Source of the DNA: Escherichia coli | Lineage (GTDB): Bacteria > Pseudomonadota > Gammaproteobacteria > Enterobacterales > Enterobacteriaceae | Length of the DNA: 64,000 nt | Assembly (NCBI GenBank): GCA_025336725.1 | Contig: GCA_025336725.1_3647.1 | Strand: one strand, 5' to 3' | Notes under the pieces: model-generated | The model's input: only the letters and a program-made list of their open reading frames with translations | What the model was told of the DNA's origin: nothing | The model's database searches: none | Position numbers and translations under genes: made by a program | Shown: one piece after another, positions 1-64,000 of the stretch | How positions within the stretch are numbered: the first letter of the stretch is position 1 | Layout: each line of letters starts with the position of its first letter

Positions 1-158
1 TTGCACATACCAATCGCCATCATCATTACGTAAAAAATATCCGGTGTATGCCGTGTAATCCTCAACCTCCTGAGGAGTCAGCTCCTTGGTCTCCTTGTTG
101 GTGTAGTATTCGCCAGATCCCGGTTGGTAAAGTTTAAACTCTTGAAGTATTTTCATGC
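1..158 (-). CDS. hypothetical protein, 5' part only (continues beyond window start)
   Basis: ATG at 156-158 (minus) preceded by GGAGGA 7 nt upstream; frame stays open to the window edge. Not in the ORF track because it is truncated. Confidence 0.45.
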
Positions 159-170
159 TAGTCCTCCGAT

Positions 171-956
171 CTATGCATAATTAACAGTGATCCATTGACC
201 ATTTACAAGTTTTTGTAAAGGTCCTGCCCAGTAGGTTGAACCACGCATCTCTTTTTTGTCACCGAAATGCCAGCCTGTGACAACGTAGCCGTTGCGGATT
301 GGAGATTCAGAAACGCCGTCCACAAGTCTTGCACCGATTCTGATGTCTTGCACACCTGTCTGCGGGATAGTGATCGTTACATCACCGTTACCGTTAGCCG
401 TCACTCCGTTCACAGAGCGAACCACATTTCTGTTACCTACAACACAGTGCTGGCTTCTTACAACCATACTGTCACAACTTGCACCACCATTAACATATAC
501 TGACCCAGCCGTCAACTGACTGGCAACATTACAGTTGGTGAATGTTGCTGTATTGCTGATAGTAAGGTTATTGCACCTCATGTTATCGACAACTTCAACA
601 TTGCCTACCACTTTCAACAGCGCACGGTTAGCCGTGATCGCGTTAAGGTACATCAAAGTGAACTCTGGATTAATATCCGGCTGAGTTGGCTGGAATCTCC
701 AACGAAACGCATCTACTGTAGATGTGCCACCATCATCAAACGCCCCAGTGTTATCACTTAACCCAAAGTCGAGAGTTGTCTTATCTGGACCGATAGTTGT
801 CTCTATCCAAGCCTTATCTGTCTCGGCAGCTTTAAAGTTGATACGCTGCAAACCTAAGGGGCCTGTCATTGTATCGCCTGTAACTTTTACATACCTGGCG
901 TCTGCCTCTTCCTTAGTAATAATCCCAAGGTTTCTACGGGCAACAGGAATGTTCAA
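171..956 (-). CDS. tail fibre protein (short)
   Basis: 261 aa; N-terminal VTGDTMTGPL motif typical of phage tail fibre shafts; Gly/Asn/Thr/Val-rich beta-type sequence; sits in the fibre cluster. Track start is TTG with no clear RBS, so the true start is uncertain. Confidence 0.5.
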   Translation of the reverse strand: MNIPVARRNLGIITKEEADARYVKVTGDTMTGPLGLQRINFKAAETDKAWIETTIGPDKTTLDFGLSDNTGAFDDGGTSTVDAFRWRFQPTQPDINPEFTLMYLNAITANRALLKVVGNVEVVDNMRCNNLTISNTATFTNCNVASQLTAGSVYVNGGASCDSMVVRSQHCVVGNRNVVRSVNGVTANGNGDVTITIPQTGVQDIRIGARLVDGVSESPIRNGYVVTGWHFGDKKEMRGSTYWAGPLQKLVNGQWITVNYA

Positions 957-971
957 AAATCGCTCAGGTTA

Positions 972-990
972 TTATCACGTATTGTGATAA
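972..990. promoter_or_regulatory. perfect inverted repeat TTATCAC-N5-GTGATAA in intergenic gap
   Basis: Seen directly in the 62-nt gap between two fibre-cluster genes; 7-bp arms. Function unknown (operator-like site or RNA hairpin). Confidence 0.3.
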
Positions 991-1018
991 CGGCCCTCTG
1001 TAAGGTGGGATCTGCTCG

Positions 1019-1213
1019 TCAGCAATATATTTTGCCCAAGTCCCGGAGCATATTGAAAATATAGTTAAGTTCTTCACATGACGGCTTTTGACCAAGATCC
1101 CAACCTTTTCTCCACAAATCATCAATCGGGCGTAGCCTGTTCTGTCTGTGGGTGTTAGGCAGAACCTGATCCTCCTCTGCCCAAATCTCTAATGGAAAAC
1201 TAGGTTTTGACAT
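1019..1213 (-). CDS. hypothetical small protein
   Basis: 64 aa ORF; ATG preceded by AGGAG 5 nt upstream; start overlaps the stop of the upstream gene (translational coupling). Confidence 0.45.
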   Translation of the reverse strand: MSKPSFPLEIWAEEDQVLPNTHRQNRLRPIDDLWRKGWDLGQKPSCEELNYIFNMLRDLGKIYC

Positions 1214-1225
1214 TTTATCTCCTGA

Positions 1226-3298
1226 TTATGAGAAGTCTGGCGGGACAACATCTTCTACATACCCTTTCAGAGCAACCTGCCCCATATGAAGCACGGTAGA
1301 ATCTCTGGCGGTAACAGTGATGCTGTCAGACATTACTTGCGGGTATGCCCACACATACTGTTTTACCTCAGGGTATCTATACTCTATGGTTGCCATGTTC
1401 CCGCAGATACATCTCCATAAAAATTCTTGGTAATTCCTGGTTGGGTCGTAGCCATATACCGGAGCAAGCTCTTTGCTAGGAACGAACCCTGCAAGGTATT
1501 GTATTTCAGACGGTTGCCAACCTAACTTAACGATAGGTATGTTTACAGACTCTTTTGCCTTTTCAATACCACCCTGCATCACCCAATCGTAGCACTCAGT
1601 GCAGAAGAAATCAAGAGCACCTGCTTCCTTTTTATATTGGTCAGCAAGGTTCAGCTTTTGCGTAAGCTCGGTTTCCATAATGGTCGGAAAAAACAGCAAA
1701 GCTGTCATCTGAGCCGATGCAGCGTGTGCTTTTATTGCCTTTGAAATAGCTGCAATACGAGCGCCAAGCTTACCACGACAAAATGCTACATACTTGTCAT
1801 AAACACCACCAGTTTTAGGATCGTCAATAGTCCCAATATCTAATGCATACTCGCCTGTCTCATCATAAAACGCCTGTTTTGTAGGGTAATCATAAATACA
1901 AGGTCTACGAGTATCGGTATTGTACCACCACCATGGTTCACCAACCTGCATAATCACTGGCAGGTTGTTTCTCATAGCGGCTGATGCAAAATTCTTAAAT
2001 ACTGCAGTAAGGAAATTCATACCCTCTTCAATGGTTGGAGACAGGAGGTAGCTACAAGGTGTATACCCTGTTTTAGCGTAGTTATCGTTCCAGTCTCTTT
2101 GGGTCCATTCCAACGGACAGGCATCGCTGAAAAGCTCAAAACTTACAGATTGCATAACGTCGAAGTTATGTCGTTTGGCATTGTACATAAAATCATCATG
2201 CCATTTATAAGCTGCAGCGTTTAGAGCTCCTGTTTTGTTTATAGACCATTGGGTTCCTGACCATGTGTAGTCATAATAATGGCTCATACCAACATAATGG
2301 TTTATGGTTCCTGTATAGCCCAGACGCTTGATATTGCTCAACACCCTTAAAGGGGATACGTTCCACATATCGTCATATGCGGTGCAGATCCCAACGTCAT
2401 GCTCTTTCACTTGAATATTGTTAAGTTGCATCATTTTCCAACCTGTGTCTGGCTGAAGCAGATCTAGGCGCAACTCACACTCTACATTTTCCGTTCTTGG
2501 GTCTGTGCTATTGCTTACCCAATCTTTAGGCATAAGCGGTATTAAAATCCTTCTCACCTGTCGAGGATCAACACCCATCATGTTGTTGTTCTGGTCCATC
2601 CCGACGCAGTCCTCGAAATCAATATGAATTTCTGCAACATTCTTATCCTCTGAGATGCTGACAGCATATTGAGCTAAAGGAACATAGATGATTGTGCCAT
2701 CAACAAGGTCTACAGTCATAATCATCTTTTCAGGGGTGGAGAAGTTGCTGGCATTAGTTATTGACATTCTGAACCAAAGCTTGGTGTTTCTCATCTCATA
2801 GTGATCATCAAATCCAATGCCGAAATGGTCATACTTGTCAACTGTTTCCCAAATGCACCCAGCCATGCCTCCATATGTTCTTGACACTAAACGGTTAATA
2901 CAGCAGTTATTATCCGCAACAATACAGGTGCTTTCAGTCTGCTGTGTGTTTGTAACCCAATATCTTGGGTGAAACATTCTCTCCTCAACGGTATCCCAAG
3001 ATATTCTGTCAAGATTCTCATCTGAAACTATTGTACATTTTGCTCTTTGTGTTCCAATCATAACCCCTTGGGAGTTTGATGAAAACTCCATAAAGAAGCT
3101 TCTTGGCAACCTGTTTGGCAATTTGTCAACAATTTCTACAGGAATCTCAATACTGGTTGCCCCAACCGGGATAGTTACATCGCCCTCAACATGATCATAA
3201 TCCCTACCTGGAACGGCAGTATCTTGAACTGTGCGATAATGAAACCGTGCAGCCATTGTAGAGTAATCACGGTAAGGTTTAAAAACAGCTATTGCCAT
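1226..3298 (-). CDS. tail fibre/tailspike-like protein with Calx-beta-like N-terminal motif
   Basis: 690 aa; N-terminus contains GRDYDHVEGDVTIPVGATSIEIPVEIVDK resembling Calx-beta repeats; large Trp/Tyr-rich C-terminal domain; located between an I-like baseplate gene and a short fibre gene. Confidence 0.4.
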   Translation of the reverse strand: MAIAVFKPYRDYSTMAARFHYRTVQDTAVPGRDYDHVEGDVTIPVGATSIEIPVEIVDKLPNRLPRSFFMEFSSNSQGVMIGTQRAKCTIVSDENLDRISWDTVEERMFHPRYWVTNTQQTESTCIVADNNCCINRLVSRTYGGMAGCIWETVDKYDHFGIGFDDHYEMRNTKLWFRMSITNASNFSTPEKMIMTVDLVDGTIIYVPLAQYAVSISEDKNVAEIHIDFEDCVGMDQNNNMMGVDPRQVRRILIPLMPKDWVSNSTDPRTENVECELRLDLLQPDTGWKMMQLNNIQVKEHDVGICTAYDDMWNVSPLRVLSNIKRLGYTGTINHYVGMSHYYDYTWSGTQWSINKTGALNAAAYKWHDDFMYNAKRHNFDVMQSVSFELFSDACPLEWTQRDWNDNYAKTGYTPCSYLLSPTIEEGMNFLTAVFKNFASAAMRNNLPVIMQVGEPWWWYNTDTRRPCIYDYPTKQAFYDETGEYALDIGTIDDPKTGGVYDKYVAFCRGKLGARIAAISKAIKAHAASAQMTALLFFPTIMETELTQKLNLADQYKKEAGALDFFCTECYDWVMQGGIEKAKESVNIPIVKLGWQPSEIQYLAGFVPSKELAPVYGYDPTRNYQEFLWRCICGNMATIEYRYPEVKQYVWAYPQVMSDSITVTARDSTVLHMGQVALKGYVEDVVPPDFS

Positions 3299-3984
3299 TA
3301 ACCCTCCTGTCTAGTTGCGTTTACTGTAATACTTTCACAATAAATAGTTGTGGTGTCCCAATCAGGTCTTACGTCAGGAACATACAGCAAAGTAGCCAGC
3401 CCACCAACTCCGAACTGGTTTTCTTCCCATACTGATCCGAAGCCAAGAGCTGTGGAGTCTCCTTCAAAACCAAAAGCTTGCCCTTGCGATTCTGTAAGAC
3501 GCAAATGACAAGGCAATGGCAGCATATCTAAGATCTGATCGATGGACTGCAATATGTCAAAGCAGGTTTTTCTAATGTTTATGTCAAATCTAAAGTTGTC
3601 ACCTTTCCACGTATCGAAATTATCTCTTCCGAACAATTGTCGCAAGGTTGAGATGACATCTTCACGAGTCCCGCCCCTCGATGCTGCTGCCTGCTGAATA
3701 ATTAGGGTAGCACGAAAATCAGCATCTGAAAGCCCATTCCGAAGAATACCGAGTTGATTACCAACTTCGTCAAGGTATCTTCCGCTGGCATTGTTAAGCA
3801 ATCTTCCTTCAGCTAAGCCTACCAGCATCTTATCAACATTCTCCAACCTTTTAAGGTACACGGTTAAGAATGTGACTAAATTAACCTTCTCAGCCAGAAA
3901 ATCTCCAGGTAGGTAGTCAAGACCTCCCTGAACAAAATCTGGCAGAGTGTGGATGTGGTTGACATCCGACTTAATCTCTGCCAT
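3298..3984 (-). CDS. baseplate protein (P2 gpI / Mu gp48-like, DUF2313-type)
   Basis: 228 aa; central region LENVDKMLVGLAEGRLLNNASGRYLDEVGNQLGI...ATLIIQQAAASRGGTREDV fits the conserved pattern of I-like baseplate proteins; lies directly downstream of a J-like gene as in P2/Mu. Confidence 0.4.
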   Translation of the reverse strand: MAEIKSDVNHIHTLPDFVQGGLDYLPGDFLAEKVNLVTFLTVYLKRLENVDKMLVGLAEGRLLNNASGRYLDEVGNQLGILRNGLSDADFRATLIIQQAAASRGGTREDVISTLRQLFGRDNFDTWKGDNFRFDINIRKTCFDILQSIDQILDMLPLPCHLRLTESQGQAFGFEGDSTALGFGSVWEENQFGVGGLATLLYVPDVRPDWDTTTIYCESITVNATRQEG

Positions 3985-3995
3985 ATCTCGCCGCC

Positions 3996-5516
3996 TTAAA
4001 TAGTTTGTTGGAAAGTTATATTACTTTCGTCGAGGTCAAACACTTCGGTCATGTTTGCAACAACATCGTTTGTAGTGTAAGCTTCGTCAGAGGCTCCCAC
4101 AGGTTTAACTTGAATTACAAGTCTGTTAAATCTGCCTATTGACACAGCAGCCGATGCAGCGCCAACTAATTGGATATTATACAACGTGTCTGCAACATCC
4201 AAGCCGTTAACAACCTGCAAAAGAGCCTCTGTAATGGCATCTTTTTCGGTAGTGGAAAGTGCAGCACCCGAGTAAGTAATTCTCATATCCAAGCGGTAAG
4301 TGTTTGCCTTAGAATAATAAATCCTTTCAGTCTGACCGTCTGATGTGGTAATATCGTAGAAGATATTCCCATAAGTTCTGTTTGTGCAAGCTATGGTTTG
4401 ATACAGCGCTTGACAAATATCCTCTGTTGCACCACCAAACACTACCACTTGAAATTTGTAAGGTGGTATACCTTTCGCATCCGTTTTATCGGTGTTGTTA
4501 GAGAACACTCTTACTTTCTCAACACCTTTCACTTCGCTTACAGCGCTAAGGATTGCAGGGCGGGTAGCTTTAGATGTCAACTGTTTAGTGCTGGAGGCTC
4601 TTAGGCGGTACTCTGAGTCTTTCTCAACATCTCTGCCCTCATTGAATCTTTCTCGGTTGGTAAGCTTGATAAATCCGCTGGGGGTAGGTGACATTGTTGT
4701 TACAGTTTCTGCCTCTCTTGACAGCTCGCCTGCCTCATTAGCAATAACATCCAAAGTGATAGTTCTTTCCCCTACAATCGGGGATACTCTGAAATCTACT
4801 CTACTATTAAGTCCAACTTGATCAAGATTTGAATTGTACCCTATCCACAACGTTCCTGTCAACATATCGATCTGAATCAAATCGTCGTTCAACAGGGTTG
4901 TATTATCGACAATGAATTGCTTAATCTCTCCGTAAAAGCTTGGCAAATCAGAAGAGTCCAGAGACTTATCTGTTAAAACCAGACTTTTTGTTTTGATACT
5001 TCCATCTGTCTGGTTGGTAATTTGAAAGTTGTATTTCCCAATTCTTAGATCTGGAGCATTTATTCTGTGAGCAATAAGATTCCCTGCTACTTGCACATCA
5101 TTGCTAAGAACAAAGTTGCCACTATCCAGCGTATAAGTTTTGGAATCGTAAATCATATTGTACGGCACAGTTGTGTTGATCGTCAACTGGCAGGTACCTG
5201 ATGATTTAGAACGGCCTCTTCGGTAAATACCCTGTCTTCCAAGAAGTTCGTCTAGGTAAATACCTTCTGCCCCATACAGCGTCTGTGATGCGTATACAGA
5301 TGCTGCCATAAGAATAAGTTGATACTCTCGCTCGTTGAAGATAGTGGTCAGCTTATCCGCAACGGAGTTACTCTGTACGTTGAAGTTTTCGCCAAAAGCA
5401 CGGATCAGGCTTTGCTTAGTTTCAACGATTAGGTCATTTAGGGTTGGTATAACGAAACCAGCCTCTGTCAATCCATACTTAGCCACGTCACTCCTCCGGT
5501 ATGAAAATCTATACAA
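3996..5516 (-). CDS. baseplate wedge protein (J-like)
   Basis: 506 aa; gene order V-like ... J-like, I-like, fibre matches the P2/Mu baseplate module. Assignment by position and size only. Confidence 0.35.
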   Translation of the reverse strand: MYRFSYRRSDVAKYGLTEAGFVIPTLNDLIVETKQSLIRAFGENFNVQSNSVADKLTTIFNEREYQLILMAASVYASQTLYGAEGIYLDELLGRQGIYRRGRSKSSGTCQLTINTTVPYNMIYDSKTYTLDSGNFVLSNDVQVAGNLIAHRINAPDLRIGKYNFQITNQTDGSIKTKSLVLTDKSLDSSDLPSFYGEIKQFIVDNTTLLNDDLIQIDMLTGTLWIGYNSNLDQVGLNSRVDFRVSPIVGERTITLDVIANEAGELSREAETVTTMSPTPSGFIKLTNRERFNEGRDVEKDSEYRLRASSTKQLTSKATRPAILSAVSEVKGVEKVRVFSNNTDKTDAKGIPPYKFQVVVFGGATEDICQALYQTIACTNRTYGNIFYDITTSDGQTERIYYSKANTYRLDMRITYSGAALSTTEKDAITEALLQVVNGLDVADTLYNIQLVGAASAAVSIGRFNRLVIQVKPVGASDEAYTTNDVVANMTEVFDLDESNITFQQTI

Positions 5517-5552
5517 GGTATTTTACCAAATTTTGTAACAATAGTCAATCTG

Positions 5553-5582
5553 AGCATAAAAATAAACCCCGCCGAAGCGGGG
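5553..5582 (-). terminator. rho-independent terminator
   Basis: Minus-strand hairpin CCCCGC-CGAA-GCGGGG (5567-5582) followed by UUUAUUUUUAU on the transcript; lies between the large fibre gene and the J-like gene. Confidence 0.7.
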
Positions 5583-5591
5583 CTTTAAAGG

Positions 5592-6144
5592 TTAGTCGTG
5601 AGACTCGTTCCAAGGTCCCTGGAAGCTTGAGTTAGAACGGCTTACCACAACAGTAGGACAGGATATTGCGACCCCTGTTACAGAAGACGTTGACCATGGT
5701 GTGTAGATTTCAACAACAATATCTATGGTTTGTTCACCAAGACCTGTTATCCCTACCGCACACATGCCGTTGTTGTCGTTTCCGTATTTCTTACCTGCAA
5801 GGATTTGATGTCCGGCTATCCAAACGTTGAGCTGGGGTTTCGGCAAGAGTAGCCATTCAGTTTAAAGAAGAATGTTACGTTCTTACCCTGACCTGAAACG
5901 TTATCTACGTATCTCCACCTCCAACGGCAAACCCTTTGCTTGGGAGTTATATACTGGAGCACAATCCCCGTAAGTCCCTGTGTGTGCAACAATTGCACCG
6001 AACTGGTTAGCACGGATAACAGAAGCTTCTACACGACCACGGAAGGTATCTCCGGTTGCATCTATGGTGCCTCTAAAGCTACCATTATTGGCATAAATAT
6101 CCCCACGGAAGGTACCACTAGTGGCGTTAACTGCCCCCGTGAAG
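5592..6144 (-). CDS. C-terminal continuation of the large tail fibre gene, split over shifted frames
   Basis: Just past the stop of the 1199-aa ORF, a shifted frame reads ...SGNFTGAVNATSGTFRGDIYANNGSFRGTIDATGDTFRGRVEASVIRANQFGAIVAHTGTYGD... and continues into the track ORFs 5816-6013 and 5592-5846; no intergenic signals in this stretch. Confidence 0.45.
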
Positions 6145-9100
6145 TTACCAGAACTGGCGTTGAGCGTTGCCTTTCACCCACACATCCATAAATTGGGGCG
6201 TGCCCGTTCTTGTTAATATACCAACCGTATTTATGGTACTTCCGTTGCCATCGTAGTTGTTTGACGAAATCTCCTGTGCAATCTTGGCTGAAGAGATCGT
6301 GCCATTTTCTATGAAGGCATCTTTCAAGAACGCTTGGTTGTTCTTGATTGCGAAAGCAAGGGTTGCTGTTCCGTTTCCAGGGTTATATACCGCAAAATTG
6401 TTTGCACTAACCATAAAGTAGGATTGAACTTGGCCCCCAGACCCTTCCATCCCCAACTGGATACCTGCAACATATTTATTCCCTGCGGAGTCCACCTGTA
6501 TTTTTGTGCCCCACTGAGCGTTTACTTTACCCTCTAAGTCGGTTACAGCCTTAGATGTTGTAGCTACTGCAGCCCTGATCTCGGACACATCTCCAACATC
6601 ATCAATGATCTCCTGCTTAGCAACAGCAAGTTCTTGACGAATAGCTGACGCTGTTCCGTTAATCAGGTCAACAGTGGCCTGATTAGTTTCAGAAATATTT
6701 GCAGACAAATCTTTCTTAGCTTGGGTAAGCTTATTATCCAACCCCGTAATATTGTTGGTGTTGGTTGTAATCTGCCCTTTAGCAGAGGTTAATTGTTCAG
6801 ATAAGGCTGCAGTTTTCTGATTCAGCAGGTCCGTTGTGGCCTTGTTGGTGGTAGAGATCAATGTATTGAGATCAGATTTAGTGGTGTTGATCTTGCCATC
6901 TAGAGTGGTGTAGTTTTTAGATACCGTGGCGTTAGTCTGGCTAATCTTCTGGTCAAGAGTCTGAGAAGTTCTATTCAGCAAATCCACAGTGGCCTGATTG
7001 GTGCTCAGAATGCTTGCATCCAGCTCAGATCTCTGAGTATTCAACTTACCTTCCAGGCTCTTATCTCCAGCCAGATATCCTTTTTCAACATCACCGATCT
7101 GCTCGGTTAGCTCACCTTGTGCAGCAACCAGTTTTTCATCCAACGCATCTGTTTTCTTGTTAAGAAGATCAGTGGTGGATTTGTTGGTTGTCTCAATCAA
7201 CGACGACAGTTTGGCACTCTCATTATTCAAGTTGTTGGTCAACTCACCTTTCGTTGCCGTCAGCTTATTGTCCAGTGCCTCGGTTTTCCGATTAAGGAGA
7301 TCTGTAGTCGTCTTATTGGTTGATACAATCAGAGAGTTCAGCTCAGAGCTTTCCTGTGCTAAAGCATCTTCCAACTCCCCCCTTGTTGAAACAATCTTCT
7401 CGTCCAAAGCTTCAGTTTTCTGATTTAGCAGATCGGTTGTAGCTTTGTTAGTGGTCTGGATTAGAGAAGTCAGCTTGCCACTTTCTTTAGAAAGATCATC
7501 TGCAAACTTGTTCTGAGTGGCTACCAGTTTCTGGTCTAGAGTGGTAAGCGTTCCATTAACGTCCTGGAAGTTGTCGTGGGTTTCTTGGATGAATATTCCA
7601 ACCCTATCCCCCAACTGAGCATACAGCTTGTCTACTCTAGAGAACTCACCTTCCATGTGGTCAAAAGCCTCGTCAACTCTACCATCCATGTACCTGTTAA
7701 GTTCTGTGACACGATTTTCAACCTCTTCAATAGAGGAATCCAAAGTGCTCATCAACTCTTTATAAGTTTCTGTCTTTTTGAATTCAGCATCTATCTGAGG
7801 CATCAAATCCTCGATAGAGGTGTAGCAGCGTGCAGCGCATTCTACAAACTGAGAGCTACCAAAAGCGTTTGTGGTTCGAATATACCAATAATAAACCTTA
7901 TCGTTCTGCAGGCCTTCAGATGTCCAAGTTGAACCAACACCCATACGGGTGGCGTTTGAAGTAACGGTTGCATCGCTGGTGTCGGGCAACCTTGTCATAC
8001 CAGATGTCCAAAAGTCATACTGGGTGCTTACACTTGCTAAATCCCTGCTGTGTGGAATCAAGGTGATAGCAAAGTATCCCTGCTTAACCTCTACAGAAAC
8101 AGGAGCTTCAGGTGCCTGAATGTTAAACTCGCAGTACGCTTCTGGAGATACACCACCTTTATAAGATGTTGCAACCACGGTTGCTGTGTATGATCCTTTG
8201 GTCAAGCCTTCTACTCGGACAAACTGCTCAACTGTCTGTGCTGTCCAAACAATCTCTCCGTTCTTTCTTACCTGCACAATATTTTGAGCGTAAGTTCCAA
8301 CGTTGTCCCAAGCCAAAACACCGTGAGTTACTTCCCCGGCTTGGAGAACGGAATACCTGAAGTTTTGCGGTTGAGCTACACCAGATGGAGATATCGGAAT
8401 ATCTACATTACCAGAGTCCGGAAGTTGTCCTGTGGCATCATTCCACTCTTTAGCATCTTGACGGAGTTTTACCTTGACACCACCCTTTTTAGTAAACTCC
8501 CATTCAAGAACCCTCATTTCTTGGCCCACTATACCAATACTTGGGAGGTTCATTGTAACGTAACGACCAGGTTTAAATTTAAAACCTCGCATATTGCAGG
8601 TGACTTCAATAATCCTGCCAGCTCTAGCGCGTCTTAAGAAGATTGCAGAAACACGCTGGGCTTGATAAGGGCTGGTAACAAAGCGATAGTCTATATCGAT
8701 TATCTTTCTTTCTCCATCCTTCTCTATCCACTCTGGGACAAACACTGATGGAAAATCTGTTTCAGAATATCCTTTGGTCGGGCTAGTGAATCTGCCAGTT
8801 ATTGTGTTGGATCTTTTGTCAAACGAGGCTTCCGGATAGATCTTAACCTCACCACAGACACAGTCCTCACTCAGTGTCATTGTTGCAGGGCCATAGTATG
8901 CACCAACCAGCAAACCATACTTACCAGCAACATAACTAAGATCTGCACCACAGGCTTTCAGCATTTCTGCCATAATACTTGCTGGGGCCTCATCCATGTC
9001 GAACTCACCGTTAATTGTGTAACGTCGCTCACTGGTTCCGTCAGCGTTTTTTACCGCCTCGTCGCATATGTTGGCAGCCTCCTTGAAGGACTCCCAGTTG

Positions 9101-9744
9101 ATGGTCTCGTCAGGACATTTAAGGTACGTTCTTAAATAGTCTAGGATCACCAAGGCAGCGTTATTGGTATACACCTCTTTACTGATACGAGGATCATAGC
9201 ATTTTTTACCAACCTTGACGAGTGTGACGTTTGGCAACCCAAAAGGAAACTTGTTAGGGTCAAACTTGAAGCTGGCACGTAGCCAACTGATCCCTCTACC
9301 TATCATGTCTGGTGACCAAGATGGGCAGTGTGTCCCCATGAAAGGATCAGCTGTTTTTCTGTCGTTATGTAGCTCCCACGATACCAAATCTCCATACGAG
9401 GAAATAGGATTACCATCGATAAGTATATCTTCTATACCTTCCAGAGGGTGATTGGCAAGAACAATAGCACAATGAAGAGTTTTGTCTCTATCCTGCTCCA
9501 AAAACGCAAGCAATCCGGATGTGCGTGTCTTACCATACACTACAGAGCAAGGTGCAGCAGAAGATCTGAGAAGCTTTTGTCTATCTTGCTGACTTCTGTA
9601 AGATTTGTTGCCCTCAAAAATCTTATCCAGAGTTCTGGTGGTAACAGTGTTCAGGCTGTCAGCCAGAGCTGCCTTGGATGCGTTCCAGTCATAACTTGAA
9701 GATCTTGCAGAAGCAACGATGTTATCAATCATTGCAATTGGCAT
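6145..9744 (-). CDS. large tail fibre / host-specificity protein (lambda gpJ-like C-terminal domain, coiled-coil repeats)
   Basis: 1199 aa; central ~40-aa repeats (xLxSLIxTTNKxTTDLLNxKTxALDxKL) predicted coiled coil; fibronectin-III-like segment; C-terminal YFMVSANNFAVYNPGNG...AFIENGTISSAKI as in gpJ-type fibres. The ORF is truncated by a frameshift at about 6145. Confidence 0.6.
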   Translation of the reverse strand: MPIAMIDNIVASARSSSYDWNASKAALADSLNTVTTRTLDKIFEGNKSYRSQQDRQKLLRSSAAPCSVVYGKTRTSGLLAFLEQDRDKTLHCAIVLANHPLEGIEDILIDGNPISSYGDLVSWELHNDRKTADPFMGTHCPSWSPDMIGRGISWLRASFKFDPNKFPFGLPNVTLVKVGKKCYDPRISKEVYTNNAALVILDYLRTYLKCPDETINWESFKEAANICDEAVKNADGTSERRYTINGEFDMDEAPASIMAEMLKACGADLSYVAGKYGLLVGAYYGPATMTLSEDCVCGEVKIYPEASFDKRSNTITGRFTSPTKGYSETDFPSVFVPEWIEKDGERKIIDIDYRFVTSPYQAQRVSAIFLRRARAGRIIEVTCNMRGFKFKPGRYVTMNLPSIGIVGQEMRVLEWEFTKKGGVKVKLRQDAKEWNDATGQLPDSGNVDIPISPSGVAQPQNFRYSVLQAGEVTHGVLAWDNVGTYAQNIVQVRKNGEIVWTAQTVEQFVRVEGLTKGSYTATVVATSYKGGVSPEAYCEFNIQAPEAPVSVEVKQGYFAITLIPHSRDLASVSTQYDFWTSGMTRLPDTSDATVTSNATRMGVGSTWTSEGLQNDKVYYWYIRTTNAFGSSQFVECAARCYTSIEDLMPQIDAEFKKTETYKELMSTLDSSIEEVENRVTELNRYMDGRVDEAFDHMEGEFSRVDKLYAQLGDRVGIFIQETHDNFQDVNGTLTTLDQKLVATQNKFADDLSKESGKLTSLIQTTNKATTDLLNQKTEALDEKIVSTRGELEDALAQESSELNSLIVSTNKTTTDLLNRKTEALDNKLTATKGELTNNLNNESAKLSSLIETTNKSTTDLLNKKTDALDEKLVAAQGELTEQIGDVEKGYLAGDKSLEGKLNTQRSELDASILSTNQATVDLLNRTSQTLDQKISQTNATVSKNYTTLDGKINTTKSDLNTLISTTNKATTDLLNQKTAALSEQLTSAKGQITTNTNNITGLDNKLTQAKKDLSANISETNQATVDLINGTASAIRQELAVAKQEIIDDVGDVSEIRAAVATTSKAVTDLEGKVNAQWGTKIQVDSAGNKYVAGIQLGMEGSGGQVQSYFMVSANNFAVYNPGNGTATLAFAIKNNQAFLKDAFIENGTISSAKIAQEISSNNYDGNGSTINTVGILTRTGTPQFMDVWVKGNAQRQFW

Positions 9745-10181
9745 TAATACCTCCAGACATCAACAACGATAGAATCTTTCATGTCGAACATAAAGACCCC
9801 TTTATCACCTTTCGCCCAAATCTGGTTGTTCCAGAACACACCAGCGGTGAGCCCGTTCAGACCTTCGAAAATAACAATATCTCCACGCTGAACCTGCTTA
9901 GGAGTGTCCAGTCGAGTCATAAAGAAATCAAAAATAGTAGGCAGGTGTGTAGTTTTGAAACGAAGCATGCACCATCTTTTGCTTTCCAACTCTGTTTTAT
10001 ACGTCCCTTCGAAGTTAGAAAGAAAATCTGTTCCGTATTGGGCATCAACACACTTAGCTGCAAAGGTGCAACAATCGTGGAATCCCCATTCAAAAGGTAT
10101 GGTGGCCTCCTCGTCAAACACTTTCCACAATCTTTCTTGCCAATCCACTAAACGAGGGTGTGTGCTCATTAAACCTCCCAA
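9744..10181 (-). CDS. tail-associated protein with Cys/His motif (possible NlpC/P60-like or assembly factor)
   Basis: 145 aa; FEWGFHDCCTF...QRGDIVIFEG motif; directly upstream of the large fibre gene and translationally coupled to it. Confidence 0.3.
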   Translation of the reverse strand: MGGLMSTHPRLVDWQERLWKVFDEEATIPFEWGFHDCCTFAAKCVDAQYGTDFLSNFEGTYKTELESKRWCMLRFKTTHLPTIFDFFMTRLDTPKQVQRGDIVIFEGLNGLTAGVFWNNQIWAKGDKGVFMFDMKDSIVVDVWRY

Positions 10182-10735
10182 ATGATCGGGCGGCTCGCCA
10201 CCTGATCCACATATTTAAAAAATCTGTCGTTATCGTTTCTTGAGCTGTGGCTTTCCTCCGTGTACCGATAAGGAAAACCTCTTAACCAGCTGTTGAAGAT
10301 GGAAGAGATGGATATGGACAAAGCGCTATTCTCTCCTGTCTGAATAGCCATATCTGTTATAAGGCCGTCAAACAAGCCATTAGTTGTGACAGGCAGACCA
10401 TTCTCCATAGCGGTAATGTACAACGTGGCACGACAACCAGAATACTCCGTCTTCAGCAGATCACCCACATACTTAGGATCAAACCCGTTTAATGTTGCTA
10501 CCACAGATCCGAAGTTGGTGGCATCTTTCTCAGACACAGCAGTTAATGTTGCTGATCCACCTATCCCTATAAAATGTTGCCCCTCAATTACTACAACACC
10601 AGTGCCTGAGCACACCCTAACAGTTCCTGTCGGTAGCTCCAGCTTTGCAGCAATTAAGATCTCAACACCATCAAGCTCCAGCTTTTCAAGAAATAAATTA
10701 TCTAATGGCGCTCTGATCATCTTAGAAATCCTCAA
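10169..10735 (-). CDS. hypothetical tail/baseplate-associated protein
   Basis: 188 aa ORF inside the tightly packed fibre cluster; no recognisable motif. Confidence 0.35.
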   Translation of the reverse strand: MRISKMIRAPLDNLFLEKLELDGVEILIAAKLELPTGTVRVCSGTGVVVIEGQHFIGIGGSATLTAVSEKDATNFGSVVATLNGFDPKYVGDLLKTEYSGCRATLYITAMENGLPVTTNGLFDGLITDMAIQTGENSALSISISSIFNSWLRGFPYRYTEESHSSRNDNDRFFKYVDQVASRPIIWEV

Positions 10736-11312
10736 AGAAGTTGATAACTATATTATCACCTTTTTGCATAGCATCGACTTTTTGCTTAATTTTATAAATA
10801 TCTCTGATATGAAACCTACCCTTCGGGGATTGAGTTATTATCTTCATAGTGTCCCCTGCGGCAATAGGTTTTCTAAGTCTTGGAGATATGCTTATAACAG
10901 CAGACCCAACACCATCGCTACGCACTGGAGCTGTTACCACTTTCAATTCATCATTGACAGATATTTTATCCCCAGCTCTGGCTATGTCTCTGTTTGGCTC
11001 CCACCCAACCGTCCTCAAAAAATCATCGTTACCAGTAGGCCCAAGGGCGATTGGCTCATTAGCTGTTACTGAGTGACCGTAAGTTTTAATAAGAAAGATG
11101 TTTCCATCTTTATACACCTGATCAACAAAGCTCTTAAGCTCTAGCAACTGTGACTCGCTGATATTGGAAACCGTCAAAGTGCCTTTCCAGTTAGGTGTGG
11201 CATAGGTTACTTTTTGCGTTTTACCTGTAAACGGACTTTTAAACGTAACAATATCTGCCAGTAGCTCCAATCTAATATCTGGAAGGTATCTAGGCCTTTC
11301 CCATAAAAACAT
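10722..11312 (-). CDS. hypothetical tail/baseplate-associated protein
   Basis: 196 aa ORF in the fibre cluster, overlapping its neighbour by 14 nt. Confidence 0.35.
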   Translation of the reverse strand: MFLWERPRYLPDIRLELLADIVTFKSPFTGKTQKVTYATPNWKGTLTVSNISESQLLELKSFVDQVYKDGNIFLIKTYGHSVTANEPIALGPTGNDDFLRTVGWEPNRDIARAGDKISVNDELKVVTAPVRSDGVGSAVISISPRLRKPIAAGDTMKIITQSPKGRFHIRDIYKIKQKVDAMQKGDNIVINFFEDF

Positions 11313-11369
11313 TGTGCCTCCAGGTTAAACAATCATGATAGTTATTTTACCAGATTTTGAGTTAATACG

Positions 11370-11404
11370 CAATACAAACAAAAAGCCCCCGCCGAAGCGA
11401 GGGC
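11370..11404 (-). terminator. rho-independent terminator
   Basis: Minus-strand hairpin GCCCUCGC-UUCG-GCGGGGGC followed by UUUUUGUUUGUAUU, immediately after the stop of the 1269-aa fibre gene. Confidence 0.7.
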
Positions 11405-11411
11405 AAAACAG

Positions 11412-14400
11412 TTACTTCAGTTTCTCTTGCAACCCAGTAACAACCTCTGTCAATTTTTTAACCTGCTCCTCAAGGGCGGTTATTTTATCATCCTGTTCCC
11501 TGCAAACCTGGACAAGCAAGCCTGTAACAGCTGCGTAGTCAACGTTATAGAACCTTTCCTCGGTCATCAGAGGAATACCGTCTTGAGTAGGACCTTCTAT
11601 TTCCTTCCTTTTCACGAAAGACCCTACTGCCTCTGGCAATGCTTCCATAACCTCTTGAGCAATCACGCCTGCATAAGGCATACCATTCTCTTTCAAGGTG
11701 TAGGTATAGCCTTTCATCTTTCTAATTGCTTCCAGAGCGTTAGGTATGACCTCTATATTATCCTTCAGGTCACGGTCAGAACTTTGACTAACAGTGGTGC
11801 ACTCTACCGTGCCGTTGACAGCAAAATATCTTGATTTAGCCTCATCTGCCTTAGCTCCACAGTGGAATACCCAGCTGGCGGCTGTTGAGTTATCACTTAT
11901 CTGAAGCTCCAGCACACTCTTCCTATCCGCGCCATTACCCCAATAGAATAATCTAGCATTATCAGCAGGTAGGTTACCGTTGTTGCTGGGATCTTCAGAA
12001 CCACCAACATGAATGCATAGCTCTTTATCTGTTTCATCAACATTTCGATTCGGGCGTAACTGGATAGCTTTACCAGAATCATGCCGCCAAACTTCCCACA
12101 TATAAGTGGAGCCAGTTCTATCCATGTTACCAACACGCGTGTATCTGTCACCAAAACGTGTGATGTACTCCTGTACGCATCCTTTCGGATTGTTTGCATT
12201 GTTCTGGTAAACAATCAGAGTACCAGCGTACGGTGCTGGGTAATGTCTTTCAGATGTCGAGTTGGCATCAAGATGTTGGTGATAGATGCCCTCACAAGTA
12301 CCATCGTAAGTGTTTAGGTCTGTAGATTCAAGACCTGCACCTCTGTGTGAGAAGATCTTGTTCCACGGTCTGTGAGCACCACCCTCAATAGATCTGGTAT
12401 ACAACCTATCAAGGCGACCAGCTATCTGGAAAGCATAATTCCCAGAAAATGCCACAGACAGACCGCCAACAACCATCGAACCTTCCGGCCCGTTGACATT
12501 GCCAGCCATTATCTTGGAGGGGTTTGTATTACCAAACTGATTGTTCCAGTCAGCACCTGTCTGGCAAACATAGCCTCCCGGAGGGAAAAATGTGCCGTCT
12601 TTGTTGAAATTGTAGAACTTATGAGCTGTACCTACAACATCGCGAACGATAACTTGACCAGCTTCCGGAGTAGATCTGAACTCTGCCTGGCCTTGCAGTC
12701 TTGCACCATTACCACATTTAGAGGTAAAGGTGTTGTTGATCAGATCCTCTGTTCCTTCCGATGCAGCCTGGAACCCTGCATTAGAGAACAGTGCTTTTCG
12801 AGTAGTCTGACTACCTGGGCAGATGTAGTTAAGACCGTTGCACCATAACTCTGTCAGGCCAAACTCTGTTTTATTGGACAGGAAATATCTGTCAGAAGAC
12901 CCACGATACATCCACTGATTGGTGTAGAAACCTGTTACACCATTAAATTCAGCCAGAGGTCGAGTGTTTGTTACATTGTCACCTTTGATTGCTAGATTCA
13001 AGTCAGCAGATGCTAGAGGTGCACAGAATTTAACACCGTCTTGGTTGTTTGTTACATTGCCAACCTGCCAGTCTTCCTCTCTTGTTGACACCTCTATTAC
13101 GTCAGCGCTGGCATACACTGTTACAGGGAAGGCACGTGCCTCCACATAGAACGCAACATACTCTTGTTTACCCCTTGTTGGAGCAACGCACCCAAGTATC
13201 GCCTTCTCATTCTGGTAGAAATTTATCGACCCGGTAAAGAAGTCACCACGATCAGTCCAGCCACCAGTTCTGTAGTGGCACTGCAGTGTAGCACAGTTCA
13301 TAGGATCGTTGCCAGAAGAAGATCTGGTAACGATGGTTAAATCTGTCCCGATTGTTGGCGCATGGTTAGGATCGGTTCTGACAATAATCGGATAATACTT
13401 GCCATCCTGCATCGCTGCAGTTCTAGGCAGGTTTATATATGGTCTGACACCTGCTGCAAGAGGGATTCTGAATTGTGCCTGGGCATCTCCCACAGTCCTA
13501 GCACTGGTGCCACCGCAACCTATCGGCAAAGGTTCCCATTTAGCCTTGCGGTTGTTATAAACACCCCATTCCAGAGTACCATTACCGGATTCATCCATCC
13601 CTCCATCCCAGATTACCATTTTTGCGGCTTTCTTGGATCCCCAGAACCCTCTTTCTGCTCCTGAACTACGGATCCATTCTCCAAGACCCCAGTTTGTCAG
13701 CTGACCAGTAAGATCCCCAACCTGCATGTATTTAGGGCAGTCTAACACGCCATCTTCGCGGAAACCTAAATATCTATGAGTTTCAGATCCTTTTGCGCCT
13801 TTGTGCAGGTGGAGTGTCAACCAAGCCTTATTGTCGTTTCTTACCTCAGAGTAGATCCTATACCCATGCTCAAGGACACCGTCAGCGCTGTATTTGTCCC
13901 CGTTAACAATACCTGATGCTGACTTAACATCTCCAGAGTATTGAGCTAAGTAAAGGTGCCCGAAGGCTGGTGAGTTGTTTTTACCAAGGCCGATATGAGA
14001 TCTGAAGGTATCATCGTTACGAGGTCTGACCATCGGCTGCCATGCAGTCCACTGATTTGTGTTGGCCTGATAGGTTCTCAAATACCAAACATCTACGTTA
14101 GAGAATGGATAGTATTCCTGACGACAACCTGTACCGCCGTTAGCGTTGTTCTGCCAAACAATCAAGTGACCAGCACCAGAACCTGCAGGGTAACCATTTG
14201 CCTCAGTTGCATAAGCAGTCATCGGCTGGTAGTATATACCATCCTGATTACCAGTCAAGTTATTGATATTGAAATTTGGCTCAAGGGCTGCACGTTGCTT
14301 ATAGAAAGCACCGATATTGGTACGGATTCCAGCGGCATCTCTAGCCCCTGTGCCGCCCTGCTCTATAGCAAGAGGCTGCCAAGAAGCTGTTTGTTGGTTC

Positions 14401-15221
14401 CACATACCCCAACGGCCTGTTGCATCAAGCTGCAAGTACCCTGCCGTGTTTAAATCATCTCCAGCACGGATAACTGTTCTTGTTGGGTTGTTTGCCTCCA
14501 GGCGTTTAAATTCGTCACGAAGTGCTATTCTTTTTGTTGTTGCTACACCGTTGGTTACTGCAATGGTATACATGGCTCCAGAGGTAGCGCCACGGAAAAT
14601 GCCATCAACAGTTGTAGTATCACGACGAGATACCACACCGTTCAGAAATTTTTCACCAGCCGCTTCAGAAGGGTAATTAGTAGTTCTTCCCTCTTCAATA
14701 ACTGCAGGACCAACAAAGTTGACAAGGTGAATAACATCGCCTACAGTATGCACTGTGCCAAAATCTACCCGCTGTGCAAGTGCTTTAGCATCGTTGGCTG
14801 TCTGAACAGTAACATCCATTACATCCTGGACAGACTGCCCTTCGGCTGTCATGATCATAGATGCGCCAATGGTAGACTCCAGCTCCTCCCTTAAGGACGG
14901 ATCTGTATATACCATCCACGCAGCGTCAGTAATCCCACCGTCAGAATATGGTGAAGACAGTGCAGGGACAGTGTGTGGAAATTCGCCTTTCCAACGCAGG
15001 TATAGATCTTCCTCTTCGAAGTAGGCAAAATCCATTGGGCCGTTTAACTTACCACCTTCCTTAAAGGAGATTACATGAGAAACAGTCCCATCCACATGGA
15101 CAACATCGCCAATTTTTACACGACGGGTCAGGTCTGGTTGTTGAACAACCAGGTAATCATCCTCTGTCACTGCGGTAGTGGCAGGAAGAGATTCAATTCT
15201 GACAACTTTAATATCAGCCAT
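11412..15221 (-). CDS. tail fibre/tailspike with C-terminal intramolecular chaperone (peptidase S74-type) domain
   Basis: 1269 aa; N-terminal anchor region similar to the 17856-18524 product; IEQGGTGARDAAGIR fibre motif; C-terminus ...SSDRDLKDNIEVIPNALEAIRKMKGYTYTLKENG...ITALEEQVKKL matches the auto-cleaving chaperone domain of endosialidase-type fibres. RBS AGGAGAAAGA before ATG. Confidence 0.7.
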   Translation of the reverse strand: MADIKVVRIESLPATTAVTEDDYLVVQQPDLTRRVKIGDVVHVDGTVSHVISFKEGGKLNGPMDFAYFEEEDLYLRWKGEFPHTVPALSSPYSDGGITDAAWMVYTDPSLREELESTIGASMIMTAEGQSVQDVMDVTVQTANDAKALAQRVDFGTVHTVGDVIHLVNFVGPAVIEEGRTTNYPSEAAGEKFLNGVVSRRDTTTVDGIFRGATSGAMYTIAVTNGVATTKRIALRDEFKRLEANNPTRTVIRAGDDLNTAGYLQLDATGRWGMWNQQTASWQPLAIEQGGTGARDAAGIRTNIGAFYKQRAALEPNFNINNLTGNQDGIYYQPMTAYATEANGYPAGSGAGHLIVWQNNANGGTGCRQEYYPFSNVDVWYLRTYQANTNQWTAWQPMVRPRNDDTFRSHIGLGKNNSPAFGHLYLAQYSGDVKSASGIVNGDKYSADGVLEHGYRIYSEVRNDNKAWLTLHLHKGAKGSETHRYLGFREDGVLDCPKYMQVGDLTGQLTNWGLGEWIRSSGAERGFWGSKKAAKMVIWDGGMDESGNGTLEWGVYNNRKAKWEPLPIGCGGTSARTVGDAQAQFRIPLAAGVRPYINLPRTAAMQDGKYYPIIVRTDPNHAPTIGTDLTIVTRSSSGNDPMNCATLQCHYRTGGWTDRGDFFTGSINFYQNEKAILGCVAPTRGKQEYVAFYVEARAFPVTVYASADVIEVSTREEDWQVGNVTNNQDGVKFCAPLASADLNLAIKGDNVTNTRPLAEFNGVTGFYTNQWMYRGSSDRYFLSNKTEFGLTELWCNGLNYICPGSQTTRKALFSNAGFQAASEGTEDLINNTFTSKCGNGARLQGQAEFRSTPEAGQVIVRDVVGTAHKFYNFNKDGTFFPPGGYVCQTGADWNNQFGNTNPSKIMAGNVNGPEGSMVVGGLSVAFSGNYAFQIAGRLDRLYTRSIEGGAHRPWNKIFSHRGAGLESTDLNTYDGTCEGIYHQHLDANSTSERHYPAPYAGTLIVYQNNANNPKGCVQEYITRFGDRYTRVGNMDRTGSTYMWEVWRHDSGKAIQLRPNRNVDETDKELCIHVGGSEDPSNNGNLPADNARLFYWGNGADRKSVLELQISDNSTAASWVFHCGAKADEAKSRYFAVNGTVECTTVSQSSDRDLKDNIEVIPNALEAIRKMKGYTYTLKENGMPYAGVIAQEVMEALPEAVGSFVKRKEIEGPTQDGIPLMTEERFYNVDYAAVTGLLVQVCREQDDKITALEEQVKKLTEVVTGLQEKLK

Positions 15222-15236
15222 TCTTTCTCCTGAAAG

Positions 15237-15253
15237 GGGGCAAACAGCCCCCT
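15237..15253 (-). terminator. intercistronic hairpin (attenuator or weak terminator)
   Basis: GGGGGC-N5-GCCCCC hairpin between the tailspike stop and the next fibre gene's RBS; weak U-tract (UUUC). Confidence 0.35.
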
Positions 15254-15256
15254 ATG

Positions 15257-17854
15257 TTAAAGGTACAATCCACGGTATTGAGCATAAAGTCCCAGACCGC
15301 GAAGGATTTCGCCAGAGTGATAGCCTACCGGATCAGAAACTGCCCAGCAGCCGTTTAAAACATTATCCCCGTTAATGAAGTGGTGCTTTTGCAGTAACTT
15401 CACACAGGCTTCTACAACAATATCTATTTGGGGTATTGTCTCTGAATACCCGCACAGACCTAGCCAGCAGCAACCTGCAAGCCATTCACCAACCACCCAC
15501 ATCCTGTCTCCTCTGTCTTGATAAGAATATCCCCCAGAGGTGTTAAAGTCTGTAGGCAGATTTCCTGAATGAGATGACTGGAATCTGTTGAGGAACCATG
15601 CCCATTTCTGGCAGAACAGGAATAGTCTTTCATCAACAGGTTCTTTATGTTTCTTGAGCTCATATATTGTTCGGCACGCAGCAACAAAAGATCTTGACTG
15701 GAGTTTAGAGTTATCTACCATCTCCCACCAACCAGTCAATCCTTCATTACCTCTCTGCCATACATAACGTGAGGCAACTGGACCCTCTGTCTTAAATGTA
15801 TTATTATACCAGACTTGAGCGTCATACAGAAAGCCTATTGTATTTGACAATCTATGGCGATCTATGTTTTCTGCACCCATGCAGTAGACTGCTGGGTATT
15901 GCATACCAGGGTATGGCCAATTTGGCTTTTCCTCTAAGAGATAGTTTTCCTTATCTATCACCTTTCCGGCAGGGAACACACCCGGTGTGTGCCTGTATGC
16001 ACCTTGCTTGTAGTTTCTGACATAGCAATCACCAACCTTAGCGGTTGATTCTGTCTTGCTTGCCATCCACACGCTAAACCATATTAGATAAGCATCCCTA
16101 TCTGCAATATAGAACTGCGGCAGCGTGTTTACGCAGTACAGATCAAACAAGCCATTACCTATCTGCCTGTCGCTTAGACTGAAATCTACAGAGGTGAGCC
16201 CTTTAGGATTAGCAAAGAAAGGTTTAATCTCTTCTTCGGTGTGATGAGGTTGTGTCGGATCTAGTTTGAAATCTCCTAGAGTAAGAGTTTCTGTTATCCA
16301 TTGTCCATTAGTGGCATATAGATCAGCATACCATAACCACCTATCTTTGTCAAGAAATTTGACCCTTACCATCTCATCATCTGACCGATAAGTTACTGAA
16401 TTTAAAGAAATCTCTCTCCCAAAATTGAAAGTTACTTTACCTCTTGCTATATTACAACGGGTGAAGTTGTCAGAGTGGTTGTAAATGTCGGTATCATACT
16501 GCATACTAACACTAGCGCCACCGCTTACGACAATGTTTTCCTCTTTAGGTAAGAGATACGGATTACCGTCTTTACCAACTACCTCTACGAAATCAGTGAC
16601 CTTGGCAACTGTCTCTGTTACCTCTGACCCTCCAAAAGGGACCCCTATCCTATACTGTTTTTTGTTATTGTTGCCATCATTAAGGATGAAATGTGGCTGG
16701 AACAGAACTCCTTCTCCTCCGAAATTCATAACAATTTCAGCATCTCTGCCGATCTTGTATGTGGTCCCTTTTTGGATTATTTCACAAGGCTGGCGTGCGT
16801 TCATTCTAAAATTGATATACCCGTCGCTGTCCCTACTCATGACAGGAACTGTTCCTGCAACGAGACAGGCTCCATCTGTGAACGGTGCCTTAATCAACGT
16901 GGTCTTTCTAAACAACTTGTCGTAGGCATTTATATCACTGAAATTAAGCAACTTGTTGTAAGACTGTTTAAACGCGGTGTAATACTTTTCCTCACCTGTC
17001 AAGGTGTAGAGTTGATAACAAGCGTCGCACCACATTTCTTCCCCGTCCAACTCTGGGGCTTGATTATCTGCAACCACATTTATAGGATTTACAATTACAG
17101 GGGATCCAGCAGGTATCACCGATCCACCCTGCTCTTGTGGCAATCTCACACAGTAGGTTACCTTGTGGCTGCCTGTAACACCCTTATCCTGCAGTTGGAT
17201 TGTGCCGAACTCTGCAGACGTATGACCACTATCGGCTATGCTACCGTTGGCCCAATAGCGGTTACCGTCCCATGCTATATACCACTCAACCCACCAACTT
17301 AATCCAGATGTTGTCCAATTTGGGTTAGCATCTGTGCCGCCGTAAACATCAGAGTCTACAGTGTTTCTTCCTAACACACCGTTATACGCTTGGAATGCCT
17401 TGTCCAGGTATTCCCCCCATGTTGGAGATCCAGCTGGGATTTTTCCTCTACCGTTGGTAAAAGACACCACCACATCTTTAAACCCACCGTGTGATGGGAC
17501 CCCATCTGTGGATAGAGGGTAGTGGGACAATCTTTGCATTTTACTTTCTACGGCATATGCACCCAGAAGATGACTATTGTACGCTTCCCAAGCATCTTTT
17601 GCCCTATCCAGATAGAAATAGCTTTTCGATGCCCTGTATGCTTCAATGTATCCCAGAATCAACACAGCTTGGGACTCATGCATTGCCCAATCATTATTTA
17701 TCTTACTCCCTGACCAACCTGACGCTATAAGTCCATCTTGGTTTACCAGCTTGTTCTGCGTAGGAAGATTGGTAATACCTGTGTTGTTATCGAGGCACTT
17801 CCTGTGCCCCTCAATCATCTGGAATACGTTATCAATGTTGTGTTGAATACGCAT
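15257..17854 (-). CDS. tailspike-like receptor-binding protein with probable enzymatic domain
   Basis: 865 aa, Trp/Tyr/Gly-rich; translationally coupled (GGAG in the upstream gene's end) to the anchor-like gene; catalytic domain type not assignable by eye. Confidence 0.4.
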   Translation of the reverse strand: MRIQHNIDNVFQMIEGHRKCLDNNTGITNLPTQNKLVNQDGLIASGWSGSKINNDWAMHESQAVLILGYIEAYRASKSYFYLDRAKDAWEAYNSHLLGAYAVESKMQRLSHYPLSTDGVPSHGGFKDVVVSFTNGRGKIPAGSPTWGEYLDKAFQAYNGVLGRNTVDSDVYGGTDANPNWTTSGLSWWVEWYIAWDGNRYWANGSIADSGHTSAEFGTIQLQDKGVTGSHKVTYCVRLPQEQGGSVIPAGSPVIVNPINVVADNQAPELDGEEMWCDACYQLYTLTGEEKYYTAFKQSYNKLLNFSDINAYDKLFRKTTLIKAPFTDGACLVAGTVPVMSRDSDGYINFRMNARQPCEIIQKGTTYKIGRDAEIVMNFGGEGVLFQPHFILNDGNNNKKQYRIGVPFGGSEVTETVAKVTDFVEVVGKDGNPYLLPKEENIVVSGGASVSMQYDTDIYNHSDNFTRCNIARGKVTFNFGREISLNSVTYRSDDEMVRVKFLDKDRWLWYADLYATNGQWITETLTLGDFKLDPTQPHHTEEEIKPFFANPKGLTSVDFSLSDRQIGNGLFDLYCVNTLPQFYIADRDAYLIWFSVWMASKTESTAKVGDCYVRNYKQGAYRHTPGVFPAGKVIDKENYLLEEKPNWPYPGMQYPAVYCMGAENIDRHRLSNTIGFLYDAQVWYNNTFKTEGPVASRYVWQRGNEGLTGWWEMVDNSKLQSRSFVAACRTIYELKKHKEPVDERLFLFCQKWAWFLNRFQSSHSGNLPTDFNTSGGYSYQDRGDRMWVVGEWLAGCCWLGLCGYSETIPQIDIVVEACVKLLQKHHFINGDNVLNGCWAVSDPVGYHSGEILRGLGLYAQYRGLYL

Positions 17855-17855
17855 C

Positions 17856-18524
17856 TTAGATAGCTCCTGCGATAATCAGTGCTCCGTACCAAGTTAACCC
17901 GTTGTCGTAGGTTTCCAACTTGAAAATGTCTGTTGCACCAGCTGTAAATGTCAGGATAGGATCTCTTCCGTATGCCCATTTAACATTATCAGGCCAATAG
18001 ACTTTGTTACCGCCAGAGGTCTGAGTAATGCATACGGTTATAGTTCTCGCCACACCTTCAAGACCTTCTGTTTGATTTTCAAAAGAGATTGTGGTGTTTG
18101 AAGTTAGTCGAACTTTAAAAGTGTCAGCAACTTCAAGATCCATATCAAGCTGACCACCAATAGATCCGTAATCAACTATTCTGCCAGAAGAAGTTGCAGC
18201 AAGCTCACCAAAAACAGACCAGGCTTTTGCAGACACACCCCCAGCACCCTCTACAGTGGAGTCTGGGAGGATTATTTTAGGATAATCCCCGTTCCACGTG
18301 TAGTAGCGCTTAGTTTCTGGGTCATAAGCAAAGTCCTTCTTGCTCTTAAGATAACCACCCTCTGTGAAATAGACTATCTTAGTAATGCTAAGATCGTTGA
18401 CAACATCGTCAATCTTAGCCTTTCTTGTCCCATCAGTCTGGTTGACAACCAAGAAGTCATCACTCAGGACTGTTTCTGCATCTTCAAGATCTGGAATTGG
18501 TATTGTAGGATAAGCTACAGCCAT
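17856..18524 (-). CDS. fibre/spike N-terminal anchor-like (adaptor) protein
   Basis: 222 aa; residues ~20-60 (LVVNQTDGTRKAKIDDVVNDLS...FTEGGYLKSKKDFAY) parallel the N-terminus of the 1269-aa fibre (LVVQQPDLTRRVKIGDVVHVDG...FKEGGKLNGPMDFAY). Confidence 0.5.
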   Translation of the reverse strand: MAVAYPTIPIPDLEDAETVLSDDFLVVNQTDGTRKAKIDDVVNDLSITKIVYFTEGGYLKSKKDFAYDPETKRYYTWNGDYPKIILPDSTVEGAGGVSAKAWSVFGELAATSSGRIVDYGSIGGQLDMDLEVADTFKVRLTSNTTISFENQTEGLEGVARTITVCITQTSGGNKVYWPDNVKWAYGRDPILTFTAGATDIFKLETYDNGLTWYGALIIAGAI

Positions 18525-18533
18525 GATTTCTCC

Positions 18534-19118
18534 TTAGTTAACATCAATAGCACGACCAGACTGGTTGGCAATAGCCTCATCATTGGAGGTAGCAATAACA
18601 CCAGAGTATTCGCGCTCATCTGGAGCAAGCGTCCAGGTATTGCGGTTAATGGTTTGTTCTGCCTCAGTCATCAGCAGATCTTTATCCTGAGTCAACAGAG
18701 AGCCTACAGGGATCGGGTTTTCCATCTCAGGACCAGCATACTGGTTCCACCATGTGGCATCTCCGGTTCTAGGCAATCTGAAGTTGATCAGGTAGTACAG
18801 TTTATTAGCCCACTTAATCCAACCCTCATCATCACAGAGAGAGGTTGTCCCAGAATCAGGCTGTGGGTAGGTGAACTGATCAAGACCTACGAAAGCCAGC
18901 CTTACAATCTCGTTCTCTTTGGTAACAACCTCAAAGAACGCTTGGTATGTTCTAGATCTTCGATCCATGGTAGACTGGAAGTTTATGATGTTTAGCACAT
19001 CCGGCTCTTGTCTTGCCACTTCCATAATCTTGTTATCAAGAACAGTCTTCATGACCTTCTTGCTGAGAAAGTCCATATAAGGGAGCAAACAGCTCGTCAG
19101 CAGCCAGCTCCCTTCCAC
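18534..19118 (-). CDS. hypothetical baseplate-associated protein
   Basis: 194 aa ORF between the spike gene and the fibre cluster; true start may be an internal Met. Confidence 0.35.
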   Translation of the reverse strand: MEGSWLLTSCLLPYMDFLSKKVMKTVLDNKIMEVARQEPDVLNIINFQSTMDRRSRTYQAFFEVVTKENEIVRLAFVGLDQFTYPQPDSGTTSLCDDEGWIKWANKLYYLINFRLPRTGDATWWNQYAGPEMENPIPVGSLLTQDKDLLMTEAEQTINRNTWTLAPDEREYSGVIATSNDEAIANQSGRAIDVN

Positions 19119-19258
19119 GTATTAAACCTCATCCACAAGCGCTGGCGCAGACTTACCTGGTTTGAATCTATCAACTCAAGACCTTTGTCTATCGCCAAAT
19201 CGCCTGTCTGCGGGTCCATCAATATGTCACTATAAAGCGTAGCCATGAAAGCCCTCTA

Positions 19259-19936
19259 TTAGTGCGGTCCACTTGTCTCGCCATCAGGGCAAGAGTGGGT
19301 ATGACCTTTATATTCTGCATAGAATGAATCCAAATCCACACCTGCAGCAGTTATAATTCTACCAGACGGGTCTATTGTGGCACCATTCATTCTGATATTT
19401 CCATCCACAGCAGCTCGCAAATTGGCAGCCCCGTTAGTAAAAGAGAACTCCCCGCTGCTGTCGCACCGTAGTGTCCCACCAGGTGTTTGAAGCTCAAAAT
19501 CTCCAGAAGGTGTCAGTTTAAAATAAACCCTATCATTCCATAACTCTACGTTATCAGGATCGATCTGTAAAGCGTTTGAGTCTGAATGAACAGAGGTTAT
19601 TGCCCACCCAGGAAACAGACCGTGAGTTTGTTGATCGTCGTTATTGTTTTCATTTCTCTCTGAAAACTGCAATCCTACAACATCTCCAGCCTTAATAGGG
19701 AGTGTTAACCTTGCCTTTCCGCTGTTTGCAGACATCACCTGAATTGGAACATCATAGATAAGGGGATACCTCTCTACATCCCCGTCATCAAACATGGTTT
19801 CGGCTATTGGTTGCACGGCTGCAGAGGGGATACTATAATCTACACTGACAACTCTGGCCCTAATACTGGTGTGGTAGTCCCTCATTATTTTTTCTATAAA
19901 GGATCTTACAGCAGCATCTTTCCTGTTTATTGCCAT
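19259..19936 (-). CDS. baseplate central spike protein (P2 gpV / Mu gp45 / T4 gp5-like)
   Basis: 225 aa; N-terminal OB-fold-like segment (DVPIQVMSANSGKARLTLPIKAGDVVGLQF); C-terminal His/Cys motif YKGHTHSCPDGETSGPH consistent with a metal-binding spike apex. Confidence 0.5.
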   Translation of the reverse strand: MAINRKDAAVRSFIEKIMRDYHTSIRARVVSVDYSIPSAAVQPIAETMFDDGDVERYPLIYDVPIQVMSANSGKARLTLPIKAGDVVGLQFSERNENNNDDQQTHGLFPGWAITSVHSDSNALQIDPDNVELWNDRVYFKLTPSGDFELQTPGGTLRCDSSGEFSFTNGAANLRAAVDGNIRMNGATIDPSGRIITAAGVDLDSFYAEYKGHTHSCPDGETSGPH

Positions 19937-20940
19937 TATACCTCCTCAGTTTTGTCAACAACTCCACCCACTGCTTCTCCAAGTCCAAGCTCTGTAATGT
20001 AATCACCACCTTCGATGGTGCCTTTGTGGTGCACCGTGATCACCTTGTAGAAGCCTGTGTATTGTCTACTCTTAAGATAGATGGTGGACTCTGGAAGGAT
20101 AGCCCCGTTAAGGCATGTGGTCACGGTAAGACCAACGTCCTCTTTCGGGTTTTTCTTTTTCTTTTTAGATGTTGAACCGCCTTTTGCAGCAGCTTTAGCT
20201 TTTCGTTTTCTAGCAGGCTCTGGGTTTTTAGGGGTGGGCGATCCATGCATCCCAGACTCTACACTGATTTCAAATACAGAGTCCTTGAACCTTTTTCCAA
20301 CTTTGGTCCAATACAAAGCCCCGTCCTGAACGCTAAATGTTGAGTTGGTCAGTCTTGCAAACCTGCGGAGGTTCTCTGCAGTGTTTCCAGAGAAAGCCAT
20401 AGAGTATTGCAAAGTCTGGTTTCCAAAACCCACAACCCTACCTTTTGGCAAGTTCATATCCTTCAGTAGGTCATTAAGCACAGAGTTCAGAGGTGTGCCT
20501 TTCTGATAAGATCTTGTGCTTTGGCACTTAATGATGTTCTCAGTACCATCCCCAAAGATGAACTTAGTTTTTCTGGTAGGACCTTCCCATCTGTCTTCAA
20601 CAAACTCCACAGTTCCGGAGAATATCAACTGGTTCTCATTATCATAGCCAGCCTCAAACATCACTGCAAGAGCATCAGCTTGGTGCATGTCCAGATAGTT
20701 AACCGTATCGTCAGACAGGTTGTAAACTATCACATAGCCTTTGTTTGGCTCTTTGGTATTGTCCTTTTGTATGTCAAACTCTATATTGGCAGCACCTGTG
20801 TCTGAGCTAACCTCATAAACGCCAGAATCACTTTCTCCTTTCTTTTCAACAGATTTTGGGATATTGGTTTTTGATTTTCCGCCATGTTCTACAGGGCGAC
20901 CAAACAATAATCGCCATGTTCTACGTCTATACTCTGCCAT
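19936..20940 (-). CDS. hypothetical baseplate protein
   Basis: 334 aa; contains a Lys-rich low-complexity patch (KRKAKAAAKGGSTSKKKKKNPKED); position within the baseplate module. Confidence 0.35.
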   Translation of the reverse strand: MAEYRRRTWRLLFGRPVEHGGKSKTNIPKSVEKKGESDSGVYEVSSDTGAANIEFDIQKDNTKEPNKGYVIVYNLSDDTVNYLDMHQADALAVMFEAGYDNENQLIFSGTVEFVEDRWEGPTRKTKFIFGDGTENIIKCQSTRSYQKGTPLNSVLNDLLKDMNLPKGRVVGFGNQTLQYSMAFSGNTAENLRRFARLTNSTFSVQDGALYWTKVGKRFKDSVFEISVESGMHGSPTPKNPEPARKRKAKAAAKGGSTSKKKKKNPKEDVGLTVTTCLNGAILPESTIYLKSRQYTGFYKVITVHHKGTIEGGDYITELGLGEAVGGVVDKTEEV

Positions 20941-21320
20941 TATGCTAACCCTTGCTGTTCCTTGTAAAGATCAACTGGGGTGCCGTATACAAGTTGTAGC
21001 TCAGATCTGGCCCCAAGGTTGTATCTTCCAACCCTGCCCCAATATTGATCGTCTTTAAACGACAGAGCCATCAGCCTACCCTTCGGTAAATCGTCTCTGT
21101 AATGCAGCCCGTCTAAAATGTCTTGACAAGCTGTTACTTTTCTGGTTACTAAAGGACTGTCGCCTACTGGACCAAGGGATAACCACCAGGACTCATCCCT
21201 CTCGTTCCATTGCATACGCATTTCATAGGTTTCATTATCTAAAACCACACGCATGGTCTGATCAGGAAAGCCGTCAATGTCCCACACAAAGGTGATTATG
21301 CACCAATCTTTAAGCTCCAT
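20940..21320 (-). CDS. small baseplate protein (possibly gpW/gp25-like)
   Basis: 126 aa; size and position next to the spike gene only. Confidence 0.3.
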   Translation of the reverse strand: MELKDWCIITFVWDIDGFPDQTMRVVLDNETYEMRMQWNERDESWWLSLGPVGDSPLVTRKVTACQDILDGLHYRDDLPKGRLMALSFKDDQYWGRVGRYNLGARSELQLVYGTPVDLYKEQQGLA

Positions 21321-21332
21321 TACACGCTCCCC

Positions 21333-21878
21333 TTATTTTCCGTTAACTTTGTTGTAGTTCCCCTGCTCAGATGGGACTATGGTGGAAGGTCTTCCATATT
21401 CCTGATAATACCAATCTGCAGCCGATTGGGTAACACCGTTTTCATCTGTCCACATCATGGATTTGTATGGCTGCCACTCTTCTGCAGCATTTGTGGACGC
21501 GGTGTCTGCAAATGCCCCTGTGTCTCTCTTGTTACCTACGTTACTACCATTCTTGCAATCGTTGACAGCCCCTTTTTGCTGGGTCTTGCCGACCTTCTTG
21601 GGGTTGCTGTATACAGTTGCATTAACAACCTTGTTCAAGTAGAATGTGCGGAATTCTGTAAGTTCCACATCAAACACCATTGCAGCACCCTCACCAACAG
21701 ACTTGTTGGCAGAAAGACTGGTTATAATGTAGTTTTCAAGGAGTCTCTCTTCAGTAACTAAAGAAACCAACTGCCGCTTATTAATGATCTCGTCAAAGTT
21801 TCCAGTGCAGCGCCGCAAGTCGCATAGACGCTGCAGGGTTTTTAGAGTCAGTATTCCTGTCAATGTAGTTTTGCTCAT
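21333..21878 (-). CDS. hypothetical structural protein
   Basis: 181 aa ORF; its first 86 nt overlap the upstream ORF in another frame, so either the start is downstream or the two form one frameshifted gene. Confidence 0.35.
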   Translation of the reverse strand: MSKTTLTGILTLKTLQRLCDLRRCTGNFDEIINKRQLVSLVTEERLLENYIITSLSANKSVGEGAAMVFDVELTEFRTFYLNKVVNATVYSNPKKVGKTQQKGAVNDCKNGSNVGNKRDTGAFADTASTNAAEEWQPYKSMMWTDENGVTQSAADWYYQEYGRPSTIVPSEQGNYNKVNGK

Positions 21879-22218
21879 AGATTATATGTGGTGATGTATT
21901 TACCCTACCAGTAAAAGAAAATACACCATCTTTAATTACAGCGTGGTCTGACAGGGTAGATTTATCTTCCACCGCAAACCCAGTCTTATCAACAGAATGT
22001 TTGAAAGAATAGTTCTCAACCTGGTCGAAGATAATGGCAAGATCGTTAGTAAAGTTTTTACCCTTCATCTCCGTATTGCGACCACCATAGTTAAGACCGC
22101 TGACAAACATAGTATACTTTACATCGCTTTCAGTTTGCTGCTCTGCCTTTTCAGCCTTTGGAGATTTAACCTCTTGAGGCTTGTACAGGTCTTTTTCATC
22201 AACTATATTGCTTGGCAT
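21793..22218 (-). CDS. hypothetical structural protein
   Basis: 141 aa ORF; overlaps the following ORF by 86 nt in a different frame. Confidence 0.35.
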   Translation of the reverse strand: MPSNIVDEKDLYKPQEVKSPKAEKAEQQTESDVKYTMFVSGLNYGGRNTEMKGKNFTNDLAIIFDQVENYSFKHSVDKTGFAVEDKSTLSDHAVIKDGVFSFTGRVNTSPHIIYEQNYIDRNTDSKNPAASMRLAALHWKL

Positions 22219-22282
22219 AACCTCTCCAGGACACTCCTATACCATCTAGATATTGTATCATAAACAGCTACGTTTTTACAAC

Positions 22283-22312
22283 ACCGATAAAATAAAGGGG
22301 GCCGGAGCCCCC
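22283..22312 (-). terminator. rho-independent terminator
   Basis: Minus-strand hairpin GGGGGC-UCCG-GCCCCC followed by UUUAUUUUAUCGG; separates the tape-measure region from the baseplate genes. Confidence 0.7.
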
Positions 22313-22637
22313 TGCACAGTTTATTACCAAAGGTCGGTAGACATGAAGTTGATATCTTTATTGTTCTCCCACTCAAGTTTTGCATCAAATATTTTGTTAA
22401 ACTCGCCCTCATCTATTGAAATCGTGATTTTCCCATCACTGATCTCTAAAGGTAGCATTTCCATAGTTCTTAATTGAGAAGCAAAACCGAGGCCACCCCG
22501 GCAACGGAAAATCCCGCCCCATTAAGGTGTCCAAAGGATTAACAAACCCGTTACCTCAAATGAAAGTATCTTTGCGAATCATATCGCTGATAGCATCCAG
22601 CTGCTGATTTCTTTCACTTAGTGGGTTGTAACGGTCA

Positions 22638-23099
22638 TTAAATAATTCCGGCGCTTAGTATTATACCGATAATGCCCAGCTTACCGAGCAGACCAACTTT
22701 GCCACCAGGTGTCTTGAGGCCACCCCCACCTTTTCCTGCCGGAGCTCCACCACCAGATCCTTCTGTAGTAGCGGCACCAGCTGCTGCTGCTGCTCCAGCT
22801 GCACCCCTTAGAGAGTTAAGGAATTTAAAGGTTTTTACAAGCATGGATGCCATGACAAAACCTTTTGTTAGGGCGTTGACTACCAGCATGATGGCAGCAG
22901 CAAACCCTGCCCATTTAGCATAGCTAAAGGTGTCATGAAGCTCTTCAGAATATTCCTTCGTCTTAGCTGTTATGAATCCCCATTTAATCCCCCATTCAAG
23001 GAAAAACATGCGGATCTTGACTATAGTGTTGTTTAGTTCACCAACTACCCAGTTAAGGCCTCTCACAAACCCGCTAACAAAATCACCAGAGGCATCCAC
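22638..23099 (-). CDS. probable C-terminal fragment of the tape measure protein (hydrophobic, Gly-rich)
   Basis: 153 aa; hydrophobic segments plus GAAGAAAAAGAATTEGSGGGAPAGKGGGG...GIIGIILSAGII, as at tape-measure C-termini; lies downstream of the 415-aa helical ORF in another frame. Confidence 0.35.
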   Translation of the reverse strand: MDASGDFVSGFVRGLNWVVGELNNTIVKIRMFFLEWGIKWGFITAKTKEYSEELHDTFSYAKWAGFAAAIMLVVNALTKGFVMASMLVKTFKFLNSLRGAAGAAAAAGAATTEGSGGGAPAGKGGGGLKTPGGKVGLLGKLGIIGIILSAGII

Positions 23100-23161
23100 A
23101 CAAATTACGGGGAGTCTCGCCAGTGCGAATCAGTGTATAATGAACTCTGTTAATTCATCGC

Positions 23162-23371
23162 TTAACGGGTGAACAGCTTCTGACAGGATAATTCGATGAA
23201 GGTTTTCAGTCTGTTTTCTGCCAATGCGTTAGACTTCTGCATTCTTTCATAACCGGCTGCAGATGCCTCGTTCATATACTTAGCCACATACTTCATGATC
23301 TTGGCTGTCTTAACCTCACCTTTCTTCATCATGTCCATGAACTGATCCATGGACAGTTCAGAAAAGACCAA
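23162..23371 (-). CDS. short ORF between tape-measure fragments (possible frameshifted segment)
   Basis: 69 aa ORF (TTG start; first ATG is internal at MDQFMDMM) between the 415-aa and 153-aa tape-measure-like ORFs. Confidence 0.25.
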   Translation of the reverse strand: MVFSELSMDQFMDMMKKGEVKTAKIMKYVAKYMNEASAAGYERMQKSNALAENRLKTFIELSCQKLFTR

Positions 23372-23414
23372 AAGCCTCTTTGGTGGCTTTGATAAAGGTT
23401 ATGCGGGCAATGCT

Positions 23415-24662
23415 TCAGCAAGTTGTTGCTTCAGTTCTTCGGACATTACCTGTCCTTTCCCGAGCAATTTGCTGGATTGCCATGATACCACGCTGGTATT
23501 TTACCTCATCGGCACCATAAGCAGCAGCATACTGTGAGTATGCAGAAAACAGCTCATGCACTTCCTGATTTGTCATCTGGTTTTTGGCGTTTACCGACAT
23601 CTGGGCGTAACCTTGAAGACCAGATTTGAGATCAAAACCAAGACGCATAGCCTCTTGCTGGACAAACGCAACCTCACTGTTGGCTTTGTTTGGATCTCCA
23701 GTAACAGCAGTAAGAGCAGCACTTGCCCCCTCCATCATGTGACCAGATCTGTTCACAGCAGTAAATCCAGAGAAAGCCGTATACGCAGCTGTTGCATTAA
23801 TAACAGACCTACGTAAGTCTCTCATGGCATCACCAAGTGTAAGCGTTTGGCTGGTGGCGCTTTTAAATCCAGACTGCAGAGCTGACAGGTGGGCGTTAAA
23901 GGTTGACTTTTTCATCTCCCCGCGAGCAAACCTGGACTCTAACTCTGAGTATCCAGGCAAGCTTCCACGGAATCCGGCTCCATACTTGGCAGAAAGTCTT
24001 ATCGCAGAGTTGTAGAGGTGGGTTCTCCTTGCCTCACGATCCGACATAAGCCTATTATCCATGCCAGCTTTACTGTCCCTTCTTAGCTGTCTATGATAAC
24101 GATTCATAGCAGCTGTCTGAGCTTTCACAAGGTTAGGGTCGGAAGCCACACCACCCATATTAGGGTTACCAGGGATATACTTGAAAGATTTGGCATTAGC
24201 CAAAACTCTTGCCTTAGGTGCCTTATAACCGCCGTAAGACACTGGTGTAGATTTGGCAGCCTTTTTGGCCTCTTTAGCTTGCTGCTGGTAGAACTTACGC
24301 ATCCTAGCCATTTCTGGATTTTTAGCGGTAAGATTGCCTACAGCTTGTTTACGTCTCGCGTTCTCCCTACGTTCTATTGCGGCCCTTACTGCAGCCTCTT
24401 TCTTGGCTTGTGCTACGCTCTCCCTGTGCAGTTTAGCATTTGCCTGAGATTGCTGTCTGGCAACCCGCTGCATTGTTTGCTGGGTTTTAACAGCCACTGC
24501 CTGCCATCTACTCATCGGGTTGGCTGAGTTAAAATCCTCGCCAAGTTTCCTGAACTCCCTCCCAATACTGCGAATTTTCTCTACAGCTTTTTTGTAGGAG
24601 GAGTTCTCTATCTCAAAGCCAATCTTGTTGACTGTTGTGGCAACTATTTTGTTTGTAGCCAT
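23415..24662 (-). CDS. tail tape measure protein (N-terminal and central part)
   Basis: 415 aa, Ala/Lys/Arg/Gln-rich helical sequence; canonical position after the chaperone pair and before the baseplate genes; RBS GAGGAAAG before ATG. Confidence 0.45.
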   Translation of the reverse strand: MATNKIVATTVNKIGFEIENSSYKKAVEKIRSIGREFRKLGEDFNSANPMSRWQAVAVKTQQTMQRVARQQSQANAKLHRESVAQAKKEAAVRAAIERRENARRKQAVGNLTAKNPEMARMRKFYQQQAKEAKKAAKSTPVSYGGYKAPKARVLANAKSFKYIPGNPNMGGVASDPNLVKAQTAAMNRYHRQLRRDSKAGMDNRLMSDREARRTHLYNSAIRLSAKYGAGFRGSLPGYSELESRFARGEMKKSTFNAHLSALQSGFKSATSQTLTLGDAMRDLRRSVINATAAYTAFSGFTAVNRSGHMMEGASAALTAVTGDPNKANSEVAFVQQEAMRLGFDLKSGLQGYAQMSVNAKNQMTNQEVHELFSAYSQYAAAYGADEVKYQRGIMAIQQIARERTGNVRRTEATTC

Positions 24663-24670
24663 GCTTTCCT

Positions 24671-24711
24671 CATAATAAAAAGGGCCAGATCCCAGAAAAG
24701 GAATCCGGCCC
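24671..24711 (-). terminator. terminator-like hairpin between chaperone and tape-measure genes (possible attenuator)
   Basis: Imperfect 12-bp stem (GGGCCAGATCCC / GGAATCCGGCCC) with 6-nt loop, followed by UUUUUAUUAUG and then the tape-measure RBS. Confidence 0.4.
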
Positions 24712-24716
24712 TTAGA

Positions 24717-24965
24717 TTATCCTCTCCTGCGCTTAGCTTTCGCAGCAGCTGCGGCAGCCTTCTGCTCCCGCTCCATTTCCCTGTTTTGGACGGTATCTAG
24801 GAATTCTTCGATATCAAGATACTCACAGAGCTTCAGGAAATACGCCATATCTGCAAGATTTAGCGATTCAAAATTTTCCCCTTTGAAATTCTTGAGCACC
24901 CTGCACCAAAGAAAGTCGAACCAGTTAAGTGAACTGTTCTTGGCTGCCCACTCACTGGCCCTCAC
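24717..24965 (-). CDS. possible frameshift-extension ORF of the tail assembly chaperone
   Basis: 82 aa ORF (GTG start) in the +1 frame, overlapping the end of the 157-aa ORF by 13 nt; this frame stays open upstream across the overlap. Confidence 0.3.
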   Translation of the reverse strand: MRASEWAAKNSSLNWFDFLWCRVLKNFKGENFESLNLADMAYFLKLCEYLDIEEFLDTVQNREMEREQKAAAAAAKAKRRRG

Positions 24966-24976
24966 AACAACCTTGC

Positions 24977-25450
24977 TTATTCCTGCTCTTCCGGAGTCTG
25001 ATCCAGATTGTTCACCTGCTGGATCATACCCATCTGCTGTAACATCTCCAGAAGGCTTCCTAAACCGTCTTGTGTGAAAAAACAGCCGTAGTTAACCTCC
25101 AGAACCTTACCTGCCAGCTTAATCATCTCCAGCAGATGCCCTGCAAACACAACATCAGGGTTAAGCTTATCCACACCATCCACGGTAATATCTTCGAACA
25201 AGATTTTAAATAACTCTTCAATAGAGTTATCATCAAGTTCCTGGAACAGGTAAGCTAGGGCTGTAGGAAGGACCTCTGCCATATTCTGACCGCCTGAGAG
25301 AATAGATCCACCGATAGCACCTAGCGGGACAGCCACAATCTTACCGATTTTAGGCATGTTTTTCATTGCTTTCATCGGCCCCCAGTGAGTGATCACAAAG
25401 TTGTGCCCTGCTAAATCAATCTCTGTTGTAGGTCTAAAGTTTATAGCCAT
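24977..25450 (-). CDS. tail assembly chaperone
   Basis: 157 aa, acidic C-terminus; located between tube and tape measure, the conserved chaperone position. Confidence 0.4.
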   Translation of the reverse strand: MAINFRPTTEIDLAGHNFVITHWGPMKAMKNMPKIGKIVAVPLGAIGGSILSGGQNMAEVLPTALAYLFQELDDNSIEELFKILFEDITVDGVDKLNPDVVFAGHLLEMIKLAGKVLEVNYGCFFTQDGLGSLLEMLQQMGMIQQVNNLDQTPEEQE

Positions 25451-25523
25451 TTTATAGCATCCTTATTAGTCATGTTGTGCACCATATTTGTGTATTTTAC
25501 CATGATTATAGCGCATTGTCAAT

Positions 25524-26762
25524 TTAACCTTTCAACCAATCCAAGTATGCAGGATCATTTTTACCTTCATCGCTGTGCCATTCGAAGCGAGAGTTGCCGC
25601 TGTTTTCAAGGATATAGCAGCCTGCATTTTTAGCATTCCACTCTTGTGTTTTCTCAGGATCGTATAAGGACTCGTCCAACCCTAAATGCTTCAGTGTCTC
25701 TTGGATGTTTGACTTCCACCAAGCCTGTCTTGGCATTCTGCCACCACGGTAGCTCCAGAAGCTGGTAGATACCTGATCGTCCTCTGCCAAAATCCAGCCA
25801 TCCTCCTCCTTATAGGACACACCTGTGAAGTAATCCCTGTCAAGGAAGGATTGAACATGATCCATCTTAAACTCTTTTTGGATATGCTTAAACAGCTTAC
25901 TACGCCCACCAGGAACGTTACAGCTTGTTGCATACCTTACCATGTCCCACATAACGAAAGGGGTTACCTTTTGATCTCTGTTTTTCAATACCTTAAAACT
26001 CATACAAGCTACCAGCTCACCGTCAGATGTAAACAGACCCTTCTTCACTTCCTTGGCGGGAGCATACCCTTGAATGTGGTTTTTCTCCATAAAGTCACGG
26101 TAAGTTTTATTGTCCACATCCCTAACTGTGCACTTTCTGGCATAGACGGTCTTCTCGTCTTTGACTCCTAAAGCATTCTTAAGATATCTCTCAATGATAG
26201 GTCTTTTCCGAGCATCCTGCCAATCACAATCCCATATAGACAACATGCGAATACCTTGTTTTTCACAGGCCTTCCTTTTCAGGATGTGGTACCATTTCCC
26301 CTTACTATCCACGGAGTGCCAATAGGCACCATTATATTCCACAGCAAGCTTAAGCTCCGGGATATAAATGTCCAGCTCCATCTTTTTCTTGGAAGGATCT
26401 TTAAAGTTGTCCAGAATCCGCACGTTCTCTTCAATATCTCCGCTATAGACACTTTTAATGAACGTCAGGATCTCTTTTTCACCATTAGACTGATTGCGAC
26501 AGCAACGAGGGCATCCTTGTCCTTTCCCGTAATGGAATTCAGGACGCTGCATGAAGATATTCCCACACTCTTTGTGGCGCATCATCATAGGCGTTGAGGC
26601 GTTCACATAAGAGTCTTCAAAATACTCATAATCCCCACCATGAACTTCTACACATCTCTCAACTATTTCTTGGAAGCTAGGAACTTTTTTCACAGAAACA
26701 GACCTTGCTGCGCAAGTCTTGCACCCTTGCCCAGATAAATGCTTGCTGGGTTTCTGATACAT
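25524..26762 (-). CDS. homing-endonuclease-like protein (Zn-ribbon N-domain plus restriction-endonuclease-like core)
   Basis: 412 aa; N-terminal VHGGDYEYF...C...GQGCPRC zinc-ribbon; then GEKEILTFIKS...LDIYIPELKLAVEYNGAYWHS resembling Vsr/DUF559-type nuclease folds; inserted between tail genes. Confidence 0.45.
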   Translation of the reverse strand: MYQKPSKHLSGQGCKTCAARSVSVKKVPSFQEIVERCVEVHGGDYEYFEDSYVNASTPMMMRHKECGNIFMQRPEFHYGKGQGCPRCCRNQSNGEKEILTFIKSVYSGDIEENVRILDNFKDPSKKKMELDIYIPELKLAVEYNGAYWHSVDSKGKWYHILKRKACEKQGIRMLSIWDCDWQDARKRPIIERYLKNALGVKDEKTVYARKCTVRDVDNKTYRDFMEKNHIQGYAPAKEVKKGLFTSDGELVACMSFKVLKNRDQKVTPFVMWDMVRYATSCNVPGGRSKLFKHIQKEFKMDHVQSFLDRDYFTGVSYKEEDGWILAEDDQVSTSFWSYRGGRMPRQAWWKSNIQETLKHLGLDESLYDPEKTQEWNAKNAGCYILENSGNSRFEWHSDEGKNDPAYLDWLKG

Positions 26763-26849
26763 TATTCTTCCGCACGTTTTGCAATGAATCTCAACCTTAT
26801 CCCAGAGGTCTTGCTTACTACATGGCTATGACCATACTTTTCAGCATTT

Positions 26850-27149
26850 TCAAGGATATCTTTTTAATACCTTTTTGATCCACTCCTCGGTAGTGCACCT
26901 GTTACCACGCTCATGTGGGAATTTCTTACCCTTTCTTGATTTTGCAGATCTCTCAGCTCCACAAACAGGGCATCCTCTTTTTAGATTTATATGGTTATCA
27001 GGTGTCTGGTTGAAGTGGTTACCGCAGGTATTGCAGACTATTTCTACCTTATCTTTGCATGTTTTGTATTCTATAAGAGAATAATCGTACTTATCTCCGT
27101 GAACCCTACGAGCTTTTTCGATAAACCTTTCTGCACTCAATTTAGCCAT
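26850..27149 (-). CDS. Zn-ribbon protein paralogous to the N-domain of the adjacent endonuclease-like gene
   Basis: 99 aa; ARRVHGDKYDYSLIEY...CNTCGNHF...GCPVC parallels the N-terminus of the 25524-26762 product. Confidence 0.45.
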   Translation of the reverse strand: MAKLSAERFIEKARRVHGDKYDYSLIEYKTCKDKVEIVCNTCGNHFNQTPDNHINLKRGCPVCGAERSAKSRKGKKFPHERGNRCTTEEWIKKVLKRYP

Positions 27150-27199
27150 AACTGTCTCCTCCTTTATTGTAGGATACTAAAAACAAACAAATATGTCAA

Positions 27200-27237
27200 A
27201 ACCCTAAAAGCAAAAAAGCCCCACCCGAAGGTGAGGC
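27200..27237 (-). terminator. rho-independent terminator
   Basis: Minus-strand hairpin GCCUCACC-UUCG-GGUGGGGC followed by UUUUUUGCUUUUAGGGUUUUG, immediately after the tail tube gene. Confidence 0.65.
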
Positions 27238-27255
27238 TTATACTAAAGTGTGCCC

Positions 27256-27729
27256 TTAGATAATACCTGCAAGACCTGCGAGGCCAGTGAGAGCACCAGT
27301 GATGTTGTCACGGTTGAGCCATGCATCCAGAATACCGATATCCCAGTCCAGTTGACCTACTTCGGTTCCGTAAGTCAGGTCAGGCTGTTTCTGGATCCAA
27401 CCGATTGTAGAAATACCAGGGCCTTGGCTACCTTCCAGCAGAACCGGGAAGAATACCAGACCAGTAATCGATGCCTGTTTCTGCCAGTCGGAAAGGTAGG
27501 CGTTCCATACAGAAGTGTTCTGCAAAGATACAGTCATAACACCGGATTGGTTACGAGACAGAGCCGCAGACATTTCGCCATCCACACCAACGTGAGGGTA
27601 GATGTTGTCTTCATTTCTTGAAACAACGATCTTGGTGTCAGCAGCGAAGCCAGTGACACGCTGCTGCATCAGATACAGTTTGACCTTTTTAGGGTCATAC
27701 GCATAAGGAGTTAAAATTTGAGTTTCCAT
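27256..27729 (-). CDS. tail tube protein
   Basis: 157 aa; directly downstream of the sheath-like gene; size typical of myoviral tube proteins. Confidence 0.5.
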   Translation of the reverse strand: METQILTPYAYDPKKVKLYLMQQRVTGFAADTKIVVSRNEDNIYPHVGVDGEMSAALSRNQSGVMTVSLQNTSVWNAYLSDWQKQASITGLVFFPVLLEGSQGPGISTIGWIQKQPDLTYGTEVGQLDWDIGILDAWLNRDNITGALTGLAGLAGII

Positions 27730-27739
27730 CTAGTATTCC

Positions 27740-29116
27740 TTATTCAGTCATTGCAACAGCATTGGTGGATTTAGAACCAACTTTGTCCAGAAGAACGTTG
27801 ATCCGGATACGAACGAAGTGCAGAGCGTTGTTATACACCAGTTCTACTTTCACACCTTCCAGAACACGAGCAGCCAACTGGTTGGTCGGGATTTCTGCAC
27901 GTTTTGGAACTGTAATGATCGGGTCGTAGAATACATTGTTGTCTTCGTCAAAACCTGTCAGGATAGCACCGTTCTTAATGCCCGTATTGATCGGGTTGTT
28001 CATCAGAACAGACTTGATAACTGGCAGATCATCATCAGACATCTTCATGCTCAGGCCCATATTAGAGCGGCGGTGCATATATCCGAACATGGACTCTTCA
28101 GATCTAAACTTAATCCAGTGAGCGAAGCGGATAGCATCTGCATACTGACCAGAGGCACATTTACCTTCCCAGAAAGCACCAACACCGTTGATTGTTCTGT
28201 AGAAGTTAATGTTGTTCTCCCAAATCGCCATGCGCTGGGTCAATGTCAGTGATGGTGCAAGCACACCAGGCATCTGTTTTAAGTGTAAGCTGTCTCCGTA
28301 AGATGGATCGTTGGATGCCATAGCACCGATAATACCGCCCTCTGGGAAGTCTTTGTCGGCGCGAGGGTCGTACATACCAACACTGTCATATTTTGCAGCT
28401 TTCAGTTTAGCGGCGATGTTGCTGTCTTTACCAGTTACATCTTCTGAAGTAGAGTAGACATGTAACTTGTAGTTAGCCTGAGCCCACTTAGCACACGCCT
28501 CAATGTCTGTGTGGTCTTCATGACACAGGAAGTACCAATTGTCCCGCTCAGCATTGATCTTGTCAATTACTGTAGAAGGTTTTTCAGCATTGGCGATATT
28601 TTTGATTGTATAGTTACCAGTATGATAACCAACAGTGCAGTCACCAGTGATGGTGAGAACACCTTCAGAAGCCTCTACAGTGATATCGTTCAAGCTATCA
28701 TCTGCTTCAATTTTAGTCTTCATTGACTCTGCAATCTGAGTTGCACCTGTTCCACCAGAAACAGGGACTATCAAGGCAGTATTGTAGTCACCTTTTGCAA
28801 TAGTCATTACGACATCGGTATCAGCTGCAGCAGCAATGCCTTTGAAATCTACAGTGGTTTTTTCTTTGGCTTGTCTGCCGATCATAACATATTGTGGAGG
28901 GAATACACCACCAAAAGCTTTTGCTGCAAACTCATATGCTGCAGAGCCTTGTGCGAAACCATCTTCCACCATCTGGTCCAGCTCAGCATATACGCGAGCT
29001 CGCTCAGTAAAGTTATTGTGGATAGCGATGAACAGGGGAGTTTCGAAACCTACAGTGTCAATAGGCTGGGTTCCGAGGTTAACTGTAACATCTACCACTT
29101 TATCTAAATATGGCAT
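27740..29116 (-). CDS. tail sheath protein
   Basis: 458 aa; paired with a 157-aa tube gene and followed by chaperones and tape measure, the canonical contractile-tail order. Confidence 0.5.
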   Translation of the reverse strand: MPYLDKVVDVTVNLGTQPIDTVGFETPLFIAIHNNFTERARVYAELDQMVEDGFAQGSAAYEFAAKAFGGVFPPQYVMIGRQAKEKTTVDFKGIAAAADTDVVMTIAKGDYNTALIVPVSGGTGATQIAESMKTKIEADDSLNDITVEASEGVLTITGDCTVGYHTGNYTIKNIANAEKPSTVIDKINAERDNWYFLCHEDHTDIEACAKWAQANYKLHVYSTSEDVTGKDSNIAAKLKAAKYDSVGMYDPRADKDFPEGGIIGAMASNDPSYGDSLHLKQMPGVLAPSLTLTQRMAIWENNINFYRTINGVGAFWEGKCASGQYADAIRFAHWIKFRSEESMFGYMHRRSNMGLSMKMSDDDLPVIKSVLMNNPINTGIKNGAILTGFDEDNNVFYDPIITVPKRAEIPTNQLAARVLEGVKVELVYNNALHFVRIRINVLLDKVGSKSTNAVAMTE

Positions 29117-29188
29117 TTGTTTCCTCTTAATATCTGTGCACGGATATCAAACACGCAGTGTAATCATTACACTACACAATTATAACGA

Positions 29189-29740
29189 TTACTGACCGCT
29201 GTCTGTAACCGCTTGACCAGCATCGGGTGAAGGGAAATGTGTGGTTACTTCAGCCTTTATTCCCTGGAGATCTTCAAAAGCCCCAATGTCTGTCTCAACA
29301 AACCTTACGTTAAATGTCAACATTACAGTGGCTCTATTTTCATACGTCTGCTTATTCAACGGCACCCTTTGAGGTGAGATTGTTGAATTGTTAGAGTAGG
29401 CAAAGCACGATCCCAGAGGGAAATACTTGTCATAAAACATTGGGAGATTTATTGCTTGCAGCACTCTACTCAGTGCAGCATATGCCCTGCCACGATAAGC
29501 TGTTAACAGATAAGTAACAGTGTAACTATGGGTGACGTAAGCATTACCCTCCGCATCTTGAAACTCATTGTCTTCCCAAGTGGTAGGATTGATCGCCAAT
29601 GTTTGTAAAAGTACAAACTCACCTTCCGGCTTCGGTATGGTAGAACTTTCTGCCAGAACCACAGTTCTTCCTGTAGCAACCTTGACGAGTTTAGCAATAG
29701 TGGTTTCAAGATCAGAAAAAACTTTTTCGAAAGCTTCCAT
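29189..29740 (-). CDS. hypothetical head-tail joining / tail completion protein
   Basis: 183 aa ORF between the head and tail modules. Confidence 0.35.
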   Translation of the reverse strand: MEAFEKVFSDLETTIAKLVKVATGRTVVLAESSTIPKPEGEFVLLQTLAINPTTWEDNEFQDAEGNAYVTHSYTVTYLLTAYRGRAYAALSRVLQAINLPMFYDKYFPLGSCFAYSNNSTISPQRVPLNKQTYENRATVMLTFNVRFVETDIGAFEDLQGIKAEVTTHFPSPDAGQAVTDSGQ

Positions 29741-30165
29741 TAGTTTTCTCCTTCAGGCTCTTCTACCACAAAAAATCTATATCTTCCCCCACCAGACGTG
29801 ATATATGCATCACACTTTAAAACGGTAAACCATTTCAAGTCACCGCGGATGTCAGGCAGTTGAATTTGATCAGCCATTGCATACGTTCCTTCATCCGGAC
29901 TATACAACTTGGTTGATGAGTAAACTGTAAAAGCCTCATACTGTCTGTCACCCTCAGGGTTTATTTGAGAGGAGTAATCTTTAGCTGCCCTTCCTGTCAA
30001 CGGCTGCACAACACACTCTAAGACATCAAACTCTTCATATTCAAGTTCTAACCCCTCGTTAGCAAAAGGCCCACCAATTGTTTTGTTATACACTCTGTGG
30101 CGACCTTTGAATGTTTTACGAGGTATTAGCCTGTTCTTTCCTATCAGCCTATAACCTGCTGCCAC
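29740..30165 (-). CDS. hypothetical head-tail joining protein
   Basis: 141 aa ORF between the head and tail modules; start overlaps the upstream stop. Confidence 0.35.
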   Translation of the reverse strand: MAAGYRLIGKNRLIPRKTFKGRHRVYNKTIGGPFANEGLELEYEEFDVLECVVQPLTGRAAKDYSSQINPEGDRQYEAFTVYSSTKLYSPDEGTYAMADQIQLPDIRGDLKWFTVLKCDAYITSGGGRYRFFVVEEPEGEN

Positions 30166-30174
30166 TCAACCCCC

Positions 30175-30651
30175 TTATTTTTGCTGTCCAATTTTAAAGG
30201 TTGCAGATTCAAGCAGCACATCGTAATGCCGCATAGCTTCGTTGAAGCCCTTCTCTTGTGCCCACTGCTCACTAACCGTAGGATTACTAAACTGCCCCGC
30301 CTCAATAACAAACTGGATAGCTTTAGCCCCTGTATCCCCCATCTGCTTAAGAATAGCCTCTGCACTTGATCCTCTAGCCATAGCTCTCAACAATTTTTCT
30401 GTCAAGGTCTGCAGTTGCGTGCTGTGAAATGCAAAGGCCGTCTCCATGAAATTGCGAACAGGCAGCCCGTTCCAACCGAAGTTGTGAATAGCTGCCAATG
30501 TTGCCATATTTAAGCCTGACGGGTGAGGTTCATCATAAAAGCCGTAGGTTATTGTTTTGCTTTCTAGTTTCACAAGGTCTTTGTAAAAGCGATCTAAACG
30601 CTTTAGGTTGAACCTGGTTTGACATCTAACCTTTAGCATTATATTCCTCAC
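30175..30651 (-). CDS. hypothetical head-tail joining / neck protein
   Basis: 158 aa ORF between the head and tail modules. Confidence 0.35.
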   Translation of the reverse strand: MRNIMLKVRCQTRFNLKRLDRFYKDLVKLESKTITYGFYDEPHPSGLNMATLAAIHNFGWNGLPVRNFMETAFAFHSTQLQTLTEKLLRAMARGSSAEAILKQMGDTGAKAIQFVIEAGQFSNPTVSEQWAQEKGFNEAMRHYDVLLESATFKIGQQK

Positions 30652-30692
30652 TAATGTATTTTACCACAAAGATACATCAAAAGCAACAATTT

Positions 30693-31313
30693 TTAAAAAC
30701 TGCGTTTGCGTCTTGGGTGGCGAGGAGGTTGGTTATTTAGACCACTGATAGGTGTAATCCCCTGGACATCGAACGGTCCGTTGCTGTTTTCATTAAATTT
30801 AACCCGAATTCCTTCATCTACACGAACACCCCCAATGATAATCATTCTGCTGTAAGCATCTAGCTCAGAATCTACATAGTCTGGGTTTGCCAGCAACCAA
30901 TCAAGGAAATCTTTCCATTGGGCGTAGGAAGATCCACCACGAATCTCTATGGTCTCATCACCTATTTTTTCCAGACGGGAAGTTATACTTGCATTACCGC
31001 TGGACACTTCCTGCATCATCAGCCACCGCACAAGCTGCACAAGCACATTGTACTTAAGTAGGGGAAGCTTATCAGGGTCTGCCGGATAATTTAATTTCAA
31101 CTTTTCCATGTCAAGGAATGTTTTAATTACCTCATCAGGGAGGGTTTCCTCATCAACATTGCCAAGCAACAACCTCATAATATTAATAAGAGGTTGGTCT
31201 GGATCAGGTTCCGGAGGTACAGGATCTTCTTTTGGTGGTTCTTCTGGGGTATCGACTACACCATCATGGTTAGGCGGGGACGGGATAATCTCTTCATCTT
31301 CATACCATGCCAT
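30693..31313 (-). CDS. hypothetical structural protein (Pro/Glu-rich N-terminal linker)
   Basis: Track ORF 30693-31370 reads through the upstream hairpin; likely start is ATG at 31311-31313 (MAWYEDEE) with GAGG RBS; contains PPKEDPVPPEPDPDQP linker. Confidence 0.4.
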   Translation of the reverse strand: MAWYEDEEIIPSPPNHDGVVDTPEEPPKEDPVPPEPDPDQPLINIMRLLLGNVDEETLPDEVIKTFLDMEKLKLNYPADPDKLPLLKYNVLVQLVRWLMMQEVSSGNASITSRLEKIGDETIEIRGGSSYAQWKDFLDWLLANPDYVDSELDAYSRMIIIGGVRVDEGIRVKFNENSNGPFDVQGITPISGLNNQPPRHPRRKRSF

Positions 31314-31326
31314 TTGAAAATACCTC

Positions 31327-31362
31327 GTAAAAATAAAGCCCCATTCCTGATTTGGAAGGGGC
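31327..31362 (-). terminator. intercistronic hairpin / weak terminator
   Basis: GCCCC / GGGGC stem with 15-nt loop followed by UUUAUUUUUAC on the minus transcript. Confidence 0.35.
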
Positions 31363-31372
31363 CTTAACAAAA

Positions 31373-32188
31373 TTATGCCAGTGCAGCCTCAAAATCTTTC
31401 ATCATATTTTGGAAAGTTTTTGCCTTACTTAAGGTAACACCGTGCTCTTTAGCGAAGGTTTGGAGTGCATCTTTTGAACCACTTTTGTCATCTTCGTTGT
31501 TAAGAGCTGCGGCCTGTTTAAGGATTTCATCCTTATTCTCAACAGCTGCAGATGCGAAAGAGGCTACAGTCACATCTTGTGGATCTGCTACAGGACCTTC
31601 ACCGTCACCCTCAAGAGGTGGTTCCGGAACTTCAGGTTCAGGCTCTGGGGCCACTGTAGAGGTCAGCCCAAGATTTACAACCTGAGAGCGTTTCTTAGGC
31701 CATTCGATGGTGAAAGTTTGGGTATCTTCTTCATAAACAATGTTGCATTGCTCATCGTTTATGGTCACTTTCTTAGGCATACCTTCAGGGTCCCACAGAT
31801 GGCCCTCTGCAACGGAAACTTGGAAAGCAGCATCTACTTCTTTAAATACTGACGGGGTGAGTGTGATATTGACATCCCCACTTTGCAGTGTTAAAGTGCT
31901 TTCATCAAGGTTTTCTGTGAAGAACAGAAGAATAACACCCATACGGATAGTTGAAATACCAGTATCAATTGGCAGGCCTGTGTGTTTTGCAATCTTCTGG
32001 AAGAAGTCTACAATCGTTCTACATGGATAGTGAACACTGCCAATAACGAATTCTGTTGGGGGCAGCAGAGCTGATAAACCAACATTGATTTCTGGATTGT
32101 ATTGTGCTAAAAATTGATAAAAACTTAATTGATTGTTGAAAACTCTTAATAGAGGATCATACTCAACTGGATATACGGCTCTCTTCAC
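31373..32188 (-). CDS. hypothetical head-associated protein
   Basis: 271 aa; immediately downstream of the capsid gene; contains PEPEPEVPEPP linker. Confidence 0.35.
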   Translation of the reverse strand: MKRAVYPVEYDPLLRVFNNQLSFYQFLAQYNPEINVGLSALLPPTEFVIGSVHYPCRTIVDFFQKIAKHTGLPIDTGISTIRMGVILLFFTENLDESTLTLQSGDVNITLTPSVFKEVDAAFQVSVAEGHLWDPEGMPKKVTINDEQCNIVYEEDTQTFTIEWPKKRSQVVNLGLTSTVAPEPEPEVPEPPLEGDGEGPVADPQDVTVASFASAAVENKDEILKQAAALNNEDDKSGSKDALQTFAKEHGVTLSKAKTFQNMMKDFEAALA

Positions 32189-32267
32189 GGGACACTCCTG
32201 TTAAACCCTAATAAAATAAAAAAGGGGGGGAGAACCCCTCCCCATATGGGATGAATCACCTTAGTGA

Positions 32268-33278
32268 TTAGCCACCGTTTTTCAGAGTTACTTTAACAAC
32301 CAGCTCTGGACGGGTGTTAACTGCCAGCATAGAAGTTTCAGATTCAATCTTCTCTTCACGCAGGTATGCAGAGTGTTTATACCACATATACAGTTCCTGT
32401 GCTGGGGTATTTGCTTCGTTAACATCGTCTGCCGGAGCAAAGTGCAGCTGGAACATCTGATCAATACCCATCGGCAGAATGCGAGCTTCTTTCGTAGGAA
32501 TATTGCCAGAGATATCTTCGATAAAGGTGATACCTTTATGCTCAAACACACGGTATACGCTGTCTTGACCGCCAGCACCAAGACGGCGACGCAGAGGTTC
32601 CTGAGCAGAGCCGTAATAGGTGTATGCCAGTTCTACCAGAGGGTGATGGGTAATAGCACTGAAGAACTCCGGTGAGCACAGAGCTACAATACGATAGCCA
32701 GCTGCGTTATCGCCAGCTTGCAGCGCGATGTGCAGACGAGCTTCTTCCAGAACCTCCATCGGATCCTGATCTGCTTTTGCAGGGTCGATCTCAACAGATT
32801 TCTGAGACACACCCCACAGAGTGTAGTAGTCATACTGACAAGTTGTGTCGCCAGGTGCATAGGATTTACCCAGAATAGCCTGGAACAGCGCTTTCTCACG
32901 CAGTGCTTCATGAGAAACACGGATACGGCGAACAACGCGGGTTACTACGTCCTGAACAGTTTTCGGAGCATCAGGGGTGAAGTAACGACGGAAGTTCTGA
33001 ACATCTGCGGCAGTGATGCCTTTATCCAGAGGGAAGAACGGGATGTTCAGGTTTTTAACCTGGGCACGTTCACTACCAACGTAGTTACGCTCACCACCAC
33101 GACGGCGTGCCGGAATGTCGGTTACAACTTCATCAACACGCTCGATCTGAGCAATTGTTGAGGTGCCGAGACGGGTTTCGAACAGATCCATACCAGTGAT
33201 CAGTCGGAATTGGCGCGGAACAAGGTCCAGAGTAGCACCTAAATCAACAATGCCAAATTCATCTTTACGAGTAATCAT
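32268..33278 (-). CDS. major capsid protein (lambda gpE-like)
   Basis: 336 aa; directly downstream of a decoration-like and a scaffold-like gene (portal-scaffold-D-E order as in lambda); size matches gpE-family capsid proteins. Confidence 0.6.
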   Translation of the reverse strand: MITRKDEFGIVDLGATLDLVPRQFRLITGMDLFETRLGTSTIAQIERVDEVVTDIPARRRGGERNYVGSERAQVKNLNIPFFPLDKGITAADVQNFRRYFTPDAPKTVQDVVTRVVRRIRVSHEALREKALFQAILGKSYAPGDTTCQYDYYTLWGVSQKSVEIDPAKADQDPMEVLEEARLHIALQAGDNAAGYRIVALCSPEFFSAITHHPLVELAYTYYGSAQEPLRRRLGAGGQDSVYRVFEHKGITFIEDISGNIPTKEARILPMGIDQMFQLHFAPADDVNEANTPAQELYMWYKHSAYLREEKIESETSMLAVNTRPELVVKVTLKNGG

Positions 33279-33328
33279 TTATTTCTCCAAAGTAAAACTT
33301 AAATATTTCCCGAACAATTTAGGGCTTA

Positions 33329-33715
33329 TTATTCACCAATAGTCTGGACGTGAACTTTGTTACCTAAAGCTTCCAACTTATCCAGAATTCTTTGGTCTGC
33401 TTTAGCTCCGTCTGCACCTAACAGCATATCTTTTGCAAAGGTAACACCGTGGACGGCAACAACCAGGTTATAGGACTGACCCACTTCTAATGGTTTTGCA
33501 AGATGAACTTTTCCTGCATCTTTGACAAGAGCACGGTCAACAAGAACGCCGTACACATCAGAACCGTCTGCGTTAGCGATAGTCCCAGTTTTTGTTACAA
33601 CAGTGCCAGCGTGGTGATGCTCTGTCAGTGTTACCTTGATCTCTTTAAAATTGTAGCCAGCATCGCTAGAATCAACTTTGCCGAGCACGATATCAGAATA
33701 TTGAGCGGTAATCAT
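33329..33715 (-). CDS. head decoration protein (lambda gpD-like)
   Basis: 128 aa; position immediately upstream of the capsid gene; Gly/Val/Ala-rich beta-type sequence. Confidence 0.45.
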   Translation of the reverse strand: MITAQYSDIVLGKVDSSDAGYNFKEIKVTLTEHHHAGTVVTKTGTIANADGSDVYGVLVDRALVKDAGKVHLAKPLEVGQSYNLVVAVHGVTFAKDMLLGADGAKADQRILDKLEALGNKVHVQTIGE

Positions 33716-33735
33716 TTATTTCCCCCGTTAATGTC

Positions 33736-34209
33736 TTATTTGTTAGATTCTGCACGTGCACGAGCAAGTGCTTTTGCAACGTTTTCAGCAAGAATTTCTT
33801 CTGCGGATTTTGCAATATCATCCACAACAGGTTCGCCATCATTACCATGTTCAGTGGTGGCAAACTCTTCTTTGGTTTTATGCACCTCTGCTTCCAGCTC
33901 TTCAATTTTTGCTTGAGCTTTCTCCAGCATAGCTACGATAGGTTCGTTAGCTTTTTCCAGCATGAAGTCAACCAGGGTTGCATGATCTTCTTCACCAACA
34001 AAGCTTAAAGCTTGAGCTTTAGCCAGCATTTTAGCTTTTTCAACTTCAACCTGGGCCTTGATGATTTCTTCAGCTTTACTCTGGGTTGCTTTCAGCTCTT
34101 CTACTTGCTTCAGCAGATCCAGATACTCTTTAGTTTTGGTTACGTCCACCGGATTCTCCTCGGTATTTGCGGATTTTGCAACATCATCCACCTCGGTAGT
34201 TTTATCCAC
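33736..34209 (-). CDS. scaffolding protein
   Basis: 157 aa, highly charged and helical (EELKATQSKAEEIIKAQVEVEKAKMLAKAQ...KIEELEAEVHKTKEE); located between portal and capsid genes. Confidence 0.5.
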   Translation of the reverse strand: MDKTTEVDDVAKSANTEENPVDVTKTKEYLDLLKQVEELKATQSKAEEIIKAQVEVEKAKMLAKAQALSFVGEEDHATLVDFMLEKANEPIVAMLEKAQAKIEELEAEVHKTKEEFATTEHGNDGEPVVDDIAKSAEEILAENVAKALARARAESNK

Positions 34210-34229
34210 CTCAGCAGGTTCCTGTCTAC

Positions 34230-34715
34230 TTAACAGATCAGGTTCCCTTCTTTATCGAAGAGATCAGCGGTTACTTGTTCAAAAATCTGTTGTGTTTTTA
34301 ACGAACTGCTCTGATCTACCACGTTAAGCTGCTTGCCTTCTTTTGCAGCTTTATGAATGGTCACGTTATCACAACGCTCTTCCAGCCATGCAATGCAAGA
34401 CTCTGCGTCAGCTTGCGCCCATTCCCAATCAGGATGCTCTTTAGCCCAAGCTTCCTCTTCAATCTCAAAACCAAGCATGTGTGCGAGTGCTTTGGCATCG
34501 TCATACCACATATCGAAGAAACGACGCAGGTATTCTTCAAAACTCAGCTCCACAGTAACTTGGCGAAGTGCCTTAACAATATCGTCTGTTAACTGCTCAG
34601 GCTGAAGATCACTCTTCATCAAAAGAGATACAGGTCTGTTGTTAGCGCTATAGCCTTGCGCCTTATGGCACAGGGCAATCCCCTTCTCTTTAATAGTGAT
34701 TGTTTTTTCAGACAT
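34230..34715 (-). CDS. hypothetical head morphogenesis protein
   Basis: 161 aa ORF in the head module. Confidence 0.35.
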   Translation of the reverse strand: MSEKTITIKEKGIALCHKAQGYSANNRPVSLLMKSDLQPEQLTDDIVKALRQVTVELSFEEYLRRFFDMWYDDAKALAHMLGFEIEEEAWAKEHPDWEWAQADAESCIAWLEERCDNVTIHKAAKEGKQLNVVDQSSSLKTQQIFEQVTADLFDKEGNLIC

Positions 34716-35134
34716 TATTCATTGCCCTCTTCTACAACACTGATCCCGAAATTTACATTGGTAATTTCGCCCGTCTCTTCATCAACATTACCTGTTGCCT
34801 GAATGCTTAGGCCACCAACAATGCCAGCCTTCTTAGCTTCCCATAATTCAGGATTATTGTATTTAACTTTAGCAACCCAAGAGCCAGCCTTGATGACCTG
34901 CTCAGTACCAATTACTACAACATCAAACTCTTCTTGAATCCACGTCTTTTCAATAGTGAAAGCATCTGTAGAGGTCAAGTGAAAAAGGTTTTCAGAAACT
35001 AGGCCTGCGGCGTATGCTGCGTCCCAATTATCTTTAGCCTTTTTGATAGTGTCTTTACTCATCCACTCACCGTGAGCATCTTTAGTGTCAGGTTCGTAGA
35101 TGATTTCGTAGGAAATCATTTCTTCCTGTGGCAT
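34715..35134 (-). CDS. hypothetical head morphogenesis protein (possible prohead protease)
   Basis: Track ORF 34715-35290 overlaps the portal gene by 88 nt; likely start is the internal ATG at 35132-35134 (MPQEEMISYEI). Function by position only. Confidence 0.3.
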   Translation of the reverse strand: MPQEEMISYEIIYEPDTKDAHGEWMSKDTIKKAKDNWDAAYAAGLVSENLFHLTSTDAFTIEKTWIQEEFDVVVIGTEQVIKAGSWVAKVKYNNPELWEAKKAGIVGGLSIQATGNVDEETGEITNVNFGISVVEEGNE

Positions 35135-35201
35135 CTTATTCCCCATGTGGATTATTTTATCACGCCAAAGGAGGTTTTGCAACCCCCTGTGTTGATAATT
35201 T

Positions 35202-36758
35202 TTAATTTTCCATGTTAGATATGGAATTATCTCTGGTTGATGACATCTTAGAAGTGCCGTTGCCAGTGGATCCTGCAGCCATACCATCACCAGCTCTACT
35301 GATGTCCTGGCCCAAGAGTTTCATTAGCTCTTCCTGATCCATGTCCTCGTCAAATCTTTCATCAAACCCGCCTACTTCAAGAATCTTATTAATTACTGCA
35401 GGAGTTTTTGGCAAGTAACCTACAGCACCGATCCTCTGGACAAACTTGGAGAAGCTCTCCATGTCCACTTCTTCAATCAGACCGGGTTTCAGTTTAGGCA
35501 TATCATCATCTTCAAGGATGATACCATTCAATGCCAGAAGCTGTGGAATAAGATCTTTATTGAAGGCCTCAGTGATAATATCTATATCACGCTGAACAAA
35601 ATGCCCATGGATAGACTGTTTTGACTCAGACAGGGAGAAGGATCCAACGTTATCGTTACCGAGGTTAATAAATCCAGCACCGAAACGGTCAAGAATCGCC
35701 TTCTTACGGGCATCAATCAAATCTTTAGTTGAATACTGCTTACCCATGCCGTCAACACCCTTCAGGGTCATGGAGTAAAGCTCTTTACCAGACTTATCTC
35801 TATCAGACGGAAGTATAAAGAAACTTTGCTCCCCACTGTGGGCATTTGCTGCGTCAAGCATAAGATCTGCAACCATTCTCCCTTCCATTGAATTCGGGTC
35901 AATACTGGCCTTGTTCAGAATATTGGAAGGAATTTTCAGCTCAAGCACACCACCAAGGTCTTTGGAGCAGCCAACAACCTCAAGGTTTTCAATCAGAACT
36001 TTCTCACGGAAAGATCTGTAGCAACCTATCATCGGTGACACACCTGCAGGATTAGACTCTGTTCCTGACAAGGTCATGAGCATAAGCTTCTTGGCAGGGA
36101 TGAAAATTTCAGGCTCATTAAAGCCTTTTGAAGGCATTGCAGCAAGAGGACCAGCCCAGCGTGCATTCTGCGTGTTTAGAAATGCATTAGGTGATTGATA
36201 AATACCTGTCAGTGTTCTACTATTCTTGTCAAAGACAAACGGCTCTGATCTGGACAAACTGGCCTGAGGTCGGAATGCAATTTTATCAATAAGAAGCATC
36301 CCGGCATATTTACCTTCTTTCTCTCTGCGGTATACTTTCTCAAACAGTGAAAAACCATACTCGTTAAAGGTAGCTGCGCTTCTTGCAATATCTCGAAGAG
36401 TTTGCTGGTTTGCCAAATTACGCAAAGAATACTCTATAAGCTCGGCAGCTTTCCTAGAGTCTTCACTTTTAACATTATAAAGGATCTTAAAATCATTAAA
36501 TGCTTTCGTGATGAAAACATATTTTGTATCTAAGGCAGTAGCAACTGTGGAATCACATTTCATAGTCTCCACTGTGGCAATCAGCTGAGGCCAACGCAAT
36601 TCCTCAACCATCATAGATTGTGATTCTGCCATAATTTGGGAAAGTGCGCCAGAACCGATCTCACTCATACGAACATTATGAGTTGGTGCGCCTGCGTTCC
36701 CAGATTTATTCACAGTTTTGGCTGTGGCGTTGTGTTTCCTGCGGTTCTTTTTGGACAC
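35202..36758 (-). CDS. portal protein
   Basis: 518 aa; immediately downstream of the terminase gene; acidic C-terminus; GTG start with GAGGGG RBS (an internal ATG start is also possible). Confidence 0.6.
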   Translation of the reverse strand: MSKKNRRKHNATAKTVNKSGNAGAPTHNVRMSEIGSGALSQIMAESQSMMVEELRWPQLIATVETMKCDSTVATALDTKYVFITKAFNDFKILYNVKSEDSRKAAELIEYSLRNLANQQTLRDIARSAATFNEYGFSLFEKVYRREKEGKYAGMLLIDKIAFRPQASLSRSEPFVFDKNSRTLTGIYQSPNAFLNTQNARWAGPLAAMPSKGFNEPEIFIPAKKLMLMTLSGTESNPAGVSPMIGCYRSFREKVLIENLEVVGCSKDLGGVLELKIPSNILNKASIDPNSMEGRMVADLMLDAANAHSGEQSFFILPSDRDKSGKELYSMTLKGVDGMGKQYSTKDLIDARKKAILDRFGAGFINLGNDNVGSFSLSESKQSIHGHFVQRDIDIITEAFNKDLIPQLLALNGIILEDDDMPKLKPGLIEEVDMESFSKFVQRIGAVGYLPKTPAVINKILEVGGFDERFDEDMDQEELMKLLGQDISRAGDGMAAGSTGNGTSKMSSTRDNSISNMEN

Positions 36759-36775
36759 AAGCTTTACCCCTCAAA

Positions 36776-36810
36776 ACAGTATAACAAAATAGCCCTCGTG
36801 TCAGAGGGCT
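36776..36810 (-). terminator. terminator/attenuator hairpin between terminase and portal genes
   Basis: Hairpin AGCCCUC-N6-GAGGGCU followed by AUUUUGUUAUACUGUUUUG on the minus transcript. Confidence 0.45.
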
Positions 36811-36860
36811 AGTATCTCCGATTACTCTATTCTACCACATCTAATTAAGATTGGCAACAC

Positions 36861-38003
36861 TTAGATAAAACGCTTGAACATAGAGGGTGATGAGATTGAT
36901 GGAATCACACAAGGCAGCGCTACCTCCTCTTTCTCCAGGAAATTAATCGCAGAAGCTACACAGTCGGCCCAGTCGTCTTTTCTGTTAAATGTTGATCTTT
37001 CCCCGTTGAATTTTTCAAGTTCAGTCAGAAATGCTTCCAGAGTATCAGGATGAAAACTGGATTTTACAATCCTCACCATCCCTTGTTGGGCAAGATTGGC
37101 AAAAGGTGAGAACCTTGTCAGTTTAGATTTGTTGGAAGGCATTGGGTCTTCTTCAACCCTGAACCCTTCGGCGAGCAAGGATCTGGATGAGGTTAAGAAC
37201 TCACTCTTACCTGCCTGACCAGGGTCCACAGAAAATACGATTATGCAATCATCTCCATCAAACTGCGCCTGTTTTCTGATGATCACATCTCGTTCCCCAG
37301 CCTTTTTACAGAACTTGCCTTCCAGACCTGTGGAATACCTCCCGTCATCCACGTTCTCAGGACAATAGTCCCCAGATAGGTAATAAAAGCCGTCGCTATC
37401 TTTACTTACCTTAACACTGGCGGTAAAGTCAGGAAATTTATTACCGGAAGTTCTCTCGGTTCCTGCCTTATCCCATGCCCTGCAAGATACTGATCCAAGA
37501 GGTACTCTATCGGCATCACGAAGGAAAGATCTTTGGAAATAGTTTGCACCCTCAGGTTTGGCAAACCAGTTGCCATGAAGAAGCTGGGCTTTTTCCAGCT
37601 CTGGCAGACCTTCAAGGAAAGCAAGGTATTCTGGGTTGTCTCTCAGGCATACAGGATTATCGAAAATTGTTGCGCCTATAAACGAGAATGACAACGGTCT
37701 TGGCTTGATTTCCACACCTAGTCCATTGACCGTAGTGTATTTCTCTATTAACTCCTCTTTAGAGTCTCCCCAGATAAACTCACCGTCGCGTCGGATAAAA
37801 TATCTTTTCTTACCACATTTCTCCGGATCTGGATACCCTTCATCGTCCAACCACCACCTAACCAGTTTGGCAAGCATGTGTTCTGAGTCGGGGTTACAAC
37901 TGATAACCATTCTTGATGGATACTTTGACTGAGATCGCAGACGAGACATCAAATAGTCTATCTGCTCCCATTCGAATTGCGTGCCTTCATCGAAGCAAAC
38001 CAT
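36861..38003 (-). CDS. terminase large subunit, C-terminal portion (Walker B plus nuclease domain)
   Basis: 380 aa; starts ...MVCFDEGTQF (hydrophobic run plus DE = Walker B). In the same reading frame as the upstream 125-aa ORF, separated only by TAA at 38031-38033. Confidence 0.6.
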   Translation of the reverse strand: MVCFDEGTQFEWEQIDYLMSRLRSQSKYPSRMVISCNPDSEHMLAKLVRWWLDDEGYPDPEKCGKKRYFIRRDGEFIWGDSKEELIEKYTTVNGLGVEIKPRPLSFSFIGATIFDNPVCLRDNPEYLAFLEGLPELEKAQLLHGNWFAKPEGANYFQRSFLRDADRVPLGSVSCRAWDKAGTERTSGNKFPDFTASVKVSKDSDGFYYLSGDYCPENVDDGRYSTGLEGKFCKKAGERDVIIRKQAQFDGDDCIIVFSVDPGQAGKSEFLTSSRSLLAEGFRVEEDPMPSNKSKLTRFSPFANLAQQGMVRIVKSSFHPDTLEAFLTELEKFNGERSTFNRKDDWADCVASAINFLEKEEVALPCVIPSISSPSMFKRFI

Positions 38004-38030
38004 GGTGTATTCAAGTCCTTGATGGTTAGT

Positions 38031-38408
38031 TTATCTTGGACATACTCCATGTGGCAGTATTTTACAACGGCCTCCTTTTTTGCTCCTGTCCCACTTGCCA
38101 GTGCTCGGATCAAACCGTGGAAAAATAAACTTATGATCCTTCTCTCTGAACTTTGGTTTAATGTTTTCAGGCAGATCACTGTAAATAGCTACTGCTTTAG
38201 GCCATAGCCCACCCTCACCTTCCAACTGTGGAGTTGTTCTTCGGAACATAACCACAGAGCTGTGTGGGTCATCAATAATTTTAAGTGGCATTAGCTGCAA
38301 GAGGAACGACTTGCCAGAACCGGCTGCACCTCCGATCACCAAAATATCTGCATCGTTCTCAAGGATCATCTTCTGCTTTTCAGAACACGGTCCGTAAATC
38401 TTAGACAT
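38031..38408 (-). CDS. terminase large subunit, N-terminal ATPase portion (Walker A)
   Basis: 125 aa; Walker A VIGGAAGSGKSF; ends at an in-frame TAA 27 nt before the Walker-B ORF. Confidence 0.6.
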   Translation of the reverse strand: MSKIYGPCSEKQKMILENDADILVIGGAAGSGKSFLLQLMPLKIIDDPHSSVVMFRRTTPQLEGEGGLWPKAVAIYSDLPENIKPKFREKDHKFIFPRFDPSTGKWDRSKKGGRCKILPHGVCPR

Positions 38409-38695
38409 TAACCTCTCTCCTTTGGAAACAGTGTTCTTATATAGTCTTGCAAAATGATCAATTTAGCTCTATCATTACTACAAGACAGGTTATTATCCCT
38501 CATAATGCCAGAATTCACCGCATCTGGCGCACCTTTCTTCAAAGGGATAGCTTTAGCAGGTGGTTTCATAGCACCCTCGGGAGGTTTAACAATCAACCTT
38601 CCTACATCAGGAGGGTCAATCTTATATTCTTTTTCGACACTTGTCGCACATCCGCACAGCAGTAAGCAAGCAACTAACAATACGGTGGCTCTCAT
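38408..38695 (-). CDS. o-spanin (Rz1-like outer-membrane lipoprotein)
   Basis: 95 aa; signal peptide with lipobox-like LLLCGC; Pro-rich mature region (PPDVGRLIVKPPEGAMKPPAKAIPLKKGAPD); overlaps the i-spanin gene end by 4 nt. Confidence 0.5.
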   Translation of the reverse strand: MRATVLLVACLLLCGCATSVEKEYKIDPPDVGRLIVKPPEGAMKPPAKAIPLKKGAPDAVNSGIMRDNNLSCSNDRAKLIILQDYIRTLFPKERG

Positions 38696-39090
38696 CTACC
38701 CTCCTGATTTATACTCTCATTATAAATCTCTATAAGCTGATCAGGGAGTGTTGACTTCTTACCCTCAGGAGACTGGAGGTAAATAATCTGCTTTTCTTTA
38801 CCTGCCTTCTCAGCTATACTTAATTTATCCTGCAGGTCAGAAAGGGATTTTTCAAGGTTTTTAACCTCCTCTGCGTGACCCATTTTAATCCTGTCCGCTT
38901 GCTTTTGTTGCTGATCAAGGATCCGTTCCCACTTCAACTCTGTTGCTGTCACACCTTCCTGGTAAGCAGTGTCAAGCTTAGAATTAAACCAATATACGGC
39001 ACCAAGATAGGCTATACCAAGAGTTGCTGCAAAAACTAAACCTTTTATGACCCCTTTATACCTGCCCAGTCCTGTTAAAACTGAAATCAT
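38692..39090 (-). CDS. i-spanin (Rz-like)
   Basis: Likely start ATG 39088-39090 (MISVLTGLG...) with GGAG RBS; N-terminal transmembrane helix then coiled-coil periplasmic domain (QQQKQADRIKMGHAEEVKNLEKSLSDLQDKL). Confidence 0.5.
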   Translation of the reverse strand: MISVLTGLGRYKGVIKGLVFAATLGIAYLGAVYWFNSKLDTAYQEGVTATELKWERILDQQQKQADRIKMGHAEEVKNLEKSLSDLQDKLSIAEKAGKEKQIIYLQSPEGKKSTLPDQLIEIYNESINQEGR

Positions 39091-39195
39091 TTTACGGCTC
39101 CAGAAACGAAAAAACCCCGCAGCCATACAGCTAACGGGGCGGGTTAAAATTGAGTAACCTAAATAGATCGAAACTAACTAAAAGGAGACTAATAC

Positions 39196-39465
39196 TTATC
39201 GAGGCACTCGGTGGATGATTCTAACAGTAACTGCATTCTCATTCATCAAGTAAGCATCCACATCTCTGTAAATATAAAACTTCTGCTCGCTATCAACAAC
39301 ACAAGCTACTGCCCCTTCAGAGTTGTCTTCAAAGAAGACCACTACTGCATCGCAGCTTAGTTCATGATACGACTCTCGAAGATTTACAGCAAGAGGGTTG
39401 AAATCGTCACGAAAATCTACAGTATGGGTTGGATTTACACGTTCTACAATTTTAAGTGTATACAT
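39196..39465 (-). CDS. hypothetical protein
   Basis: Track ORF 39196-39621 runs into the tRNA-Pro gene; realistic start is ATG at 39463-39465 (MYTLKIVERV...) with AAAGGAA RBS; 89 aa. Confidence 0.4.
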   Translation of the reverse strand: MYTLKIVERVNPTHTVDFRDDFNPLAVNLRESYHELSCDAVVVFFEDNSEGAVACVVDSEQKFYIYRDVDAYLMNENAVTVRIIHRVPR

Positions 39466-39508
39466 TTTTAGGATTCCTTTTGTATATATGTTTAAGGTAT
39501 GGTGAAAT

Positions 39509-39585
39509 TGGTCTCCACGGAGTGATTCGAACACTCGACCTCCTGATCCCAAATCAGGCGCTCTACCAAGCTGAGCTACGCGGAG
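39509..39585 (-). tRNA. tRNA-Pro (anticodon UGG)
   Basis: Manual cloverleaf: 7-bp acceptor (one G-U), D-stem GCTC/GAGC, anticodon loop UUUGGGA, T-loop TTCGAAT, encoded CCA; 77 nt. Confidence 0.8.
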
Positions 39586-39594
39586 TTTATAATT

Positions 39595-39669
39595 TGGTGG
39601 CCCTGGGTGGAATTGAACCACCGTCTGGCGATTATGAGTCGCTTGCTTGAACCTTCCAGCTACAGGGCC
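39595..39669 (-). tRNA. tRNA-Met or tRNA-Ile2 (anticodon CAU)
   Basis: Manual fold: acceptor GGCCCTG/CAGGGCC, anticodon loop CUCAUAA, T-arm GGTGG-TTCAATT-CCACC, encoded CCA; D-stem only 3 bp; 75 nt. Confidence 0.65.
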
Positions 39670-39670
39670 A

Positions 39671-39746
39671 TGGTGCTGATGGCAGGACTCGAACCTGCAA
39701 CCTATTGATTACAAATCAATTGCACTACCAATTGTGCTACATCAGC
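39671..39746 (-). tRNA. tRNA-Thr (anticodon UGU)
   Basis: Manual fold: perfect 7-bp acceptor GCTGATG/CATCAGC, D-stem GCAC/GTGC, anticodon stem ATTGA/TCAAT, loop UUUGUAA, T-arm GCAGG-TTCGAGT-CCTGC, CCA; 76 nt. Confidence 0.8.
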
Positions 39747-39751
39747 AAAAA

Positions 39752-39850
39752 GGTGCTAGGCGATGGAATCGAACCACCTATGTATTCAACGACTACTTCG
39801 TCTATTTTCAGGATTAAAAATCCTCGCCCTTGCCAAAGGGCCTACCTAGC
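39752..39850 (-). tRNA. aberrant tRNA-like element (Lys-UUU-like anticodon loop, ~30-nt extra segment); possible pseudo-tRNA
   Basis: Good acceptor (GCTAGGT / GCCTAGC), D-arm (GCCC-N8-GGGC) and T-arm (GGTGG-TTCGATT-CCATC), but the anticodon stem is only 4 bp (loop UUUUUAA) and ~30 nt separate it from the T-arm; no encoded CCA; 99 nt. Confidence 0.3.
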
Positions 39851-39948
39851 ATATTATGCGAATCATGCTGCTAGTCGGCGATGACGACTGTAACATTTGT
39901 TAATCCGGTTCTGCTTCCGGAGCTCGCTTAATTTCATGATCCACGATC

Positions 39949-40038
39949 TGGCAGAGAGTAATGGAATCGAACCATCATCGAGGATATCTCAACGGGACGG
40001 TTTTCAAGACCGCTTGAGCACCATGCTCCCTACTCTCT
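39949..40038 (-). tRNA. tRNA-Ser (anticodon UGA)
   Basis: Manual fold: acceptor AGAGAGT/ACTCTCT, anticodon stem-loop GCGGT-CUUGAAA-ACCGT, ~20-nt variable arm with small hairpin, T-arm GATGG-TTCGATT-CCATT, CCA; 90 nt (type II). Confidence 0.7.
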
Positions 40039-40150
40039 TTTTATAAACAACACTGATAATGACACTGATTTTCGAACAGTTAGTGACTAGTATAAACGAC
40101 GATAAACATCAATGTCATTATCTATGTTATTTATCACAAATATGTAATTT

Positions 40151-40237
40151 TGGTGGGGAGTGATGGAGTCGAACCACCCGAGTCGCAATGACAATAGATT
40201 TACAGTCTACACCGCTACCCCTACGGTATAACTCCCC
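40151..40237 (-). tRNA. tRNA-Tyr (anticodon GUA)
   Basis: Manual fold: acceptor GGGGAGT/ACTCCCC, anticodon loop CUGUAAA, 15-nt variable arm hairpin (GTC-ATTGC-GAC), T-arm GGTGG-TTCGACT-CCATC, CCA; 87 nt. Confidence 0.75.
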
Positions 40238-40241
40238 GATT

Positions 40242-40316
40242 TGGCACCCCGTACTGGACTCGAACCAGTGTCAACGGCTTAGAAGGCCGCTGCTTTATCC
40301 ACTAAGCTAACAGGGC
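40242..40316 (-). tRNA. tRNA-Arg (anticodon UCU)
   Basis: Manual fold: acceptor GCCCTGT/ACGGGGT (two G-U pairs), D-stem GCTT/AAGC, anticodon stem GCGGC/GCCGT, loop CUUCUAA, T-arm ACTGG-TTCGAGT-CCAGT, CCA; 75 nt. Confidence 0.7.
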
Positions 40317-40374
40317 ACTGGGTGGCTTTCTTTTACACCTGAGCCGCCAGAAAAGGTGGGAGACCATGTTTATA

Positions 40375-40403
40375 ATATTACACTGTTAAGCAAAGTTTGT
40401 CAA
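40375..40403 (-). promoter_or_regulatory. sigma70-like promoter upstream of the tRNA cluster
   Basis: On the minus strand: TTGACA, 17-bp spacer ending in TG, then TAATAT; about 60 nt upstream of the tRNA-Arg 5' end. Confidence 0.5.
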
Positions 40404-40412
40404 GAAAATATT

Positions 40413-40606
40413 TTAACTGTTGCTAACAGGCTGTATTTCGGTGGTAAACGGCATAAAAGGTGCTGGTTTTTCAGCCTCTTCTACTACCACCTCTTCTTCC
40501 TCTTCACCAAACATCTCATCATATTCTTCCTGCATTCTGTCTGCCTTGTCAAGGACATACTCTGCAATGCTTTGACGAATATTTTGTTTGGTTTTCGGAT
40601 CCAACA
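40413..40606 (-). CDS. hypothetical acidic protein (may extend into the assembly gap)
   Basis: ATG at 40604-40606 (MLDPKTKQNIRQ...), Glu-rich C-terminus; the track ORF extends through the N-run, which cannot be trusted. Confidence 0.35.
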
Positions 40607-40607
40607 T

Positions 40608-40708
40608 CNNNNNNNNNNNNNNNNNNNNNNNNNNNNNNNNNNNNNNNNNNNNNNNNNNNNNNNNNNNNNNNNNNNNNNNNNNNNNNNNNNNNNNNNNNNN
40701 NNNNNNNN
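40608..40708. other. assembly gap (run of N)
   Basis: Unresolved bases seen directly in the sequence. Confidence 0.99.
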
Positions 40709-40716
40709 AAACAACC

Positions 40717-40959
40717 TCATTGTAAAGCACAAATAAATAAAACATACTTAATTTGTTTGTTATCGGGCTCAGGGTAGAAGTAGAAGATCTTGCTATCACC
40801 AATCTGAACACCACCATCCCAACAACATAAACCATAACCCGTATTCATACAAGCTAAGTCGTTGGCAAAATCTATTGCATCATCTAGTGCACGAAATTCA
40901 CCTTCATCTTCTAAATAATCCTCATTCATGGAGCGGAAAACGAGCTTAACCTTAAACAT
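40717..40959 (-). CDS. hypothetical protein
   Basis: 80 aa ORF; ATG with AGGTAA 6 nt upstream; stop lies just before the N-run. Confidence 0.4.
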   Translation of the reverse strand: MFKVKLVFRSMNEDYLEDEGEFRALDDAIDFANDLACMNTGYGLCCWDGGVQIGDSKIFYFYPEPDNKQIKYVLFICALQ

Positions 40960-41035
40960 AGCATTACCTGTAGACCTCGTAAGTTAAAATTGCATCACAT
41001 CATATTGCAGATCTTATCAGGTAACACTGTTTTTG

Positions 41036-41224
41036 TCAACAGATTCCGGCCTTATCCTTCCTGTCTGCGTACTCTTTAATCGCAATCTCATCTGCATTGA
41101 GGGCCAAGCCTTCAAAGTAATCCTCAAGCTCCTCGTCAATATCAGGAGACCAGCTCTTTTTCCTGTCAGTGTGAATTGCAGACTTGTTGAACTTATTACA
41201 GTTCTTTGCTACCGGATTGTTCAT
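41036..41224 (-). CDS. hypothetical protein
   Basis: 62 aa ORF; ATG preceded by GAGGAG RBS. Confidence 0.45.
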   Translation of the reverse strand: MNNPVAKNCNKFNKSAIHTDRKKSWSPDIDEELEDYFEGLALNADEIAIKEYADRKDKAGIC

Positions 41225-41244
41225 TAGCTCTCCTCAGCGTTCAT

Positions 41245-41480
41245 AGTAAATTTTATTTAACATTACCTCATTCTTTGCAGAAAGAATACCGAGATATGCA
41301 TCACCGAACCTACCTGCAACAACCTCTGCATGATACATCACTTCGTTAATATCGTCAAGAGTGATAACTGGATGACCGTATCTCTCTGAATATTGTCTTA
41401 GAGTGCGATGTAGAGAGTCGTCATCGTAGGCAGACTTTTTAATATCGCAAACACGACGAATAGCCTTGATGTCGAAAAAC
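41245..41480 (-). CDS. open frame without start codon; probable frameshifted C-terminal continuation of the upstream gene
   Basis: About 75 codons open in a shifted frame (...GFFDIKAIRRVCDIKKSAYDDDSLHRTLRQYSERYGHPVITLDDINEVMYHAEVVAGRFGDAYLGILSAKNEVMLNKIYYER) directly after the stop of the 41492-41812 ORF; no in-frame ATG until the last 35 codons. Confidence 0.3.
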
Positions 41481-41491
41481 CCTGTGCGATA

Positions 41492-41812
41492 CTAACCAAA
41501 GGAAAGTGTCTCATCAGTATCAACATCTACATCAATACTAGCAAGAACCTTATCTACAAGATAGCTGTCATCCTTTGGACTAGCTTCCTTAGTGCGAATG
41601 TAGTTGCCATCTTTCCCTGGTGACAACTCCTTCTCATCACCAACTCGCATGTCATCGTTTGGCGGTGTTAACCACTTATCTGGATGCTTACGATCACGAG
41701 CGTCCGAATGATTGCGCTGGAAACCTGGCTTCCACTTGAAAGTTTTCCCCATCTGTTCTTCATCCTGATAACGTTTTGCAATCTTTTCTCGGTCATGTTT
41801 GCGTGAGCTCAT
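41492..41812 (-). CDS. hypothetical basic protein
   Basis: 106 aa ORF; ATG preceded by GAGGAG RBS. Confidence 0.45.
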   Translation of the reverse strand: MSSRKHDREKIAKRYQDEEQMGKTFKWKPGFQRNHSDARDRKHPDKWLTPPNDDMRVGDEKELSPGKDGNYIRTKEASPKDDSYLVDKVLASIDVDVDTDETLSFG

Positions 41813-41934
41813 AGCTGACTCCTCTTCAGGTTATAGAAAAACTCACTGTATCGCTTTGTAACAAGCTTTTCTATCAATCTGGTGTGATTGCCTTACCTAA
41901 TGTAGTTCACACAGCTGTAGAGCGATTTAGAGGC

Positions 41935-42180
41935 CTTCTTGCCAGTTTCCACACATAAACTTTAAACAAACTCGCGCGGGAGACTCTCAACCGACTCCTT
42001 ACGGCGCTTGCAAGCTTTCGTCGGCGGTCCACATTAGTGCTCGGCCTTTGGCCTGCGCTATAGCTTCGCTACCACACATGTGAACAGTCATGCATGTATG
42101 CACGCCTGTTATTGTGTGCACTATGGAGGCCCGGCATCTCGCCCCTCATAGGCGAGTGCCAATGAAGGGCCGACACTATA
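41935..42180. other. GC-rich non-coding island with nested inverted repeats (candidate structured RNA or cis element)
   Basis: No ORF of 60 aa or more on the minus strand; visibly GC-richer than flanks; perfect palindrome GCTTGCAAGC; hairpins GGCC-TTT-GGCC and CTCGCC-N7-GGCGAG nested within GGCCC...GGGCC. Confidence 0.3.
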
Positions 42181-42315
42181 CCAGTAAGTAATAAATTTAA
42201 AACATAATACTTTAGATCTAGTATATTCTACATAAGTTAAGTATATGTACTTTAGTACCATAAGTACTAGATCTTTTATTTTTTATTATTTAGTTATTTT
42301 AGTTATATTCTTTAT
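42181..42315. promoter_or_regulatory. AT-rich region with 10-bp inverted repeat pair (possible DNA-unwinding element)
   Basis: Highly AT-rich; AGATCTAGTA (42214-42223) and its reverse complement TACTAGATCT (42265-42274); lies directly beside the palindrome array. Confidence 0.3.
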
Positions 42316-42398
42316 GTGTCCGTATCACGGACAGTTAGTGTCCGTATTACGGACAGATGTGTCCGCGTGGCGGACAGTAGTGTCCGTCTCACGGACAG
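42316..42398. repeat. array of four tandem 17-bp palindromes TGTCCGY-N3-RCGGACA at 21-22 bp spacing (iteron/operator array)
   Basis: Four units start at 42316, 42338, 42359 and 42380: GTGTCCGTATCACGGACAG, GTGTCCGTATTACGGACAG, GTGTCCGCGTGGCGGACAG, GTGTCCGTCTCACGGACAG; each core is a perfect inverted repeat with 7-bp arms and 3-bp spacer. Confidence 0.8.
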
Positions 42399-42419
42399 TT
42401 GGTAATCTTTGTGCTGTTG

Positions 42420-42448
42420 TGGACATAAAACATACATACCTTTATAAT
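42420..42448 (+). promoter_or_regulatory. sigma70-like promoter adjacent to the palindrome array
   Basis: TGGACA (42420-42425), 17-bp spacer, TATAAT (42443-42448); the -35 overlaps a DnaA-box-like TTGTGGACA; it would fire antisense to the winged-helix gene. Confidence 0.4.
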
Positions 42449-42472
42449 ACAAATATTTAAGTTTTTACTGGT

Positions 42473-42823
42473 CTAACCAGTTGTCGACATGTGAATCACT
42501 TCTTCTGGTGGTAAAACTTTAGAAAATGTGCATCTTTTCCCTCTCCCTTGTGTGGAAGTTTCAACTATCCCAGCACACTCTAAAGTTCTAACGCATTCTG
42601 CTGCTTTCGTTTTCTTAATCCCTGTATCAGCTGCAATTTTCCTTGTGCTTGGTGTGAATCGTGAATTTCCTCCAAGCTTATACCAGTTGTGCAGATAGCA
42701 GTATACTACCTTGTCATACAGATCAAGAATAACCACCTCTCCTGTTGTAGTATTCAAAACTTTCGACAGAGAAAGTATCCCAAGCGGGACTTTAAGATAG
42801 GGCAGCTTATCCTCATCTTTCAT
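42473..42823 (-). CDS. putative winged-helix DNA-binding protein (candidate iteron/operator binder)
   Basis: 116 aa; C-terminal half PSTRKIAADTGIKKTKAAECVRTLECAGIVE looks like a helix-turn-helix/winged-helix recognition segment; stop lies 75 bp from the palindrome array. Confidence 0.4.
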   Translation of the reverse strand: MKDEDKLPYLKVPLGILSLSKVLNTTTGEVVILDLYDKVVYCYLHNWYKLGGNSRFTPSTRKIAADTGIKKTKAAECVRTLECAGIVETSTQGRGKRCTFSKVLPPEEVIHMSTTG

Positions 42824-42870
42824 ATCTCCTGATTCTCCTTGTGTGGATATTTTCTTTAATATAGCAGGGA

Positions 42871-43425
42871 TTACTCCCTGCTGTCAATATCAAAACCCAT
42901 TGCAAGGCCGTATGCCTCTTCTAGCGGTAACAGTCTCCCCCACACATCCCAACCAACATCCAACTGCCTGCCAAATAACTGTTGTGTGGTTCCGTGAGCA
43001 TGACCAAACAGTTGAACTGATCCGTGGGGCTTTCTGTTCCACGTTGCAAACTGGTAATGGCTCATACAGATCAGATTCTTGTTGTGGCGAAGCTCGTAAT
43101 AATCTACAACCTCATGACAGAACTCTTTCATAATTCTGACAGTCGTCCTTGTGTCATGGTTACCACGAACAAGAATAATATGTCCGTTCAGCATATTTAG
43201 AATTTCAGGCAGTAAGTTGTTGATATTCTTATCCTTAGTGCATGCAATGTCTCCCAAGTGGAACACGGTGTCCCATGGTGACACAATTGAGTTCCACTTG
43301 TCTATGATCCCTGCATTCATGCTATCAAGATCGTGGTTATACTGCGATCTGTGCTTTTGACAAGAATCGAACTCCATAACACGCTGGTGGAGAAAGTGTG
43401 TGTCACTTGTTATAAAATATTTCAT
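42871..43425 (-). CDS. calcineurin-like metallophosphatase (candidate RNA 3'-phosphatase)
   Basis: 184 aa; metallophosphoesterase motifs ITSDTHF, GD (HLGDIA), VRGNHD, and a His cluster (HAHG); adjacent to a P-loop kinase and divergent from an Rnl1-like ligase. Confidence 0.6.
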   Translation of the reverse strand: MKYFITSDTHFLHQRVMEFDSCQKHRSQYNHDLDSMNAGIIDKWNSIVSPWDTVFHLGDIACTKDKNINNLLPEILNMLNGHIILVRGNHDTRTTVRIMKEFCHEVVDYYELRHNKNLICMSHYQFATWNRKPHGSVQLFGHAHGTTQQLFGRQLDVGWDVWGRLLPLEEAYGLAMGFDIDSRE

Positions 43426-43432
43426 ACTATCC

Positions 43433-43843
43433 TCATTTAAGTTTAATACAGTTTTTCAGTTCACGTTCCATACGATCCACAACCCTTTCTGGAACATTGT
43501 GGATACTTTTGTTACCGTGGCGATTCTCCACCACGATTACGGTGTAATTATACCCATTACGGATCGCCATGTCAATATACTCTTGCACATGCTTTTCTTT
43601 TGTGAATGTGTTGCTTACCACGACACGGTCGTATCCCATACGCATCATATCTTCTATATTATCTTTGCACCATTTTGCAGCAAGTGTGACTTTACTTGCA
43701 TCCCAGTTGTAATTTCCATCATCGTCGTACCAGAACATGTCGTTCTCAAAATGTGGATACAGACCTTCTAAAGATAGCGCATTTGCCAGTGTTGATTTGC
43801 CAGACCCTGGTAGACCACGCACGATATACAGCATTTTAGACAT
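43433..43843 (-). CDS. polynucleotide-kinase-like P-loop kinase
   Basis: Likely start ATG 43841-43843 (MSKMLYIVRGLPGSGKST...) with GGAGGG RBS; Walker A GLPGSGKST and VVVSNT segment resemble the T4 Pnk kinase domain. Confidence 0.55.
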   Translation of the reverse strand: MSKMLYIVRGLPGSGKSTLANALSLEGLYPHFENDMFWYDDDGNYNWDASKVTLAAKWCKDNIEDMMRMGYDRVVVSNTFTKEKHVQEYIDMAIRNGYNYTVIVVENRHGNKSIHNVPERVVDRMERELKNCIKLK

Positions 43844-43961
43844 AGCGACCCTCCGTTTTAATTTTAACGACAGTATACCGTGTTCTTTTGAACATTTCAA
43901 GTGTTGACATGATGCTGTTTGTGTGGGAAGATTGTGTAACAAAATGACAAACGAGGAACGT

Positions 43962-44879
43962 ATGATGAAGTATTTTAATGCAGATGATTTAGTGGATAAA
44001 GGTCTTGTAACCAGTCGGTATTATCCAAATCTCGGATTAAAGATCTACAAATATGCCAGAAAAGTATTCTACAACAATTTATGGCATTTGTCTCCGCGTC
44101 TACTGGAGTGCCGAGGCATTGTTGTCGGTAACGAGGGGAATGTTGTGGCATGGCCCTTCACAAAAGTGTTTAACTTAGGAGAAAACTCCACCAACCTACC
44201 TGACAATAAGCTTGTGACGGCTGTAGAGAAAAAGAACGGGTTCCTTGGCGTGGTATCCTCTCATAAAGGTGAACTATTGTTCTCAACGACTGGGTCTCTT
44301 GATTCTCCATATTGTAACCTTGCAAAGGAAACCATCCAGGAGCAATGTGGCAATTTAGATCTTATCAAGAAGGTTATGGGCCATGAAAACATGACATTTA
44401 TGTTTGAAATTTGTCACCCTTCAGACCCGCATATTGTTCATGAGGATCATGGTGCGTATTTGATAGGTTGTAGATACAATGATTCTGGAATAATGCTACC
44501 AGAAGCGGCTTTAGACGGTATTGCCAAGTATCTTGGTGCAAAACGTCCTCACACTGTGCGTGAAATTCCGTTCAGCTATGCAAAAGAATTAGCTGCAGAA
44601 ACAAGAGGTGAAGGGTATATGATTCGTAAGCCTTACTACCCTTATGATCTGCAGCTGAAGATCAAGTCTCCATACTATTTGGCACGGAAGGCCGTAATGA
44701 GGGGTAAAGCTTGGAAGATTTGGGATGATGATATCTTTAAACGTGTTGACGAAGAGTTTTATGGCATGGTAAACTTCATTCGTAGCAATTACACAGAAGA
44801 TGTGTGGAACTGCCTCCTGGAGCAAGAACGTCGTGAGATACTTGACTGCTATTTCCACAACGAGGACTATATGCAATGA
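43962..44879 (+). CDS. RNA ligase, T4 Rnl1-like
   Basis: Shares LECRGI, KVFNLGEN (T4 KFFNLNEN) and nucleotidyltransferase motif I lysine VEKKNGFLG (T4 KEDG); motif IV EGYMIRK and V LKIKSP. Track start is GTG 43923; ATG 43962 has GAGGAA RBS. Confidence 0.7.
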   Translation: MMKYFNADDLVDKGLVTSRYYPNLGLKIYKYARKVFYNNLWHLSPRLLECRGIVVGNEGNVVAWPFTKVFNLGENSTNLPDNKLVTAVEKKNGFLGVVSSHKGELLFSTTGSLDSPYCNLAKETIQEQCGNLDLIKKVMGHENMTFMFEICHPSDPHIVHEDHGAYLIGCRYNDSGIMLPEAALDGIAKYLGAKRPHTVREIPFSYAKELAAETRGEGYMIRKPYYPYDLQLKIKSPYYLARKAVMRGKAWKIWDDDIFKRVDEEFYGMVNFIRSNYTEDVWNCLLEQERREILDCYFHNEDYMQ

Positions 44880-44924
44880 AGAAGTGGAAAGTTCTTTTTA
44901 ATCATTCCAGCTTAAGGGAGCTGT

Positions 44925-45533
44925 ATGAAACTTGTGCATGGTGTTGGTGTTAATGATGCAGACTATCCTGTCAGGGTTTTAGACAAGGATACCGGAAAGA
45001 GAATCATGTGTCCTTTTTATATGACATGGTCAAATATGCTAGGAAGGTGCTACCTTAAAAACAAGAAATTTGAAGCTTATGCTATGGTAGAAGTTTGTGA
45101 AGAATGGAAAATCTTCAGCAACTTTAAGCGCTGGATGGAAAAACAAGATTGGCGGGATAAATTTTTAGATAAAGATATCCTGTTTGAAAATAATCTTATA
45201 TACTGTCCAGAAGCGTGTATTTTTGTTCCTCGTGAAATAAACAACTTCTTTGTAGCAAGGGTACCACAAAGAGGGGAGTGTTTGATGGGAGTAAGAAGAA
45301 AAGGCCCATCTTTTGCTGCCTATTGCAAAGATGGGGTTAATGACACACAGGTTTATCTTGGAACCTTTCCCACGCAGATTGAGGCACATATGAAATACTT
45401 GGAATGCAAACTGCAACTTCTTAGAGACTTGATTAGAACTGTAGATGACAGTAGGTTGCTATTAGGATTACGAAGAATTGAGAGTAAGATAGTTTTAGCT
45501 TTATCTTCAAAAACACCGATAGAAAATTTTTAG
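44925..45533 (+). CDS. homing-endonuclease-like protein with AP2-type DNA-binding domain
   Basis: 202 aa; N-terminal YMTWSNMLGRCY...EAYAMVEVCEEW motif common to phage endonuclease-associated domains; C-terminal VYLGTFPTQIEAHMKY AP2-like segment. Confidence 0.45.
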   Translation: MKLVHGVGVNDADYPVRVLDKDTGKRIMCPFYMTWSNMLGRCYLKNKKFEAYAMVEVCEEWKIFSNFKRWMEKQDWRDKFLDKDILFENNLIYCPEACIFVPREINNFFVARVPQRGECLMGVRRKGPSFAAYCKDGVNDTQVYLGTFPTQIEAHMKYLECKLQLLRDLIRTVDDSRLLLGLRRIESKIVLALSSKTPIENF

Positions 45534-45541
45534 AGGGATGT

Positions 45542-45889
45542 ATGAAAGTCTGGATAGATGATTTGCGTAACCCAGCTGATTACGGACAGGCAGATGCAGT
45601 TTGGTTTAAAACTTCACAAGAGGCTATGGAGTTTCTCAATACTCCTGCTAAAATGTATCGAAGAGTGACAGAGTGGTTTTTTGACCACGATTTGGGTGAA
45701 GACTCTGATCAAGACGGGTATGCTGTTTTATTGCGCCTGGAAGAGCTATTTGTATTTGGCAAGCCACCTGTTGTTGACAACGTGAAGATTTTCGTGCATA
45801 CTTCTAACCCATCAGCAGCTCGTAAATTTATGCTTGCTGCAGATTCGTTCAGAAAGTTTGGAATAGAGATCAAACAGAACATTTACTGA
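45542..45889 (+). CDS. hypothetical protein
   Basis: 115 aa ORF; conserved-looking Asp-rich motifs (WIDDLRNP, DHDLGEDSDQDG); function unknown. Confidence 0.4.
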   Translation: MKVWIDDLRNPADYGQADAVWFKTSQEAMEFLNTPAKMYRRVTEWFFDHDLGEDSDQDGYAVLLRLEELFVFGKPPVVDNVKIFVHTSNPSAARKFMLAADSFRKFGIEIKQNIY

Positions 45890-45897
45890 GGACACCT

Positions 45898-46659
45898 ATG
45901 CGACGACTGATTATTATCTCTGGTGCTGGCTTGAGTGCTGAATCCGGTATCCCCACCTTTCGATCTGGTAGCACTGCAATGTGGGAGAATTTCAGCATCG
46001 ATGAGGTGTGTAACATCCACACCTTTGCCAAGAACTACTATAAGGTGCATGACTTTTACAATGCACGGCGTGTAGCTCTGGGTAGTGTTGAGCCCAATCT
46101 TGCACATCTCCGGATCGCCGAGTGGTATTCTCGCTGGTCTGGTCGTGTAATCAACCTGACCACCAATGTAGATGATTTGCTGGAGCGTGCTGGTGTAAAA
46201 CATGAAGATATTTTACATGTCCACGGGTATTTGCCAGAAATAGTCTATGAGGACGATGAAGGAAGTAATGTCATTAAAGACGTTGGGTATTCGGAGGTAG
46301 ATGCAGGAGAGTATATTTGGGTTAAGCCTAATGTGGTATTCTTCGGAGAAGTTGCTCCAAAGTACACAGACATGTATGACCTATTGACTTCTCTGACAAG
46401 CAATGATATGGTTATCCTTGTAGGGTGCTCAAACACAGTTATCAATTTTAACTGGGAGCTGTTCCCTGCCTGTAACAAGGGCACTAAGCTGTTGATTGTT
46501 AACAAATACGACTCACAGCATTTGGAGGAGAATGGCATTTCACGTAGTGACATTTACCAGTATGAGGATCGCGGCATTCCTGTTTGGTTTAACGGGGCGG
46601 TTGACGCTTTCTCTGATAAAACATTTATTGAAACTGTAGAAAACTTCATGGAACTTTAA
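45898..46659 (+). CDS. Sir2 (sirtuin)-family NAD-binding protein
   Basis: 253 aa; sirtuin Rossmann motif GAGLSAESGIPTFRSG, catalytic-type His (ILHVHGY), VVFFGE and LVGCSNTV motifs; no obvious Zn-ribbon Cys pairs. Confidence 0.7.
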   Translation: MRRLIIISGAGLSAESGIPTFRSGSTAMWENFSIDEVCNIHTFAKNYYKVHDFYNARRVALGSVEPNLAHLRIAEWYSRWSGRVINLTTNVDDLLERAGVKHEDILHVHGYLPEIVYEDDEGSNVIKDVGYSEVDAGEYIWVKPNVVFFGEVAPKYTDMYDLLTSLTSNDMVILVGCSNTVINFNWELFPACNKGTKLLIVNKYDSQHLEENGISRSDIYQYEDRGIPVWFNGAVDAFSDKTFIETVENFMEL

Positions 46660-46672
46660 AAGGAGACCTTTA

Positions 46673-47386
46673 ATGCTGAATACTAAGTTAATTGACAATC
46701 TGGAAAAACTGTCCCAACCTGAAAACTACCTTTGGTCTGCCAACTGGGTGGAAAACTGGAACCGTGTGGCAGCTAAAGTGAAAAAATCATACACACCATT
46801 CGAATTACAGCTTAGCTTCATTGAGGAAGAGTTTAATGAAGTTCTGGAAGAGCTGGAGAAAGGTGATGGTGGAGATCATCTGCTAAAAGAGGCCTGCGAT
46901 CTTCATGTTGTTACAAGCTATGCCGCTTATCTTGTTAATGATAATCATGAAAAGTGGTCAAACCTGTTTGATAATCCGCGAGGTCTTAAGTTTAAGATCG
47001 GTGAGTTCTATGACACACTGATCGCTGCGAAAAACACCTCCAAGCAAAAAGCTTCTGCTTACCGCCTGGCGGAGTTGTCAACAGCTTTGCTATTCCAGCT
47101 TCGCGGTGATGTGTGCGGGATGATGCGGAAGGTTCTCAAATCTAATGACAGCAAGTTTGCACGGGTCAACCATCTACGGTATTCACACGGTGCCAGTGCA
47201 GATATGCCTGCTGAACAACTCGTAGAGTTAGAGATTAAAGATCTTGAGCGACGCTTCGATGGTCGATATGAAGGTTTTGTTGCTAAAGAAGAATTCTACA
47301 ACGGTAATAAGGTTATCATCTTCCTTGACAGCAAAGGTAAGATCATGAAGCCTTCAAGCTTCAAGGATGTAACAGAGTATATTTAA
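46673..47386 (+). CDS. hypothetical protein, possibly MazG-like NTP pyrophosphohydrolase domain
   Basis: 237 aa; N-terminal FIEEEFNEVLEELEKGDGGDHLLKEACDLHVV resembles the MazG/HisE helical EExxE...D motif. Confidence 0.3.
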   Translation: MLNTKLIDNLEKLSQPENYLWSANWVENWNRVAAKVKKSYTPFELQLSFIEEEFNEVLEELEKGDGGDHLLKEACDLHVVTSYAAYLVNDNHEKWSNLFDNPRGLKFKIGEFYDTLIAAKNTSKQKASAYRLAELSTALLFQLRGDVCGMMRKVLKSNDSKFARVNHLRYSHGASADMPAEQLVELEIKDLERRFDGRYEGFVAKEEFYNGNKVIIFLDSKGKIMKPSSFKDVTEYI

Positions 47387-47392
47387 CAACAT

Positions 47393-47418
47393 AGCCGGGG
47401 TTACCCGGCTTTACCTGT
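47393..47418 (+). terminator. rho-independent terminator-like hairpin
   Basis: AGCCGGG-GTTA-CCCGGCT followed by TTACCTGTTGTGG; immediately after the stop of the 46673-47386 gene. Confidence 0.45.
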
Positions 47419-47449
47419 TGTGGAAAGTAGTAAAGTGAGGTAGTTAGTT

Positions 47450-47758
47450 ATGTACAAGCACTCCAGGTATCTTGAAAACGATGCTGTGTTTGGGGATCAG
47501 ATGAAAGAATTGGTTAAACTTATAGGCAGGATAGAGGATAAGTTTGACACTAAGATCTACATCGACAGCAAGGTCTTCAACCACAAAATATGGACAAATG
47601 TGTGTGTTGGACTACATGGGGATAGAGATGTAGTAAATTTAGTTGTAATTAAGTTCATAGTGTGGCAGAATAAGACTATAAGTTATTACGATCCACATCT
47701 GCTTGTTTACCCGATAAAAGATCTATTAGAGAAGGAGGACTGCAATGCCATTATTTAA
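47450..47758 (+). CDS. hypothetical protein
   Basis: 102 aa ORF; GTGAGGTAG RBS-like sequence upstream. Confidence 0.4.
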   Translation: MYKHSRYLENDAVFGDQMKELVKLIGRIEDKFDTKIYIDSKVFNHKIWTNVCVGLHGDRDVVNLVVIKFIVWQNKTISYYDPHLLVYPIKDLLEKEDCNAII

Positions 47759-48011
47759 TCTTGCTAAACCTGTAGAAGCACACCAGTTTGATGGAAGCTC
47801 TTCCTCAGCATCTGATCTGCAACGGTGGATTGATACAGGTGAGTTTACATCGTCACCTGTTCGGACCAGAGATATTCGTCGCATGTGTGAGCTTGTCGAG
47901 CGTTTGGTAACCTGGTCTTTTACAGGGGATTGGTTAGTTGACTTTATGGGAGACTGGCTGGTAATGAGTAAAGAAGAAATGTTTAAAATTTTTAAGGAGG
48001 AGACTGAGTAA
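47745..48011 (+). CDS. hypothetical protein
   Basis: 88 aa ORF overlapping its neighbours by a few nt (operon packing). Confidence 0.4.
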   Translation: MPLFNLAKPVEAHQFDGSSSSASDLQRWIDTGEFTSSPVRTRDIRRMCELVERLVTWSFTGDWLVDFMGDWLVMSKEEMFKIFKEETE

Positions 48012-49312
48012 TGCATCAAATCAAAACACCCCTGTACGCACTAAACAAAGATGGCAGTTACCAGCAGTGGAAAGTATTCACAGATGGTGAAAAGGTTATC
48101 GTAGAGTTTGGCAAGCTTGGCGGTAAATTGCAGTATAAAGAAACAGTATGCACGCCTAAGAACGTAGGTCGATCCAACGAGACTACAGCTGAGCAACAGG
48201 CCGAGCTGGAAGCGATCAGTAAGTGGGAAAAACAAGTTCGCCTGGGGTATGTTGAGAATATGGAAAATTGCGAGCAGGGTGTTGACCTTTTACCCATGCT
48301 GGTGCATGACTACCTGAAGCGTGGCAAGGCACTTAAATTACCTTGCTGGATCTTGCGTAAGTTAGATGGCCTTCGTCTGCTTGTTGTTTTCCAAAATGGT
48401 GAGCCTAAATTTATTTCCCGTGGTAATAAGTCCTACCCTATTCAAGGAAAGCTTTTAGAGCAACTTCGTTCTTTCCATTCTACCACTGGGATTAAACAAC
48501 TTGATGGGGAACTATACATTCATGGTCTTCCTTTGCAGAAAATAGTGTCTCTTGCTAAACGGTGGCGCACACAGGAAGAGATTCAGGCCGAGATCGATAA
48601 AGACTACGAGGCAGATAAAAAACGCCGTCATGCCGCAATTAAGGCAGGCTTATCAACATACAAAAACTTCAATAAGGTAGATATTCCTGTTGATGTTGAG
48701 CCTGTTCGTGATGATTTGCGTTACGGAGGGTATTGTAGCTATGACTTAGAGTATCATATTTTCGACATCCCTAGCGACAAGGTATGGTGGGATCCGGAAA
48801 CAGAATCTGGACGCTGTAAGGATCTTATGGATGCAGAAAATACCATTACCACTCTGATGCTTGACCATATCAAGGTTGTTGACGCAGAACTTGCGTACAC
48901 AGTTGATCATTGCGAAGAATCTGTTGGTGTATTCATGTCCGAAGGGTATGAAGGCACTATCATGCGTAACTTCTGTGGTAAATATGAATACGGTCAGCGA
49001 ACATCTGAAGCGTTGAAATGGAAAAAATTCAACGACACGGAAGCCAAAGTGGTGGATGTAGAAAAGGATAAGAACGATGAGGGTGTTCTTGTCTGTGTTG
49101 ACAAGGAAGGTGTTGTTGTTAAAATGAAGATGAAAGGGACGCACGAGGAGCGTAGTTATGACCGGATGCTGGAGTTGATTGGTAAGTTTGTGACTTTTAA
49201 ATATCAGGCGCGAACAGAGGATAACAACTTCCAGTTCCCGGTGGCTATATGCGTCCGAAATGTTAACCAGACACTTGGGAGGTGCTGGAATAATATAGGG
49301 TTTAGTAGGTAA
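48011..49312 (+). CDS. ATP-dependent DNA ligase (nucleotidyltransferase superfamily)
   Basis: 433 aa; motif I KxDGxR (LRKLDGLRLLVV), motif IV EGYEGTIMR, motif V ALKWKKF. DNA versus RNA ligase not resolved by eye. Confidence 0.55.
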   Translation: MHQIKTPLYALNKDGSYQQWKVFTDGEKVIVEFGKLGGKLQYKETVCTPKNVGRSNETTAEQQAELEAISKWEKQVRLGYVENMENCEQGVDLLPMLVHDYLKRGKALKLPCWILRKLDGLRLLVVFQNGEPKFISRGNKSYPIQGKLLEQLRSFHSTTGIKQLDGELYIHGLPLQKIVSLAKRWRTQEEIQAEIDKDYEADKKRRHAAIKAGLSTYKNFNKVDIPVDVEPVRDDLRYGGYCSYDLEYHIFDIPSDKVWWDPETESGRCKDLMDAENTITTLMLDHIKVVDAELAYTVDHCEESVGVFMSEGYEGTIMRNFCGKYEYGQRTSEALKWKKFNDTEAKVVDVEKDKNDEGVLVCVDKEGVVVKMKMKGTHEERSYDRMLELIGKFVTFKYQARTEDNNFQFPVAICVRNVNQTLGRCWNNIGFSR

Positions 49313-49326
49313 CGGGGGTCAATTGA

Positions 49327-49428
49327 ATGATGGTTTTTCAATTGTCTCCTGCATATGCCCTGATATTCTCACTGTGCAACATAACCATGCTGTGCAGTGT
49401 TGTTGATCGGGTTCGTTATGAGTGAACT
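49327..49428 (+). CDS. tiny hydrophobic ORF upstream of the endolysin (speculative membrane peptide)
   Basis: 33 codons (MMVFQLSPAYALIFSLCNITMLCSVVDRVRYE) with one hydrophobic stretch; G-rich sequence upstream; below the ORF-track size cutoff. Confidence 0.2.
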
Positions 49429-49442
49429 GGAGAGTATGGAAA

Positions 49443-49931
49443 ATGAAACTTGATAAAAATGTTCAACGAAAAGCTTTCTTGGATATGATCGCATATTCAG
49501 AAGGCACAGATAATGGTAGACAACCTACCAAGGATCGGGGATACGATGTCATAGTTGGTGGCAAGCTGTTTAGCGATTACAGCAAGCATCCAGGTGTGTA
49601 CGTTAAGCTAAATTCTAAACTTACCTCCTCTGCCGCTGGTCGTTACCAAGTTTTGGAGAAGTTTGCTAAACACTATATGAAGCAGTTAGGATTGCCAGAT
49701 TTTGGCCCTGACAGTCAGGATAAGATTGCCTTACAGCTAATCCGTGAGTGCAAGGCACTTGATGATATTGATGAAGGGCGTATTCATCAGGCCATTTATA
49801 AATGCCGCAGCCGCTGGGCAAGCTTCCCACCACCACCAGGGGCTGGAAAGCTGTACAATCAGCGAGCAGAAAGTATAGACAAGATGCTGGAGATCTTTAA
49901 GAAGGCAGGTGGAGTTGTTACAGATGAGTAA
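49443..49931 (+). CDS. endolysin, lambda R-like lytic transglycosylase
   Basis: From ATG 49443 (GGAGAG RBS): MKLDKNVQRKAFLDMIAYSEGTDNGRQPTKDRGYDVIVGG...AAGRYQ closely parallels lambda R (NQRKAFLDMLAWSEGTDNGRQ...GYDVIVGG...GAGRYQ). Confidence 0.75.
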   Translation: MKLDKNVQRKAFLDMIAYSEGTDNGRQPTKDRGYDVIVGGKLFSDYSKHPGVYVKLNSKLTSSAAGRYQVLEKFAKHYMKQLGLPDFGPDSQDKIALQLIRECKALDDIDEGRIHQAIYKCRSRWASFPPPPGAGKLYNQRAESIDKMLEIFKKAGGVVTDE

Positions 49932-50607
49932 CGGGATTGACTGGTGGAGTGTCTTTAGATACGATACAGGCACTGGAAGGTTGTTTTGGAAGTCCCCACC
50001 AAAAAACAAACCTCAACTGATGGGAAAGGAGGCTGGATGTACTAACATGGACGGGTACAGGGATATAATCTATCGCGGCGTGCATTACTACAGGCATAGA
50101 TTGGTGTGGGAGATGCATTATGGACCAATTCCAGAAGGGTACGAAGTTGATCACATAAAGCCACTTTTCTATTCCGATGGTGTTGCTGATGACAGGATAG
50201 AAAACCTACAGCTGTTAACACCAGAAGAAAACGCAAAAAAGGCGGCAGATGACGGATGCCTGGCACGCAAGATACCTAAATCTAACACTGGACACTTGGG
50301 TGTATATTTTCATGCTAGAACTGGAAGGTATGCTGCTTTTGGTAAGGTAGGTCATTACTATAAGAAAGACCTAGGAGAATACGATACCTTAGAAGAGGCC
50401 CTTGCTGCTCAAAAGTCTTTTGAAAGTGGCACGTTTGTCAGGGAATATCGTGGACAGCCTTTAGGGAGGGATAAATCTAGAGGTGTCAGATTTGAAGCAG
50501 ATAGGGGCAAATGGAAAGTAACTTTCAGAGGAAAAACGATAGGCAGGTTTGACACCAAAGAGTCTGCTGAAGCGTGTTACGCAAAGGCTCTTGCTGAAAG
50601 ATTGTAA
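49909..50607 (+). CDS. HNH homing endonuclease with AP2 domains
   Basis: 232 aa; HNH motif YRHRLVWEMHYGPIPEGYEVDHI...ENLQLLTPEEN; two AP2-like segments (GVYFHARTGRYAAFGK, GVRFEADRGKWKVTFRGKTIGRFDTKESAEACY). Confidence 0.7.
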   Translation: MELLQMSNGIDWWSVFRYDTGTGRLFWKSPPKNKPQLMGKEAGCTNMDGYRDIIYRGVHYYRHRLVWEMHYGPIPEGYEVDHIKPLFYSDGVADDRIENLQLLTPEENAKKAADDGCLARKIPKSNTGHLGVYFHARTGRYAAFGKVGHYYKKDLGEYDTLEEALAAQKSFESGTFVREYRGQPLGRDKSRGVRFEADRGKWKVTFRGKTIGRFDTKESAEACYAKALAERL

Positions 50608-50615
50608 CAGTATCA

Positions 50616-50644
50616 TTGACATGACCACACGGACGTGGTATTGT
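50616..50644 (+). promoter_or_regulatory. candidate sigma70-like promoter
   Basis: TTGACA (50616-50621), 17-bp spacer, TATTGT; followed by AAGGAGGG RBS and ATG of the 50676 gene. Confidence 0.35.
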
Positions 50645-50675
50645 TTCCTCATAAAATATTAAGGAGGGTTTAACC

Positions 50676-50882
50676 ATGAAAGATTTTCTGTTGGCAATTT
50701 TGTTCATGGTAGCATGTTTGGCCTGTGGTGTCGTATTTGCAGGTGAAACAGCGTACCTTGTCGATGTATATCGAGACAATGGTAAACGTATTTGCCTTTA
50801 TGAAACAAGCCAAGGTGAACTCTATGAGCTTGTGAAACAAGGCGAGGCAGGTTCCTGTCCTCGCACCCATTTCTTTGAATGA
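50676..50882 (+). CDS. small secreted or membrane protein
   Basis: 68 aa; N-terminal hydrophobic signal/TM segment (FLLAILFMVACLACGVVFA); strong RBS AAGGAGGG. Confidence 0.45.
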   Translation: MKDFLLAILFMVACLACGVVFAGETAYLVDVYRDNGKRICLYETSQGELYELVKQGEAGSCPRTHFFE

Positions 50883-50894
50883 GCGGGGGATTAC

Positions 50895-51357
50895 GTGGAA
50901 GACGGTCGTTTAATGAAGTCTGAACGCAGGCTTATTGTGCAGCTGATCCCAGAAACAGCTTGGTATAATAACCTACGAAACGCTGTGAAGAAGAGCGAGT
51001 GGGATAAGATCCGTAAGAAGTGCTACAGAGAGGCCAACTACACTTGTGAGGTGTGTGGCGGTAAAGGTAGCAAACACCCAGAATTAGTGTCATGAACTTT
51101 ACACTTTCGAAGGGGGTGATCGGCTTGTAGGACTGATAGCGTTGTGCCCAGACTGTCACACATCGGTGCATCCAGGGTTAGCAAATATCCGTGGAAAGTA
51201 TGCTCAGGCAGTTAATCAGTTGGCTAAGGTGAATAAGATCACCAAGGGTATGGCAGAGGCCTATTACCGAGACTGCTTTGCAGAGTGGCGTGAGCTTAGT
51301 AAAGTTCCAGAATGGAAGACTGACTTTTCGTGGATAGAGGGTTACCTTGATGGCTAA
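50895..51357 (+). pseudogene. HNH-type nuclease split by a frameshift near 51085-51095
   Basis: ORF 50895-51095 ends ...CEVCGGKGSKHPELVS; the next frame is open from 51088 and reads CHELYTFEGGDRLVGLIALCPDCHTSVHPG...; together they give a CxxC...H...CxxCH...H HNH signature. Confidence 0.45.
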
Positions 51358-51640
51358 GAAACCTGCAAAAGAGAAATTTGATAAGACAGCTTTTGTATTC
51401 GATACACCTTTGGACGATATCATCAGAGGTATGCAAGCCTTGTATCGGAAGTCTGAATCTGAGCAGTTGTCGGAATCAGAGCTTTACTGGTTGGGTTGGT
51501 GGGAGCTTAATCTGCCTAAAGCTGAAAGCTCTAATCTAAAAATCGTTAAAACGTGTGCCCAAGAAAATGCTGCACTTGGGATTTACCACAAAAGAAAAAG
51601 ATCAACAAAAAGCTCTCCAAGAAAGACTAAAAAGTCTTGA
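51347..51640 (+). CDS. hypothetical protein (basic C-terminus)
   Basis: 97 aa ORF ending in a Lys/Arg-rich tail. Confidence 0.4.
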   Translation: MMAKKPAKEKFDKTAFVFDTPLDDIIRGMQALYRKSESEQLSESELYWLGWWELNLPKAESSNLKIVKTCAQENAALGIYHKRKRSTKSSPRKTKKS

Positions 51641-51666
51641 CAAAAGTGTTATTAATCTGATATTAT
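51637..51666 (+). promoter_or_regulatory. candidate sigma70-like promoter
   Basis: TTGACA (51637-51642), 18-bp spacer, TATTAT (51661-51666); upstream of the RBS (AGGAGAA) and ATG at 51700. Confidence 0.45.
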
Positions 51667-51699
51667 CGGTCAGATACATATAAACTAGGAGAACTAGAT

Positions 51700-52008
51700 A
51701 TGCTTAAAATTTTTATTGTTGAAGATAAAGATATTGTCCAGTTGTATGCAAACGAGAATCATAAAGGTATGATTCTGAAGAAGGCAAGCAACCTTCATGA
51801 AAACACAATTCAACCTGGTGATGTAATTAAGATCTGTGGTTATATGATGCCAGACTCCTTGATGAAAATAACCCACCACTGGGGGTCTAATCCGTTCCTT
51901 TTTGAAAAGTATTGGGATGTTGAATCACTTATTGCAGAGAGTGATGATGCATTCCATTACAGCATCCAACCATCTTGCAGAATAACTAACAGGAGGGTCT
52001 TTGAGTAG
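51700..52008 (+). CDS. hypothetical protein
   Basis: 102 aa ORF with AGGAGAA RBS. Confidence 0.4.
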   Translation: MLKIFIVEDKDIVQLYANENHKGMILKKASNLHENTIQPGDVIKICGYMMPDSLMKITHHWGSNPFLFEKYWDVESLIAESDDAFHYSIQPSCRITNRRVFE

Positions 52009-53140
52009 AGAATATCCACTTATTGAGTCCATAGATTGTCTGGCTGATCTTCTTGAACCTGACGCTATAGTTTATTATGACTTCGATCAGGTTGCGTATC
52101 AAGCTGCAGCAAGTTGTGAAAAAAGGACAATTGAGGTAACACACAAAGCCTCCGGACGTAAGAAGATGTTTAAAACACGAACAGAGTTCTGGGGGCGGCA
52201 GAAGAACACCGTTGGTGGTTGGTTAAAAGCTGAGAATACCAACCGTGAAGCTGCATGTAAAAAGGCTGGCAAGGAGTTTATTCCGTGGACACGAGAAGAT
52301 TTCGATGTCTTGGATATCCAAACACCTGATCCTGTAGAGAACTGCTTGCACACAATTAAGTGTAAAGCTAATGCAGTTCTTAATTATCTTGGTATTCCTG
52401 AAGATCGGTGCGTGGGGGTACTTGGAGGCACAGGTAATTTCAGACTAGATCTTCCCATGCCGGAAAGATATAAAGCCAACCGTAACAATACTCTTCGACC
52501 ACTGCTGCTTGGAGATGCAAGACAGTATCTCCAAAAGCAGTATAATGCTCAAGTGATCAACGGTATCGAGGCTGACGACTGGTTAGCTATCCAGCAATTT
52601 GAAGGTTGGAACCACTACCAAAAAACAGGTAAGTTCAACAAGTTTATTATCTCTATTGATAAGGACCAAAGAACACTACCGGGGCTTGTGTTCGATCCCA
52701 TGCGAAACGATAAGGGAGATTTTGTAAGGGAAACCCCTATGCTGATCGATAACGGTATGGGGAACATCTTCATGAAGCCTAATGGAGAGGTTGGTGGTTA
52801 CGGAATGCTGTTCTTCGGATACCAAATGCTGTGTGGTGACTCTGCTGACAACATCAAGCCGTATCAAGGACTTATCGGTAAGGGTAAGTTCGGGGATGCC
52901 TCAGCATTCTACCTGCTGTCTCAGTGCAGCACTCCAAAGGAGATGTGGGTGGCTATTATTGATCAGTACAAGAAGTGGTTCCCGAAAGGTGTTGTTAAGT
53001 ATACTGACTTCAATGGTATTGATCGTAGAATTTCCGTAGGTCAATGGATGAGTATAATTTTTGACTGTTTGTATATGAAGCGAACATTCAATGATCAAAC
53101 AAAACTTGTTAACGTTCTTAGAAATGTTGGAGCAATTTGA
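52001..53140 (+). CDS. 5'-3' exonuclease / flap endonuclease (RNase H-like)
   Basis: 379 aa; motifs IEADDWLA and LCGDSADNIKPYQG typical of FEN/Pol I 5'-nuclease family. Confidence 0.6.
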   Translation: MSREYPLIESIDCLADLLEPDAIVYYDFDQVAYQAAASCEKRTIEVTHKASGRKKMFKTRTEFWGRQKNTVGGWLKAENTNREAACKKAGKEFIPWTREDFDVLDIQTPDPVENCLHTIKCKANAVLNYLGIPEDRCVGVLGGTGNFRLDLPMPERYKANRNNTLRPLLLGDARQYLQKQYNAQVINGIEADDWLAIQQFEGWNHYQKTGKFNKFIISIDKDQRTLPGLVFDPMRNDKGDFVRETPMLIDNGMGNIFMKPNGEVGGYGMLFFGYQMLCGDSADNIKPYQGLIGKGKFGDASAFYLLSQCSTPKEMWVAIIDQYKKWFPKGVVKYTDFNGIDRRISVGQWMSIIFDCLYMKRTFNDQTKLVNVLRNVGAI

Positions 53141-53472
53141 TGACTAAAAATGCTGTAGATAACGCAATTATGGAAGCTGTTTTTGAGGATGACCATACAA
53201 CAGGGACACTTAAAACAAAAAACACATTCGTTGTTGCCACAGGTATGTGGCGGTTGTATGAAGATGACACCATTTCATACATCCTGTACACGGATGATTA
53301 CGCAGATGACCGTGTATGGTCTGCTGTTTTAAAAGAGGATTGTGAGCTGATTGATGGCGAGCGGTTATGCATGTTCACCAGTGTGGAAACCGATGTTAAG
53401 CTTTGCTCTCTCGTCTTGTTCAAAGATAAGGCTTATGCTCCTGATGAAGGAGAGGAGGATAAGGAAGCATGA
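53137..53472 (+). CDS. hypothetical acidic protein
   Basis: 111 aa ORF. Confidence 0.4.
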   Translation: MMTKNAVDNAIMEAVFEDDHTTGTLKTKNTFVVATGMWRLYEDDTISYILYTDDYADDRVWSAVLKEDCELIDGERLCMFTSVETDVKLCSLVLFKDKAYAPDEGEEDKEA

Positions 53473-54096
53473 GAGAGCGTCTATTATCCATAGACCAGTC
53501 GTTGACACACACAGCTTGTGTTGTATGGGACGATGGAAAGCCTGTTCATAAGGTTGTATTACGAACTCAAAGCTCATCTGCAAAAGAGAAGAAACCAGGG
53601 ACGGTTTCTTTTGCAACAGCTGCTGAGCGTATTGACTGGATCTGCAAACAGGTCAGATATTATATCCACACGCACGGAGTTGACACCGTGGTTATGGAAG
53701 GGCTTTCCTTTGGATCACGCGGGGATGCCACACGTGAACTGGCGGGTTGTTTTACGGTCTCGAAGTATGCTTTGGGATGCTTTAGCAGATTGTGAAAATG
53801 ACGGCCTGTTTAAGGTCCACACAGTAACACCGACAACCGCCAAAAAGTTTGCTCGTAGTCATCTTCCTGAAGAACTTGCTTTTGAGGAGAAGAAAAAGCT
53901 TGACAAAAAGACAGGTAAAGAGCATACTGTGAAGAAACCTGTTACGATGGATAAAAAGTTAATGGTTAAGGCCTGTGAAGTATCTGAACCAGGGTTTCTG
54001 GATGGGATCAATTTAAGATACAAGGTAAGGCCGATCTGCAGATGCCTACGGATAGGCAGGGCGCATCTGGAGGGATTATCGCAAAGCGTAAAATAA
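53469..54096 (+). CDS. RuvC-like resolvase-family protein, reading frame shifted near 53770-53800
   Basis: Frame A (53469-53795) has LLSIDQSLTHTACVVWDDG...VVMEGLSFGS (RuvC-like Asp/Glu motifs); frame A then hits stops while frame B continues ...LWDALADCENDGLF... to 54096. Confidence 0.35.
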
Positions 54097-54651
54097 GAAA
54101 GAAAGCTGTCAAAGCTCCCGTTCATAGCGGGTGGCTAAAAGATTCTAAGGACATAGCCAACTTTCGGAAAGAATTGTCAGAAGAGCAGGATGGCCTTGAT
54201 CCGATCTTGTGCGAGCCACTTCGTAAGCCTTGTTTAGATCATGATCATCTGACTGGTCGTTGCAGAGGTGTTTTGTCCCAATGCACTAATACCTTTGAAA
54301 GATATGTGCTTAAATACTGGATGAAATACTGTAGCGAGTATCAGGTGCAGTTTATCAGAGGCGTTGCGCCGGATGGCTGACTATCTGGAGAAAGACTACA
54401 GCGACTTCCCGCTCCACAAAAACTACAGAGACGATATGACAAAGTTCTTGAGGAGATGCTCTAAAGCCACAATTATTGCACGAGCAGAATCGGATCTCGA
54501 TCTTGTCATTAATCCAGAGTACACTAAGCATGAGGCTATTGAAGCCTACATGCAGGAGTTCATAAAGAAAACTGAGGAGAGAGACTTCTATGGGGATGAA
54601 AAAGGTATTCAATCCTTGCGATTCAGTTCTGATCAGGATGAAATACCGTAA
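54042..54651 (+). CDS. endonuclease VII-like resolvase (T4 gp49-like), reading frame shifted near 54365
   Basis: Frame A has QDGLDPILCEPL...CLDHDHLTGRCRGVLSQCTN (T4 gp49: QNGKCLICQREL...LDHDHELNG...RGLLCNLCN); after the stop at 54378-54380 the next frame continues ADYLEKDYSDF... (T4: VDYLEWLENLL). Confidence 0.45.
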
Positions 54652-54811
54652 CTGGAAAGGTGTTGTTGCAGATCGCCGCGTTACTGAACCTAATTTATGG
54701 TTTGGTTCTACAGAGTATCATAAAGAAGAGCAGTGGTTGATGCATGCCTTTGATGTAGACAAGGGCGAATATCGTGACTTCGCTTTAAAAGACATTCTTC
54801 AGTTTTACTAA
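54590..54811 (+). CDS. hypothetical protein
   Basis: 73 aa ORF; overlaps the end of the resolvase reading frame, so its start is uncertain. Confidence 0.3.
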   Translation: MGMKKVFNPCDSVLIRMKYRNWKGVVADRRVTEPNLWFGSTEYHKEEQWLMHAFDVDKGEYRDFALKDILQFY

Positions 54812-54823
54812 GGAATCTTAACG

Positions 54824-55807
54824 ATGATGACAAAGTTAACTCTTGAGCAAATTTTAACACTAAAGCAACAGGGATACACTAATAGACAAATTGCTCGTGA
54901 ATTTTTAGGCCGTGAGTCACGTGAGAGCTGGATCCGACTACAGCTTAAACGTGCACAAGAGAATATGTCAGAGATTGTAGGAGAAGCAACGGAGCGCTTC
55001 CTTGAAGAGCACAAAGGCGCTAAAGTTTGGGTGTATGATACAGAGACATCCCCAACAAACGGCTGGTTCTTTGGGCACTATAAGACCAACATTCAAACCT
55101 GTGGTATTGAAGTTATGCCTTATATGCTAACTTTCGCAGGTAAGTGGTTAGACAGCCCTAGTGTGGTTGACTGCGCTCTTCCCGATTACAAAATGTGGAA
55201 TGAGGATATTCACAATGATCTCGAATTGATTCAGGATTTGTGGTATTATCTGGATAAATGTGATGTCGCAGTAGCCCACAATTCAGGTTTTGACTGTGGG
55301 TGGGCCAACCAACGATTTGCATTTCACGGGTTGCCGCCAACAAGCCCATACAAAGAGGTTGACACCCTCAAAATGATCAAGAAGGCATTCCGTTTGAATG
55401 CAAACACTTTGGAGTATGCATGCAAATACTTCCAACTTGCCAGACAGAAACTGATTGACCACACATTTGAAATGTGGATCAAGTGTGTTCACGGTGATCT
55501 TGAGGCGTTTAAACAGATGCGGGAGTACAATGTTGGTGATATCCTATCTCTGGAAGGCCTGTATTTGCTGGCTCGTCCGTTTGCTAAGCAGCACCCCAAC
55601 ATGTCATTGTACTACCAGGACGAGGAGCCAAAAGTTCGTTGCCCACGCTGTGGTGGAGAACACCTTCACGAGGAAGAAGCTTTGGCGTATACTCAATTGA
55701 GTGCATTTAAAACATACCGCTGCGAAGGTTGTGGATCTGTTGTTCGTGATCGTAACAACATCCGTACCAGAGAAGAAATGAAAAACACCCTGATTCAGAT
55801 AGTCTAA
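54824..55807 (+). CDS. DnaQ-like 3'-5' exonuclease with N-terminal HTH and C-terminal zinc ribbon
   Basis: 327 aa; HTH-like N-terminus (LTLKQQGYTNRQIAREF); DEDD exonuclease motifs VWVYDTETSP and VAHNSGFDCGW; C-terminal CPRCGG...CEGCGS. Confidence 0.5.
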   Translation: MMTKLTLEQILTLKQQGYTNRQIAREFLGRESRESWIRLQLKRAQENMSEIVGEATERFLEEHKGAKVWVYDTETSPTNGWFFGHYKTNIQTCGIEVMPYMLTFAGKWLDSPSVVDCALPDYKMWNEDIHNDLELIQDLWYYLDKCDVAVAHNSGFDCGWANQRFAFHGLPPTSPYKEVDTLKMIKKAFRLNANTLEYACKYFQLARQKLIDHTFEMWIKCVHGDLEAFKQMREYNVGDILSLEGLYLLARPFAKQHPNMSLYYQDEEPKVRCPRCGGEHLHEEEALAYTQLSAFKTYRCEGCGSVVRDRNNIRTREEMKNTLIQIV

Positions 55808-55815
55808 CAATTATA

Positions 55816-55843
55816 GGGAGGCTTGCGCCTCCCTTTTCATTTT
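55816..55843 (+). terminator. rho-independent terminator
   Basis: GGGAGGC-TTGC-GCCTCCC followed by TTTTCATTTT, immediately after the exonuclease gene. Confidence 0.75.
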
Positions 55844-55852
55844 GGAGGCACT

Positions 55853-56671
55853 TTGAGCAAGAAAGAGTCCAACGACAAATATTACACAAACCCTGAGTAT
55901 GCAGAATACCTTGTTGGTAAAGTAAAAGATAAGTATGGGAATTGTGCATACGTTGAGCCTTCTGCTGGAAGGGGTTCTTTTTCAAAACTATTTTCAGAGA
56001 TACTGTCGTACGATTTAGTACCAGATCCTGAATTTGAAGGACCAACACCGTGCATTCAGGCAAACTTCTTGGAGGTGTATCCCAAGGCAGATGTCTTCAT
56101 AGGTAACCCACCATTTGGCAAGAATTCATCCTTAGCTTGCAAATTCTTTAACCATTGTGCATCATTGCTGGAGATTGGAGGAGCTATAGCCTTCATCTTG
56201 CCACGGACATTTGAAAAAATATTTTTTGCAAACAAACTTAACCTGTCGATGCACATTGTCTACAGCGAAAGGTGCCCTAAGAACTCGTTTTTACTTAATG
56301 GCAAACCTTATGACGTGCCATGTGTTTTCCAAATTTGGGAGAAAAAGGCGTGCAATAGGGATCCTGTAGAGGTTGGAGAGAATAAGTTATTTTCTTTTAG
56401 CACTCCAGATGACTACGACTTCTGTGTAAGACGTGTTGGGTATAATGCTGGAAAAGTATTGGAGGAGGATGACCCAAAATCTGAAGAATCAACATATTTC
56501 ATAAAATCTTTAGTTGACGGTGTTGACAGAGTGTTTGCTGAATGCTATTCTTCCTTTCAAGAAGAAGCAGGTAAGACTGCCGGAATGAAGAGTATAGGTA
56601 AGAAAGAACTACAATACATTTTGGAGACTAGGTATGATCAAAAGCATAGACTTGACCAAAGAACTTACTGA
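55853..56671 (+). CDS. DNA N6-adenine methyltransferase (orphan)
   Basis: Motif I-like VEPSAGRGSF and catalytic motif IV NPPF (FIGNPPFG). Track ORF starts at TTG 55823 inside the terminator hairpin; a TTG at 55853 after GGAGG is the more likely start. Confidence 0.6.
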   Translation: MSKKESNDKYYTNPEYAEYLVGKVKDKYGNCAYVEPSAGRGSFSKLFSEILSYDLVPDPEFEGPTPCIQANFLEVYPKADVFIGNPPFGKNSSLACKFFNHCASLLEIGGAIAFILPRTFEKIFFANKLNLSMHIVYSERCPKNSFLLNGKPYDVPCVFQIWEKKACNRDPVEVGENKLFSFSTPDDYDFCVRRVGYNAGKVLEEDDPKSEESTYFIKSLVDGVDRVFAECYSSFQEEAGKTAGMKSIGKKELQYILETRYDQKHRLDQRTY

Positions 56672-57092
56672 TGCAAAAGCTTTTGGTGAGACAGCGGTAC
56701 AAAGGGGGCAGGCGATGGGACTGGCACTACCTTTCGTCTTAAAAGAGCACTTTACAGATTTTCAACTTATCAAGGGTGATAAGGGAATGCTTATTCTGGA
56801 GCATAAGTTGAGTAAGAAACGCTACAAAGTTGTTTTTAATTCTAAAGCCCCAACAAAACTAGGATTCAGAACTTACAATCTCAACCCATCCTACACCAAG
56901 GGTGTTGGAAGGGTAGAACAACAACATTTCAGTGCCAGAGCTTCTTTAGCCCCTTTGATGCTAAATTTCTCAGGGGTGGCTTTAGGATACCTTGATAAGA
57001 AAAGAGTTCTTCATGTTCGTTTCACAGACTTTGTAACGCTTTTAGCTAACAACGAGGTTGATGAAAAGGGACGTGTAAAAACAAACTTCTAA
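56634..57092 (+). CDS. hypothetical protein
   Basis: 152 aa ORF directly downstream of, and overlapping, the methyltransferase gene. Confidence 0.4.
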   Translation: MIKSIDLTKELTDAKAFGETAVQRGQAMGLALPFVLKEHFTDFQLIKGDKGMLILEHKLSKKRYKVVFNSKAPTKLGFRTYNLNPSYTKGVGRVEQQHFSARASLAPLMLNFSGVALGYLDKKRVLHVRFTDFVTLLANNEVDEKGRVKTNF

Positions 57093-57107
57093 TAACGCAT
57101 AGTATGA

Positions 57108-57311
57108 TTGGAGGCCACAATGACACTAAAGTTAACAATTCCAGACAGCTTTTCAGAAAACTTTATCCCAGAAATGATGGATAAGATGCGATCATTGCTT
57201 GATCAGATCGAGGAAGCTGTTTGGGAAGACGATGCTGTAGTGGCTAACGAGCTGGTAGATAAGTGTAAAAGTATTATTGATGCAGTTGAAGAATACCACG
57301 GAGGTTTTTGA
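57108..57311 (+). CDS. hypothetical acidic protein
   Basis: 67 aa ORF with GGAGG RBS. Confidence 0.4.
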   Translation: MEATMTLKLTIPDSFSENFIPEMMDKMRSLLDQIEEAVWEDDAVVANELVDKCKSIIDAVEEYHGGF

Positions 57312-58879
57312 TGGATATTATTGTTCTTAATGCACCACCGTGCTGCGTCCCGAGTGGTACAGAGTTCCTCACCAAATCCGGGTGGAAAAGTATAGAAGAT
57401 TTTGATAATGATTTCGTGGCGGTGTGCGATAAATTTGGGGCAATGCATTGGGAGATACCTGAATTTATTGAAGGCAATACTCCAGTTTTTGAAAAGGGCG
57501 TTTTTGCCACATGGTCTATGGTTTTAACACCTAACCACAAAGTTCTGTATGAAAACAGAAGAGGATCAAGAATTGCTAGAGAGTGGTCAGAGATAACTTT
57601 GGAATCCAAAACTGGCTACGATGGATATATACCTGCCACCTTCCATCAAGAGTCTGGAGAGGATGTGGACGATTTTGACCTGCTTAGAGTTGCAATCCTA
57701 GCAGACTCTTCTGAGGTTAAAAACCGAGAAGGTGTGTTAATGTTTAATATTAAAAAGGACCGTAAAAAGGAGAGGCTGCGATACTTATTTAAAAGAACTG
57801 GAGTAACCTTTTCCGAAAAAGAGTTTGAGAGTATGCCTGGTTACACCCGTTTTTTCATTCACAACAGCCCTTTCATGAAGAAAGATGGTATACCTAGCCA
57901 CTGGTGGAATCTCTCTTCCAAGGCCAGTGAAAAACTACTAAACGAGATGCTGAAATGGGATGGGTGCGAGAAATACAAATCTTTCTCAACCACTTCTAAA
58001 GAGGAGGCAGATCTATTTCAGCTTTTAGCAGCAAAATGTGGGAGAAAGGCCAAAATTGAAATAGATAACTACAAAAGGGAGTGTGATGAAGAGAGCAGAA
58101 CTCGTAGCGTTTGCTATGCGGTAAAAATTCTAAAGTCAGACTCTTATTCGATGCGTAAAAGTGGCGGATATGATAATCCCGATAAAGCTTTTCAACCTTA
58201 CAAAGAGGAGTTACCTGGGGGTAAGTGTTACTGCTTTACCACAACAACCGGATTTTGGGTGGCAAGACAAAACGGTATGGTGTTTTTAACAGGTAACAGT
58301 GGAAAAGACCATATTGCAGATCTCTTGTTGGAAGCTATTCCTAACTCACACCACCGTGAGGTTAAGGAGATGCTATTCAGTGTGGCAATTAAGGCAGCTG
58401 GTGTAACTCCTCAGCTCTGGAATGCACTTTATGACCGCCACTACAAAGAAGAGCCTTGCCCTTTCTTAATGATAGACGGCAAGCATGTTTCTCCGCGAGA
58501 ATGGATGATCCATTGTAGTGAAAATCTGATTAAACCTATCTTTGGTGAAGATGCTTTCGGTAAAGCCGCAGTCGCATCTTTGAAGAAAGATTTCCCTGAA
58601 GGTAAAGGGGTTATTGTTTACTCCGATGGTGGATTCAAAGAGGAGCTGGCATGCCTTAGTGAGTACGCATACAGCACAGGTGGAGATCTGTTGTTGTTCC
58701 GTATTCACCGTGTCGGATATGACTGGGGAAATGATTCCAGAACCTATCTAAGTCTGGAAAAGAACGGAATAAAAGGGATTGAGTTTGATGTTGTAAACCC
58801 TGAAGGTGCACCTTGGGAATGTGCATCGGAGATTGTGTGCAAGTATATTGATGCTAAAGAGGCACAAGAAGAATGTTAA
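57311..58879 (+). CDS. dNMP-kinase-like P-loop kinase interrupted by an intein
   Basis: ATG 57311 after GGAGG. Exteins MDIIVLNAPPC + SGKDHIADLL... reconstitute a T4 gp1-like P-loop (T4: MKLIFLSGVKRSGKDTTADFI); the C-extein (193 aa) has further kinase-like segments. Confidence 0.5.
   Translation: MDIIVLNAPPCCVPSGTEFLTKSGWKSIEDFDNDFVAVCDKFGAMHWEIPEFIEGNTPVFEKGVFATWSMVLTPNHKVLYENRRGSRIAREWSEITLESKTGYDGYIPATFHQESGEDVDDFDLLRVAILADSSEVKNREGVLMFNIKKDRKKERLRYLFKRTGVTFSEKEFESMPGYTRFFIHNSPFMKKDGIPSHWWNLSSKASEKLLNEMLKWDGCEKYKSFSTTSKEEADLFQLLAAKCGRKAKIEIDNYKRECDEESRTRSVCYAVKILKSDSYSMRKSGGYDNPDKAFQPYKEELPGGKCYCFTTTTGFWVARQNGMVFLTGNSGKDHIADLLLEAIPNSHHREVKEMLFSVAIKAAGVTPQLWNALYDRHYKEEPCPFLMIDGKHVSPREWMIHCSENLIKPIFGEDAFGKAAVASLKKDFPEGKGVIVYSDGGFKEELACLSEYAYSTGGDLLLFRIHRVGYDWGNDSRTYLSLEKNGIKGIEFDVVNPEGAPWECASEIVCKYIDAKEAQEEC
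57344..58297 (+). mobile_element. intein (Hint domain with LAGLIDADG-like endonuclease segment) in the kinase P-loop
   Basis: Starts CVPSGTEFLTKSGWKSIEDF (Hint block A), has TPNH (block B), LAGLIDADG-like LLRVAILADSS and FQLLAAKCG, ends ...MVFLTGN followed by Ser +1; 318 aa. Confidence 0.5.
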
Positions 58880-59466
58880 TCGGAATTGATGTAGATTTGA
58901 CACTGGTAGATTCAGGAACAGCATGGTGGGAGTGGTTGGAGCGTTTGTATGGTCCAGCCAGTAAGACAGTCGCTAAACCTTCTAACGGACTGATGTATTA
59001 CGATCTGTCAAAGTATTGGCCTGATCGCCCCAAAGAAAACATCATAGGGCCTTTTGATTTTTGGAGTGACCCGTTCCTCTACGACTTTCTTAAGCCTGAA
59101 GAGGGGGCTATTGAGGTTATGAAAGATTTGGTGGCTCGTGGTCACAAGCTTGCATTTATCTCGGTATGCAAGAAAGGTCACCTTGCATCTAAATCAAGGT
59201 TCTTAAAGCGTTGGACCAGTGATTTTATGGATCTTGACGATCACACCCAGGGCCACGGCTTCTACGCCACACATTTCAAAGGAAATGTGGCTGTAGATGT
59301 TATAATTGACGACAGGCATGAATACCTAAACCAATTCGCTTCACGACCTGAAGTTATTAAAATCCTAAAAGATACGCCTTATGAGCAATTCGAGGAGTTA
59401 AAGGTCAGTGTTGACTATACCGCTAATAGCTGGTATAAAATAGGAAAGTTTTTAGAAGGTATTTGA
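58873..59466 (+). CDS. HAD-superfamily phosphatase (probable 5'-deoxynucleotidase)
   Basis: 197 aa; N-terminal HAD motif I IGIDVDLTLVDS (DxDxT) and later Asp motif VIIDDR; sits among nucleotide-metabolism genes. Confidence 0.55.
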   Translation: MLIGIDVDLTLVDSGTAWWEWLERLYGPASKTVAKPSNGLMYYDLSKYWPDRPKENIIGPFDFWSDPFLYDFLKPEEGAIEVMKDLVARGHKLAFISVCKKGHLASKSRFLKRWTSDFMDLDDHTQGHGFYATHFKGNVAVDVIIDDRHEYLNQFASRPEVIKILKDTPYEQFEELKVSVDYTANSWYKIGKFLEGI

Positions 59467-59467
59467 A

Positions 59468-59668
59468 ATGGGCAGATGTTCTAAAGGTGGCGATCCTGTA
59501 GTCAGATACGGTGACTGGCTAGAGGTGTATGATCTGGGAGGTAAGCTGGTGTATGCCTCCAGGATCACCCAAGACATGTGCTCCGATATGTTCAACAGAT
59601 ACCTTGCATTTAAGGCCAACATAAACCCAGACGAAATTTCCAAAATTAAAACAAGGAGAGCTAAATAA
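59468..59668 (+). CDS. hypothetical protein
   Basis: 66 aa ORF between the phosphatase and thyX. Confidence 0.35.
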   Translation: MGRCSKGGDPVVRYGDWLEVYDLGGKLVYASRITQDMCSDMFNRYLAFKANINPDEISKIKTRRAK

Positions 59669-60651
59669 TGCTAAAACTGTGCACTGCAAAGATCATTGCT
59701 GACAGCATTTCCGAGAAAGGTAAGCGCATCACCACTTTTGAGCTAGAGTATCCTCGAATTATTCACTCAGAGCTTATGACGCATCGAGTATTCAGCCGAA
59801 ACGCCATGTCTTCCCGTGCAGTTCCTGTCGGCAAGATGCTGCAACAGATTGTGGAGAATCCTGCAATGCCAGTTCGCTTCGGTGCAAATAAGCGAGGGAT
59901 GGAAGATGGTGGGGAACACGATCAAAAGATCCGTGTAGAGTACACTGACATGGAGTTAACTCCTGAAGAATTTTGGAAAGAAGCTGCAAAAAACGCCGCT
60001 TGGCATGCAGAGAAGTTCGCACTTGCTGGTTACCATAAGCAAGTATGTAACCGCTTAGTGGAGCCTTTTCAACGCATGAAAACAGTTGTAACAAGCACCG
60101 AGTGGAATAATTTTTTCCACCTCCGTTGCTGGCACGATGCGGATCCTACGATTCAGATGTTGGCTAATTGTATGTGGGAAGCTCTTGTGAATAGCACCCC
60201 TGAGATCCTTAAACCAGGTCAATGGCACACCCCATATGTAGAGCACGTTTATTTGGACGGAGAGTTTAACTACGCTGTACGTGACACAGAAGGAAAGCTC
60301 TGCATCCTCGATACTAAAGAAGCTCTGTCTATCAGTGCTAGTTGCTGTGCACAAGTATCTTATCGAAATATTGACAGCACGTTTGAAAAGGCAGACAGTG
60401 TGGCTAAAAAATTGATTGGTGGGGATCGTATTCATGCAAGCCCTTACGAGCACCAGGCAACACCTATGGATCACGATAACGCAATGGAACGTTTAAACTA
60501 CTATCTATCTTCATGTGAAATCACACAAGACAGCTGTGTTTGGCAGGAAGGTGTAACCCATCAAGACCGTGATGGTAAATTCTGGTCTGCCAACTTTTGT
60601 GGGTGGGTTCAGCACAGACAACTGCTTAATAACCACTTCGTGAAAGGTTAA
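59668..60651 (+). CDS. thyX: flavin-dependent thymidylate synthase ThyX-like
   Basis: 327 aa; TFELEYPRIIHSELMTHRVFSRNAMSSRA matches the ThyX signature region (..[30 protein letters not shown] in T. maritima); longer than typical ThyX. Confidence 0.6.
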   Translation: MLKLCTAKIIADSISEKGKRITTFELEYPRIIHSELMTHRVFSRNAMSSRAVPVGKMLQQIVENPAMPVRFGANKRGMEDGGEHDQKIRVEYTDMELTPEEFWKEAAKNAAWHAEKFALAGYHKQVCNRLVEPFQRMKTVVTSTEWNNFFHLRCWHDADPTIQMLANCMWEALVNSTPEILKPGQWHTPYVEHVYLDGEFNYAVRDTEGKLCILDTKEALSISASCCAQVSYRNIDSTFEKADSVAKKLIGGDRIHASPYEHQATPMDHDNAMERLNYYLSSCEITQDSCVWQEGVTHQDRDGKFWSANFCGWVQHRQLLNNHFVKG

Positions 60652-60680
60652 TCCTATCACAGCGATAGGTAACTTCTGTG

Positions 60681-60709
60681 TTGACTAATACTATCAGATA
60701 ATCTATAAT
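60681..60709 (+). promoter_or_regulatory. near-consensus sigma70-like promoter
   Basis: TTGACT (60681-60686), 17-bp spacer, TATAAT (60704-60709); preceded by hairpin CCTATC-N5-GATAGG. The -10 abuts the first ATG of the downstream ORF. Confidence 0.5.
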
Positions 60710-60710
60710 A

Positions 60711-61211
60711 ATGGCTCACTTTGTTGGTGAGCCAGAAATGGAGACAGATATGAGTAATGTTATGATTCCTAAAAAGACATTTATTTCAGTTACTTTAGAT
60801 TTTCTATCTACCGTTCCCGGGTTTAACGTTCGCACACGAAACGGTCTCCGAGCTGCACTCTTTGCCATAGGGTTTGATTTAAAAAGTATTGATGTTCTTC
60901 GTGGAAAAAACGTTCGATGCAGAAATAAGCCAACACATTATCGAAAGACAGATGTATTTGCTGGTGTCATGCGTGCAGACTTTAGATACCCACAAATGTA
61001 TAACGGTGTAGATATTTTAGATGTAGATAAAGCACCCGGTGAGGCAATGCTTGTTCAAGATCTTCCGTATGATATCCCTGTAGAGGATCGTGTTAATGTA
61101 AGAAAGTATACAAAACAATCTGAAAAGGCTGAAGATATTCATATTGTTGATGAACCTTTCAATTTTGAAGATCTGCATCGCCTGGAAAAATTATTCGGTA
61201 TTGAAAGCTAA
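60711..61211 (+). CDS. hypothetical protein (start probably at internal ATG 60738 or 60750)
   Basis: 166 aa ORF; first ATG lies one nt after the -10 hexamer, so a downstream start with GGAG RBS is more plausible. Confidence 0.4.
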   Translation: MAHFVGEPEMETDMSNVMIPKKTFISVTLDFLSTVPGFNVRTRNGLRAALFAIGFDLKSIDVLRGKNVRCRNKPTHYRKTDVFAGVMRADFRYPQMYNGVDILDVDKAPGEAMLVQDLPYDIPVEDRVNVRKYTKQSEKAEDIHIVDEPFNFEDLHRLEKLFGIES

Positions 61212-61221
61212 GGTGGTGAAG

Positions 61222-61452
61222 ATGAGTCATAACTCCAAGTGGAAGGATCTTGGTTTTGCAAGTCGGGCAGAATATGTTGGTTGGCTTTGGTTCAACGGTC
61301 TGACAAACGATATTAAAATGTATGATGATGTTTATTATGACGAGTATACAGGTAAAATTATAAATATCTCTGTAGAAGAGGATACCTTTACTCGGCAAGA
61401 TACTGATACCTGCCTTGATAAATACGTGGATGAAGTGGAGGAAGCAAATTGA
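61222..61452 (+). CDS. hypothetical protein
   Basis: Track ORF 61144-61452; likely start ATG 61222 (MSHNSKWKDL...) with AAGGTGG RBS; about 76 aa. Confidence 0.4.
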   Translation: MSHNSKWKDLGFASRAEYVGWLWFNGLTNDIKMYDDVYYDEYTGKIINISVEEDTFTRQDTDTCLDKYVDEVEEAN

Positions 61453-63764
61453 TCACCAAAGTAATTAAAAGTAACGGATGTGAAGTTGAATTCGATCCAG
61501 AACGTTTAAATAAGGCAGCTATTTTCGGTGACGACGGTAACGGCAATTGGTCACATATTGCAATGGATGCATACAAACGTCTGTATGATGGATGCACAAC
61601 CAAAGAAGTTAACCAAGCTATTATAGATTCATGTGTTAGCCGTAAAGACGAAGCACATTCCCGTATGGCTGGTCGTGTTCTTATTGGTCAGATCTATAAA
61701 GAGGCTTTTGGAGGGTTTACAAAGATCCCTTCCTTACCATCATTCTACAATACCATGGTTGAGAAAGGGTATTGGGAGGATATGGGTTATAGCTTTACTG
61801 AGTTAAACACTTTAAACACTGTTATTGATCACAGTAAAGATCTCGGTTATGGCTATGCAGTCCTTAAACAGTTTCGTGACAAATACGGGATCAAGGATAC
61901 TCTTAAAGACACCCTGTTTGAATCTCCCCAGATGATGTTTATGGGGATAGCAATGGCTGTAATGAAGAATATGCCTAAAGAACGCCGTATTAACGATGTT
62001 GTAAAATTATACACTTATCTGTCAGACTTAAAGATCAATGCCCCGACACCGTACTTAAACGGTCTACGCACAGGCAAGACAGGGTATGCATCTTGTTGCG
62101 TAATAAAAGCTGACGATACAGCAAAGTCTATTGGTGTGGCACGTGAAGTTGCTTACACAATGACGGTTAACCAAGCAGGCATTGGCTACTATTTATCGTC
62201 AAGATCTGCAGGTGATGGTGTTCGTGGTAACACGATTAAACATATGGGAAAGCTCCCATATTATCGTGGTATTGATGCTGGGGTTAAGGAGAATAGACAA
62301 CAATCCCGTGGTGGTTCGGCAACAGTGTCATTCCTTGCACTGGATCCTCAGATTGATGAGCTAATCCGTTTGAGAAACCCTATGACTGTTGCTTCAAAAA
62401 GAATCAACACTATGGATTATTCCATAGGTATTAATAGGTCGTTTATCAACCGTGTGGCTAAAAATTTAGATTGGATGCTTGTTTCTTATAAGCACGCACC
62501 TCAGCTGCATGAAGGCATCTTCACCATGTCTATGGAGGAGTTTGATGCAGAGGTTGATCGGATCGCTAAAGATGACAGTATTCCTAAAACATGGATCCGT
62601 GCTAGAGATCTTGCTGCTGAACTTATCACGCAGCGTACTGAGGTAGGAAGACTGTATGTATACTGGACAGACGAGATGAATAGGCATACACCTTTTAAAG
62701 ATGTAATCTATTCAAGCAACCTGTGTGCAGAGATAGCCCTTCCGACAAAAGGCTATTCAGATATGCGTAATATCTTCAAGTATGATGCTGATGATGGTGA
62801 GGTTGCATTGTGCTTCCTATCATCTCTTGTAGCTGGGAGGGTTACCCCAGAGGAGTATGAGGACGTTGCATACTACACGGTGCTTATGATTGACAATGTT
62901 ATGGAAATCATGACATATCCGTATGAAAATATGGAGAGCACTGTTAAAAAACGCAGATCCATCGGGGTTGGCCTTACCAATGTTGCACATTTTATTGCCA
63001 GCCACAAGGTTACTTACGGATCTCCTGAAAGTAAACAGCTTGTTCACGATCTTGCAGAACTCCACAGCTACAGCTTGCATAAGGCAAGTTTACGGTTGGC
63101 AAAAGAGCGTGGTGTCTGCGAGTGGATGCATAAAACAAAATATCCAGAAGGTTGGTTACCAATCGACACCTATAACAAAGAGGTCGATAGCGTGGTGAAA
63201 GATCCTTCTCTTAAACAGGATTGGGAAGGGTTACGTAAAGAAATAATTGAAAATGGTGGGCTACGTAATAGCGTTCTTGAAGCATATATGCCTAATGAAA
63301 GCTCTTCGCTGGCAACAAACACCACTAACGGGGTTTATCCTGTCCGTGAGCACATTATCTTTAAAAAGTCGCCACAAGGGCAGGTGCTGTTTATCGTTCC
63401 TGACTATGATGAGTTGAAAGAGTATTACACTTCGGCTTGGGACGTTGATACTAACGACATGATCGATATGTATGCTGTGATTCAAAAATTCACAGGTCAG
63501 GCAATCAGCGCGGATTTATACATCGACTACACCAAGTTGAAAGATGGTAAAATTTCAATGAAGGAGCAGCTGGGTTACCTTATCCGTGCTACTAAATTCG
63601 GGATGAAGACATGGTATTATTTAAACTCCAGGGTTGGTGCTGGTGACTCCTTGGCAGAGGAACTTCATGCCAAGAAACAGGCTGAAGATGAAACCAGAAA
63701 GAACTATCCTTTGATTGCAGATAGTTCAGTTGAAGATCCGTATTGCGAAAGCTGTGCACTATAA
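61449..63764 (+). CDS. nrdA: ribonucleoside-diphosphate reductase alpha subunit (class Ia)
   Basis: 771 aa; active-site SNLCAEIALPT...EVALCFLSSL as in E. coli NrdA (SNLCLEIALPT...EIALCTLSAF); N-terminal ATP-cone-like segment; C-terminal CESC pair. TTG start with GGAGG RBS. Confidence 0.9.
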   Translation: MITKVIKSNGCEVEFDPERLNKAAIFGDDGNGNWSHIAMDAYKRLYDGCTTKEVNQAIIDSCVSRKDEAHSRMAGRVLIGQIYKEAFGGFTKIPSLPSFYNTMVEKGYWEDMGYSFTELNTLNTVIDHSKDLGYGYAVLKQFRDKYGIKDTLKDTLFESPQMMFMGIAMAVMKNMPKERRINDVVKLYTYLSDLKINAPTPYLNGLRTGKTGYASCCVIKADDTAKSIGVAREVAYTMTVNQAGIGYYLSSRSAGDGVRGNTIKHMGKLPYYRGIDAGVKENRQQSRGGSATVSFLALDPQIDELIRLRNPMTVASKRINTMDYSIGINRSFINRVAKNLDWMLVSYKHAPQLHEGIFTMSMEEFDAEVDRIAKDDSIPKTWIRARDLAAELITQRTEVGRLYVYWTDEMNRHTPFKDVIYSSNLCAEIALPTKGYSDMRNIFKYDADDGEVALCFLSSLVAGRVTPEEYEDVAYYTVLMIDNVMEIMTYPYENMESTVKKRRSIGVGLTNVAHFIASHKVTYGSPESKQLVHDLAELHSYSLHKASLRLAKERGVCEWMHKTKYPEGWLPIDTYNKEVDSVVKDPSLKQDWEGLRKEIIENGGLRNSVLEAYMPNESSSLATNTTNGVYPVREHIIFKKSPQGQVLFIVPDYDELKEYYTSAWDVDTNDMIDMYAVIQKFTGQAISADLYIDYTKLKDGKISMKEQLGYLIRATKFGMKTWYYLNSRVGAGDSLAEELHAKKQAEDETRKNYPLIADSSVEDPYCESCAL

Positions 63765-63771
63765 TTTTAAA

Positions 63772-63790
63772 GGGGCTTCGGCCCCATTTT
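63772..63790 (+). terminator. intercistronic hairpin between nrdA and nrdB (attenuator or weak terminator)
   Basis: GGGGC-TTCG-GCCCC followed by ATTTT, then the nrdB RBS AGAGGTAGAATA. Confidence 0.4.
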
Positions 63791-63801
63791 AGAGGTAGAA
63801 T

Positions 63802-64000
63802 AATGGCTGTATTTAATGCTGAGAACACCGCTCATAAAACTGGTGACTATCCGCTGTTTCTGGGACAGCAAATGGGCATGTACGACTCTATCAACAAAAA
63901 ATATCCACAACTGTTTGAACTATACAAAAAACAAAAAGAGCAAGATTGGGCAGAGGATGAAGTGGATTTGTCGCAATCTATTTCAGATTTTGTAACATGC
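63802..64000 (+). CDS. nrdB: ribonucleoside-diphosphate reductase beta subunit, 5' part (continues beyond window)
   Basis: N-terminus MAVFNAENTAHKTGDYPLFLGQQMGMYDSINKKYPQLFELYKKQKEQDWAEDEVDLSQS parallels E. coli NrdB (..[44 protein letters not shown]). Confidence 0.8.

What the first reader, a model, noticed from the sequence alone, without database searches (positions are those of the whole stretch)
5592..9744. Large tail fibre gene ends prematurely; its C-terminus continues across three reading frames
The 1199-aa ORF stops at 6145, but the next 550 nt are fully coding-like in shifted frames (SGNFTGAVNATSGTFRGD..., then ...YVDNVSGQGKNVTFFFKLNGYSC..., then ...PKPQLNVWIAGHQILAGKKYGNDNNGMCAVGITGLGEQTIDIVVEIYTPW...), with the terminator only at 5553-5582. 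Either the gene carries at least two indel errors or the fibre tip is made by programmed frameshifting. The tip is where receptor specificity usually resides.
Basis: seen in the sequence. Interest (0 to 1): 0.5.

Follow-up and report, generated by a model that had tools for sequence, protein, structure and literature searches.

The report
Tail fibre gene broken by sequence errors
The apparently truncated, three-frame tail fibre gene of this rV5-like E. coli phage is an ordinary single-frame gene; small insertions and deletions unique to this draft assembly break it, as they break eight other genes in the window, so it is most likely a sequencing or assembly artefact and not a recoding mechanism.

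Summary
The 1199-aa ORF (9744..6145, minus strand) stops early, and the next 550 nt stay coding-like in shifted frames up to the only terminator (5585-5555).

The cause is mundane. The gene is the lambda-J-type central tail fibre of a Vequintavirus (rV5 gp037 homologue). All six relatives fetched encode one continuous ORF (1381 or 1279 aa) ending at the same TAA and terminator. Nearly all of about 100 listed relatives hold 734 nt where the window holds 741.

The window carries eight private indels within 6241-5841: six that change the frame (one of 2 nt, five of 1 nt) and a -3/+3 pair, net +7 nt. Reverting them gives a stop-free 1381-aa protein, 98% identical to phage BP9.

The same defect hits eight other genes in the window, including the tape measure (five frame segments). 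Two relatives used as controls have none. The window has 35 private 1-2-nt indels in 50 kb, against 3-4 in relatives, plus a 100-N gap. The exact ORF is deposited from an "Escherichia coli" record, on a 122-kb contig.

No usable slippery site exists, and 3-6 shifts would be needed. Verdict: sequence or assembly errors, not programmed frameshifting. Low interest.

The parts
5592..9744 (-). Full extent of the J-type central tail fibre gene (rV5 gp037 homologue). It is 4153 nt here and 4146 nt (1381 aa plus stop) in BP9, WM, YN3 and ENA contig L009.
   Evidence: Pfam Ig_J, Ig_J_second and Phage_Tail_Tip; PHROG_31 'central tail fiber J', E=1.6e-158
6145..9744 (-). The 1199-aa ORF as it reads in the window. 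It is identical to NCBI MCT7477417.1, 'DUF1983 domain-containing protein [Escherichia coli]'.
6240..6241 (-). Private +2 insertion (AA on the coding strand: GGG becomes GGAAG), at codon 1168, inside the Phage_Tail_Tip domain.
6195..6198 (-). Private +1 insertion in a C run (CCC becomes CCCC). It restores the frame for 11 codons.
6164..6165 (-). Private +1 insertion with an adjacent substitution (AACA-TC becomes AACGCTC). It causes the TAA at 6147-6145.
5978..6000 (-). In-frame pair: a 3-nt deletion (GAA) at ~6000 and a 3-nt insertion at 5980-5978.
5940..5941 (-). Private +1 insertion (A becomes AA).
5841..5852 (-). Two private +1 insertions (5852 and 5841) in a small garbled patch (GCC-AGCTCCC becomes GCCGAAACCCC).
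5555..5585 (-). Intrinsic terminator of the fibre gene, identical in relatives.
958..1046 (-). Same kind of lesion in the rV5 gp033 tail fibre homologue: four private 1-nt indels, with the first stop at aa 65 of 346.
19085..19100 (-). Two private 2-nt deletions that break the gp044 homologue (stop at aa 50 of 238).
21791..21817 (-). Private -1 and +2 indels that break the gp048 homologue (stop at aa 142 of 294).
22270..23467 (-). About 10 private indels that split the tape measure gene (gp049 homologue, 778 aa) into five frame segments. The ORFs are 415, 69, 153 and 69 aa.
34225..34235 (-). Garbled patch with a +2 insertion and a stop codon, breaking the gp062 homologue (stop at aa 162 of 325).
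51084..51118 (+). Indels that break the gp087 (HNH) homologue.
53743..54345 (+). Indels that break the gp092 and gp093 homologues.
40609..40708 (.). Run of 100 N that replaces ~382 bp present in relatives. It marks a scaffold gap, or a masked stretch, in a draft assembly.

Best explanation
The region is the 3' end of one ordinary single-frame gene for the lambda-J-type central tail fibre of an rV5-like (Vequintavirus) phage. In this sequence record the last ~650 nt carry eight small indels, six of them frame-changing, that are errors of the draft consensus. Possible causes are a low-coverage or low-quality patch, a long-read consensus, or mixed-strain reads on a phage contig assembled within an E. 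coli WGS project. The real phage would make a 1381-aa protein read in one frame to the TAA at 5594-5592, followed by the terminator. Shown here: the indels are private to this assembly, reverting them restores an intact homologue, and the same lesions are spread over many genes. Inferred: they arose during sequencing or assembly and not in the DNA molecule.
For: (1) All relatives fetched have one continuous ORF ending at the same stop and terminator: BP9, WM, YN3 and ENA contig L009 at 1381 aa, rV5 and Bas59 at 1279 aa. 13 of the 14 other listed members of the 90%-identity protein cluster are 1381 aa. (2) In all 40 best relatives, and in nearly all of 60 relatives sampled down the ranking, the window's 741 nt (5560-6300) correspond to exactly 734 nt. 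(3) All indels in the 4153-nt gene fall within 6241-5841. Removing 10 inserted nt and restoring 3 deleted nt gives a 1381-aa protein with no internal stop, 98% identical to BP9. (4) Eight other genes are also split across frames: gp033, gp044, gp048, tape measure gp049 (five segments), gp062, gp087, gp092 and gp093. That is 9 of 71 genes in the window, against 0 of 54 in BP9 and 0 of 52 in YN3 under the same test. (5) Private 1-2-nt indels in 50 kb number 35 in the window, against 3, 4 and 4 in rV5, BP9 and YN3. (6) Indel sites lie in 5-15-nt garbled patches. Private substitutions are about 4-fold enriched within 10 nt of them (9.6% vs 2.7%, p=7e-13), and some create stop codons. (7) Draft status: there is a 100-N gap, and the exact ORF is deposited as MCT7477417.1 from an 'Escherichia coli' record on a 122,420-bp contig. 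(8) Away from the patches, differences from relatives are mostly synonymous: 25 synonymous against 5 nonsynonymous codon differences vs rV5 in the last 993 nt. The lineage is therefore under normal purifying selection.
Against: No reads or quality values are available, so the origin of the errors is inferred and not observed. Only about half of the indels extend or shorten a homopolymer. They show no association with GATC or CCWGG. The pattern therefore does not match one textbook platform signature. No near-identical genome (>99%) with an intact gene was found to serve as a direct control; the closest is ~95-96% identical. Part of the enrichment of substitutions near gaps may be an alignment effect.
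Confidence: 0.9

Rival explanations
1. The indels are real mutations. The contig would represent a defective, non-viable or decaying rV5-like genome (for example a dead-end carrier-state population) in which the fibre tip, the tape measure and other genes are pseudogenes.
For: The lesions are in the deposited sequence. Several patches also contain nonsense codons. The contig comes from a bacterial WGS record and not from a plaque-purified phage.
Against: Nine genes, including the tape measure and tail and baseplate components that a tailed phage needs, would have to be inactivated. Yet the rest of the 64 kb shows mostly synonymous divergence and intact ORFs. The damage is confined to tiny patches and is not diffuse decay. 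Vequintaviruses are virulent phages (own knowledge), so there is no obvious way for a dead copy to persist and be sequenced as a 122-kb contig. No relative shares any lesion.
Confidence: 0.07
2. The fibre tip is made by programmed ribosomal frameshifting through the three frames.
For: Overlapping open frames tile the whole 550 nt, and no terminator follows the premature stop.
Against: Every relative examined encodes the same residues in one frame. At least 3 shifts (+1, +1, then -1 or +2) are needed to reach the terminal stop. Six frame changes are needed to reproduce the homologous protein. The only two X_XXY_YYZ heptamers in the region (5934 and 5866) are in the wrong frame or lead into a closed frame. 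The first frame change lies inside the conserved Phage_Tail_Tip domain. Eight unrelated genes show the same pattern. A full-text search found no report of recoding in rV5 fibre genes.
Confidence: 0.005
3. The segments 5592-5846 and 5816-6013 encode independent small proteins downstream of a genuinely shorter fibre gene.
For: ORFs of 84 aa (TTG start) and 65 aa (GTG start) can be called mechanically.
Against: Their sequences are simply in-frame parts of the 1381-aa protein in relatives. No relative annotates separate genes here. The ORFs overlap and use weak start codons.
Confidence: 0.005

Closest known systems
Central tail fibre / tip attachment protein J of rV5-like phages (rV5 gp037, YP_002003539.1; BP9 WXX17766.1), related to lambda J
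   Same: The DNA is 92-96% identical. The synteny is the same: distal tail protein, tail protein and DUF6950 protein upstream, and the baseplate wedge gene downstream. It has the same Pfam domains (Ig_J, Ig_J_second, Phage_Tail_Tip), the same stop codon and the same terminator.
   Different: Only the window copy is interrupted by eight small indels in its last 650 nt. After correction it belongs to the 1381-aa length class (BP9/WM). Its last ~250 nt resemble the rV5/Bas59 allele more closely.
Programmed -1 frameshift of tail assembly chaperone genes (lambda G/GT type; Xu, Hendrix and Duda 2004, cited from own knowledge)
   Same: Two overlapping reading frames in a phage tail gene.
   Different: The real case is a single shift at a slippery heptamer, and it is conserved across relatives. 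The window has such a candidate at 25082 (T_TTT_TTC) in the gp051/gp050 homologues. The fibre region has no usable heptamer, needs 3-6 shifts, and is single-frame in every relative.
+1 frameshifts that give C-terminally extended structural proteins in Listeria phage PSA (Zimmer et al. 2003, cited from own knowledge)
   Same: The idea that a structural protein's C-terminus is reached by recoding.
   Different: This rests on resemblance only. None of the defining features (a conserved shift site, two products, conservation in relatives) is met here.
Frameshifted genes caused by consensus errors in draft assemblies
   Same: The indels are private. Many genes are affected. The ancestral frame is intact after correction. 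An N-gap is present. The contig comes from a bacterial WGS project.
   Different: The errors cluster in short garbled patches. Homopolymer and non-homopolymer changes are mixed, so the platform or cause cannot be named from the sequence.

Membership tests
Lambda-J-type central tail fibre (Phage_Tail_Tip / PHROG_31) | Phage_Tail_Tip (PF09327) domain above the gathering score | tested here: met
   134.4 bits against a cut-off of 22, at aa 1059-1199 of the corrected protein
Lambda-J-type central tail fibre (Phage_Tail_Tip / PHROG_31) | J-type Ig-like domains and a match to the central tail fiber J PHROG | tested here: met
   Ig_J_second scores 106 bits against a cut-off of 27. Ig_J scores 24.5 bits, below its cut-off of 29. 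PHROG_31 matches at E=1.6e-158.
Lambda-J-type central tail fibre (Phage_Tail_Tip / PHROG_31) | Position at the end of the tail-tip gene block, collinear with rV5 gp040-gp036 | tested here: met
   tblastn of rV5 proteins onto the window gives a collinear order
Programmed ribosomal frameshifting | Slippery sequence in the incoming frame, inside the overlap of the two frames | tested here: not met
   Only GGGTTTG (5934) and TTTAAAC (5866) occur. Both are in a frame that is not in use, or they lead into a closed frame.
Programmed ribosomal frameshifting | Two-frame arrangement conserved in related genomes | tested here: not met
   All six relatives fetched have a single ORF. About 100 records were listed, and in nearly all of them the length is a constant 734 nt.
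Programmed ribosomal frameshifting | One defined recoding event that yields a defined product | tested here: not met
   At least 3 shifts are needed by the ORF map, and 6 to recover the homologous protein.
Programmed ribosomal frameshifting | Peptides that span the frame junctions | not testable with these tools
   This needs virion proteomics.
Sequencing/assembly indel artefact | Indels private to this record and absent from all relatives | tested here: met
Sequencing/assembly indel artefact | The same kind of lesion in many unrelated genes, including essential ones, with an excess over control genomes | tested here: met
   9 of 71 genes are multi-frame, against 0 of 54 and 0 of 52 in controls. 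There are 35 private 1-2-nt indels against 3-4 in relatives. The tape measure gene is split.
Sequencing/assembly indel artefact | The ancestral frame is intact once the indels are reverted | tested here: met
   For the fibre gene: 1381 aa, no internal stop, 98% identical to BP9. For the eight other genes, the corrected translations are 96-99% identical to rV5. Four are stop-free and four keep 1-3 stops, which lie inside the garbled patches.
Sequencing/assembly indel artefact | Read-level evidence (low depth, or discordant reads at the sites) | not testable with these tools
   No reads or quality values are available.
Genuine pseudogene / decaying phage genome | Relaxed selection spread along the gene, and lesions shared by independent isolates | tested here: not met
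   Codon differences vs rV5 in the last 993 nt are 25 synonymous against 5 nonsynonymous. The nonsynonymous ones lie in the last 650 nt, the stretch that holds the indels, and two of them adjoin an indel. No other record shares any lesion.

The most novel reading that the evidence does not exclude
The indels and the 5-15-nt garbled patches are real. The contig would then capture a non-viable Vequintavirus genome persisting in an E. coli culture. Alternatively, it would be the product of a localised, error-prone repair or template-switch process that scrambles short patches in structural genes.
Probability: 0.04. Interest if true: 0.4.

Novelty: not a real feature. Interest (0 to 1): 0.05.

Why it matters
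It matters mainly as a data-quality flag. The deposited 1199-aa protein (MCT7477417.1) is a truncated, partly out-of-frame version of a 1381-aa central tail fibre. At least eight other proteins from this contig are similarly corrupted. They should not be used for receptor-binding-domain comparisons, host-range inference or protein-family building. Had the frameshifting reading been true, it would have been an unprecedented multi-step recoding in a receptor-binding protein. The comparative evidence rules that out.

Tried and rejected
(1) Programmed frameshifting was rejected. No usable slippery heptamer was found, relatives are single-frame, and multiple shifts would be needed.

(2) Independent small ORFs were rejected. 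They are in-frame pieces of the homologous protein.

(3) A platform or methylation signature was looked for. Proximity of the indels to GATC, CCWGG, GANTC and four control tetramers was not above random expectation. Only about half of the indels are homopolymer-length changes. No platform can be named.

(4) A search for a near-identical genome with an intact gene, to serve as a direct control, failed. Exact-pattern scans of viral contigs and metagenome contigs found nothing. There was no match in complete E. coli genomes. The ENA contig L009 is only 95.8% identical.

(5) The look-up of encoding contigs for the exact 1199-aa protein returned nothing, so the source record could not be inspected.

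(6) A low-gap-penalty blastn indel list was too noisy in diverged regions. It was replaced by private-indel counts on 4-way alignments.

(7) A tandem-repeat scan of the gene found nothing at the DNA level.

(8) A literature search for rV5, tail fiber and frameshift found nothing relevant.

(9) A diversity-generating retroelement was considered and dismissed. Such elements make adenine-directed substitutions, not indels, and the lesions are not confined to one target gene.
Full report
WHAT IS THERE

The window is part of an rV5-like (Vequintavirus) phage genome. The 4.4 kb around the finding match 117 phage records at 80-95% identity, and the gene order follows rV5 gp032-gp105.

The 1199-aa ORF at 9744..6145 (minus strand) is the homologue of rV5 gp037, annotated as 'central tail fiber J' or 'tip attachment protein J'. 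Pfam finds Ig_J_second and Phage_Tail_Tip above their cut-offs, plus a sub-threshold Ig_J match (PF09327, 134 bits). PHROGs gives phrog_31, 'central tail fiber J', at E=1.6e-158.

CHECK OF THE OBSERVATION

Relative to the ATG, the open segments are as follows:
- frame 0: 9744-6145
- frame +1: 6173-5901
- frame +2: 6028-5816
- frame +1: 5861-5592

The only terminator-like site in 5300-6400 is the hairpin and T tract at 5585-5555 on the minus strand.

WHAT RELATIVES SHOW

In BP9, VB-EcoM-WM, YN3 and an ENA metagenome contig, the gene is one ORF of 1381 aa. In rV5 and Bas59 it is one ORF of 1279 aa. In all of them it ends at the same TAA, 7 nt before the same terminator.

13 of the 14 other listed members of the 90%-identity protein cluster are 1381 aa.

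The window's 741 nt at 5560-6300 correspond to exactly 734 nt in all 40 best-matching records. The same holds for nearly all of 60 records sampled down the ranking. The exceptions are one of 737 nt, one of 735 nt, two of 733 nt, one match joined from two pieces, and two partial matches.

The alignment pins the difference to eight window-private events within 400 nt:
- +2 at 6241-6240
- +1 at ~6198
- +1 at 6164
- -3 at ~6000
- +3 at 5980-5978
- +1 at 5941
- +1 at 5852
- +1 at 5841

The net change is +7 nt. The other 3.5 kb of the gene contain no indel against BP9 or WM.

The first event falls at codon 1168, inside the Phage_Tail_Tip domain. The tail of the called 1199-aa ORF is therefore already partly out of frame.

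Reverting the events gives a 1381-aa protein with no internal stop. It is 98% identical to BP9, and its C-terminal 330 residues are nearly identical to rV5.

IS THE LESION SPECIFIC TO THIS GENE?

It is not. tblastn of 73 annotated rV5 proteins against the window shows nine genes split across reading frames. Besides gp037, these are:
- gp033, a tail fibre
- gp044
- gp048
- gp049, the tape measure, in five frame segments, with ORFs of 415, 69, 153 and 69 aa
- gp062
- gp087
- gp092
- gp093

The identical test on BP9 and YN3 gives 0 of 54 and 0 of 52.

On 4-way alignments of the first 50 kb, the window has 35 private 1-2-nt indels. rV5, BP9 and YN3 have 3, 4 and 4.

The indels sit in short garbled patches. 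Private substitutions are about 4-fold enriched within 10 nt of them (9.6% vs 2.7%, Fisher p=7e-13). Part of this enrichment may be an alignment effect. Some patches create stop codons.

The window also holds a run of 100 N at 40609-40708, which replaces ~382 bp present in relatives.

The exact 1199-aa sequence is deposited as MCT7477417.1, 'DUF1983 domain-containing protein [Escherichia coli]', on a 122,420-bp contig. The window therefore most likely comes from a phage contig in a draft bacterial WGS assembly.

MECHANISM AND RIVALS

Sequence or assembly error is the best explanation (confidence about 0.9). A consensus of poor local quality introduced small indels and neighbouring miscalls. 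The real gene is a single frame. What is shown: the indels are private, they are reversible to an intact homologue, they are spread over many genes, there is a tenfold excess over controls, and the record has marks of a draft. What is inferred: the lesions arose in silico and not in the DNA.

Genuine mutation, meaning a defective or decaying genome, cannot be excluded without reads (about 0.07). It would require the tape measure, several tail and baseplate genes and the fibre tip to be inactivated together. Yet elsewhere the genome shows intact ORFs and mostly synonymous divergence: 25 synonymous against 5 nonsynonymous codon differences vs rV5 over the last 993 nt.

Programmed frameshifting is effectively excluded. 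Relatives are single-frame. Three to six shifts would be needed. The only two X_XXY_YYZ heptamers (5934 and 5866) are in unusable frames. The same pattern occurs in eight unrelated genes.

For contrast, the window contains a plausible genuine -1 site. It is T_TTT_TTC at 25082, in the overlap of the tail-chaperone homologues gp051 and gp050.

Independent small proteins are also excluded. The downstream ORFs are in-frame pieces of the homologous protein.

COMPARISON WITH WHAT IS KNOWN, AND NOVELTY

The gene is a regular member of the J-type central tail fibre family of Vequintaviruses. The 'three-frame C-terminus' is not a biological feature.

Nothing new is implied beyond a data-quality warning. 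The deposited protein, and at least eight others from this contig, are corrupted.

VERDICT

The 'indel error' interpretation is supported and the 'programmed frameshift' interpretation is rejected. Interest is 0.05. Novelty: not a real feature.

The decisive test is read-level inspection or resequencing of the listed coordinates.

Noticed in passing
window 40609-40708: A run of exactly 100 N replaces about 382 bp present in rV5, BP9 and YN3, next to the tRNA cluster and the ORF74 homologue. It is a scaffold gap or a masked stretch.
   Followed up: partly
window 24720-25450 (-), heptamer at 25082-25076: The homologues of rV5 gp051 (tail assembly chaperone) and gp050 overlap. A canonical T_TTT_TTC heptamer lies in the gp051 frame inside the overlap, leading by -1 into the gp050 frame. 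This is a candidate for the conserved G/GT-type programmed frameshift.
   Followed up: partly
window 5592-9744 (-): The fibre gene looks mosaic. Its body belongs to the 1381-aa length class (BP9/WM, 102 aa longer than rV5 in the repetitive coiled-coil part). Its last ~250 nt are much closer to the rV5/Bas59 allele: 10 differing codons in the last 650 nt, against 40 for BP9.
   Followed up: partly
window 44886-45542 (+), ORF 44925-45533: A 657-bp insertion, absent from rV5, BP9 and YN3, lies between the RNA ligase (gp078) and gp079 homologues. It carries a 202-aa ORF with no Pfam match. It may be a mobile or homing-type insertion.
   Followed up: partly
window 25545-27194 (-), ORFs 25524-26762 and 26850-27149: About 1.6 kb of extra DNA relative to rV5 lies between the tail chaperone and gp052 homologues. 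It holds a 412-aa ORF with no Pfam match and a 99-aa ORF with weak DUF723 / treble-clef zinc-finger matches.
   Followed up: partly
window 57308-58879 (+): A 523-aa ORF fuses ~330 extra N-terminal residues (about 0.95 kb absent from rV5, 57339-58297) to the gp099 homologue. It has no Pfam match.
   Followed up: partly
window ~36800-38400 (-); L005 35528-38373: The window lacks the HNH endonuclease (rV5 gp066) that interrupts the large terminase gene of rV5, which is annotated as joined from 3 pieces. BP9 and YN3 also have an uninterrupted terminase gene.
   Followed up: no
L005 (rV5 NC_011041) ~30653; window 31376-32188 (-): rV5 gp058 and gp059 are separate ORFs only in rV5, which has a private 1-nt insertion there. 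In BP9 and YN3 they form one longer ORF, and in the window both read in the same frame. The rV5 reference itself may therefore carry a frameshift at this point.
   Followed up: partly
protein P0012: One other member of the fibre protein cluster is short (1139 aa). It was seen on 3 contigs, the longest 140,869 bp, the same length as the unannotated 'Campylobacter phage' A142-type records. This may be another truncated copy in low-quality records.
   Followed up: no
window 48011-49267 (+): The DNA ligase homologue is only 55% identical to rV5 gp084, while neighbouring genes are 85-99% identical. This points to a local gene replacement.
   Followed up: no

Follow-up and report, generated by a model that had tools for sequence, protein, structure and literature searches.

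A candidate adaptor-cargo gene pair in the tail-fibre locus of an rV5-like Vequintavirus

A gene encoding only 222 aa (gp43) lies one base upstream of a gene for an 865-aa protein (gp42), and shares its N-terminal module with a 1269-aa tail fibre (gp41) encoded on the same strand, which raises the question of what role so small a fibre-like protein may play. We addressed it in a window of 64 kb, i.e. the whole stretch of DNA that was analysed. Our preferred reading, to which we would assign a probability of roughly 0.6, is that the gp43-gp42-gp41 operon encodes one of several alternative baseplate-mounted adsorption devices, in which gp43 is a stand-alone adaptor that carries gp42. The multi-fibre apparatus, the chaperone of the long fibre and the host-dependent use of fibres are already published, and our addition is a modest one, namely the explicit pairing of gp43 with gp42.

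Identity and layout of the locus

Judging by nucleotide homology and a gene order conserved with rV5 gp41, gp42 and gp43, the three genes are the tail-fibre genes of an rV5-like Vequintavirus myophage, and the window is a Vequintavirus genome. The region matches more than 100 GenBank phages at ~90-93% DNA identity (BLASTN), and is in full synteny with Murica, rV5 and the BASEL Vequintaviruses at 89-93% nucleotide identity; Murica, JEP1 and others cover 100% of the query at 89-91% nucleotide identity, and rV5 covers 92% of it at 91.9%, with gene order and gene sizes alike. Within a neighbouring 4.7-kb stretch (18900-23600) the top identity to a phage record is at most 94.8%. The same genes occur in the same order in rV5 (Kropinski et al. 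2013, PMC3606486) and in the BASEL orthologues, gp42 and gp43 being of equal length and gp41 having 1269 aa in the window versus 1272 aa in rV5; in Bas54, which is ~91% identical, the orthologues of gp41, gp42 and gp43 are bas54_0027, bas54_0026 and bas54_0025, respectively. All three proteins were found in rV5 virions by mass spectrometry, and the K1F-endosialidase-type C-terminus of gp41 and the tailspike-like N-terminus of gp43 were noted at the time (PMC3606486).

A preliminary description of this DNA listed five large receptor-binding genes, and its view of the locus as an adsorption locus with multiple receptor-binding proteins holds, but not every listed gene is an intact ORF. The ORFs of gp41, gp42 and gp43 are present and unbroken (Table 1). 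In contrast, what was taken for a single ORF at 5592-9744 comprises an ORF at 6145-9744 (1199 aa) and a separate fragment at 5592-5846; indels that add up to a frame shift in comparison with rV5 gp37 account for the break, and the ORF at 171-956 is just part of an rV5 gp33 homologue that is also frame-broken in the window. A strong predicted terminator closes the gp43-gp42-gp41 transcription unit (folding energy -16.9 kcal/mol, z -4.1, with 0 of 200 shuffles equally stable), and the hairpin between gp42 and gp41 has a centroid energy of -15.1 kcal/mol (z -2.4).

Table 1. Features of the gp43-gp42-gp41 locus, in window coordinates
Feature	Position	Strand	Basis or details
Intrinsic terminator directly after gp41 stop	11385..11404	-	8-bp stem, 7 GC pairs, T-run
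gp41 homologue, 1269 aa, long tail fibre	11412..15221	-	ORF, Pfam; corresponds to rV5 gp41
Peptidase_S74 / intramolecular chaperone domain, gp41 aa 1148-1269	11415..11780	-	Pfam PF13884 and motif
gp41 distal part, aa ~745-1128, divergent from rV5	11838..12988	-	BLASTN gaps, 82% identity to rV5
gp41 N-terminal module, aa 1-105, paralogous to gp43 N-terminus	14907..15221	-	
Hairpin between gp42 stop and gp41 RBS	15236..15252	-	GGGGGC-TGTTT-GCCCCC, then TTTCA
gp42 homologue, 865 aa, proposed cargo	15257..17854	-	PHROG 2871 'tail protein'; AF2 model; rV5 virion protein
gp43 stop / gp42 start junction, TAA-g-ATG, 1-nt spacer	17855..17858	-	AGGAG upstream
gp43 homologue, 222 aa, proposed adaptor	17856..18524	-	ORF; AF2 model; rV5 virion protein
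gp43 C-terminal beta-sandwich domain, aa ~116-222	17859..18179	-	Asp-box-like T-x-D-x-G-x-T-W motif
gp43 N-terminal module, aa 1-107	18204..18524	-	~45-aa anchor peptide and Tail_spike_N domain

The long fibre and its host-dependent use

The long fibre gp41 begins with an anchor module, varies in its distal region and ends in an intramolecular chaperone. Its distal part is a different allele from that of rV5, and is the zone in which allelic variation would be expected of the receptor-binding part; allelic variation has been reported for the three largest fibre genes (PMC8594841). The peptidase-S74-type chaperone that had been proposed for its end is borne out by a match to PF13884 at aa 1148-1199 (E 7.6e-15; 55.4 bits versus a gathering cut-off of 22) and by the motif SDRDLKDNI, which begins at Ser1148 and reads S1148-D-R-D-L-K1153 in the translation, i.e. 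a serine with a lysine five residues on. The domain is at the extreme C-terminus of the protein and ends in a heptad-like, coiled-coil-like helix. This motif of Ser and Lys, the C-terminal position and the helical tail are shared with the chaperone class of the K1F endosialidase, in which we take Ser911 of endoNF to be the catalytic residue at the cleavage site and Lys916 to lie five residues downstream. Unlike in that enzyme, the gp41 chaperone sits on a non-sialidase fibre shaft. By its sequence it has the hallmarks of a trimerisation chaperone that cleaves itself, and Ser1148 is where the cut would be expected. The gp41 protein of rV5 has been matched to K1F endosialidase 3GW6 (PMC3606486), and in cryo-EM of Bas49 and Bas54, which have the same fibre class, density for the S74 domain was absent, consistent with its release (PMC12143355).

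A switchable host range had also been predicted for this locus, in agreement with published transposon data from Bas54. In that phage gp41-43 are needed on E. coli K-12, whereas on a uropathogenic isolate they can be lost and it is the adjacent gp37-gp40 module that is needed; mean counts of insertions in gp41-43 were 0-3 on K-12 and 17-52 on CFE311, and the gp37-40 genes had the opposite pattern on these two hosts (10.1101/2025.11.20.689424). The reference library ranks gp43 as 'essential' and gp42 and gp41 as 'intermediate' (10.1101/2025.11.20.689424), a gradient that does not separate the three genes functionally, since transposon polarity in the operon could explain all of it.

The gp43-gp42 pair and its possible role

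In the AF2 model (mean pLDDT 85) gp43, which is 98.6-100% identical to proteins of the rV5 group, has two domains, with a linker of low confidence between them (aa 108-111). Its N-terminus had been described as paralogous to that of gp41, and pairwise alignment with gp41 aa 7-105 confirms this (38% identity over 99 aa, E 3e-18, BLASTP). Both proteins match Tail_spike_N (PF18668) with 40.5 bits each, versus a gathering cut-off of 25, and they are the only two ORFs in the 64-kb window with a module of this type, the fold of which is common to the N-domains of CBA120 TSP1/3/4 and G7C gp63.1. On this sequence evidence the two N-termini are paralogous copies of a ~100-aa module of the CBA120/G7C tailspike N-terminus type. 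Paralogy between adaptor and fibre N-termini recurs in two other lineages, at loci L003 (E 3e-8) and L004 (E 6e-15). The gp43-type C-terminal domain is found in more than 3000 clusters, and that of gp43 itself matches neither a Pfam family nor a solved structure at the sequence level.

The junction with gp42 is tight, and the pairing extends well beyond Vequintavirus. At loci encoding gp42 homologues, the upstream adjoining gene ends in a gp43 C-domain in 12 of 12 cases (profile E 1e-20 to 1e-43). These loci include Vequintavirus, Phapecoctavirus, Justusliebigvirus, Seoulvirus, Rosemountvirus, Kolesnikvirus and two metagenomic phage contigs, as well as a prophage of Burkholderia, another prophage in a 5.5-Mb chromosome and a 48-kb contig with a protein whose source names it for Vibrio parahaemolyticus. 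The upstream partners vary from 153 to 560 aa, and their N-terminal parts are unrelated and have been swapped between lineages. Junction spacers range from -1 to +12 nt, five pairs overlapping as TAATG, and the adjacency persists at distances of 25-35% identity and across the N-terminal exchanges. The two families are represented in 525 and 537 phage records, with near-identical organism breakdowns. Nevertheless, the gp43-type C-domain is not specific to gp42, because at locus L012 a C-domain protein precedes an RCC1-like repeat protein.

The 865-aa gp42 had been labelled a tailspike, a label that does not fit its predicted structure. The AF2 model, which is of moderate confidence (mean pLDDT 75.6, built from 11 sequences), has ~11 long helices and separate beta-sandwich blocks, with helical hairpins at aa 59-95, 269-305 and 654-860, beta-rich insertions at aa 125-236 and 329-613, and no beta-helix. 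We therefore rejected a beta-helix tailspike or depolymerase, given also that gp42 has no Pfam match, hence none to pectate-lyase or tailspike families, and that a Foldseek search returned no tailspike, only weak matches (TM<=0.14). One of the Foldseek hits, to glucuronyl C5-epimerase, had a probability of 0.97 but a low TM, and profile comparison with the PDB gave weak matches over short stretches to (alpha/alpha)6 enzymes, namely cellobiose 2-epimerase and GH76 (E 0.003-0.18), the template alignments being too poor to map residues, so that no catalytic site was identified. One gp42 homologue bears an appended GH8 glycosidase domain. The helical part of gp42 is probably an (alpha/alpha)6 toroid accompanied by beta-sandwich domains, and the protein as modelled is probably of the six-hairpin kind, with a role in binding or modifying glycans. 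Neither Pfam nor the window-wide module search revealed a Tail_spike_N or other recognisable anchor module in gp42.

If gp43 is indeed an adaptor, its N-terminal module would occupy the kind of site that gp41 also uses, in the baseplate or in the fibre network. Its C-terminal domain would serve as a docking platform for the cargo gp42, which lacks an anchor module and is tied to gp43 by gene linkage, and the tight stop/start junction would keep the two proteins co-expressed. The preliminary description had proposed a modular adaptor for several spikes; the invariant adjacency and the N-part swaps give the adaptor strong, if indirect, support, but not the several spikes, the evidence linking gp43 to a single cargo, gp42.

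One may also consider that gp43 is a short receptor-binding fibre with a C-terminal knob that recognises a conserved glycan of the host, gp42 attaching independently and the adjacency reflecting co-function on the same receptor pathway. The gp43-type C-domain invariably occupies the very end of its protein, the place of distal tips, its Asp-box motif is one seen in glycan-binding sialidase folds, GenBank records label gp43 homologues as tail fibre, and gp43, and not gp42, is 'essential' on K-12. We still regard this explanation as rather unlikely, since gp43 is so conserved among Vequintaviruses, in contrast to the variable true receptor-binding parts (the gp41 distal region and gp37), since gp42 would have to attach without a recognisable anchor, and since an invariant adjacency with overlapping stop and start codons, at 25-35% identity, is hard to explain without physical partnership.

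Obligate adjacency and a tight junction are also typical of fibre/chaperone pairs, and gp42 might then be an assembly factor or chaperone-like partner that folds or trimerises gp43-type knobs rather than a cargo displayed on the virion. This seems very improbable, as mass spectrometry of purified rV5 virions revealed gp42 (PMC3606486), and as gp42 is four times the size of gp43, resembles in its helical part the (alpha/alpha)6 barrels of carbohydrate-active enzymes and has the GH8-bearing homologue, whereas chaperones are normally small and encoded downstream of long fibres. Finally, gp43 and gp42 might be halves of one former spike gene, split by recent mutation, in which case the adaptor would have arisen by chance in a single lineage. 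In favour of this, the ORFs are one base apart, and in CBA120 and G7C tailspikes a module of the gp43 type normally precedes the catalytic body. The idea is nevertheless effectively refuted: the split is ancient and universal, being present at all 12 loci from unrelated phage groups; a search of 150 domain representatives and 10 gp42 clusters yielded no fusion of gp43 with gp42, a result that also counts against docking; and the C-terminal domain of gp43 is complete and modelled with confidence.

Returning to gp43 as an adaptor, we tentatively extend this reading, at somewhat less than even odds, to a portable two-gene cassette of a gp43 C-domain and a gp42-type protein, which would be grafted onto different virions by exchange of the adaptor N-part and may form the unassigned baseplate fibre density of rV5-like and phi92-like phages. 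The gene pair occurs in ~525 sequenced phages, and if the extension is true, an adaptor-cargo unit that has neither a Pfam family nor a solved structure is shared across different virions.

Comparison with known adsorption systems

A close parallel is seen in phi92-like phages. EmilieFrey (Justusliebigvirus) encodes, within the baseplate module and beside further fibres, a small protein ending in a gp43 C-domain, directly followed by a gp42 homologue (35% identity), and the gp140/gp141-type pair of these phages is part of the 'nanosized Swiss army knife' apparatus (Schwarzer 2012; PMC13450770). The phi92-type adaptor has 157 aa and lacks the Tail_spike_N domain present in the 222-aa gp43, the S74-chaperone fibre of phi92 is the endosialidase gp143, and phi92 has no gp37-40 siphovirus-like module, unlike the rV5-type locus. 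In the phi92 cryo-EM study an AlphaFold3 model of gp140, the name that the annotation of phage SPFM17 gives to its gp43-like gene, could not be fitted into the unassigned fibre density (PMC13450770), which would speak against the adaptor reading if phi92 gp140 is the equivalent of gp43.

In the branched complexes of CBA120 (TSP1-4) and G7C (gp63.1/gp66), large enzymatic tailspikes with a beta-helix carry the docking domains in their N-terminal parts, whereas gp43 is a stand-alone protein with a proposed C-terminal platform and its proposed cargo is not a beta-helix. Branched adaptors of that class are represented by the XD domains of CBA120 TSP2/TSP4 and by T4 gp10/gp9-like docking domains; we found no sequence-level homology for the proposed docking domain of gp43. 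The podophages SP6, K1-5 and K1E have in gp37 a small, non-enzymatic, stand-alone adaptor that joins interchangeable spikes to the tail. The tail context there is that of a podovirus, and the likeness of gp43 to this gp37 is one of analogy only; the authors of the phi92 study liken the L-shaped fibre I of that phage to such an arrangement (PMC13450770).

Gene content of the adsorption locus

Searching phage records with 11412-18524 by megablast, we obtained 124 matches, 99 of them with at least 80% query coverage and identity of 80-95%, nearly all of which come from Escherichia Vequintaviruses, Murica, rV5 and the BASEL isolates among them. Collinearity with annotated stretches of rV5 and EduardKellenberger extends over 24 kb or more of the window. 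Upstream of gp43-gp42-gp41 lie baseplate hub, spike and gp44 genes, and downstream a siphovirus-like tip module (gp40-gp37), followed by wedge genes and short tail fibres. The tip module encodes a distal-tail-protein-like gene, PY54-like tail proteins and a J-like protein with Phage_Tail_Tip and Ig_J domains. The rV5 gp34 homologue (1226-3298) combines the TIM-barrel and N-terminal domains of the Pfam "non-contractile tail sheath protein" with Calx-beta; the BASEL paper proposed that the gp34-type fibre is an ECA-targeting deacetylase (Maffei et al. 2021, PMC8594841), and in Bas54, a BASEL relative about 91% identical, this homologue was scored essential. GC skew flips from negative to positive near 44 kb of the window, consistent with a switch in transcription direction between the structural module and the remaining genome.

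Features of the gp43-gp42-gp41 operon and the adjoining tip module
Feature	Position	Strand	Description
gp43	17856-18524	-	Homologue of rV5 tail fibre protein, 222 aa
gp42	15257-17854	-	Homologue of rV5 tail protein, 865 aa
Hairpin	15236-15252	-	G+C hairpin then TTTCA, between gp42 stop and gp41 Shine-Dalgarno; about -15 kcal/mol
gp41	11412-15221	-	Homologue of rV5 tail fibre, 1269 aa in the window
Intrinsic terminator	11404-11385	-	Right after gp41 stop; -16.9 kcal/mol; 0 of 200 shuffles fold as well
Tail-tip module	5592-11312		Siphovirus-type, within a myovirus baseplate locus

The open reading frames of gp41, gp42 and gp43 are intact at the positions first proposed for them, and the terminator marks the operon boundary; the hairpin between gp42 and gp41 might set the gp42:gp41 ratio, acting either as a partial terminator or on RNA stability. 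Two other genes of the preliminary description had to be revised: 5592-9744 is not one open reading frame in the window, where net +1 indels, with rV5 gp37 as reference, split it into 6145-9744 and a fragment, and 171-956 is a portion of a frame-broken gp33 homologue. Clusters of small indels relative to rV5 and EduardKellenberger (959-1045, 5841-6240, 19085-19110 and 21792-23466) disrupt conserved structural-gene frames, namely those of the gp33 short tail fibre, the gp37 J-like fibre, the gp44 baseplate protein, the tube initiator and the tape measure, and in 18900-23600 the best identity to any phage record is at most 94.8%. It is unlikely that one viable phage carries all these breaks together, and they point to sequence errors or to an unusually divergent genome.

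An N-terminal module shared by gp41 and gp43

The intramolecular chaperone suspected at the end of gp41 is indeed present, as Pfam Peptidase_S74 at aa 1148-1199 (E 7.6e-15), with SDRDLKDNI starting at Ser1148 and its lysine at +5. The paralogy claimed for the N-termini was borne out by pairwise alignment of gp43 with gp41 aa 7-105 (38% identity, E 3e-18), and Pfam Tail_spike_N scores above threshold in both proteins; an HMM of the module detected only these two copies in the 64-kb window. An N-terminal anchor common to the adaptor-like protein and another fibre of the same genome also occurs in two comparison loci (L003, E 3e-8; L004, E 6e-15). The sites at which gp41 and gp43 attach are probably equivalent.

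The gp43 C-domain and gp42 occur as an invariant pair

For locus comparison we took contigs carrying gp42 homologues at 23-35% identity, an independent set of annotated phage loci from tblastn matches to gp43, and the contig of a long protein bearing the gp43 C-domain (the C-terminal beta-sandwich, aa ~116-222), with the phi92-like phage EmilieFrey standing in for phi92. In all 12 loci with a gp42 homologue, the immediate upstream neighbour codes for a protein with the gp43 C-domain at its end (profile E 1e-20 to 1e-43), and these upstream proteins, of 153, 157, 207, 210, 222, 244, 317, 473 or 560 aa, have unrelated N-terminal parts, one of them with a SPRY domain. In the window the junction reads TAA-g-ATG with AGGAG upstream; across pairs the spacer ranges from -1 to +12 nt, with a TAATG overlap in five pairs. 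In the phage collection gp42 matched 525 records and gp43 537, with a nearly identical breakdown by organism name. Some 20 records named "Campylobacter phage" (MG065661.1, MG065662.1, MG065650.1 and others) encode both proteins in versions that are Phapecoctavirus-like or share at least 98% identity with their E. coli Vequintavirus counterparts, and look like mislabelled coliphages.

A word-indexed homologue search with gp43 returned only four close matches, and diversity was assessed by an exhaustive HMMER search, which placed the C-domain in 3284 cluster representatives, almost always at the extreme C-terminus. No fused gp43-gp42 ("Rosetta stone") protein occurs among the best 150 of these representatives or in 10 gp42 clusters. 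The idea that gp43 and gp42 are a split former single gene was rejected on comparative grounds. On one contig (L012:1730-4745) the C-domain ends a 772-aa protein whose downstream neighbour is not a gp42 homologue but an RCC1-like repeat protein, truncated by the contig edge. The C-domain may thus serve partners other than gp42, as a general C-terminal platform for which gp42-type proteins are one obligate client. One adaptor/gp42 pair, whose gp42 homologue has a source name referring to Vibrio parahaemolyticus, lies on a 48-kb contig with a SU10-type head-to-tail adaptor of a podovirus-associated family (L016:849-1490), and the pair may therefore reach beyond myoviruses.

Taken together, the preliminary description was largely right, and its interpretation of gp43 as an adaptor is reasonable, with new comparative support; gp43 would then dock gp42. 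In the gp43 model (mean pLDDT 85) a linker at aa 108-111 connects two domains. The profile of its C-domain found no significant match in PDB or Pfam, and a match of gp43 to a TSP4 fragment presumably stems from the C-domain, since the fragment lacks Tail_spike_N. Likeness to a phiTE baseplate chain was discarded as too weak (Foldseek probability 0.77 over 62 columns), and the phiTE paper has no matching component. A T-x-D-x-G-x-T-W, Asp-box-like, is conserved in the C-domain, and this single motif is probably why BASEL orthologues are labelled "sialidase domain protein", a label we did not accept as evidence of sialidase activity.

The name "tailspike" does not suit gp42: its model (pLDDT 75.6) lacks a beta-helix, and two beta-rich insertions divide its roughly eleven long helices into three blocks. 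By sequence gp42 matched nothing in Pfam, NCBIfam or PDB, and NCBIfam matched none of the four proteins searched. Foldseek gave only partial matches at low TM (Cry/Vip3 toxins, GH101 and cupins), which we read as generic beta-sandwich likeness, and the family profile weakly matched individual hairpins in enzymes of the (alpha/alpha)6 type, cellobiose 2-epimerase and GH76. A GH8 domain added at the C-terminus of one distant homologue suggests a context related to glycans, and gp42 itself might act on glycans. In Kolesnikvirus-type loci (L004:6772-7140, L010:5024-5446) an internal gp42 domain of about 120-140 aa (aa ~440-579) recurs in a 502-aa fibre encoded directly upstream of the adaptor gene, which points to domain shuffling between cargo and neighbouring fibre.

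Host-dependent use and published fibre sets

In the HIDEN-SEQ preprint (10.1101/2025.11.20.689424), which reports transposon data for Bas54, the genes bas54_0025, 0026 and 0027 correspond to gp43, gp42 and gp41. The fractions of TA sites struck in the reference library were 0.15, 0.50 and 0.65, respectively, mean counts in K-12 liquid competition 0.0, 3.1 and 0.2, and those on the uropathogenic isolate CFE311 17.8, 52.1 and 16.6. The three genes thus behave as a single host-specific unit, which is dispensable for building infectious particles. The tip module is its mirror image, dispensable on K-12 and required on CFE311 (gp40 to gp37: TA fraction 0.80-0.96; K-12 38-86; CFE311 0-0.6). The essentiality gradient gp43 > gp42 > gp41 was not taken to prove that the adaptor ranks first, since polarity of transposon insertions within one operon predicts the same gradient; adaptor and cargo are not separated by these data.

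What the locus encodes is the multi-fibre adsorption apparatus already published for rV5-type phages, whose chaperone fibre, many receptor-binding proteins and host-dependent use are already in the literature. The virions of rV5 contain gp41, gp42 and gp43, and the likeness of gp41 to K1F endosialidase at its C-terminus and of gp43 to tailspikes at its N-terminus has been pointed out (Kropinski et al. 2013, PMC3606486). Overall the system is known, and our results carry little weight as discovery; their main use is practical. Swapping the N-terminal part of the adaptor could move cargo between phage chassis, which suggests an engineering handle.

Vequintavirinae have three sets of lateral fibres, for which Maffei et al. 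(2021, PMC8594841) called the gene-to-fibre assignment unclear. At the baseplates of Bas49 and Bas54, RBPseg (2025, PMC12143355) imaged three fibres; one is of S74 class, and its S74 domain gave no density. In the 2026 phi92 structure (PMC13450770) fibre II has no gene assignment, and the gp140 model did not fit; the putative equivalence of gp43 and phi92 gp140 comes from the name "Phi92_gp140" given to the gp43-like gene of phage SPFM17. For the assignment that the BASEL and phi92 papers leave unclear, the pairing of gp42 with the gp43 C-domain, invariant in the loci compared, offers a concrete candidate: a small adaptor with a large non-fibrous protein as its cargo.

Follow-up and report, generated by a model that had tools for sequence, protein, structure and literature searches.

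A likely Hef-like homing endonuclease gene, most probably split by sequencing or assembly error, in the tail tube-chaperone spacer of an rV5/FV3-like coliphage

The locus described here lies in a 64,000-nt stretch of DNA (the window) and is that of a Vequintavirus, an rV5/FV3-like coliphage. Between the tail tube gene on the upstream side (27256..27729, minus strand; PF11681, phrog_280) and the tail assembly chaperone gene on the downstream side (24977..25450, minus strand; PF21822 at E = 1e-23, phrog_3840) were found two open reading frames (ORFs), also on the minus strand, of 99 aa (26850..27149) and 412 aa (25524..26762), which the deposit, a draft E. coli contig at NCBI, annotates as two hypothetical proteins, N5V81_21785 and N5V81_21780, respectively. 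The sheath gene lies farther upstream and the tape measure gene farther downstream. An earlier note on this DNA had described the two ORFs exactly as they are present, inside the sheath-tube-chaperone-tape-measure block, and had read them as paralogous genes sharing a zinc ribbon, the shorter perhaps a decayed duplicate. Our analysis confirmed the ORFs, their location and the shared ribbon, the last by a BLASTP alignment of the 99-aa and 412-aa ORFs over the zinc-ribbon module (19 of 59 residues identical, E = 5e-9); neither the paralogy nor the duplicate held up.

Once two 1-nt indels are corrected, the interval 25524..27149 (minus strand) reads as a single Hef-like homing endonuclease gene of 541 codons. 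The reading frame of the two ORFs is identical, and against the phrog_559 profile the 99-aa ORF matches positions 121-200 and the 412-aa ORF positions 224-603 (E = 1.3e-88), coordinates that are collinear and make them consecutive parts of one family profile. HMD-6 and JEP1, the closest phages, carry one unbroken ORF (541 and 540 aa) over the exact same span, and A147 and PDX carry single ORFs of 611 and 616 aa. A tblastn search of the window with the HMD-6 protein aligned all of residues 1-541 within a single frame (94.8% identity), and the intact protein as query revealed no second gene copy in the whole window. In the cluster formed at 90% identity, 16 of 17 members are full length, with member lengths of 540, 541 and 611 aa, and the split forms are singletons, both from the NCBI tags N5V81_21780/21785. 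The JEP1 protein, a 96% identical orthologue, is named "Hef-like homing endonuclease" in UniRef.

The intact 541-aa protein consists of three zinc ribbons, a Vsr-like nuclease and a Mom-like GNAT domain of putative role. The ribbons are encoded on the minus strand at 26955..27137 (aa 5-65; HGDKYDYS...CNTC...CPVC), 26709..26894 (aa 86-147; CKTC...CKTC) and 26499..26678 (aa 158-217; HGGDYEY...HKEC...CPRC), with a ligand pattern of CxxC/CxxC in the tandem repeats that becomes HxxC/CxxC in the third; the second repeat is the one broken by both indels. Matches to DUF723 and DUF4379, together with the tandem CxxC...CxxC pairs, place the repeats among the CapR/DUF723/DUF4379 modules, the Pfam DUF723 score being 22.0 bits for the 99-aa ORF (cutoff 20.9) and 33.9 bits for the PDX orthologue. 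Pfam coverage of the protein comprises these ribbons and a sub-threshold match to MTES_1575. Barth et al. 2023 (PMC10448857) describe DUF723 and DUF4379 as zinc fingers that bind DNA and recur as modules within the homing endonuclease genes of phages, and the three tandem ribbons here probably act as modular, sequence-specific DNA-binding domains. Aligned with the orthologues, the short ORF is the N-terminus of the same gene, consisting of ribbon 1 and the first helix of ribbon 2, and the 412-aa ORF is called from internal Met129 of the intact protein, a start that falls in the middle of ribbon 2 and leaves it with the second CxxC knuckle of that ribbon only. By the same alignment, the similarity between the two ORFs is that of a tandem DNA-binding module repeated within one protein.

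The indels were located by alignment with HMD-6 and JEP1. An additional T at 26852..26853 (minus strand; CC-TGA to CCTTGA), where all relatives carry a single T, creates the TGA stop that ends the 99-aa ORF. At a distance of 51 nt, still within the second of the three ribbons, one G is missing from a GGG run at 26801..26803 (minus strand; TGGGG to TGGG; HMD-6 has GGGG and JEP1 GGAG), which restores the original frame. The +1 frame of the stretch between them (26802..26851, minus strand) encodes the homologous peptide ENAEKYGHSHVVSKTSG, which in the relatives is ENAEKYDYSHVVYKTSG, and in-frame homologous coding resumes at about 26801, upstream of the called start of the 412-aa ORF.

Several explanations of the divided gene were weighed. 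That the ORFs are two independent paralogs, one a decayed zinc-ribbon duplicate and the other a longer zinc-ribbon-nuclease gene, would accord with the 59-aa module they have in common and with their annotation as separate proteins; we rejected this very improbable reading because the pair is collinear with the intact orthologues, and it is also at odds with the shared frame and contiguous profile positions, with the one ORF of all relatives, with a longer ORF that opens inside a zinc ribbon, and with a similarity that is an internal repeat present in three to four copies in every full-length family member. Programmed recoding, in which a bypass or double frameshift over the 51-nt segment (compare T4 gene 60) would yield the full-length protein, might be suggested by an interruption of about 50 nt with identical frames on both sides and a stop codon after the last in-frame sense codon. 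It is scarcely credible here, where the 51 nt are no inserted gap and code in the +1 frame for the intact protein's own peptide, take-off and landing codons do not match (CCT recurs out of frame only, followed by a stop), and the relatives have a plain ORF; with no in-frame landing codon to match, a bypass element of the T4 gene 60 type was dropped as a candidate. It is conceivable, though in our judgement unlikely, that the gene is a genuine pseudogene, which lost its function through a +1 frameshift followed by a -1 frameshift in ribbon 2 at the degeneration stage of the homing life cycle, leaving a 99-aa N-terminal stub and possibly a re-initiated 412-aa product that lacks 1.5 DNA-binding modules. 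Homing endonuclease genes commonly decay after fixation, and 5 of the 17 codons between the indels are changed, compared with about 50 of 524 elsewhere in the gene. The 5 substitutions of this 51-nt stretch include 3 that change residues, two of them at conserved tyrosines (Y107, Y in 81 of 83 sequences, and Y112, Y in 72 of 83), and the residue changes are shared by 0 of 14 other cluster members. Against decay stands the condition of the contig as a whole, in which the tape measure gene (22324..24662) passes through frames -3/-1/-3/-1/-2 in at least four pieces and the genes for the tube initiator, the baseplate and head decoration are likewise broken by indels, damage to essential genes that a viable lytic phage could not tolerate. 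Two of the tape measure pieces are N5V81_21755/21765 of the same NCBI deposit; in the tape measure cluster (448 members), the 13 other near-full-length members among those listed measure 777-779 aa. Frame-changing indels number 47 in the 38.4 kb aligned to HMD-6, so that about two would be expected per 1.6 kb and two were observed in the endonuclease gene. Clusters of substitutions beside indels are found in the broken essential genes too, and the split is a singleton among the 17 cluster members. Outside the 17 shifted codons, the lineage of the window has accumulated about 38 synonymous and 12 mostly conservative non-synonymous codon changes, a low ratio that indicates purifying selection on the gene until very recently. 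Because frame-breaking indels occur contig-wide, essential genes included, an error of sequencing or assembly, as opposed to a pseudogene of biological origin, is the most likely source of the split. The entries N5V81_21780 and N5V81_21785 should be joined into one, or else marked as a Hef-like homing endonuclease with frameshifts, and the contig should be treated as prone to indel errors.

The nuclease domain (26175..26492, minus strand; aa ~220-325) is of the EDxHD, or Vsr-like, type. It has the Vsr-like fold (a diverged PD-(D/E)xK nuclease), and its composite motif E...D...x(N/H)...H...D is complete in the window, with catalytic positions E224, D260, N273, H278 and D309 in intact numbering (E95, D131, N144, H149 and D180 of the 412-aa ORF). 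Across 83 sequences, E224, D260 and H278 are invariant, position 273 holds N (64 sequences), D (17) or H (2), and position 309 is acidic in 79 sequences (43 E, 36 D). The family profile matched I-Bth0305I (3r3p) at E = 1.1e-5, aligning D260 and H278 with the mutated D196 and H213 of that enzyme; a single-sequence phmmer search of the PDB reached 3r3p only at E = 0.12, so the family profile was needed for the match. The NCBIfam search returned no meaningful match, and no HNH profile of Pfam or NCBIfam matched at E <= 1. The PHROG label "HNH endonuclease" for phrog_559 was rejected, as the protein has no beta-beta-alpha-metal HNH motif and the nuclease domain folds Vsr-like.

Comparison with relatives lacking the insert, which the earlier note had proposed, delimits an insert of ~1.65 kb at 25546..27193 (window, HMD-6, A147 and PDX aligned with FV3), where the empty-site relatives have about 6 nt (AACGTG). 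The last 7 codons and the stop of the endonuclease gene (25524..25545, minus strand) lie outside it and are 20/22 identical to sequence kept in the empty-site phages. Counting as carriers those records that hold at least 80% of the query, 5 of the 123 related phage records have the insert; in each of the seven empty-site genomes that were inspected, the spacer is 162 nt long. Homologues in other phages were found at this very tube-chaperone site (68% identity) and between nrdD and nrdG (55% identity); presence or absence at a fixed site, with other sites occupied elsewhere, is the distribution of a mobile element. The carriers fall into two allele groups that are only ~83% identical in the endonuclease, compared with 96-98.5% in the flanking genes. 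These results bear out what the note had supposed, a free-standing homing endonuclease insertion into an otherwise conserved block, with a Vsr-like core whose motif, LDIYIPELKLAVEYNGAYWHS, is found in the 412-aa ORF. The tube-chaperone spacer of the Vequintavirinae is hereby documented as a recurrent, probable homing site with two diverged alleles, of 3 and 4 zinc ribbons.

Also found at the locus were several predicted regulatory signals. An intrinsic terminator after the tube gene (27206..27239, minus strand; 10-bp stem and T tract) is common to the empty-site phages and is annotated in phage Gotham. Ahead of the endonuclease gene, a promoter-like site and ribosome-binding site (27156..27199, minus strand) match the consensus, which is the extent of the assignment: TTGACA at 27199-27194 straddles the insert junction, TATCCT follows at 27176-27171, and the ribosome-binding site AAGGAGGAG at 27164-27156 ends 6 nt before the ATG. 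Beginning 2 nt past the endonuclease stop codon is a predicted strong sigma-70-like promoter for the chaperone and tape measure genes (25494..25522, minus strand; TTGACA-17-TAAAAT with TG, 11/12), and phage Gotham has a promoter annotated at the same place.

Taken together, it seems likely that the tube-terminator/chaperone-promoter spacer holds one free-standing, Hef-like homing endonuclease gene of the EDxHD/Vsr-like kind, split in this deposit most likely by sequencing or assembly error. Family membership and distribution suggest a homing mechanism in which, during mixed infection, the enzyme would cut an allele that lacks the insert, within the tube-chaperone spacer or close to it, and recombinational repair from the endonuclease-carrying genome would then copy the gene into the cut allele. 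The Vsr-like nuclease, with its five EDxHD catalytic positions, would be the part that cleaves the endonuclease-less allele, and its cleavage target may span the insertion point. No fixed nucleotide differences between carrying (n=5) and empty (n=7) genomes were found in the flanking chaperone, tube and sheath genes, so the immunity polymorphism usual for free-standing homing endonuclease genes was not found; 44 "associated" columns at 27101-27193 reflect only the comparison of non-homologous insert with spacer.

The gene has close counterparts in known systems. Like the T5orf172/CapR homing endonuclease genes, it has repeated CapR/DUF723/DUF4379 modules in variable number (Barth et al. 2023), here 3 or 4 among alleles, and like these and the T4 seg and mob genes it lies intergenically between conserved genes and is patchily distributed among close relatives; its catalytic domain differs from theirs in being Vsr-like, not T5orf172, GIY-YIG or HNH. 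The EDxHD prototype I-Bth0305I, whose gene lies within a recA group I intron, is a 266-aa protein with N-terminal NUMOD/HTH DNA-binding motifs (Taylor et al. 2011), whereas the protein here is free-standing, relies on 3-4 zinc-ribbon modules and has a Mom-like domain of ~215 aa in addition. Hef-like genes are annotated elsewhere in Campylobacter, Dickeya LIMEstone, Bacillus AR9 and PA5oct-like phages, and those of LIMEstone adjoin tail tube and baseplate genes; the gene here is likewise free-standing, intergenic and beside conserved structural genes, and differs in being split by two indels in the window. The Hef of phage U5 is said to have been described by Sandegren et al. 2005. According to a review, it cleaves nrdB (PMC2988022). 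Hef-type phage endonucleases were placed with I-Bth0305I in the Vsr-like family (Taylor et al. 2011, PMC3239194), and it is on that placement and on UniRef and GenBank annotations that the Hef link made here rests. The Hef-like family is already known, and in this respect the finding is an ordinary one.

The C-terminal domain of ~215 aa, which had been missed in the earlier note, is a Mom-like GNAT-fold domain (25527..26174, minus strand; aa ~326-541). Its best structural match in Foldseek was phage Mu Mom (PDB 8bv8; E = 8e-6, TM 0.61 on target, 207 columns), and a profile-sequence comparison with Mom gave E = 2.7e-5; the likeness spans essentially the whole Mom chain, including the Mom-specific extension of the GNAT fold. 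In Mom, a tRNA-dependent DNA adenine aminoacyl/carbamoylmethyl transferase, R111, S124, D149 and R151 are essential, as are H58, Y59 and Y159 (PMC13219725). Mapping with hhalign assigned H58 to H358, R111 to R405 and Y159 to Y446, each conserved in 83 of 83 sequences, D149 to D437 (77 of 83), S124 to S417 (S in 54, G in 28) and Y59 to I359. The equivalent of R151 is ambiguous, position 439 being R or D (D439 here) and R438 being present in 61 of 83. Equivalents of H58, R111, S124, D149 and Y159 are for the most part conserved, but identity to Mom is only ~14-16%, R151 has no clearly conserved counterpart, a third of the family has G in place of S124, and, in contrast to Mom, the domain forms part of a protein with a nuclease and zinc ribbons. 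A model of homing alone gives no account of why the domain keeps most residues essential in Mom. Widely annotated as "Hef-like homing endonuclease", the domain was found at 754 places across 295 phage records, single genomes having as many as 10-11 copies. Fusions of Mom domains with restriction-endonuclease-fold nucleases, and "five momylating enzymes" in PA5oct, have been described previously (Iyer et al. 2021, PMC7824862).

These fusions, the likeness over nearly all of Mom and the retention of H358, R405, D437, Y446 and, in part, S417 raise the question of whether homing is the protein's primary function at all, or whether it is a modification-restriction module in one polypeptide, of the kind that Iyer et al. 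2021 suggested for jumbo phages, in which a Mom-type adenine-modifying domain would protect the phage's own DNA while the nuclease attacks that of the host or of competitors; self-modification could also account for the missing immunity polymorphisms in the flanks. We consider this doubtful, since presence or absence of the gene in nearly identical phages at a single, precise intergenic position, repeated occupation of classic homing sites such as nrdD/nrdG, many diverged copies within single genomes, a variable number of sequence-reading zinc-ribbon modules and the reported cleavage of nrdB by the U5 enzyme amount to the behavior of a selfish element. The module and the homing endonuclease are not mutually exclusive. 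It could be, though we think it rather improbable, that Hef-like enzymes are bifunctional, their Mom-like domain being an active, possibly aminoacyl-tRNA-dependent adenine modifier that marks the element's own genome at or near the target, which would explain both the conservation of key Mom residues and the lack of immunity polymorphisms between carrying and empty flanks. If true, this would provide self-immunity independent of target-site polymorphism and make these genes mobile, single-polypeptide, restriction-modification-like homing elements. Iyer et al. 2021 had already pointed out the Mom-nuclease fusion; the link to homing immunity that may follow from it is proposed here. The many members of the Hef-like family combine a Vsr-like nuclease with a Mom-like domain in which most residues reported as important for Mom activity are kept.

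A Vequintavirus-type tail module lies on the minus strand of the window, in the order sheath (27740-29116, phrog_205), tube (27256-27729, PF11681), a 99-aa ORF (26850-27149), a 412-aa ORF (25524-26762), tail assembly chaperone (24977-25450, PF21822), an 82-aa ORF (24717-24965) and tape measure. Exact-sequence look-up identified the 99-aa and 412-aa ORFs as MCT7477436.1/N5V81_21785 and MCT7477435.1/N5V81_21780. The earlier note described these as paralogous genes with a common zinc ribbon; the shared module was recovered in both (59 residues, 19/59 identical, E = 5e-9), as was the reported nuclease motif, ELDIYIPELKLAVEYNGAYWHS, in the 412-aa ORF. The 82-aa ORF (phrog_10409, unknown function) is 98-100% conserved across all relatives and sits between chaperone and tape measure, the usual place of tail-chaperone frameshift extensions.

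The paralogy itself was not borne out: by sequence comparison, the two ORFs are one gene. They share a reading frame, with three in-frame stops in the translated gap, and match consecutive parts of the PHROG family 559 profile (positions 121-200 for the 99-aa ORF, 224-603 for the 412-aa ORF). HMD-6 and JEP1, the closest phage genomes at 96% nucleotide identity, each have exactly the same span annotated as a single CDS, of 541 and 540 aa respectively. In a three-way alignment with these phages, the window's copy of the gene differs in length at only two places, both given on the minus strand. One is an additional T at 26852/26853 (CC-TGA to CCTTGA), producing the stop that ends the 99-aa ORF; the other, 51 nt further downstream, is the loss of a G at 26801-26803 (TGGGG to TGGG), which restores the frame. 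Taken in the +1 frame, the 17 codons between them still encode ENAEKYGHSHVVSKTSG, versus ENAEKYDYSHVVYKTSG in the relatives, and the 412-aa ORF starts at an internal methionine, Met129, midway through zinc ribbon 2. Given this evidence from frame, profile, relatives and indels, the similarity between the ORFs is that of an internal tandem repeat of one protein. The window allele has three zinc ribbons, and the alleles of phages A147 and A135 (611 aa) and PDX (616 aa) have four.

The gene is of a known kind, a Hef-like homing endonuclease of the EDxHD family that is intact in published phage genomes. An AlphaFold model of an intact 541-aa orthologue, built from an 83-sequence alignment, had a mean pLDDT of 92. 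Three zinc ribbons (residues 5-217) match Pfam DUF723/DUF4379, which together with CapR are repeated zinc-finger DNA-binding modules in phage homing endonuclease genes (Barth et al., 2023, PMC10448857). They are followed by a Vsr-like nuclease (residues ~220-325), for which the family profile had one match among PDB sequences, the I-Bth0305I catalytic domain (3r3p, E = 1.1e-5); D260 and H278 align to both positions mutated in that crystal form. Among the EDxHD positions, E224, D260 and H278 are invariant in 83/83 sequences, N273 is N, D or H, and position 309 is D or E. "Bacteriophage Hef type homing endonucleases" were earlier placed in the Vsr-like family (Taylor et al., 2011, PMC3239194), and the JEP1 orthologue is named "Hef-like homing endonuclease" in UniRef. 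The PHROG label for family 559, "HNH endonuclease", is unsupported, the nuclease domain being Vsr-like.

Residues ~326-541 form a Mom-like, GNAT-fold domain. The functionally important Mom residues H58, R111, D149 and Y159 correspond to H358, R405, D437 and Y446, all invariant or nearly so, and S124 corresponds to S417 (S in 54 sequences, G in 28); Mom R151 had no clear equivalent. In jumbo phages, Mom domains fused to restriction-endonuclease-fold nucleases have been read as modification-restriction modules (Iyer et al., 2021, PMC7824862). In GenBank, the same genes of PA5oct-like, AR9 and Campylobacter phages are annotated as "Hef-like homing endonuclease", and a single genome can have as many as 10-11 copies.

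The proposal that the gene is a free-standing homing endonuclease insertion fared better, being supported by patchy presence, an exact insertion site, allele divergence and homologues at homing sites, with target, cleavage and homing putative. Only 5 of 123 related phage records contained 80% or more of a query that covered the locus; the other records among the matches listed aligned with the two flanks only. A 162-nt tube-chaperone spacer was present in all seven empty-site phages fetched (FV3, YP-6, S127 BCL3, Gotham, typing phage 14, WalterGehring and AlexBoehm). Alignment to the empty site delimits ~1.65 kb of extra DNA (25546-27193) between the tube-gene terminator upstream (27206-27239) and the strong promoter of the chaperone operon downstream (25494-25522), both common to empty sites, and the insert brings its own good ribosome-binding site, AAGGAGGAG (27156-27164). 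The nuclease/GNAT part is only ~83% identical between the three-ribbon and four-ribbon allele groups; for the neighbouring chaperone and tube genes, identity is 96-98.5% across all genomes, whether or not they carry the insert. At the same tube-chaperone site, a more distant phage has a homologue with 68% identity; another homologue, 55% identical, is found between nrdD and nrdG, which is a classic hot spot for homing. Two further features were observed in these phages. The more distant, Vequintavirinae-like phage (L014) has an extra ORF of 108 aa (3578-3904), without a Pfam match, between its tube and Hef-like genes. The nrdD-nrdG region of the other (L015, 589-3877) is densely invaded by multiple introns or homing endonuclease genes: directly upstream of the Hef-like gene, nrdD is broken into at least five called pieces, and a second DUF723/MUG113 ORF precedes nrdG.

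No position in ~4 kb of flanks was found to separate the alleles of endonuclease-carrying genomes completely from those of empty ones; an active enzyme would probably have a cleavage site that straddles the point of insertion, or else immunity arises another way. The last seven codons and stop of the gene (..DWLKG-stop, 25524-25545) match sequence retained in empty-site phages (in FV3, L005, ~2125-2146) at 20 of 22 nt. Because of this match and a similar DWLKG close to the C-terminal end of the nrdD-nrdG homologue, the empty alleles may be deletion scars descended from endonuclease-carrying ancestors; alternatively, the match could be an overlap with the region upstream of the chaperone promoter.

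It seems probable that the split is a sequencing artefact. Both ORFs come from a 122,420-bp contig of an NCBI E. coli draft assembly and are singletons; the other 15 members listed of their 90% cluster are 540, 541 or 611 aa. Many frame-breaking indels occur across the same contig relative to HMD-6, in the tape measure (22324-24662, frames -3/-1/-3/-1/-2; deposited as fragments N5V81_21755 and N5V81_21765), the tube initiator (21333-22218), a baseplate protein gene (18534-19246), a head decoration gene (33736-34715) and the N-terminal part of the terminase (38031-38408), which has its own +1/-1 pair. The 13 other near-full-length tape measures listed from a 448-member cluster are 777-779 aa. 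Counting only events with well-matched flanks, we found 47 frame-changing indels in 38.4 kb aligned to HMD-6, or ~1 per 0.8 kb, several at homopolymers or CCWGG/GATC motifs, and the two events in the 1.6-kb endonuclease gene are the number predicted from this background. To our knowledge the tape measure is indispensable to a lytic myovirus, so the indels in it and in the other structural genes are sequence errors, and the endonuclease split is most economically explained as the same kind of error. Genuine inactivation, leaving a true pseudogene, is rather unlikely. Three replacements within the 17 shifted codons, two at conserved tyrosines, are absent from every other cluster member and would fit real local decay, but essential genes with indels have similar substitution clusters beside them. 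Outside the shifted segment, codon changes of the window lineage (~38 synonymous versus 12 mostly conservative replacements) indicate purifying selection on the gene until very recently.

The contig (N5V81_*) resembles an unpolished, error-prone assembly of a lytic phage within an E. coli draft genome. In HMD-6 the large terminase is called as two CDS with 348 nt between them (L006, 2823-3170), ~318 nt more than the ~34 nt between the corresponding parts in the window (37950-37983), possibly a small intron-like or other insert. Eighteen "Campylobacter phage" records (MG0656xx, including A147, L003), UNVERIFIED and without annotation, share ~97% identity with E. coli Vequintaviruses at the locus and are probably mislabelled or contaminant coliphages.

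Follow-up and report, generated by a model that had tools for sequence, protein, structure and literature searches.

The large-terminase gene, terL, lies on the minus strand at positions 36861–38408 of the window, by which we mean the whole 64,000-nt stretch of DNA analysed here. The complete gene measures 1548 nt, the length of its intact homologues, and is interrupted by an in-frame TAA at 38031–38033 (minus strand), between the codons for the Walker A and Walker B motifs. The ORF upstream of the stop (38031–38408, minus strand) encodes 125 aa beginning with MSKIYGPC. It comprises true TerL residues 1–111, including Walker A (GGAAGSGKS), followed by 14 out-of-frame codons and the TAA; no database record was found for its product. 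The downstream ORF (36861–38003, minus strand; 380 aa) starts with MVCFDEG at an ATG that represents the internal Met136 of intact TerL, and contains Walker B (MVCFDE), the remainder of the ATPase and the RNaseH-like nuclease domain. An earlier note on this DNA had described the two ORFs as sharing one frame and being split by the TAA alone. This is indeed how the sequence reads (...GVCPR*TNHQGLEYTMVCFDEG), with nine sense codons lying between the stop and the second ORF. The A6 run to which the note had drawn attention upstream of the stop is present as well, appearing as T6 on the plus strand at 38076–38081.

Matches to the 1548-nt span, at 90–98% identity, were found in 121 phage records, nearly all of them Escherichia phages of the genus Vequintavirus. 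By these matches the window is assigned to Vequintavirus, as a genome segment of an rV5/FV3-like E. coli myovirus. Over 60 kb, its identity to both FV3 and Vequintavirinae sp. Aya is about 93%. Annotations of the relatives treat these 1548 nt as a single unbroken ‘terminase large subunit’ CDS, situated between the spanin genes and the portal gene. The window and the Vequintavirus phages rV5, FV3, Murica/EduardKellenberger and EPFV3 have in common the gene itself, its 1548-nt length, 95–98% DNA identity and the order of neighbours (i-spanin, o-spanin, terL, portal), whereas a pair of +1 and −1 indels and the resulting TAA are confined to the window. Among the matches are eighteen records designated ‘Campylobacter phage’ (e.g. 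MG065654). Their identity to the E. coli Vequintavirus terL of the window is about 95%, and their host assignment looks doubtful.

The window was aligned with four phage relatives and then with four metagenome contigs (eight relatives in all). Throughout, the length differences consist of exactly one inserted and one deleted base, located 44 bases apart. The earlier note had favoured a base-call error or compensating indels and had proposed alignment to intact terminases as the means of finding them, and the alignment bears it out. The insertion is at 38073 (minus strand; T on the plus strand, A on the coding strand), where GGGG has become GGAGG on the coding strand, adjoining the A6 run (AAAAAAGGGGCC to AAAAAAGGAGGCC), and the frame is shifted by +1. 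The deletion falls between 38028 and 38029 (minus strand). Here, coding AAGCTTAAC has been changed to AAAC-TAAC, i.e. CTTAAC reads CTAAC with one T of a TT dinucleotide lost, and the original frame is restored. Next to the deletion, at 38030, a G-to-A substitution is seen on the coding strand which is synonymous in the repaired frame (AAG to AAA, Lys). Across the deletion site, all relatives read AAGCTT, a HindIII site.

The 44 nt between the two indels (38029–38072, minus strand) are the relatives’ bases in the wrong register and match EPFV3, EduardKellenberger and WM exactly. They are translated as GRCKILPHGVCPR* in place of AVVKYCHMEYVQDKL. The upstream peptide that had been remarked upon as atypical is therefore nothing but an out-of-frame reading of DNA that is otherwise identical to that of the relatives. 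The TAA is a product of the same out-of-frame reading (GAT AAA CT read as A GAT AAA CT).

The allele is unique to the window. It was found in none of the 119 phage records matching a 96-nt stretch and in none of four metagenome contigs. Over this stretch the best of the 119 Vequintavirus records reaches only 94.8% identity (two indels and three substitutions), so that none of them carries the window allele, and in each of the four metagenome contigs the arrangement is intact. The insertion allele gave no exact match in metagenome contigs, viral contigs or genome contigs, the last of which contain no relative. The deletion allele gave no exact match in the viral contigs, a set from which the wild-type allele pattern is missing too and which is hence uninformative on either allele. 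A single uninterrupted frame is intact in all relatives examined and is broken in window terL as given.

Reversal of both single-base changes yields a TerL of 515 aa. This repaired protein shows no amino-acid differences from those of EPFV3 (EPFV3-03/2025) and EduardKellenberger, against 33 and 44 synonymous differences, respectively (pS 0.10–0.13, pN 0); relative to FV3 there is one amino-acid difference and there are 75 synonymous ones. Because the protein has remained virtually unchanged despite so many synonymous differences, the lineage has been under strong purifying selection. The break is not an evolved state, and the gene has no past in which it was either a pseudogene or recoded.

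In the repaired protein, Pfam Terminase_6N, the T4 gp17-type ATPase domain, is matched at 67.6 bits (cut-off 22) and Terminase_6C, the RNaseH-like nuclease, at 27.9–29 bits (cut-off 22.6). Terminase_6N spans both ORFs, and when the fragments are searched alone the 380-aa product scores 41 bits and the 125-aa product 16.7 bits, the latter being under the cut-off. Terminase_6C falls in the second ORF. Walker A (GGAAGSGKS) and Walker B (MVCFDE) occupy residues 26–34 and 136–141 of the repaired protein. A search by sequence for a terminase structure covering the scrambled segment gave no significant PDB match. As a member of the Vequintavirus TerL family the gene is otherwise normal, the uninterrupted frame being the sole defining feature in which it fails.

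The damage is not limited to terL. Every annotated FV3 protein was compared with the window, and indels were counted as window-specific if they were lacking in both FV3 and Aya. The pairwise alignments gave at least 70 small window-specific indels common to the FV3 and Aya comparisons, 47 of which are not multiples of three and lie within homologues of 14 genes. While about 50 genes among the FV3 homologues are intact, about a dozen conserved genes are frame-split or carry stops. The broken homologues include two tail-fibre genes, and structural-module genes of 325 aa, 303 aa and 238 aa are frame-broken. Worst hit in the whole window is the tape-measure gene (22327–24662, minus strand), whose pieces are distributed over three frames and contain several stops; its longest ORFs have 415 and 153 aa, as compared to 779 aa in FV3. 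It shows error-like clusters of indels of the same type, with clusters at 22496–23466. The homologues of FV3 ORFs 44, 48 and 61 (broken mid-gene), the ligase C-terminus, an HNH gene, ORF 90 and EndoVII are likewise affected, and the frame-breaking indel patches in these conserved genes are found at 19084–19112, 21791–21814, 34225–34232, 49266, 51085–51121, 53743–53766, 54015–54049 (net frame-neutral) and 54341–54346. In local alignments they appear as short scrambled patches with perfectly conserved flanks. Two further indel patches that were tested against the phage collection were not found outside the window.

In six genes whose halves lie in different frames, the halves retain 89–100% protein identity to FV3, most of them at least 95%. 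Among the genes that align to FV3 whole, in a single piece and free of indels, no in-frame stop was detected despite about 4000 substitutions relative to FV3. Selection has acted on the substitutions, but not on the indels. As a control, FV3 and Aya were compared with each other. They are more diverged (91.8% identity) and yet differ by 41 indels only (18 intergenic), against 106–111 between the window and either of them; 16 of the control indels are frame-breaking and coding, nine of these being situated in one divergent tail-fibre gene.

The window indels form 26 clusters. Only seven of these preserve the frame, roughly the one third that chance would give. The exact compensation seen in terL is therefore not evidence of selection. 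A second compensating +1/−1 pair, 17 nt apart and enclosing an in-frame stop, is present at 41500/41517 (minus strand) in the homologue of FV3 ORF071 and is the same kind of artefact as the terL pair. Within 10 nt of an indel, the density of window-specific substitutions is three times as high as elsewhere (6.7% versus 2.3%), as expected for locally poor sequence. Frame-breaking indels thus occur in many conserved genes, irrespective of reading frame and of coding status, in the manner of an artefact.

A run of 100 N at 40609–40708 stands where relatives (L009, L012) have about 480 nt and removes the first approximately 49 codons of the homologue of FV3 ORF068. Since 100 N replace some 480 nt of the relatives, the run looks like a scaffold gap of indefinite length and not like a mask of equal length. 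Six clustered tRNA genes (Pro, Met, Thr, Ser-tga, Tyr and Arg; 39509–40316, minus strand) are also present in the window, and the window-specific indels at 40023 and 40038 lie within the tRNA-Ser gene or at its boundary.

Because the allele is unique, the repaired protein is conserved, about a dozen other genes are broken and a scaffold gap is present, we infer from the assembled sequence, rather than from reads, that the terL stop almost certainly stems from errors made in sequencing or assembly, in a genome of draft quality (probability about 0.85). The indels would most likely have arisen during sequencing or assembly and not in the DNA itself. The true terL would be an ordinary uninterrupted gene of 515 codons. 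A spurious extra base would have been introduced at 38073, and one base would be missing 44 nt downstream, between 38028 and 38029, so that the 14 codons between the two errors would be misread, ending in TAA. That the two errors cancel each other would be due to chance only. Free of errors, terL would read AAAAAAGGGGCC at the first site and AAACTTAAC (or AAGCTTAAC) at the second.

In phage assemblies of draft or long-read type, indel errors give rise to apparent frameshifts and pseudogenes. The window resembles such artefacts in its small, clustered, frame-blind indels of 1–2 nt within conserved genes and in its N gap, but differs in that only about 40% of its indels are found beside homopolymers of three or more. 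Pure homopolymer errors were rejected as the cause, 29 of the 70 indels adjoining homopolymers of this length as compared to 21 ± 4 at random, which is a weak enrichment. The two terL indels are themselves unlike classic long-homopolymer errors, consisting of an A inside GGGG beside A6 and of a deletion in TT; this counts against the error explanation. Miscalls linked to Dam methylation at GATC were also rejected, with eight of the 70 indels located within 10 nt of a GATC versus 8.0 ± 2.7 at random. From the GATC and homopolymer tests, no particular platform or error mechanism is assignable.

Among the alternatives, the one that survives best takes the indels as real in the sequenced template, which would be a non-viable or defective genome in the form of defective variants sustained by co-infecting helpers in a high-titre lysate, of a mutagenised stock, or of a consensus drawn from a mixed metagenome population. 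The indels do stand in the sequence as given. In addition, the damage to many other genes fits a heavily mutated or chimeric template, and in the patches substitutions occur together with indels, a combination that does not always result from simple base-calling errors. We nevertheless regard such an origin as unlikely. A genome with a broken tape measure, a broken terminase and around a dozen conserved genes disrupted cannot propagate, while the halves of the broken genes are still 89–100% identical to the relatives at the protein level and the roughly 4000 substitutions include no nonsense change. Given the intact halves and the lack of nonsense changes, any real damage must have been essentially instantaneous and was never selected on. 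Damage of this kind is in practice indistinguishable from an artefact and is without biological consequence for the phage lineage. The probability left beside a sequencing or assembly error goes mostly to template damage that is real but was never under selection. The defective phage, which the earlier note had named in case the stop was real, is not needed as an explanation.

Far less probable is a functional interruption, in which full-length TerL arises from a +1 ribosomal shift near AAA-AAA-GGA-G and a subsequent −1 shift near GAT-AAA-C, or the TAA is read through, or the terminase is composed of two polypeptides, one with Walker A and the other with Walker B and the nuclease. The first shift site does possess an A-rich, slippery-looking A6 run and a newly created AGGAGG motif resembling a Shine-Dalgarno sequence. 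An ATG is located nine codons after the stop, and split terL genes are known in relatives, though there they are due to introns or mobile inserts (PMC7344957). However, recoding would require two independent and opposite shifts (+1 and −1) instead of a single event, and it would not account for the numerous frameshifts in other parts of the window that have no compensating partner. The arrangement is conserved in none of the 119 phage records and in none of the four metagenome contigs. Programmed recoding sites are conserved, and given this lack of conservation recoding is close to refuted.

Programmed frameshifting as found in phages (tail assembly chaperone G/GT; dnaX A-AAA-AAG) shares with the locus the A-run at the first shift site; in contrast, the window would need two opposite shifts, its site is unconserved, and the relatives read the A-run in frame. 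Transcriptional slippage on the A6 run would at best mend one of the two sites. Readthrough, put forward as a fallback in the earlier note, is not needed and would on its own be of no help because the 14 codons stay out of frame; the wrong residues would persist in a segment that is identical across three aligned relatives. None of the six tRNAs is a suppressor. Reassignment of TAA was considered and rejected, since no indel-free full-length FV3 homologue carries an in-frame stop and none of the six tRNAs has a TTA anticodon. Readthrough, recoding and a naturally split terminase are not supported. It is very unlikely that the double indel belongs to a viable phage which makes its TerL by two consecutive frameshifts, the first of them aided by the new AGGAGG, or as a two-piece ATPase whose Walker A and Walker B motifs reside on different polypeptides.

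A split of the window terL by an intron, an intein or a homing endonuclease can be dismissed, as there is no extra DNA and the 1548 nt are those of intact genes. Relatives that do carry terL inserts are 266–979 nt longer, with mobile inserts at two or more sites. In phage VB-EcoM-WM (L004, 1234–1458), terL is interrupted by a group I intron (Rfam RF00028, 92.7 bits); in contig SKEL01000041.1 (L009, 4378–5258), an insert of 884 nt that contains an EndoVII/HNH-like ORF of 196 aa lies directly after Walker B (MVCFDEG). For Pectobacterium phage CB7, splicing of the terL intron has been demonstrated by RT-PCR (PMC7344957). The Vequintavirinae terL genes that are split by introns or homing endonucleases, such as that of CB7, have the two-ORF appearance in common with the window. 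In contrast to these, the window has no insert, its ORFs are one stop codon apart, and their total equals the uninterrupted length. The insertion site in SKEL01000041.1 corresponds to window position 37983, which is 45 nt from the window’s deletion. A connection of the indels with this homing-endonuclease site, 45–90 nt away, was considered and is not needed, there being 25 other clusters across the window.

Inserts are found elsewhere in the window. Two HNH/homing-endonuclease ORFs at 25524–26762 (minus strand) and 44925–45533 (plus strand), belonging to PHROG 559 and PHROG 953, lie between conserved genes, within inserts missing from FV3. The homologue of deoxynucleoside monophosphate kinase (57308–58879, plus strand) contains a 319-aa in-frame insert within its P-loop, the junctions being NAPP/C...GN/SGKD in the window versus NAPPSSGKD in FV3. 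Its Cys start, terminal Asn and the following Ser suggest that it may be an intein. Pfam gave no match for the 319-aa insert, which matches the middle of PHROG 32482, a PhoH-like family.

If the record is annotated as it is, it will yield a false ‘split’ or ‘pseudogene’ terminase together with about a dozen other false pseudogenes, among them the tape measure, structural genes, EndoVII and the ligase C-terminus. The window is best handled as a draft, and odd ORF structures in it are to be compared with relatives before they are interpreted. The split terminase is almost certainly not a real biological feature; the main importance of the finding lies in data quality, and it has no bearing on the biology of the terminase.
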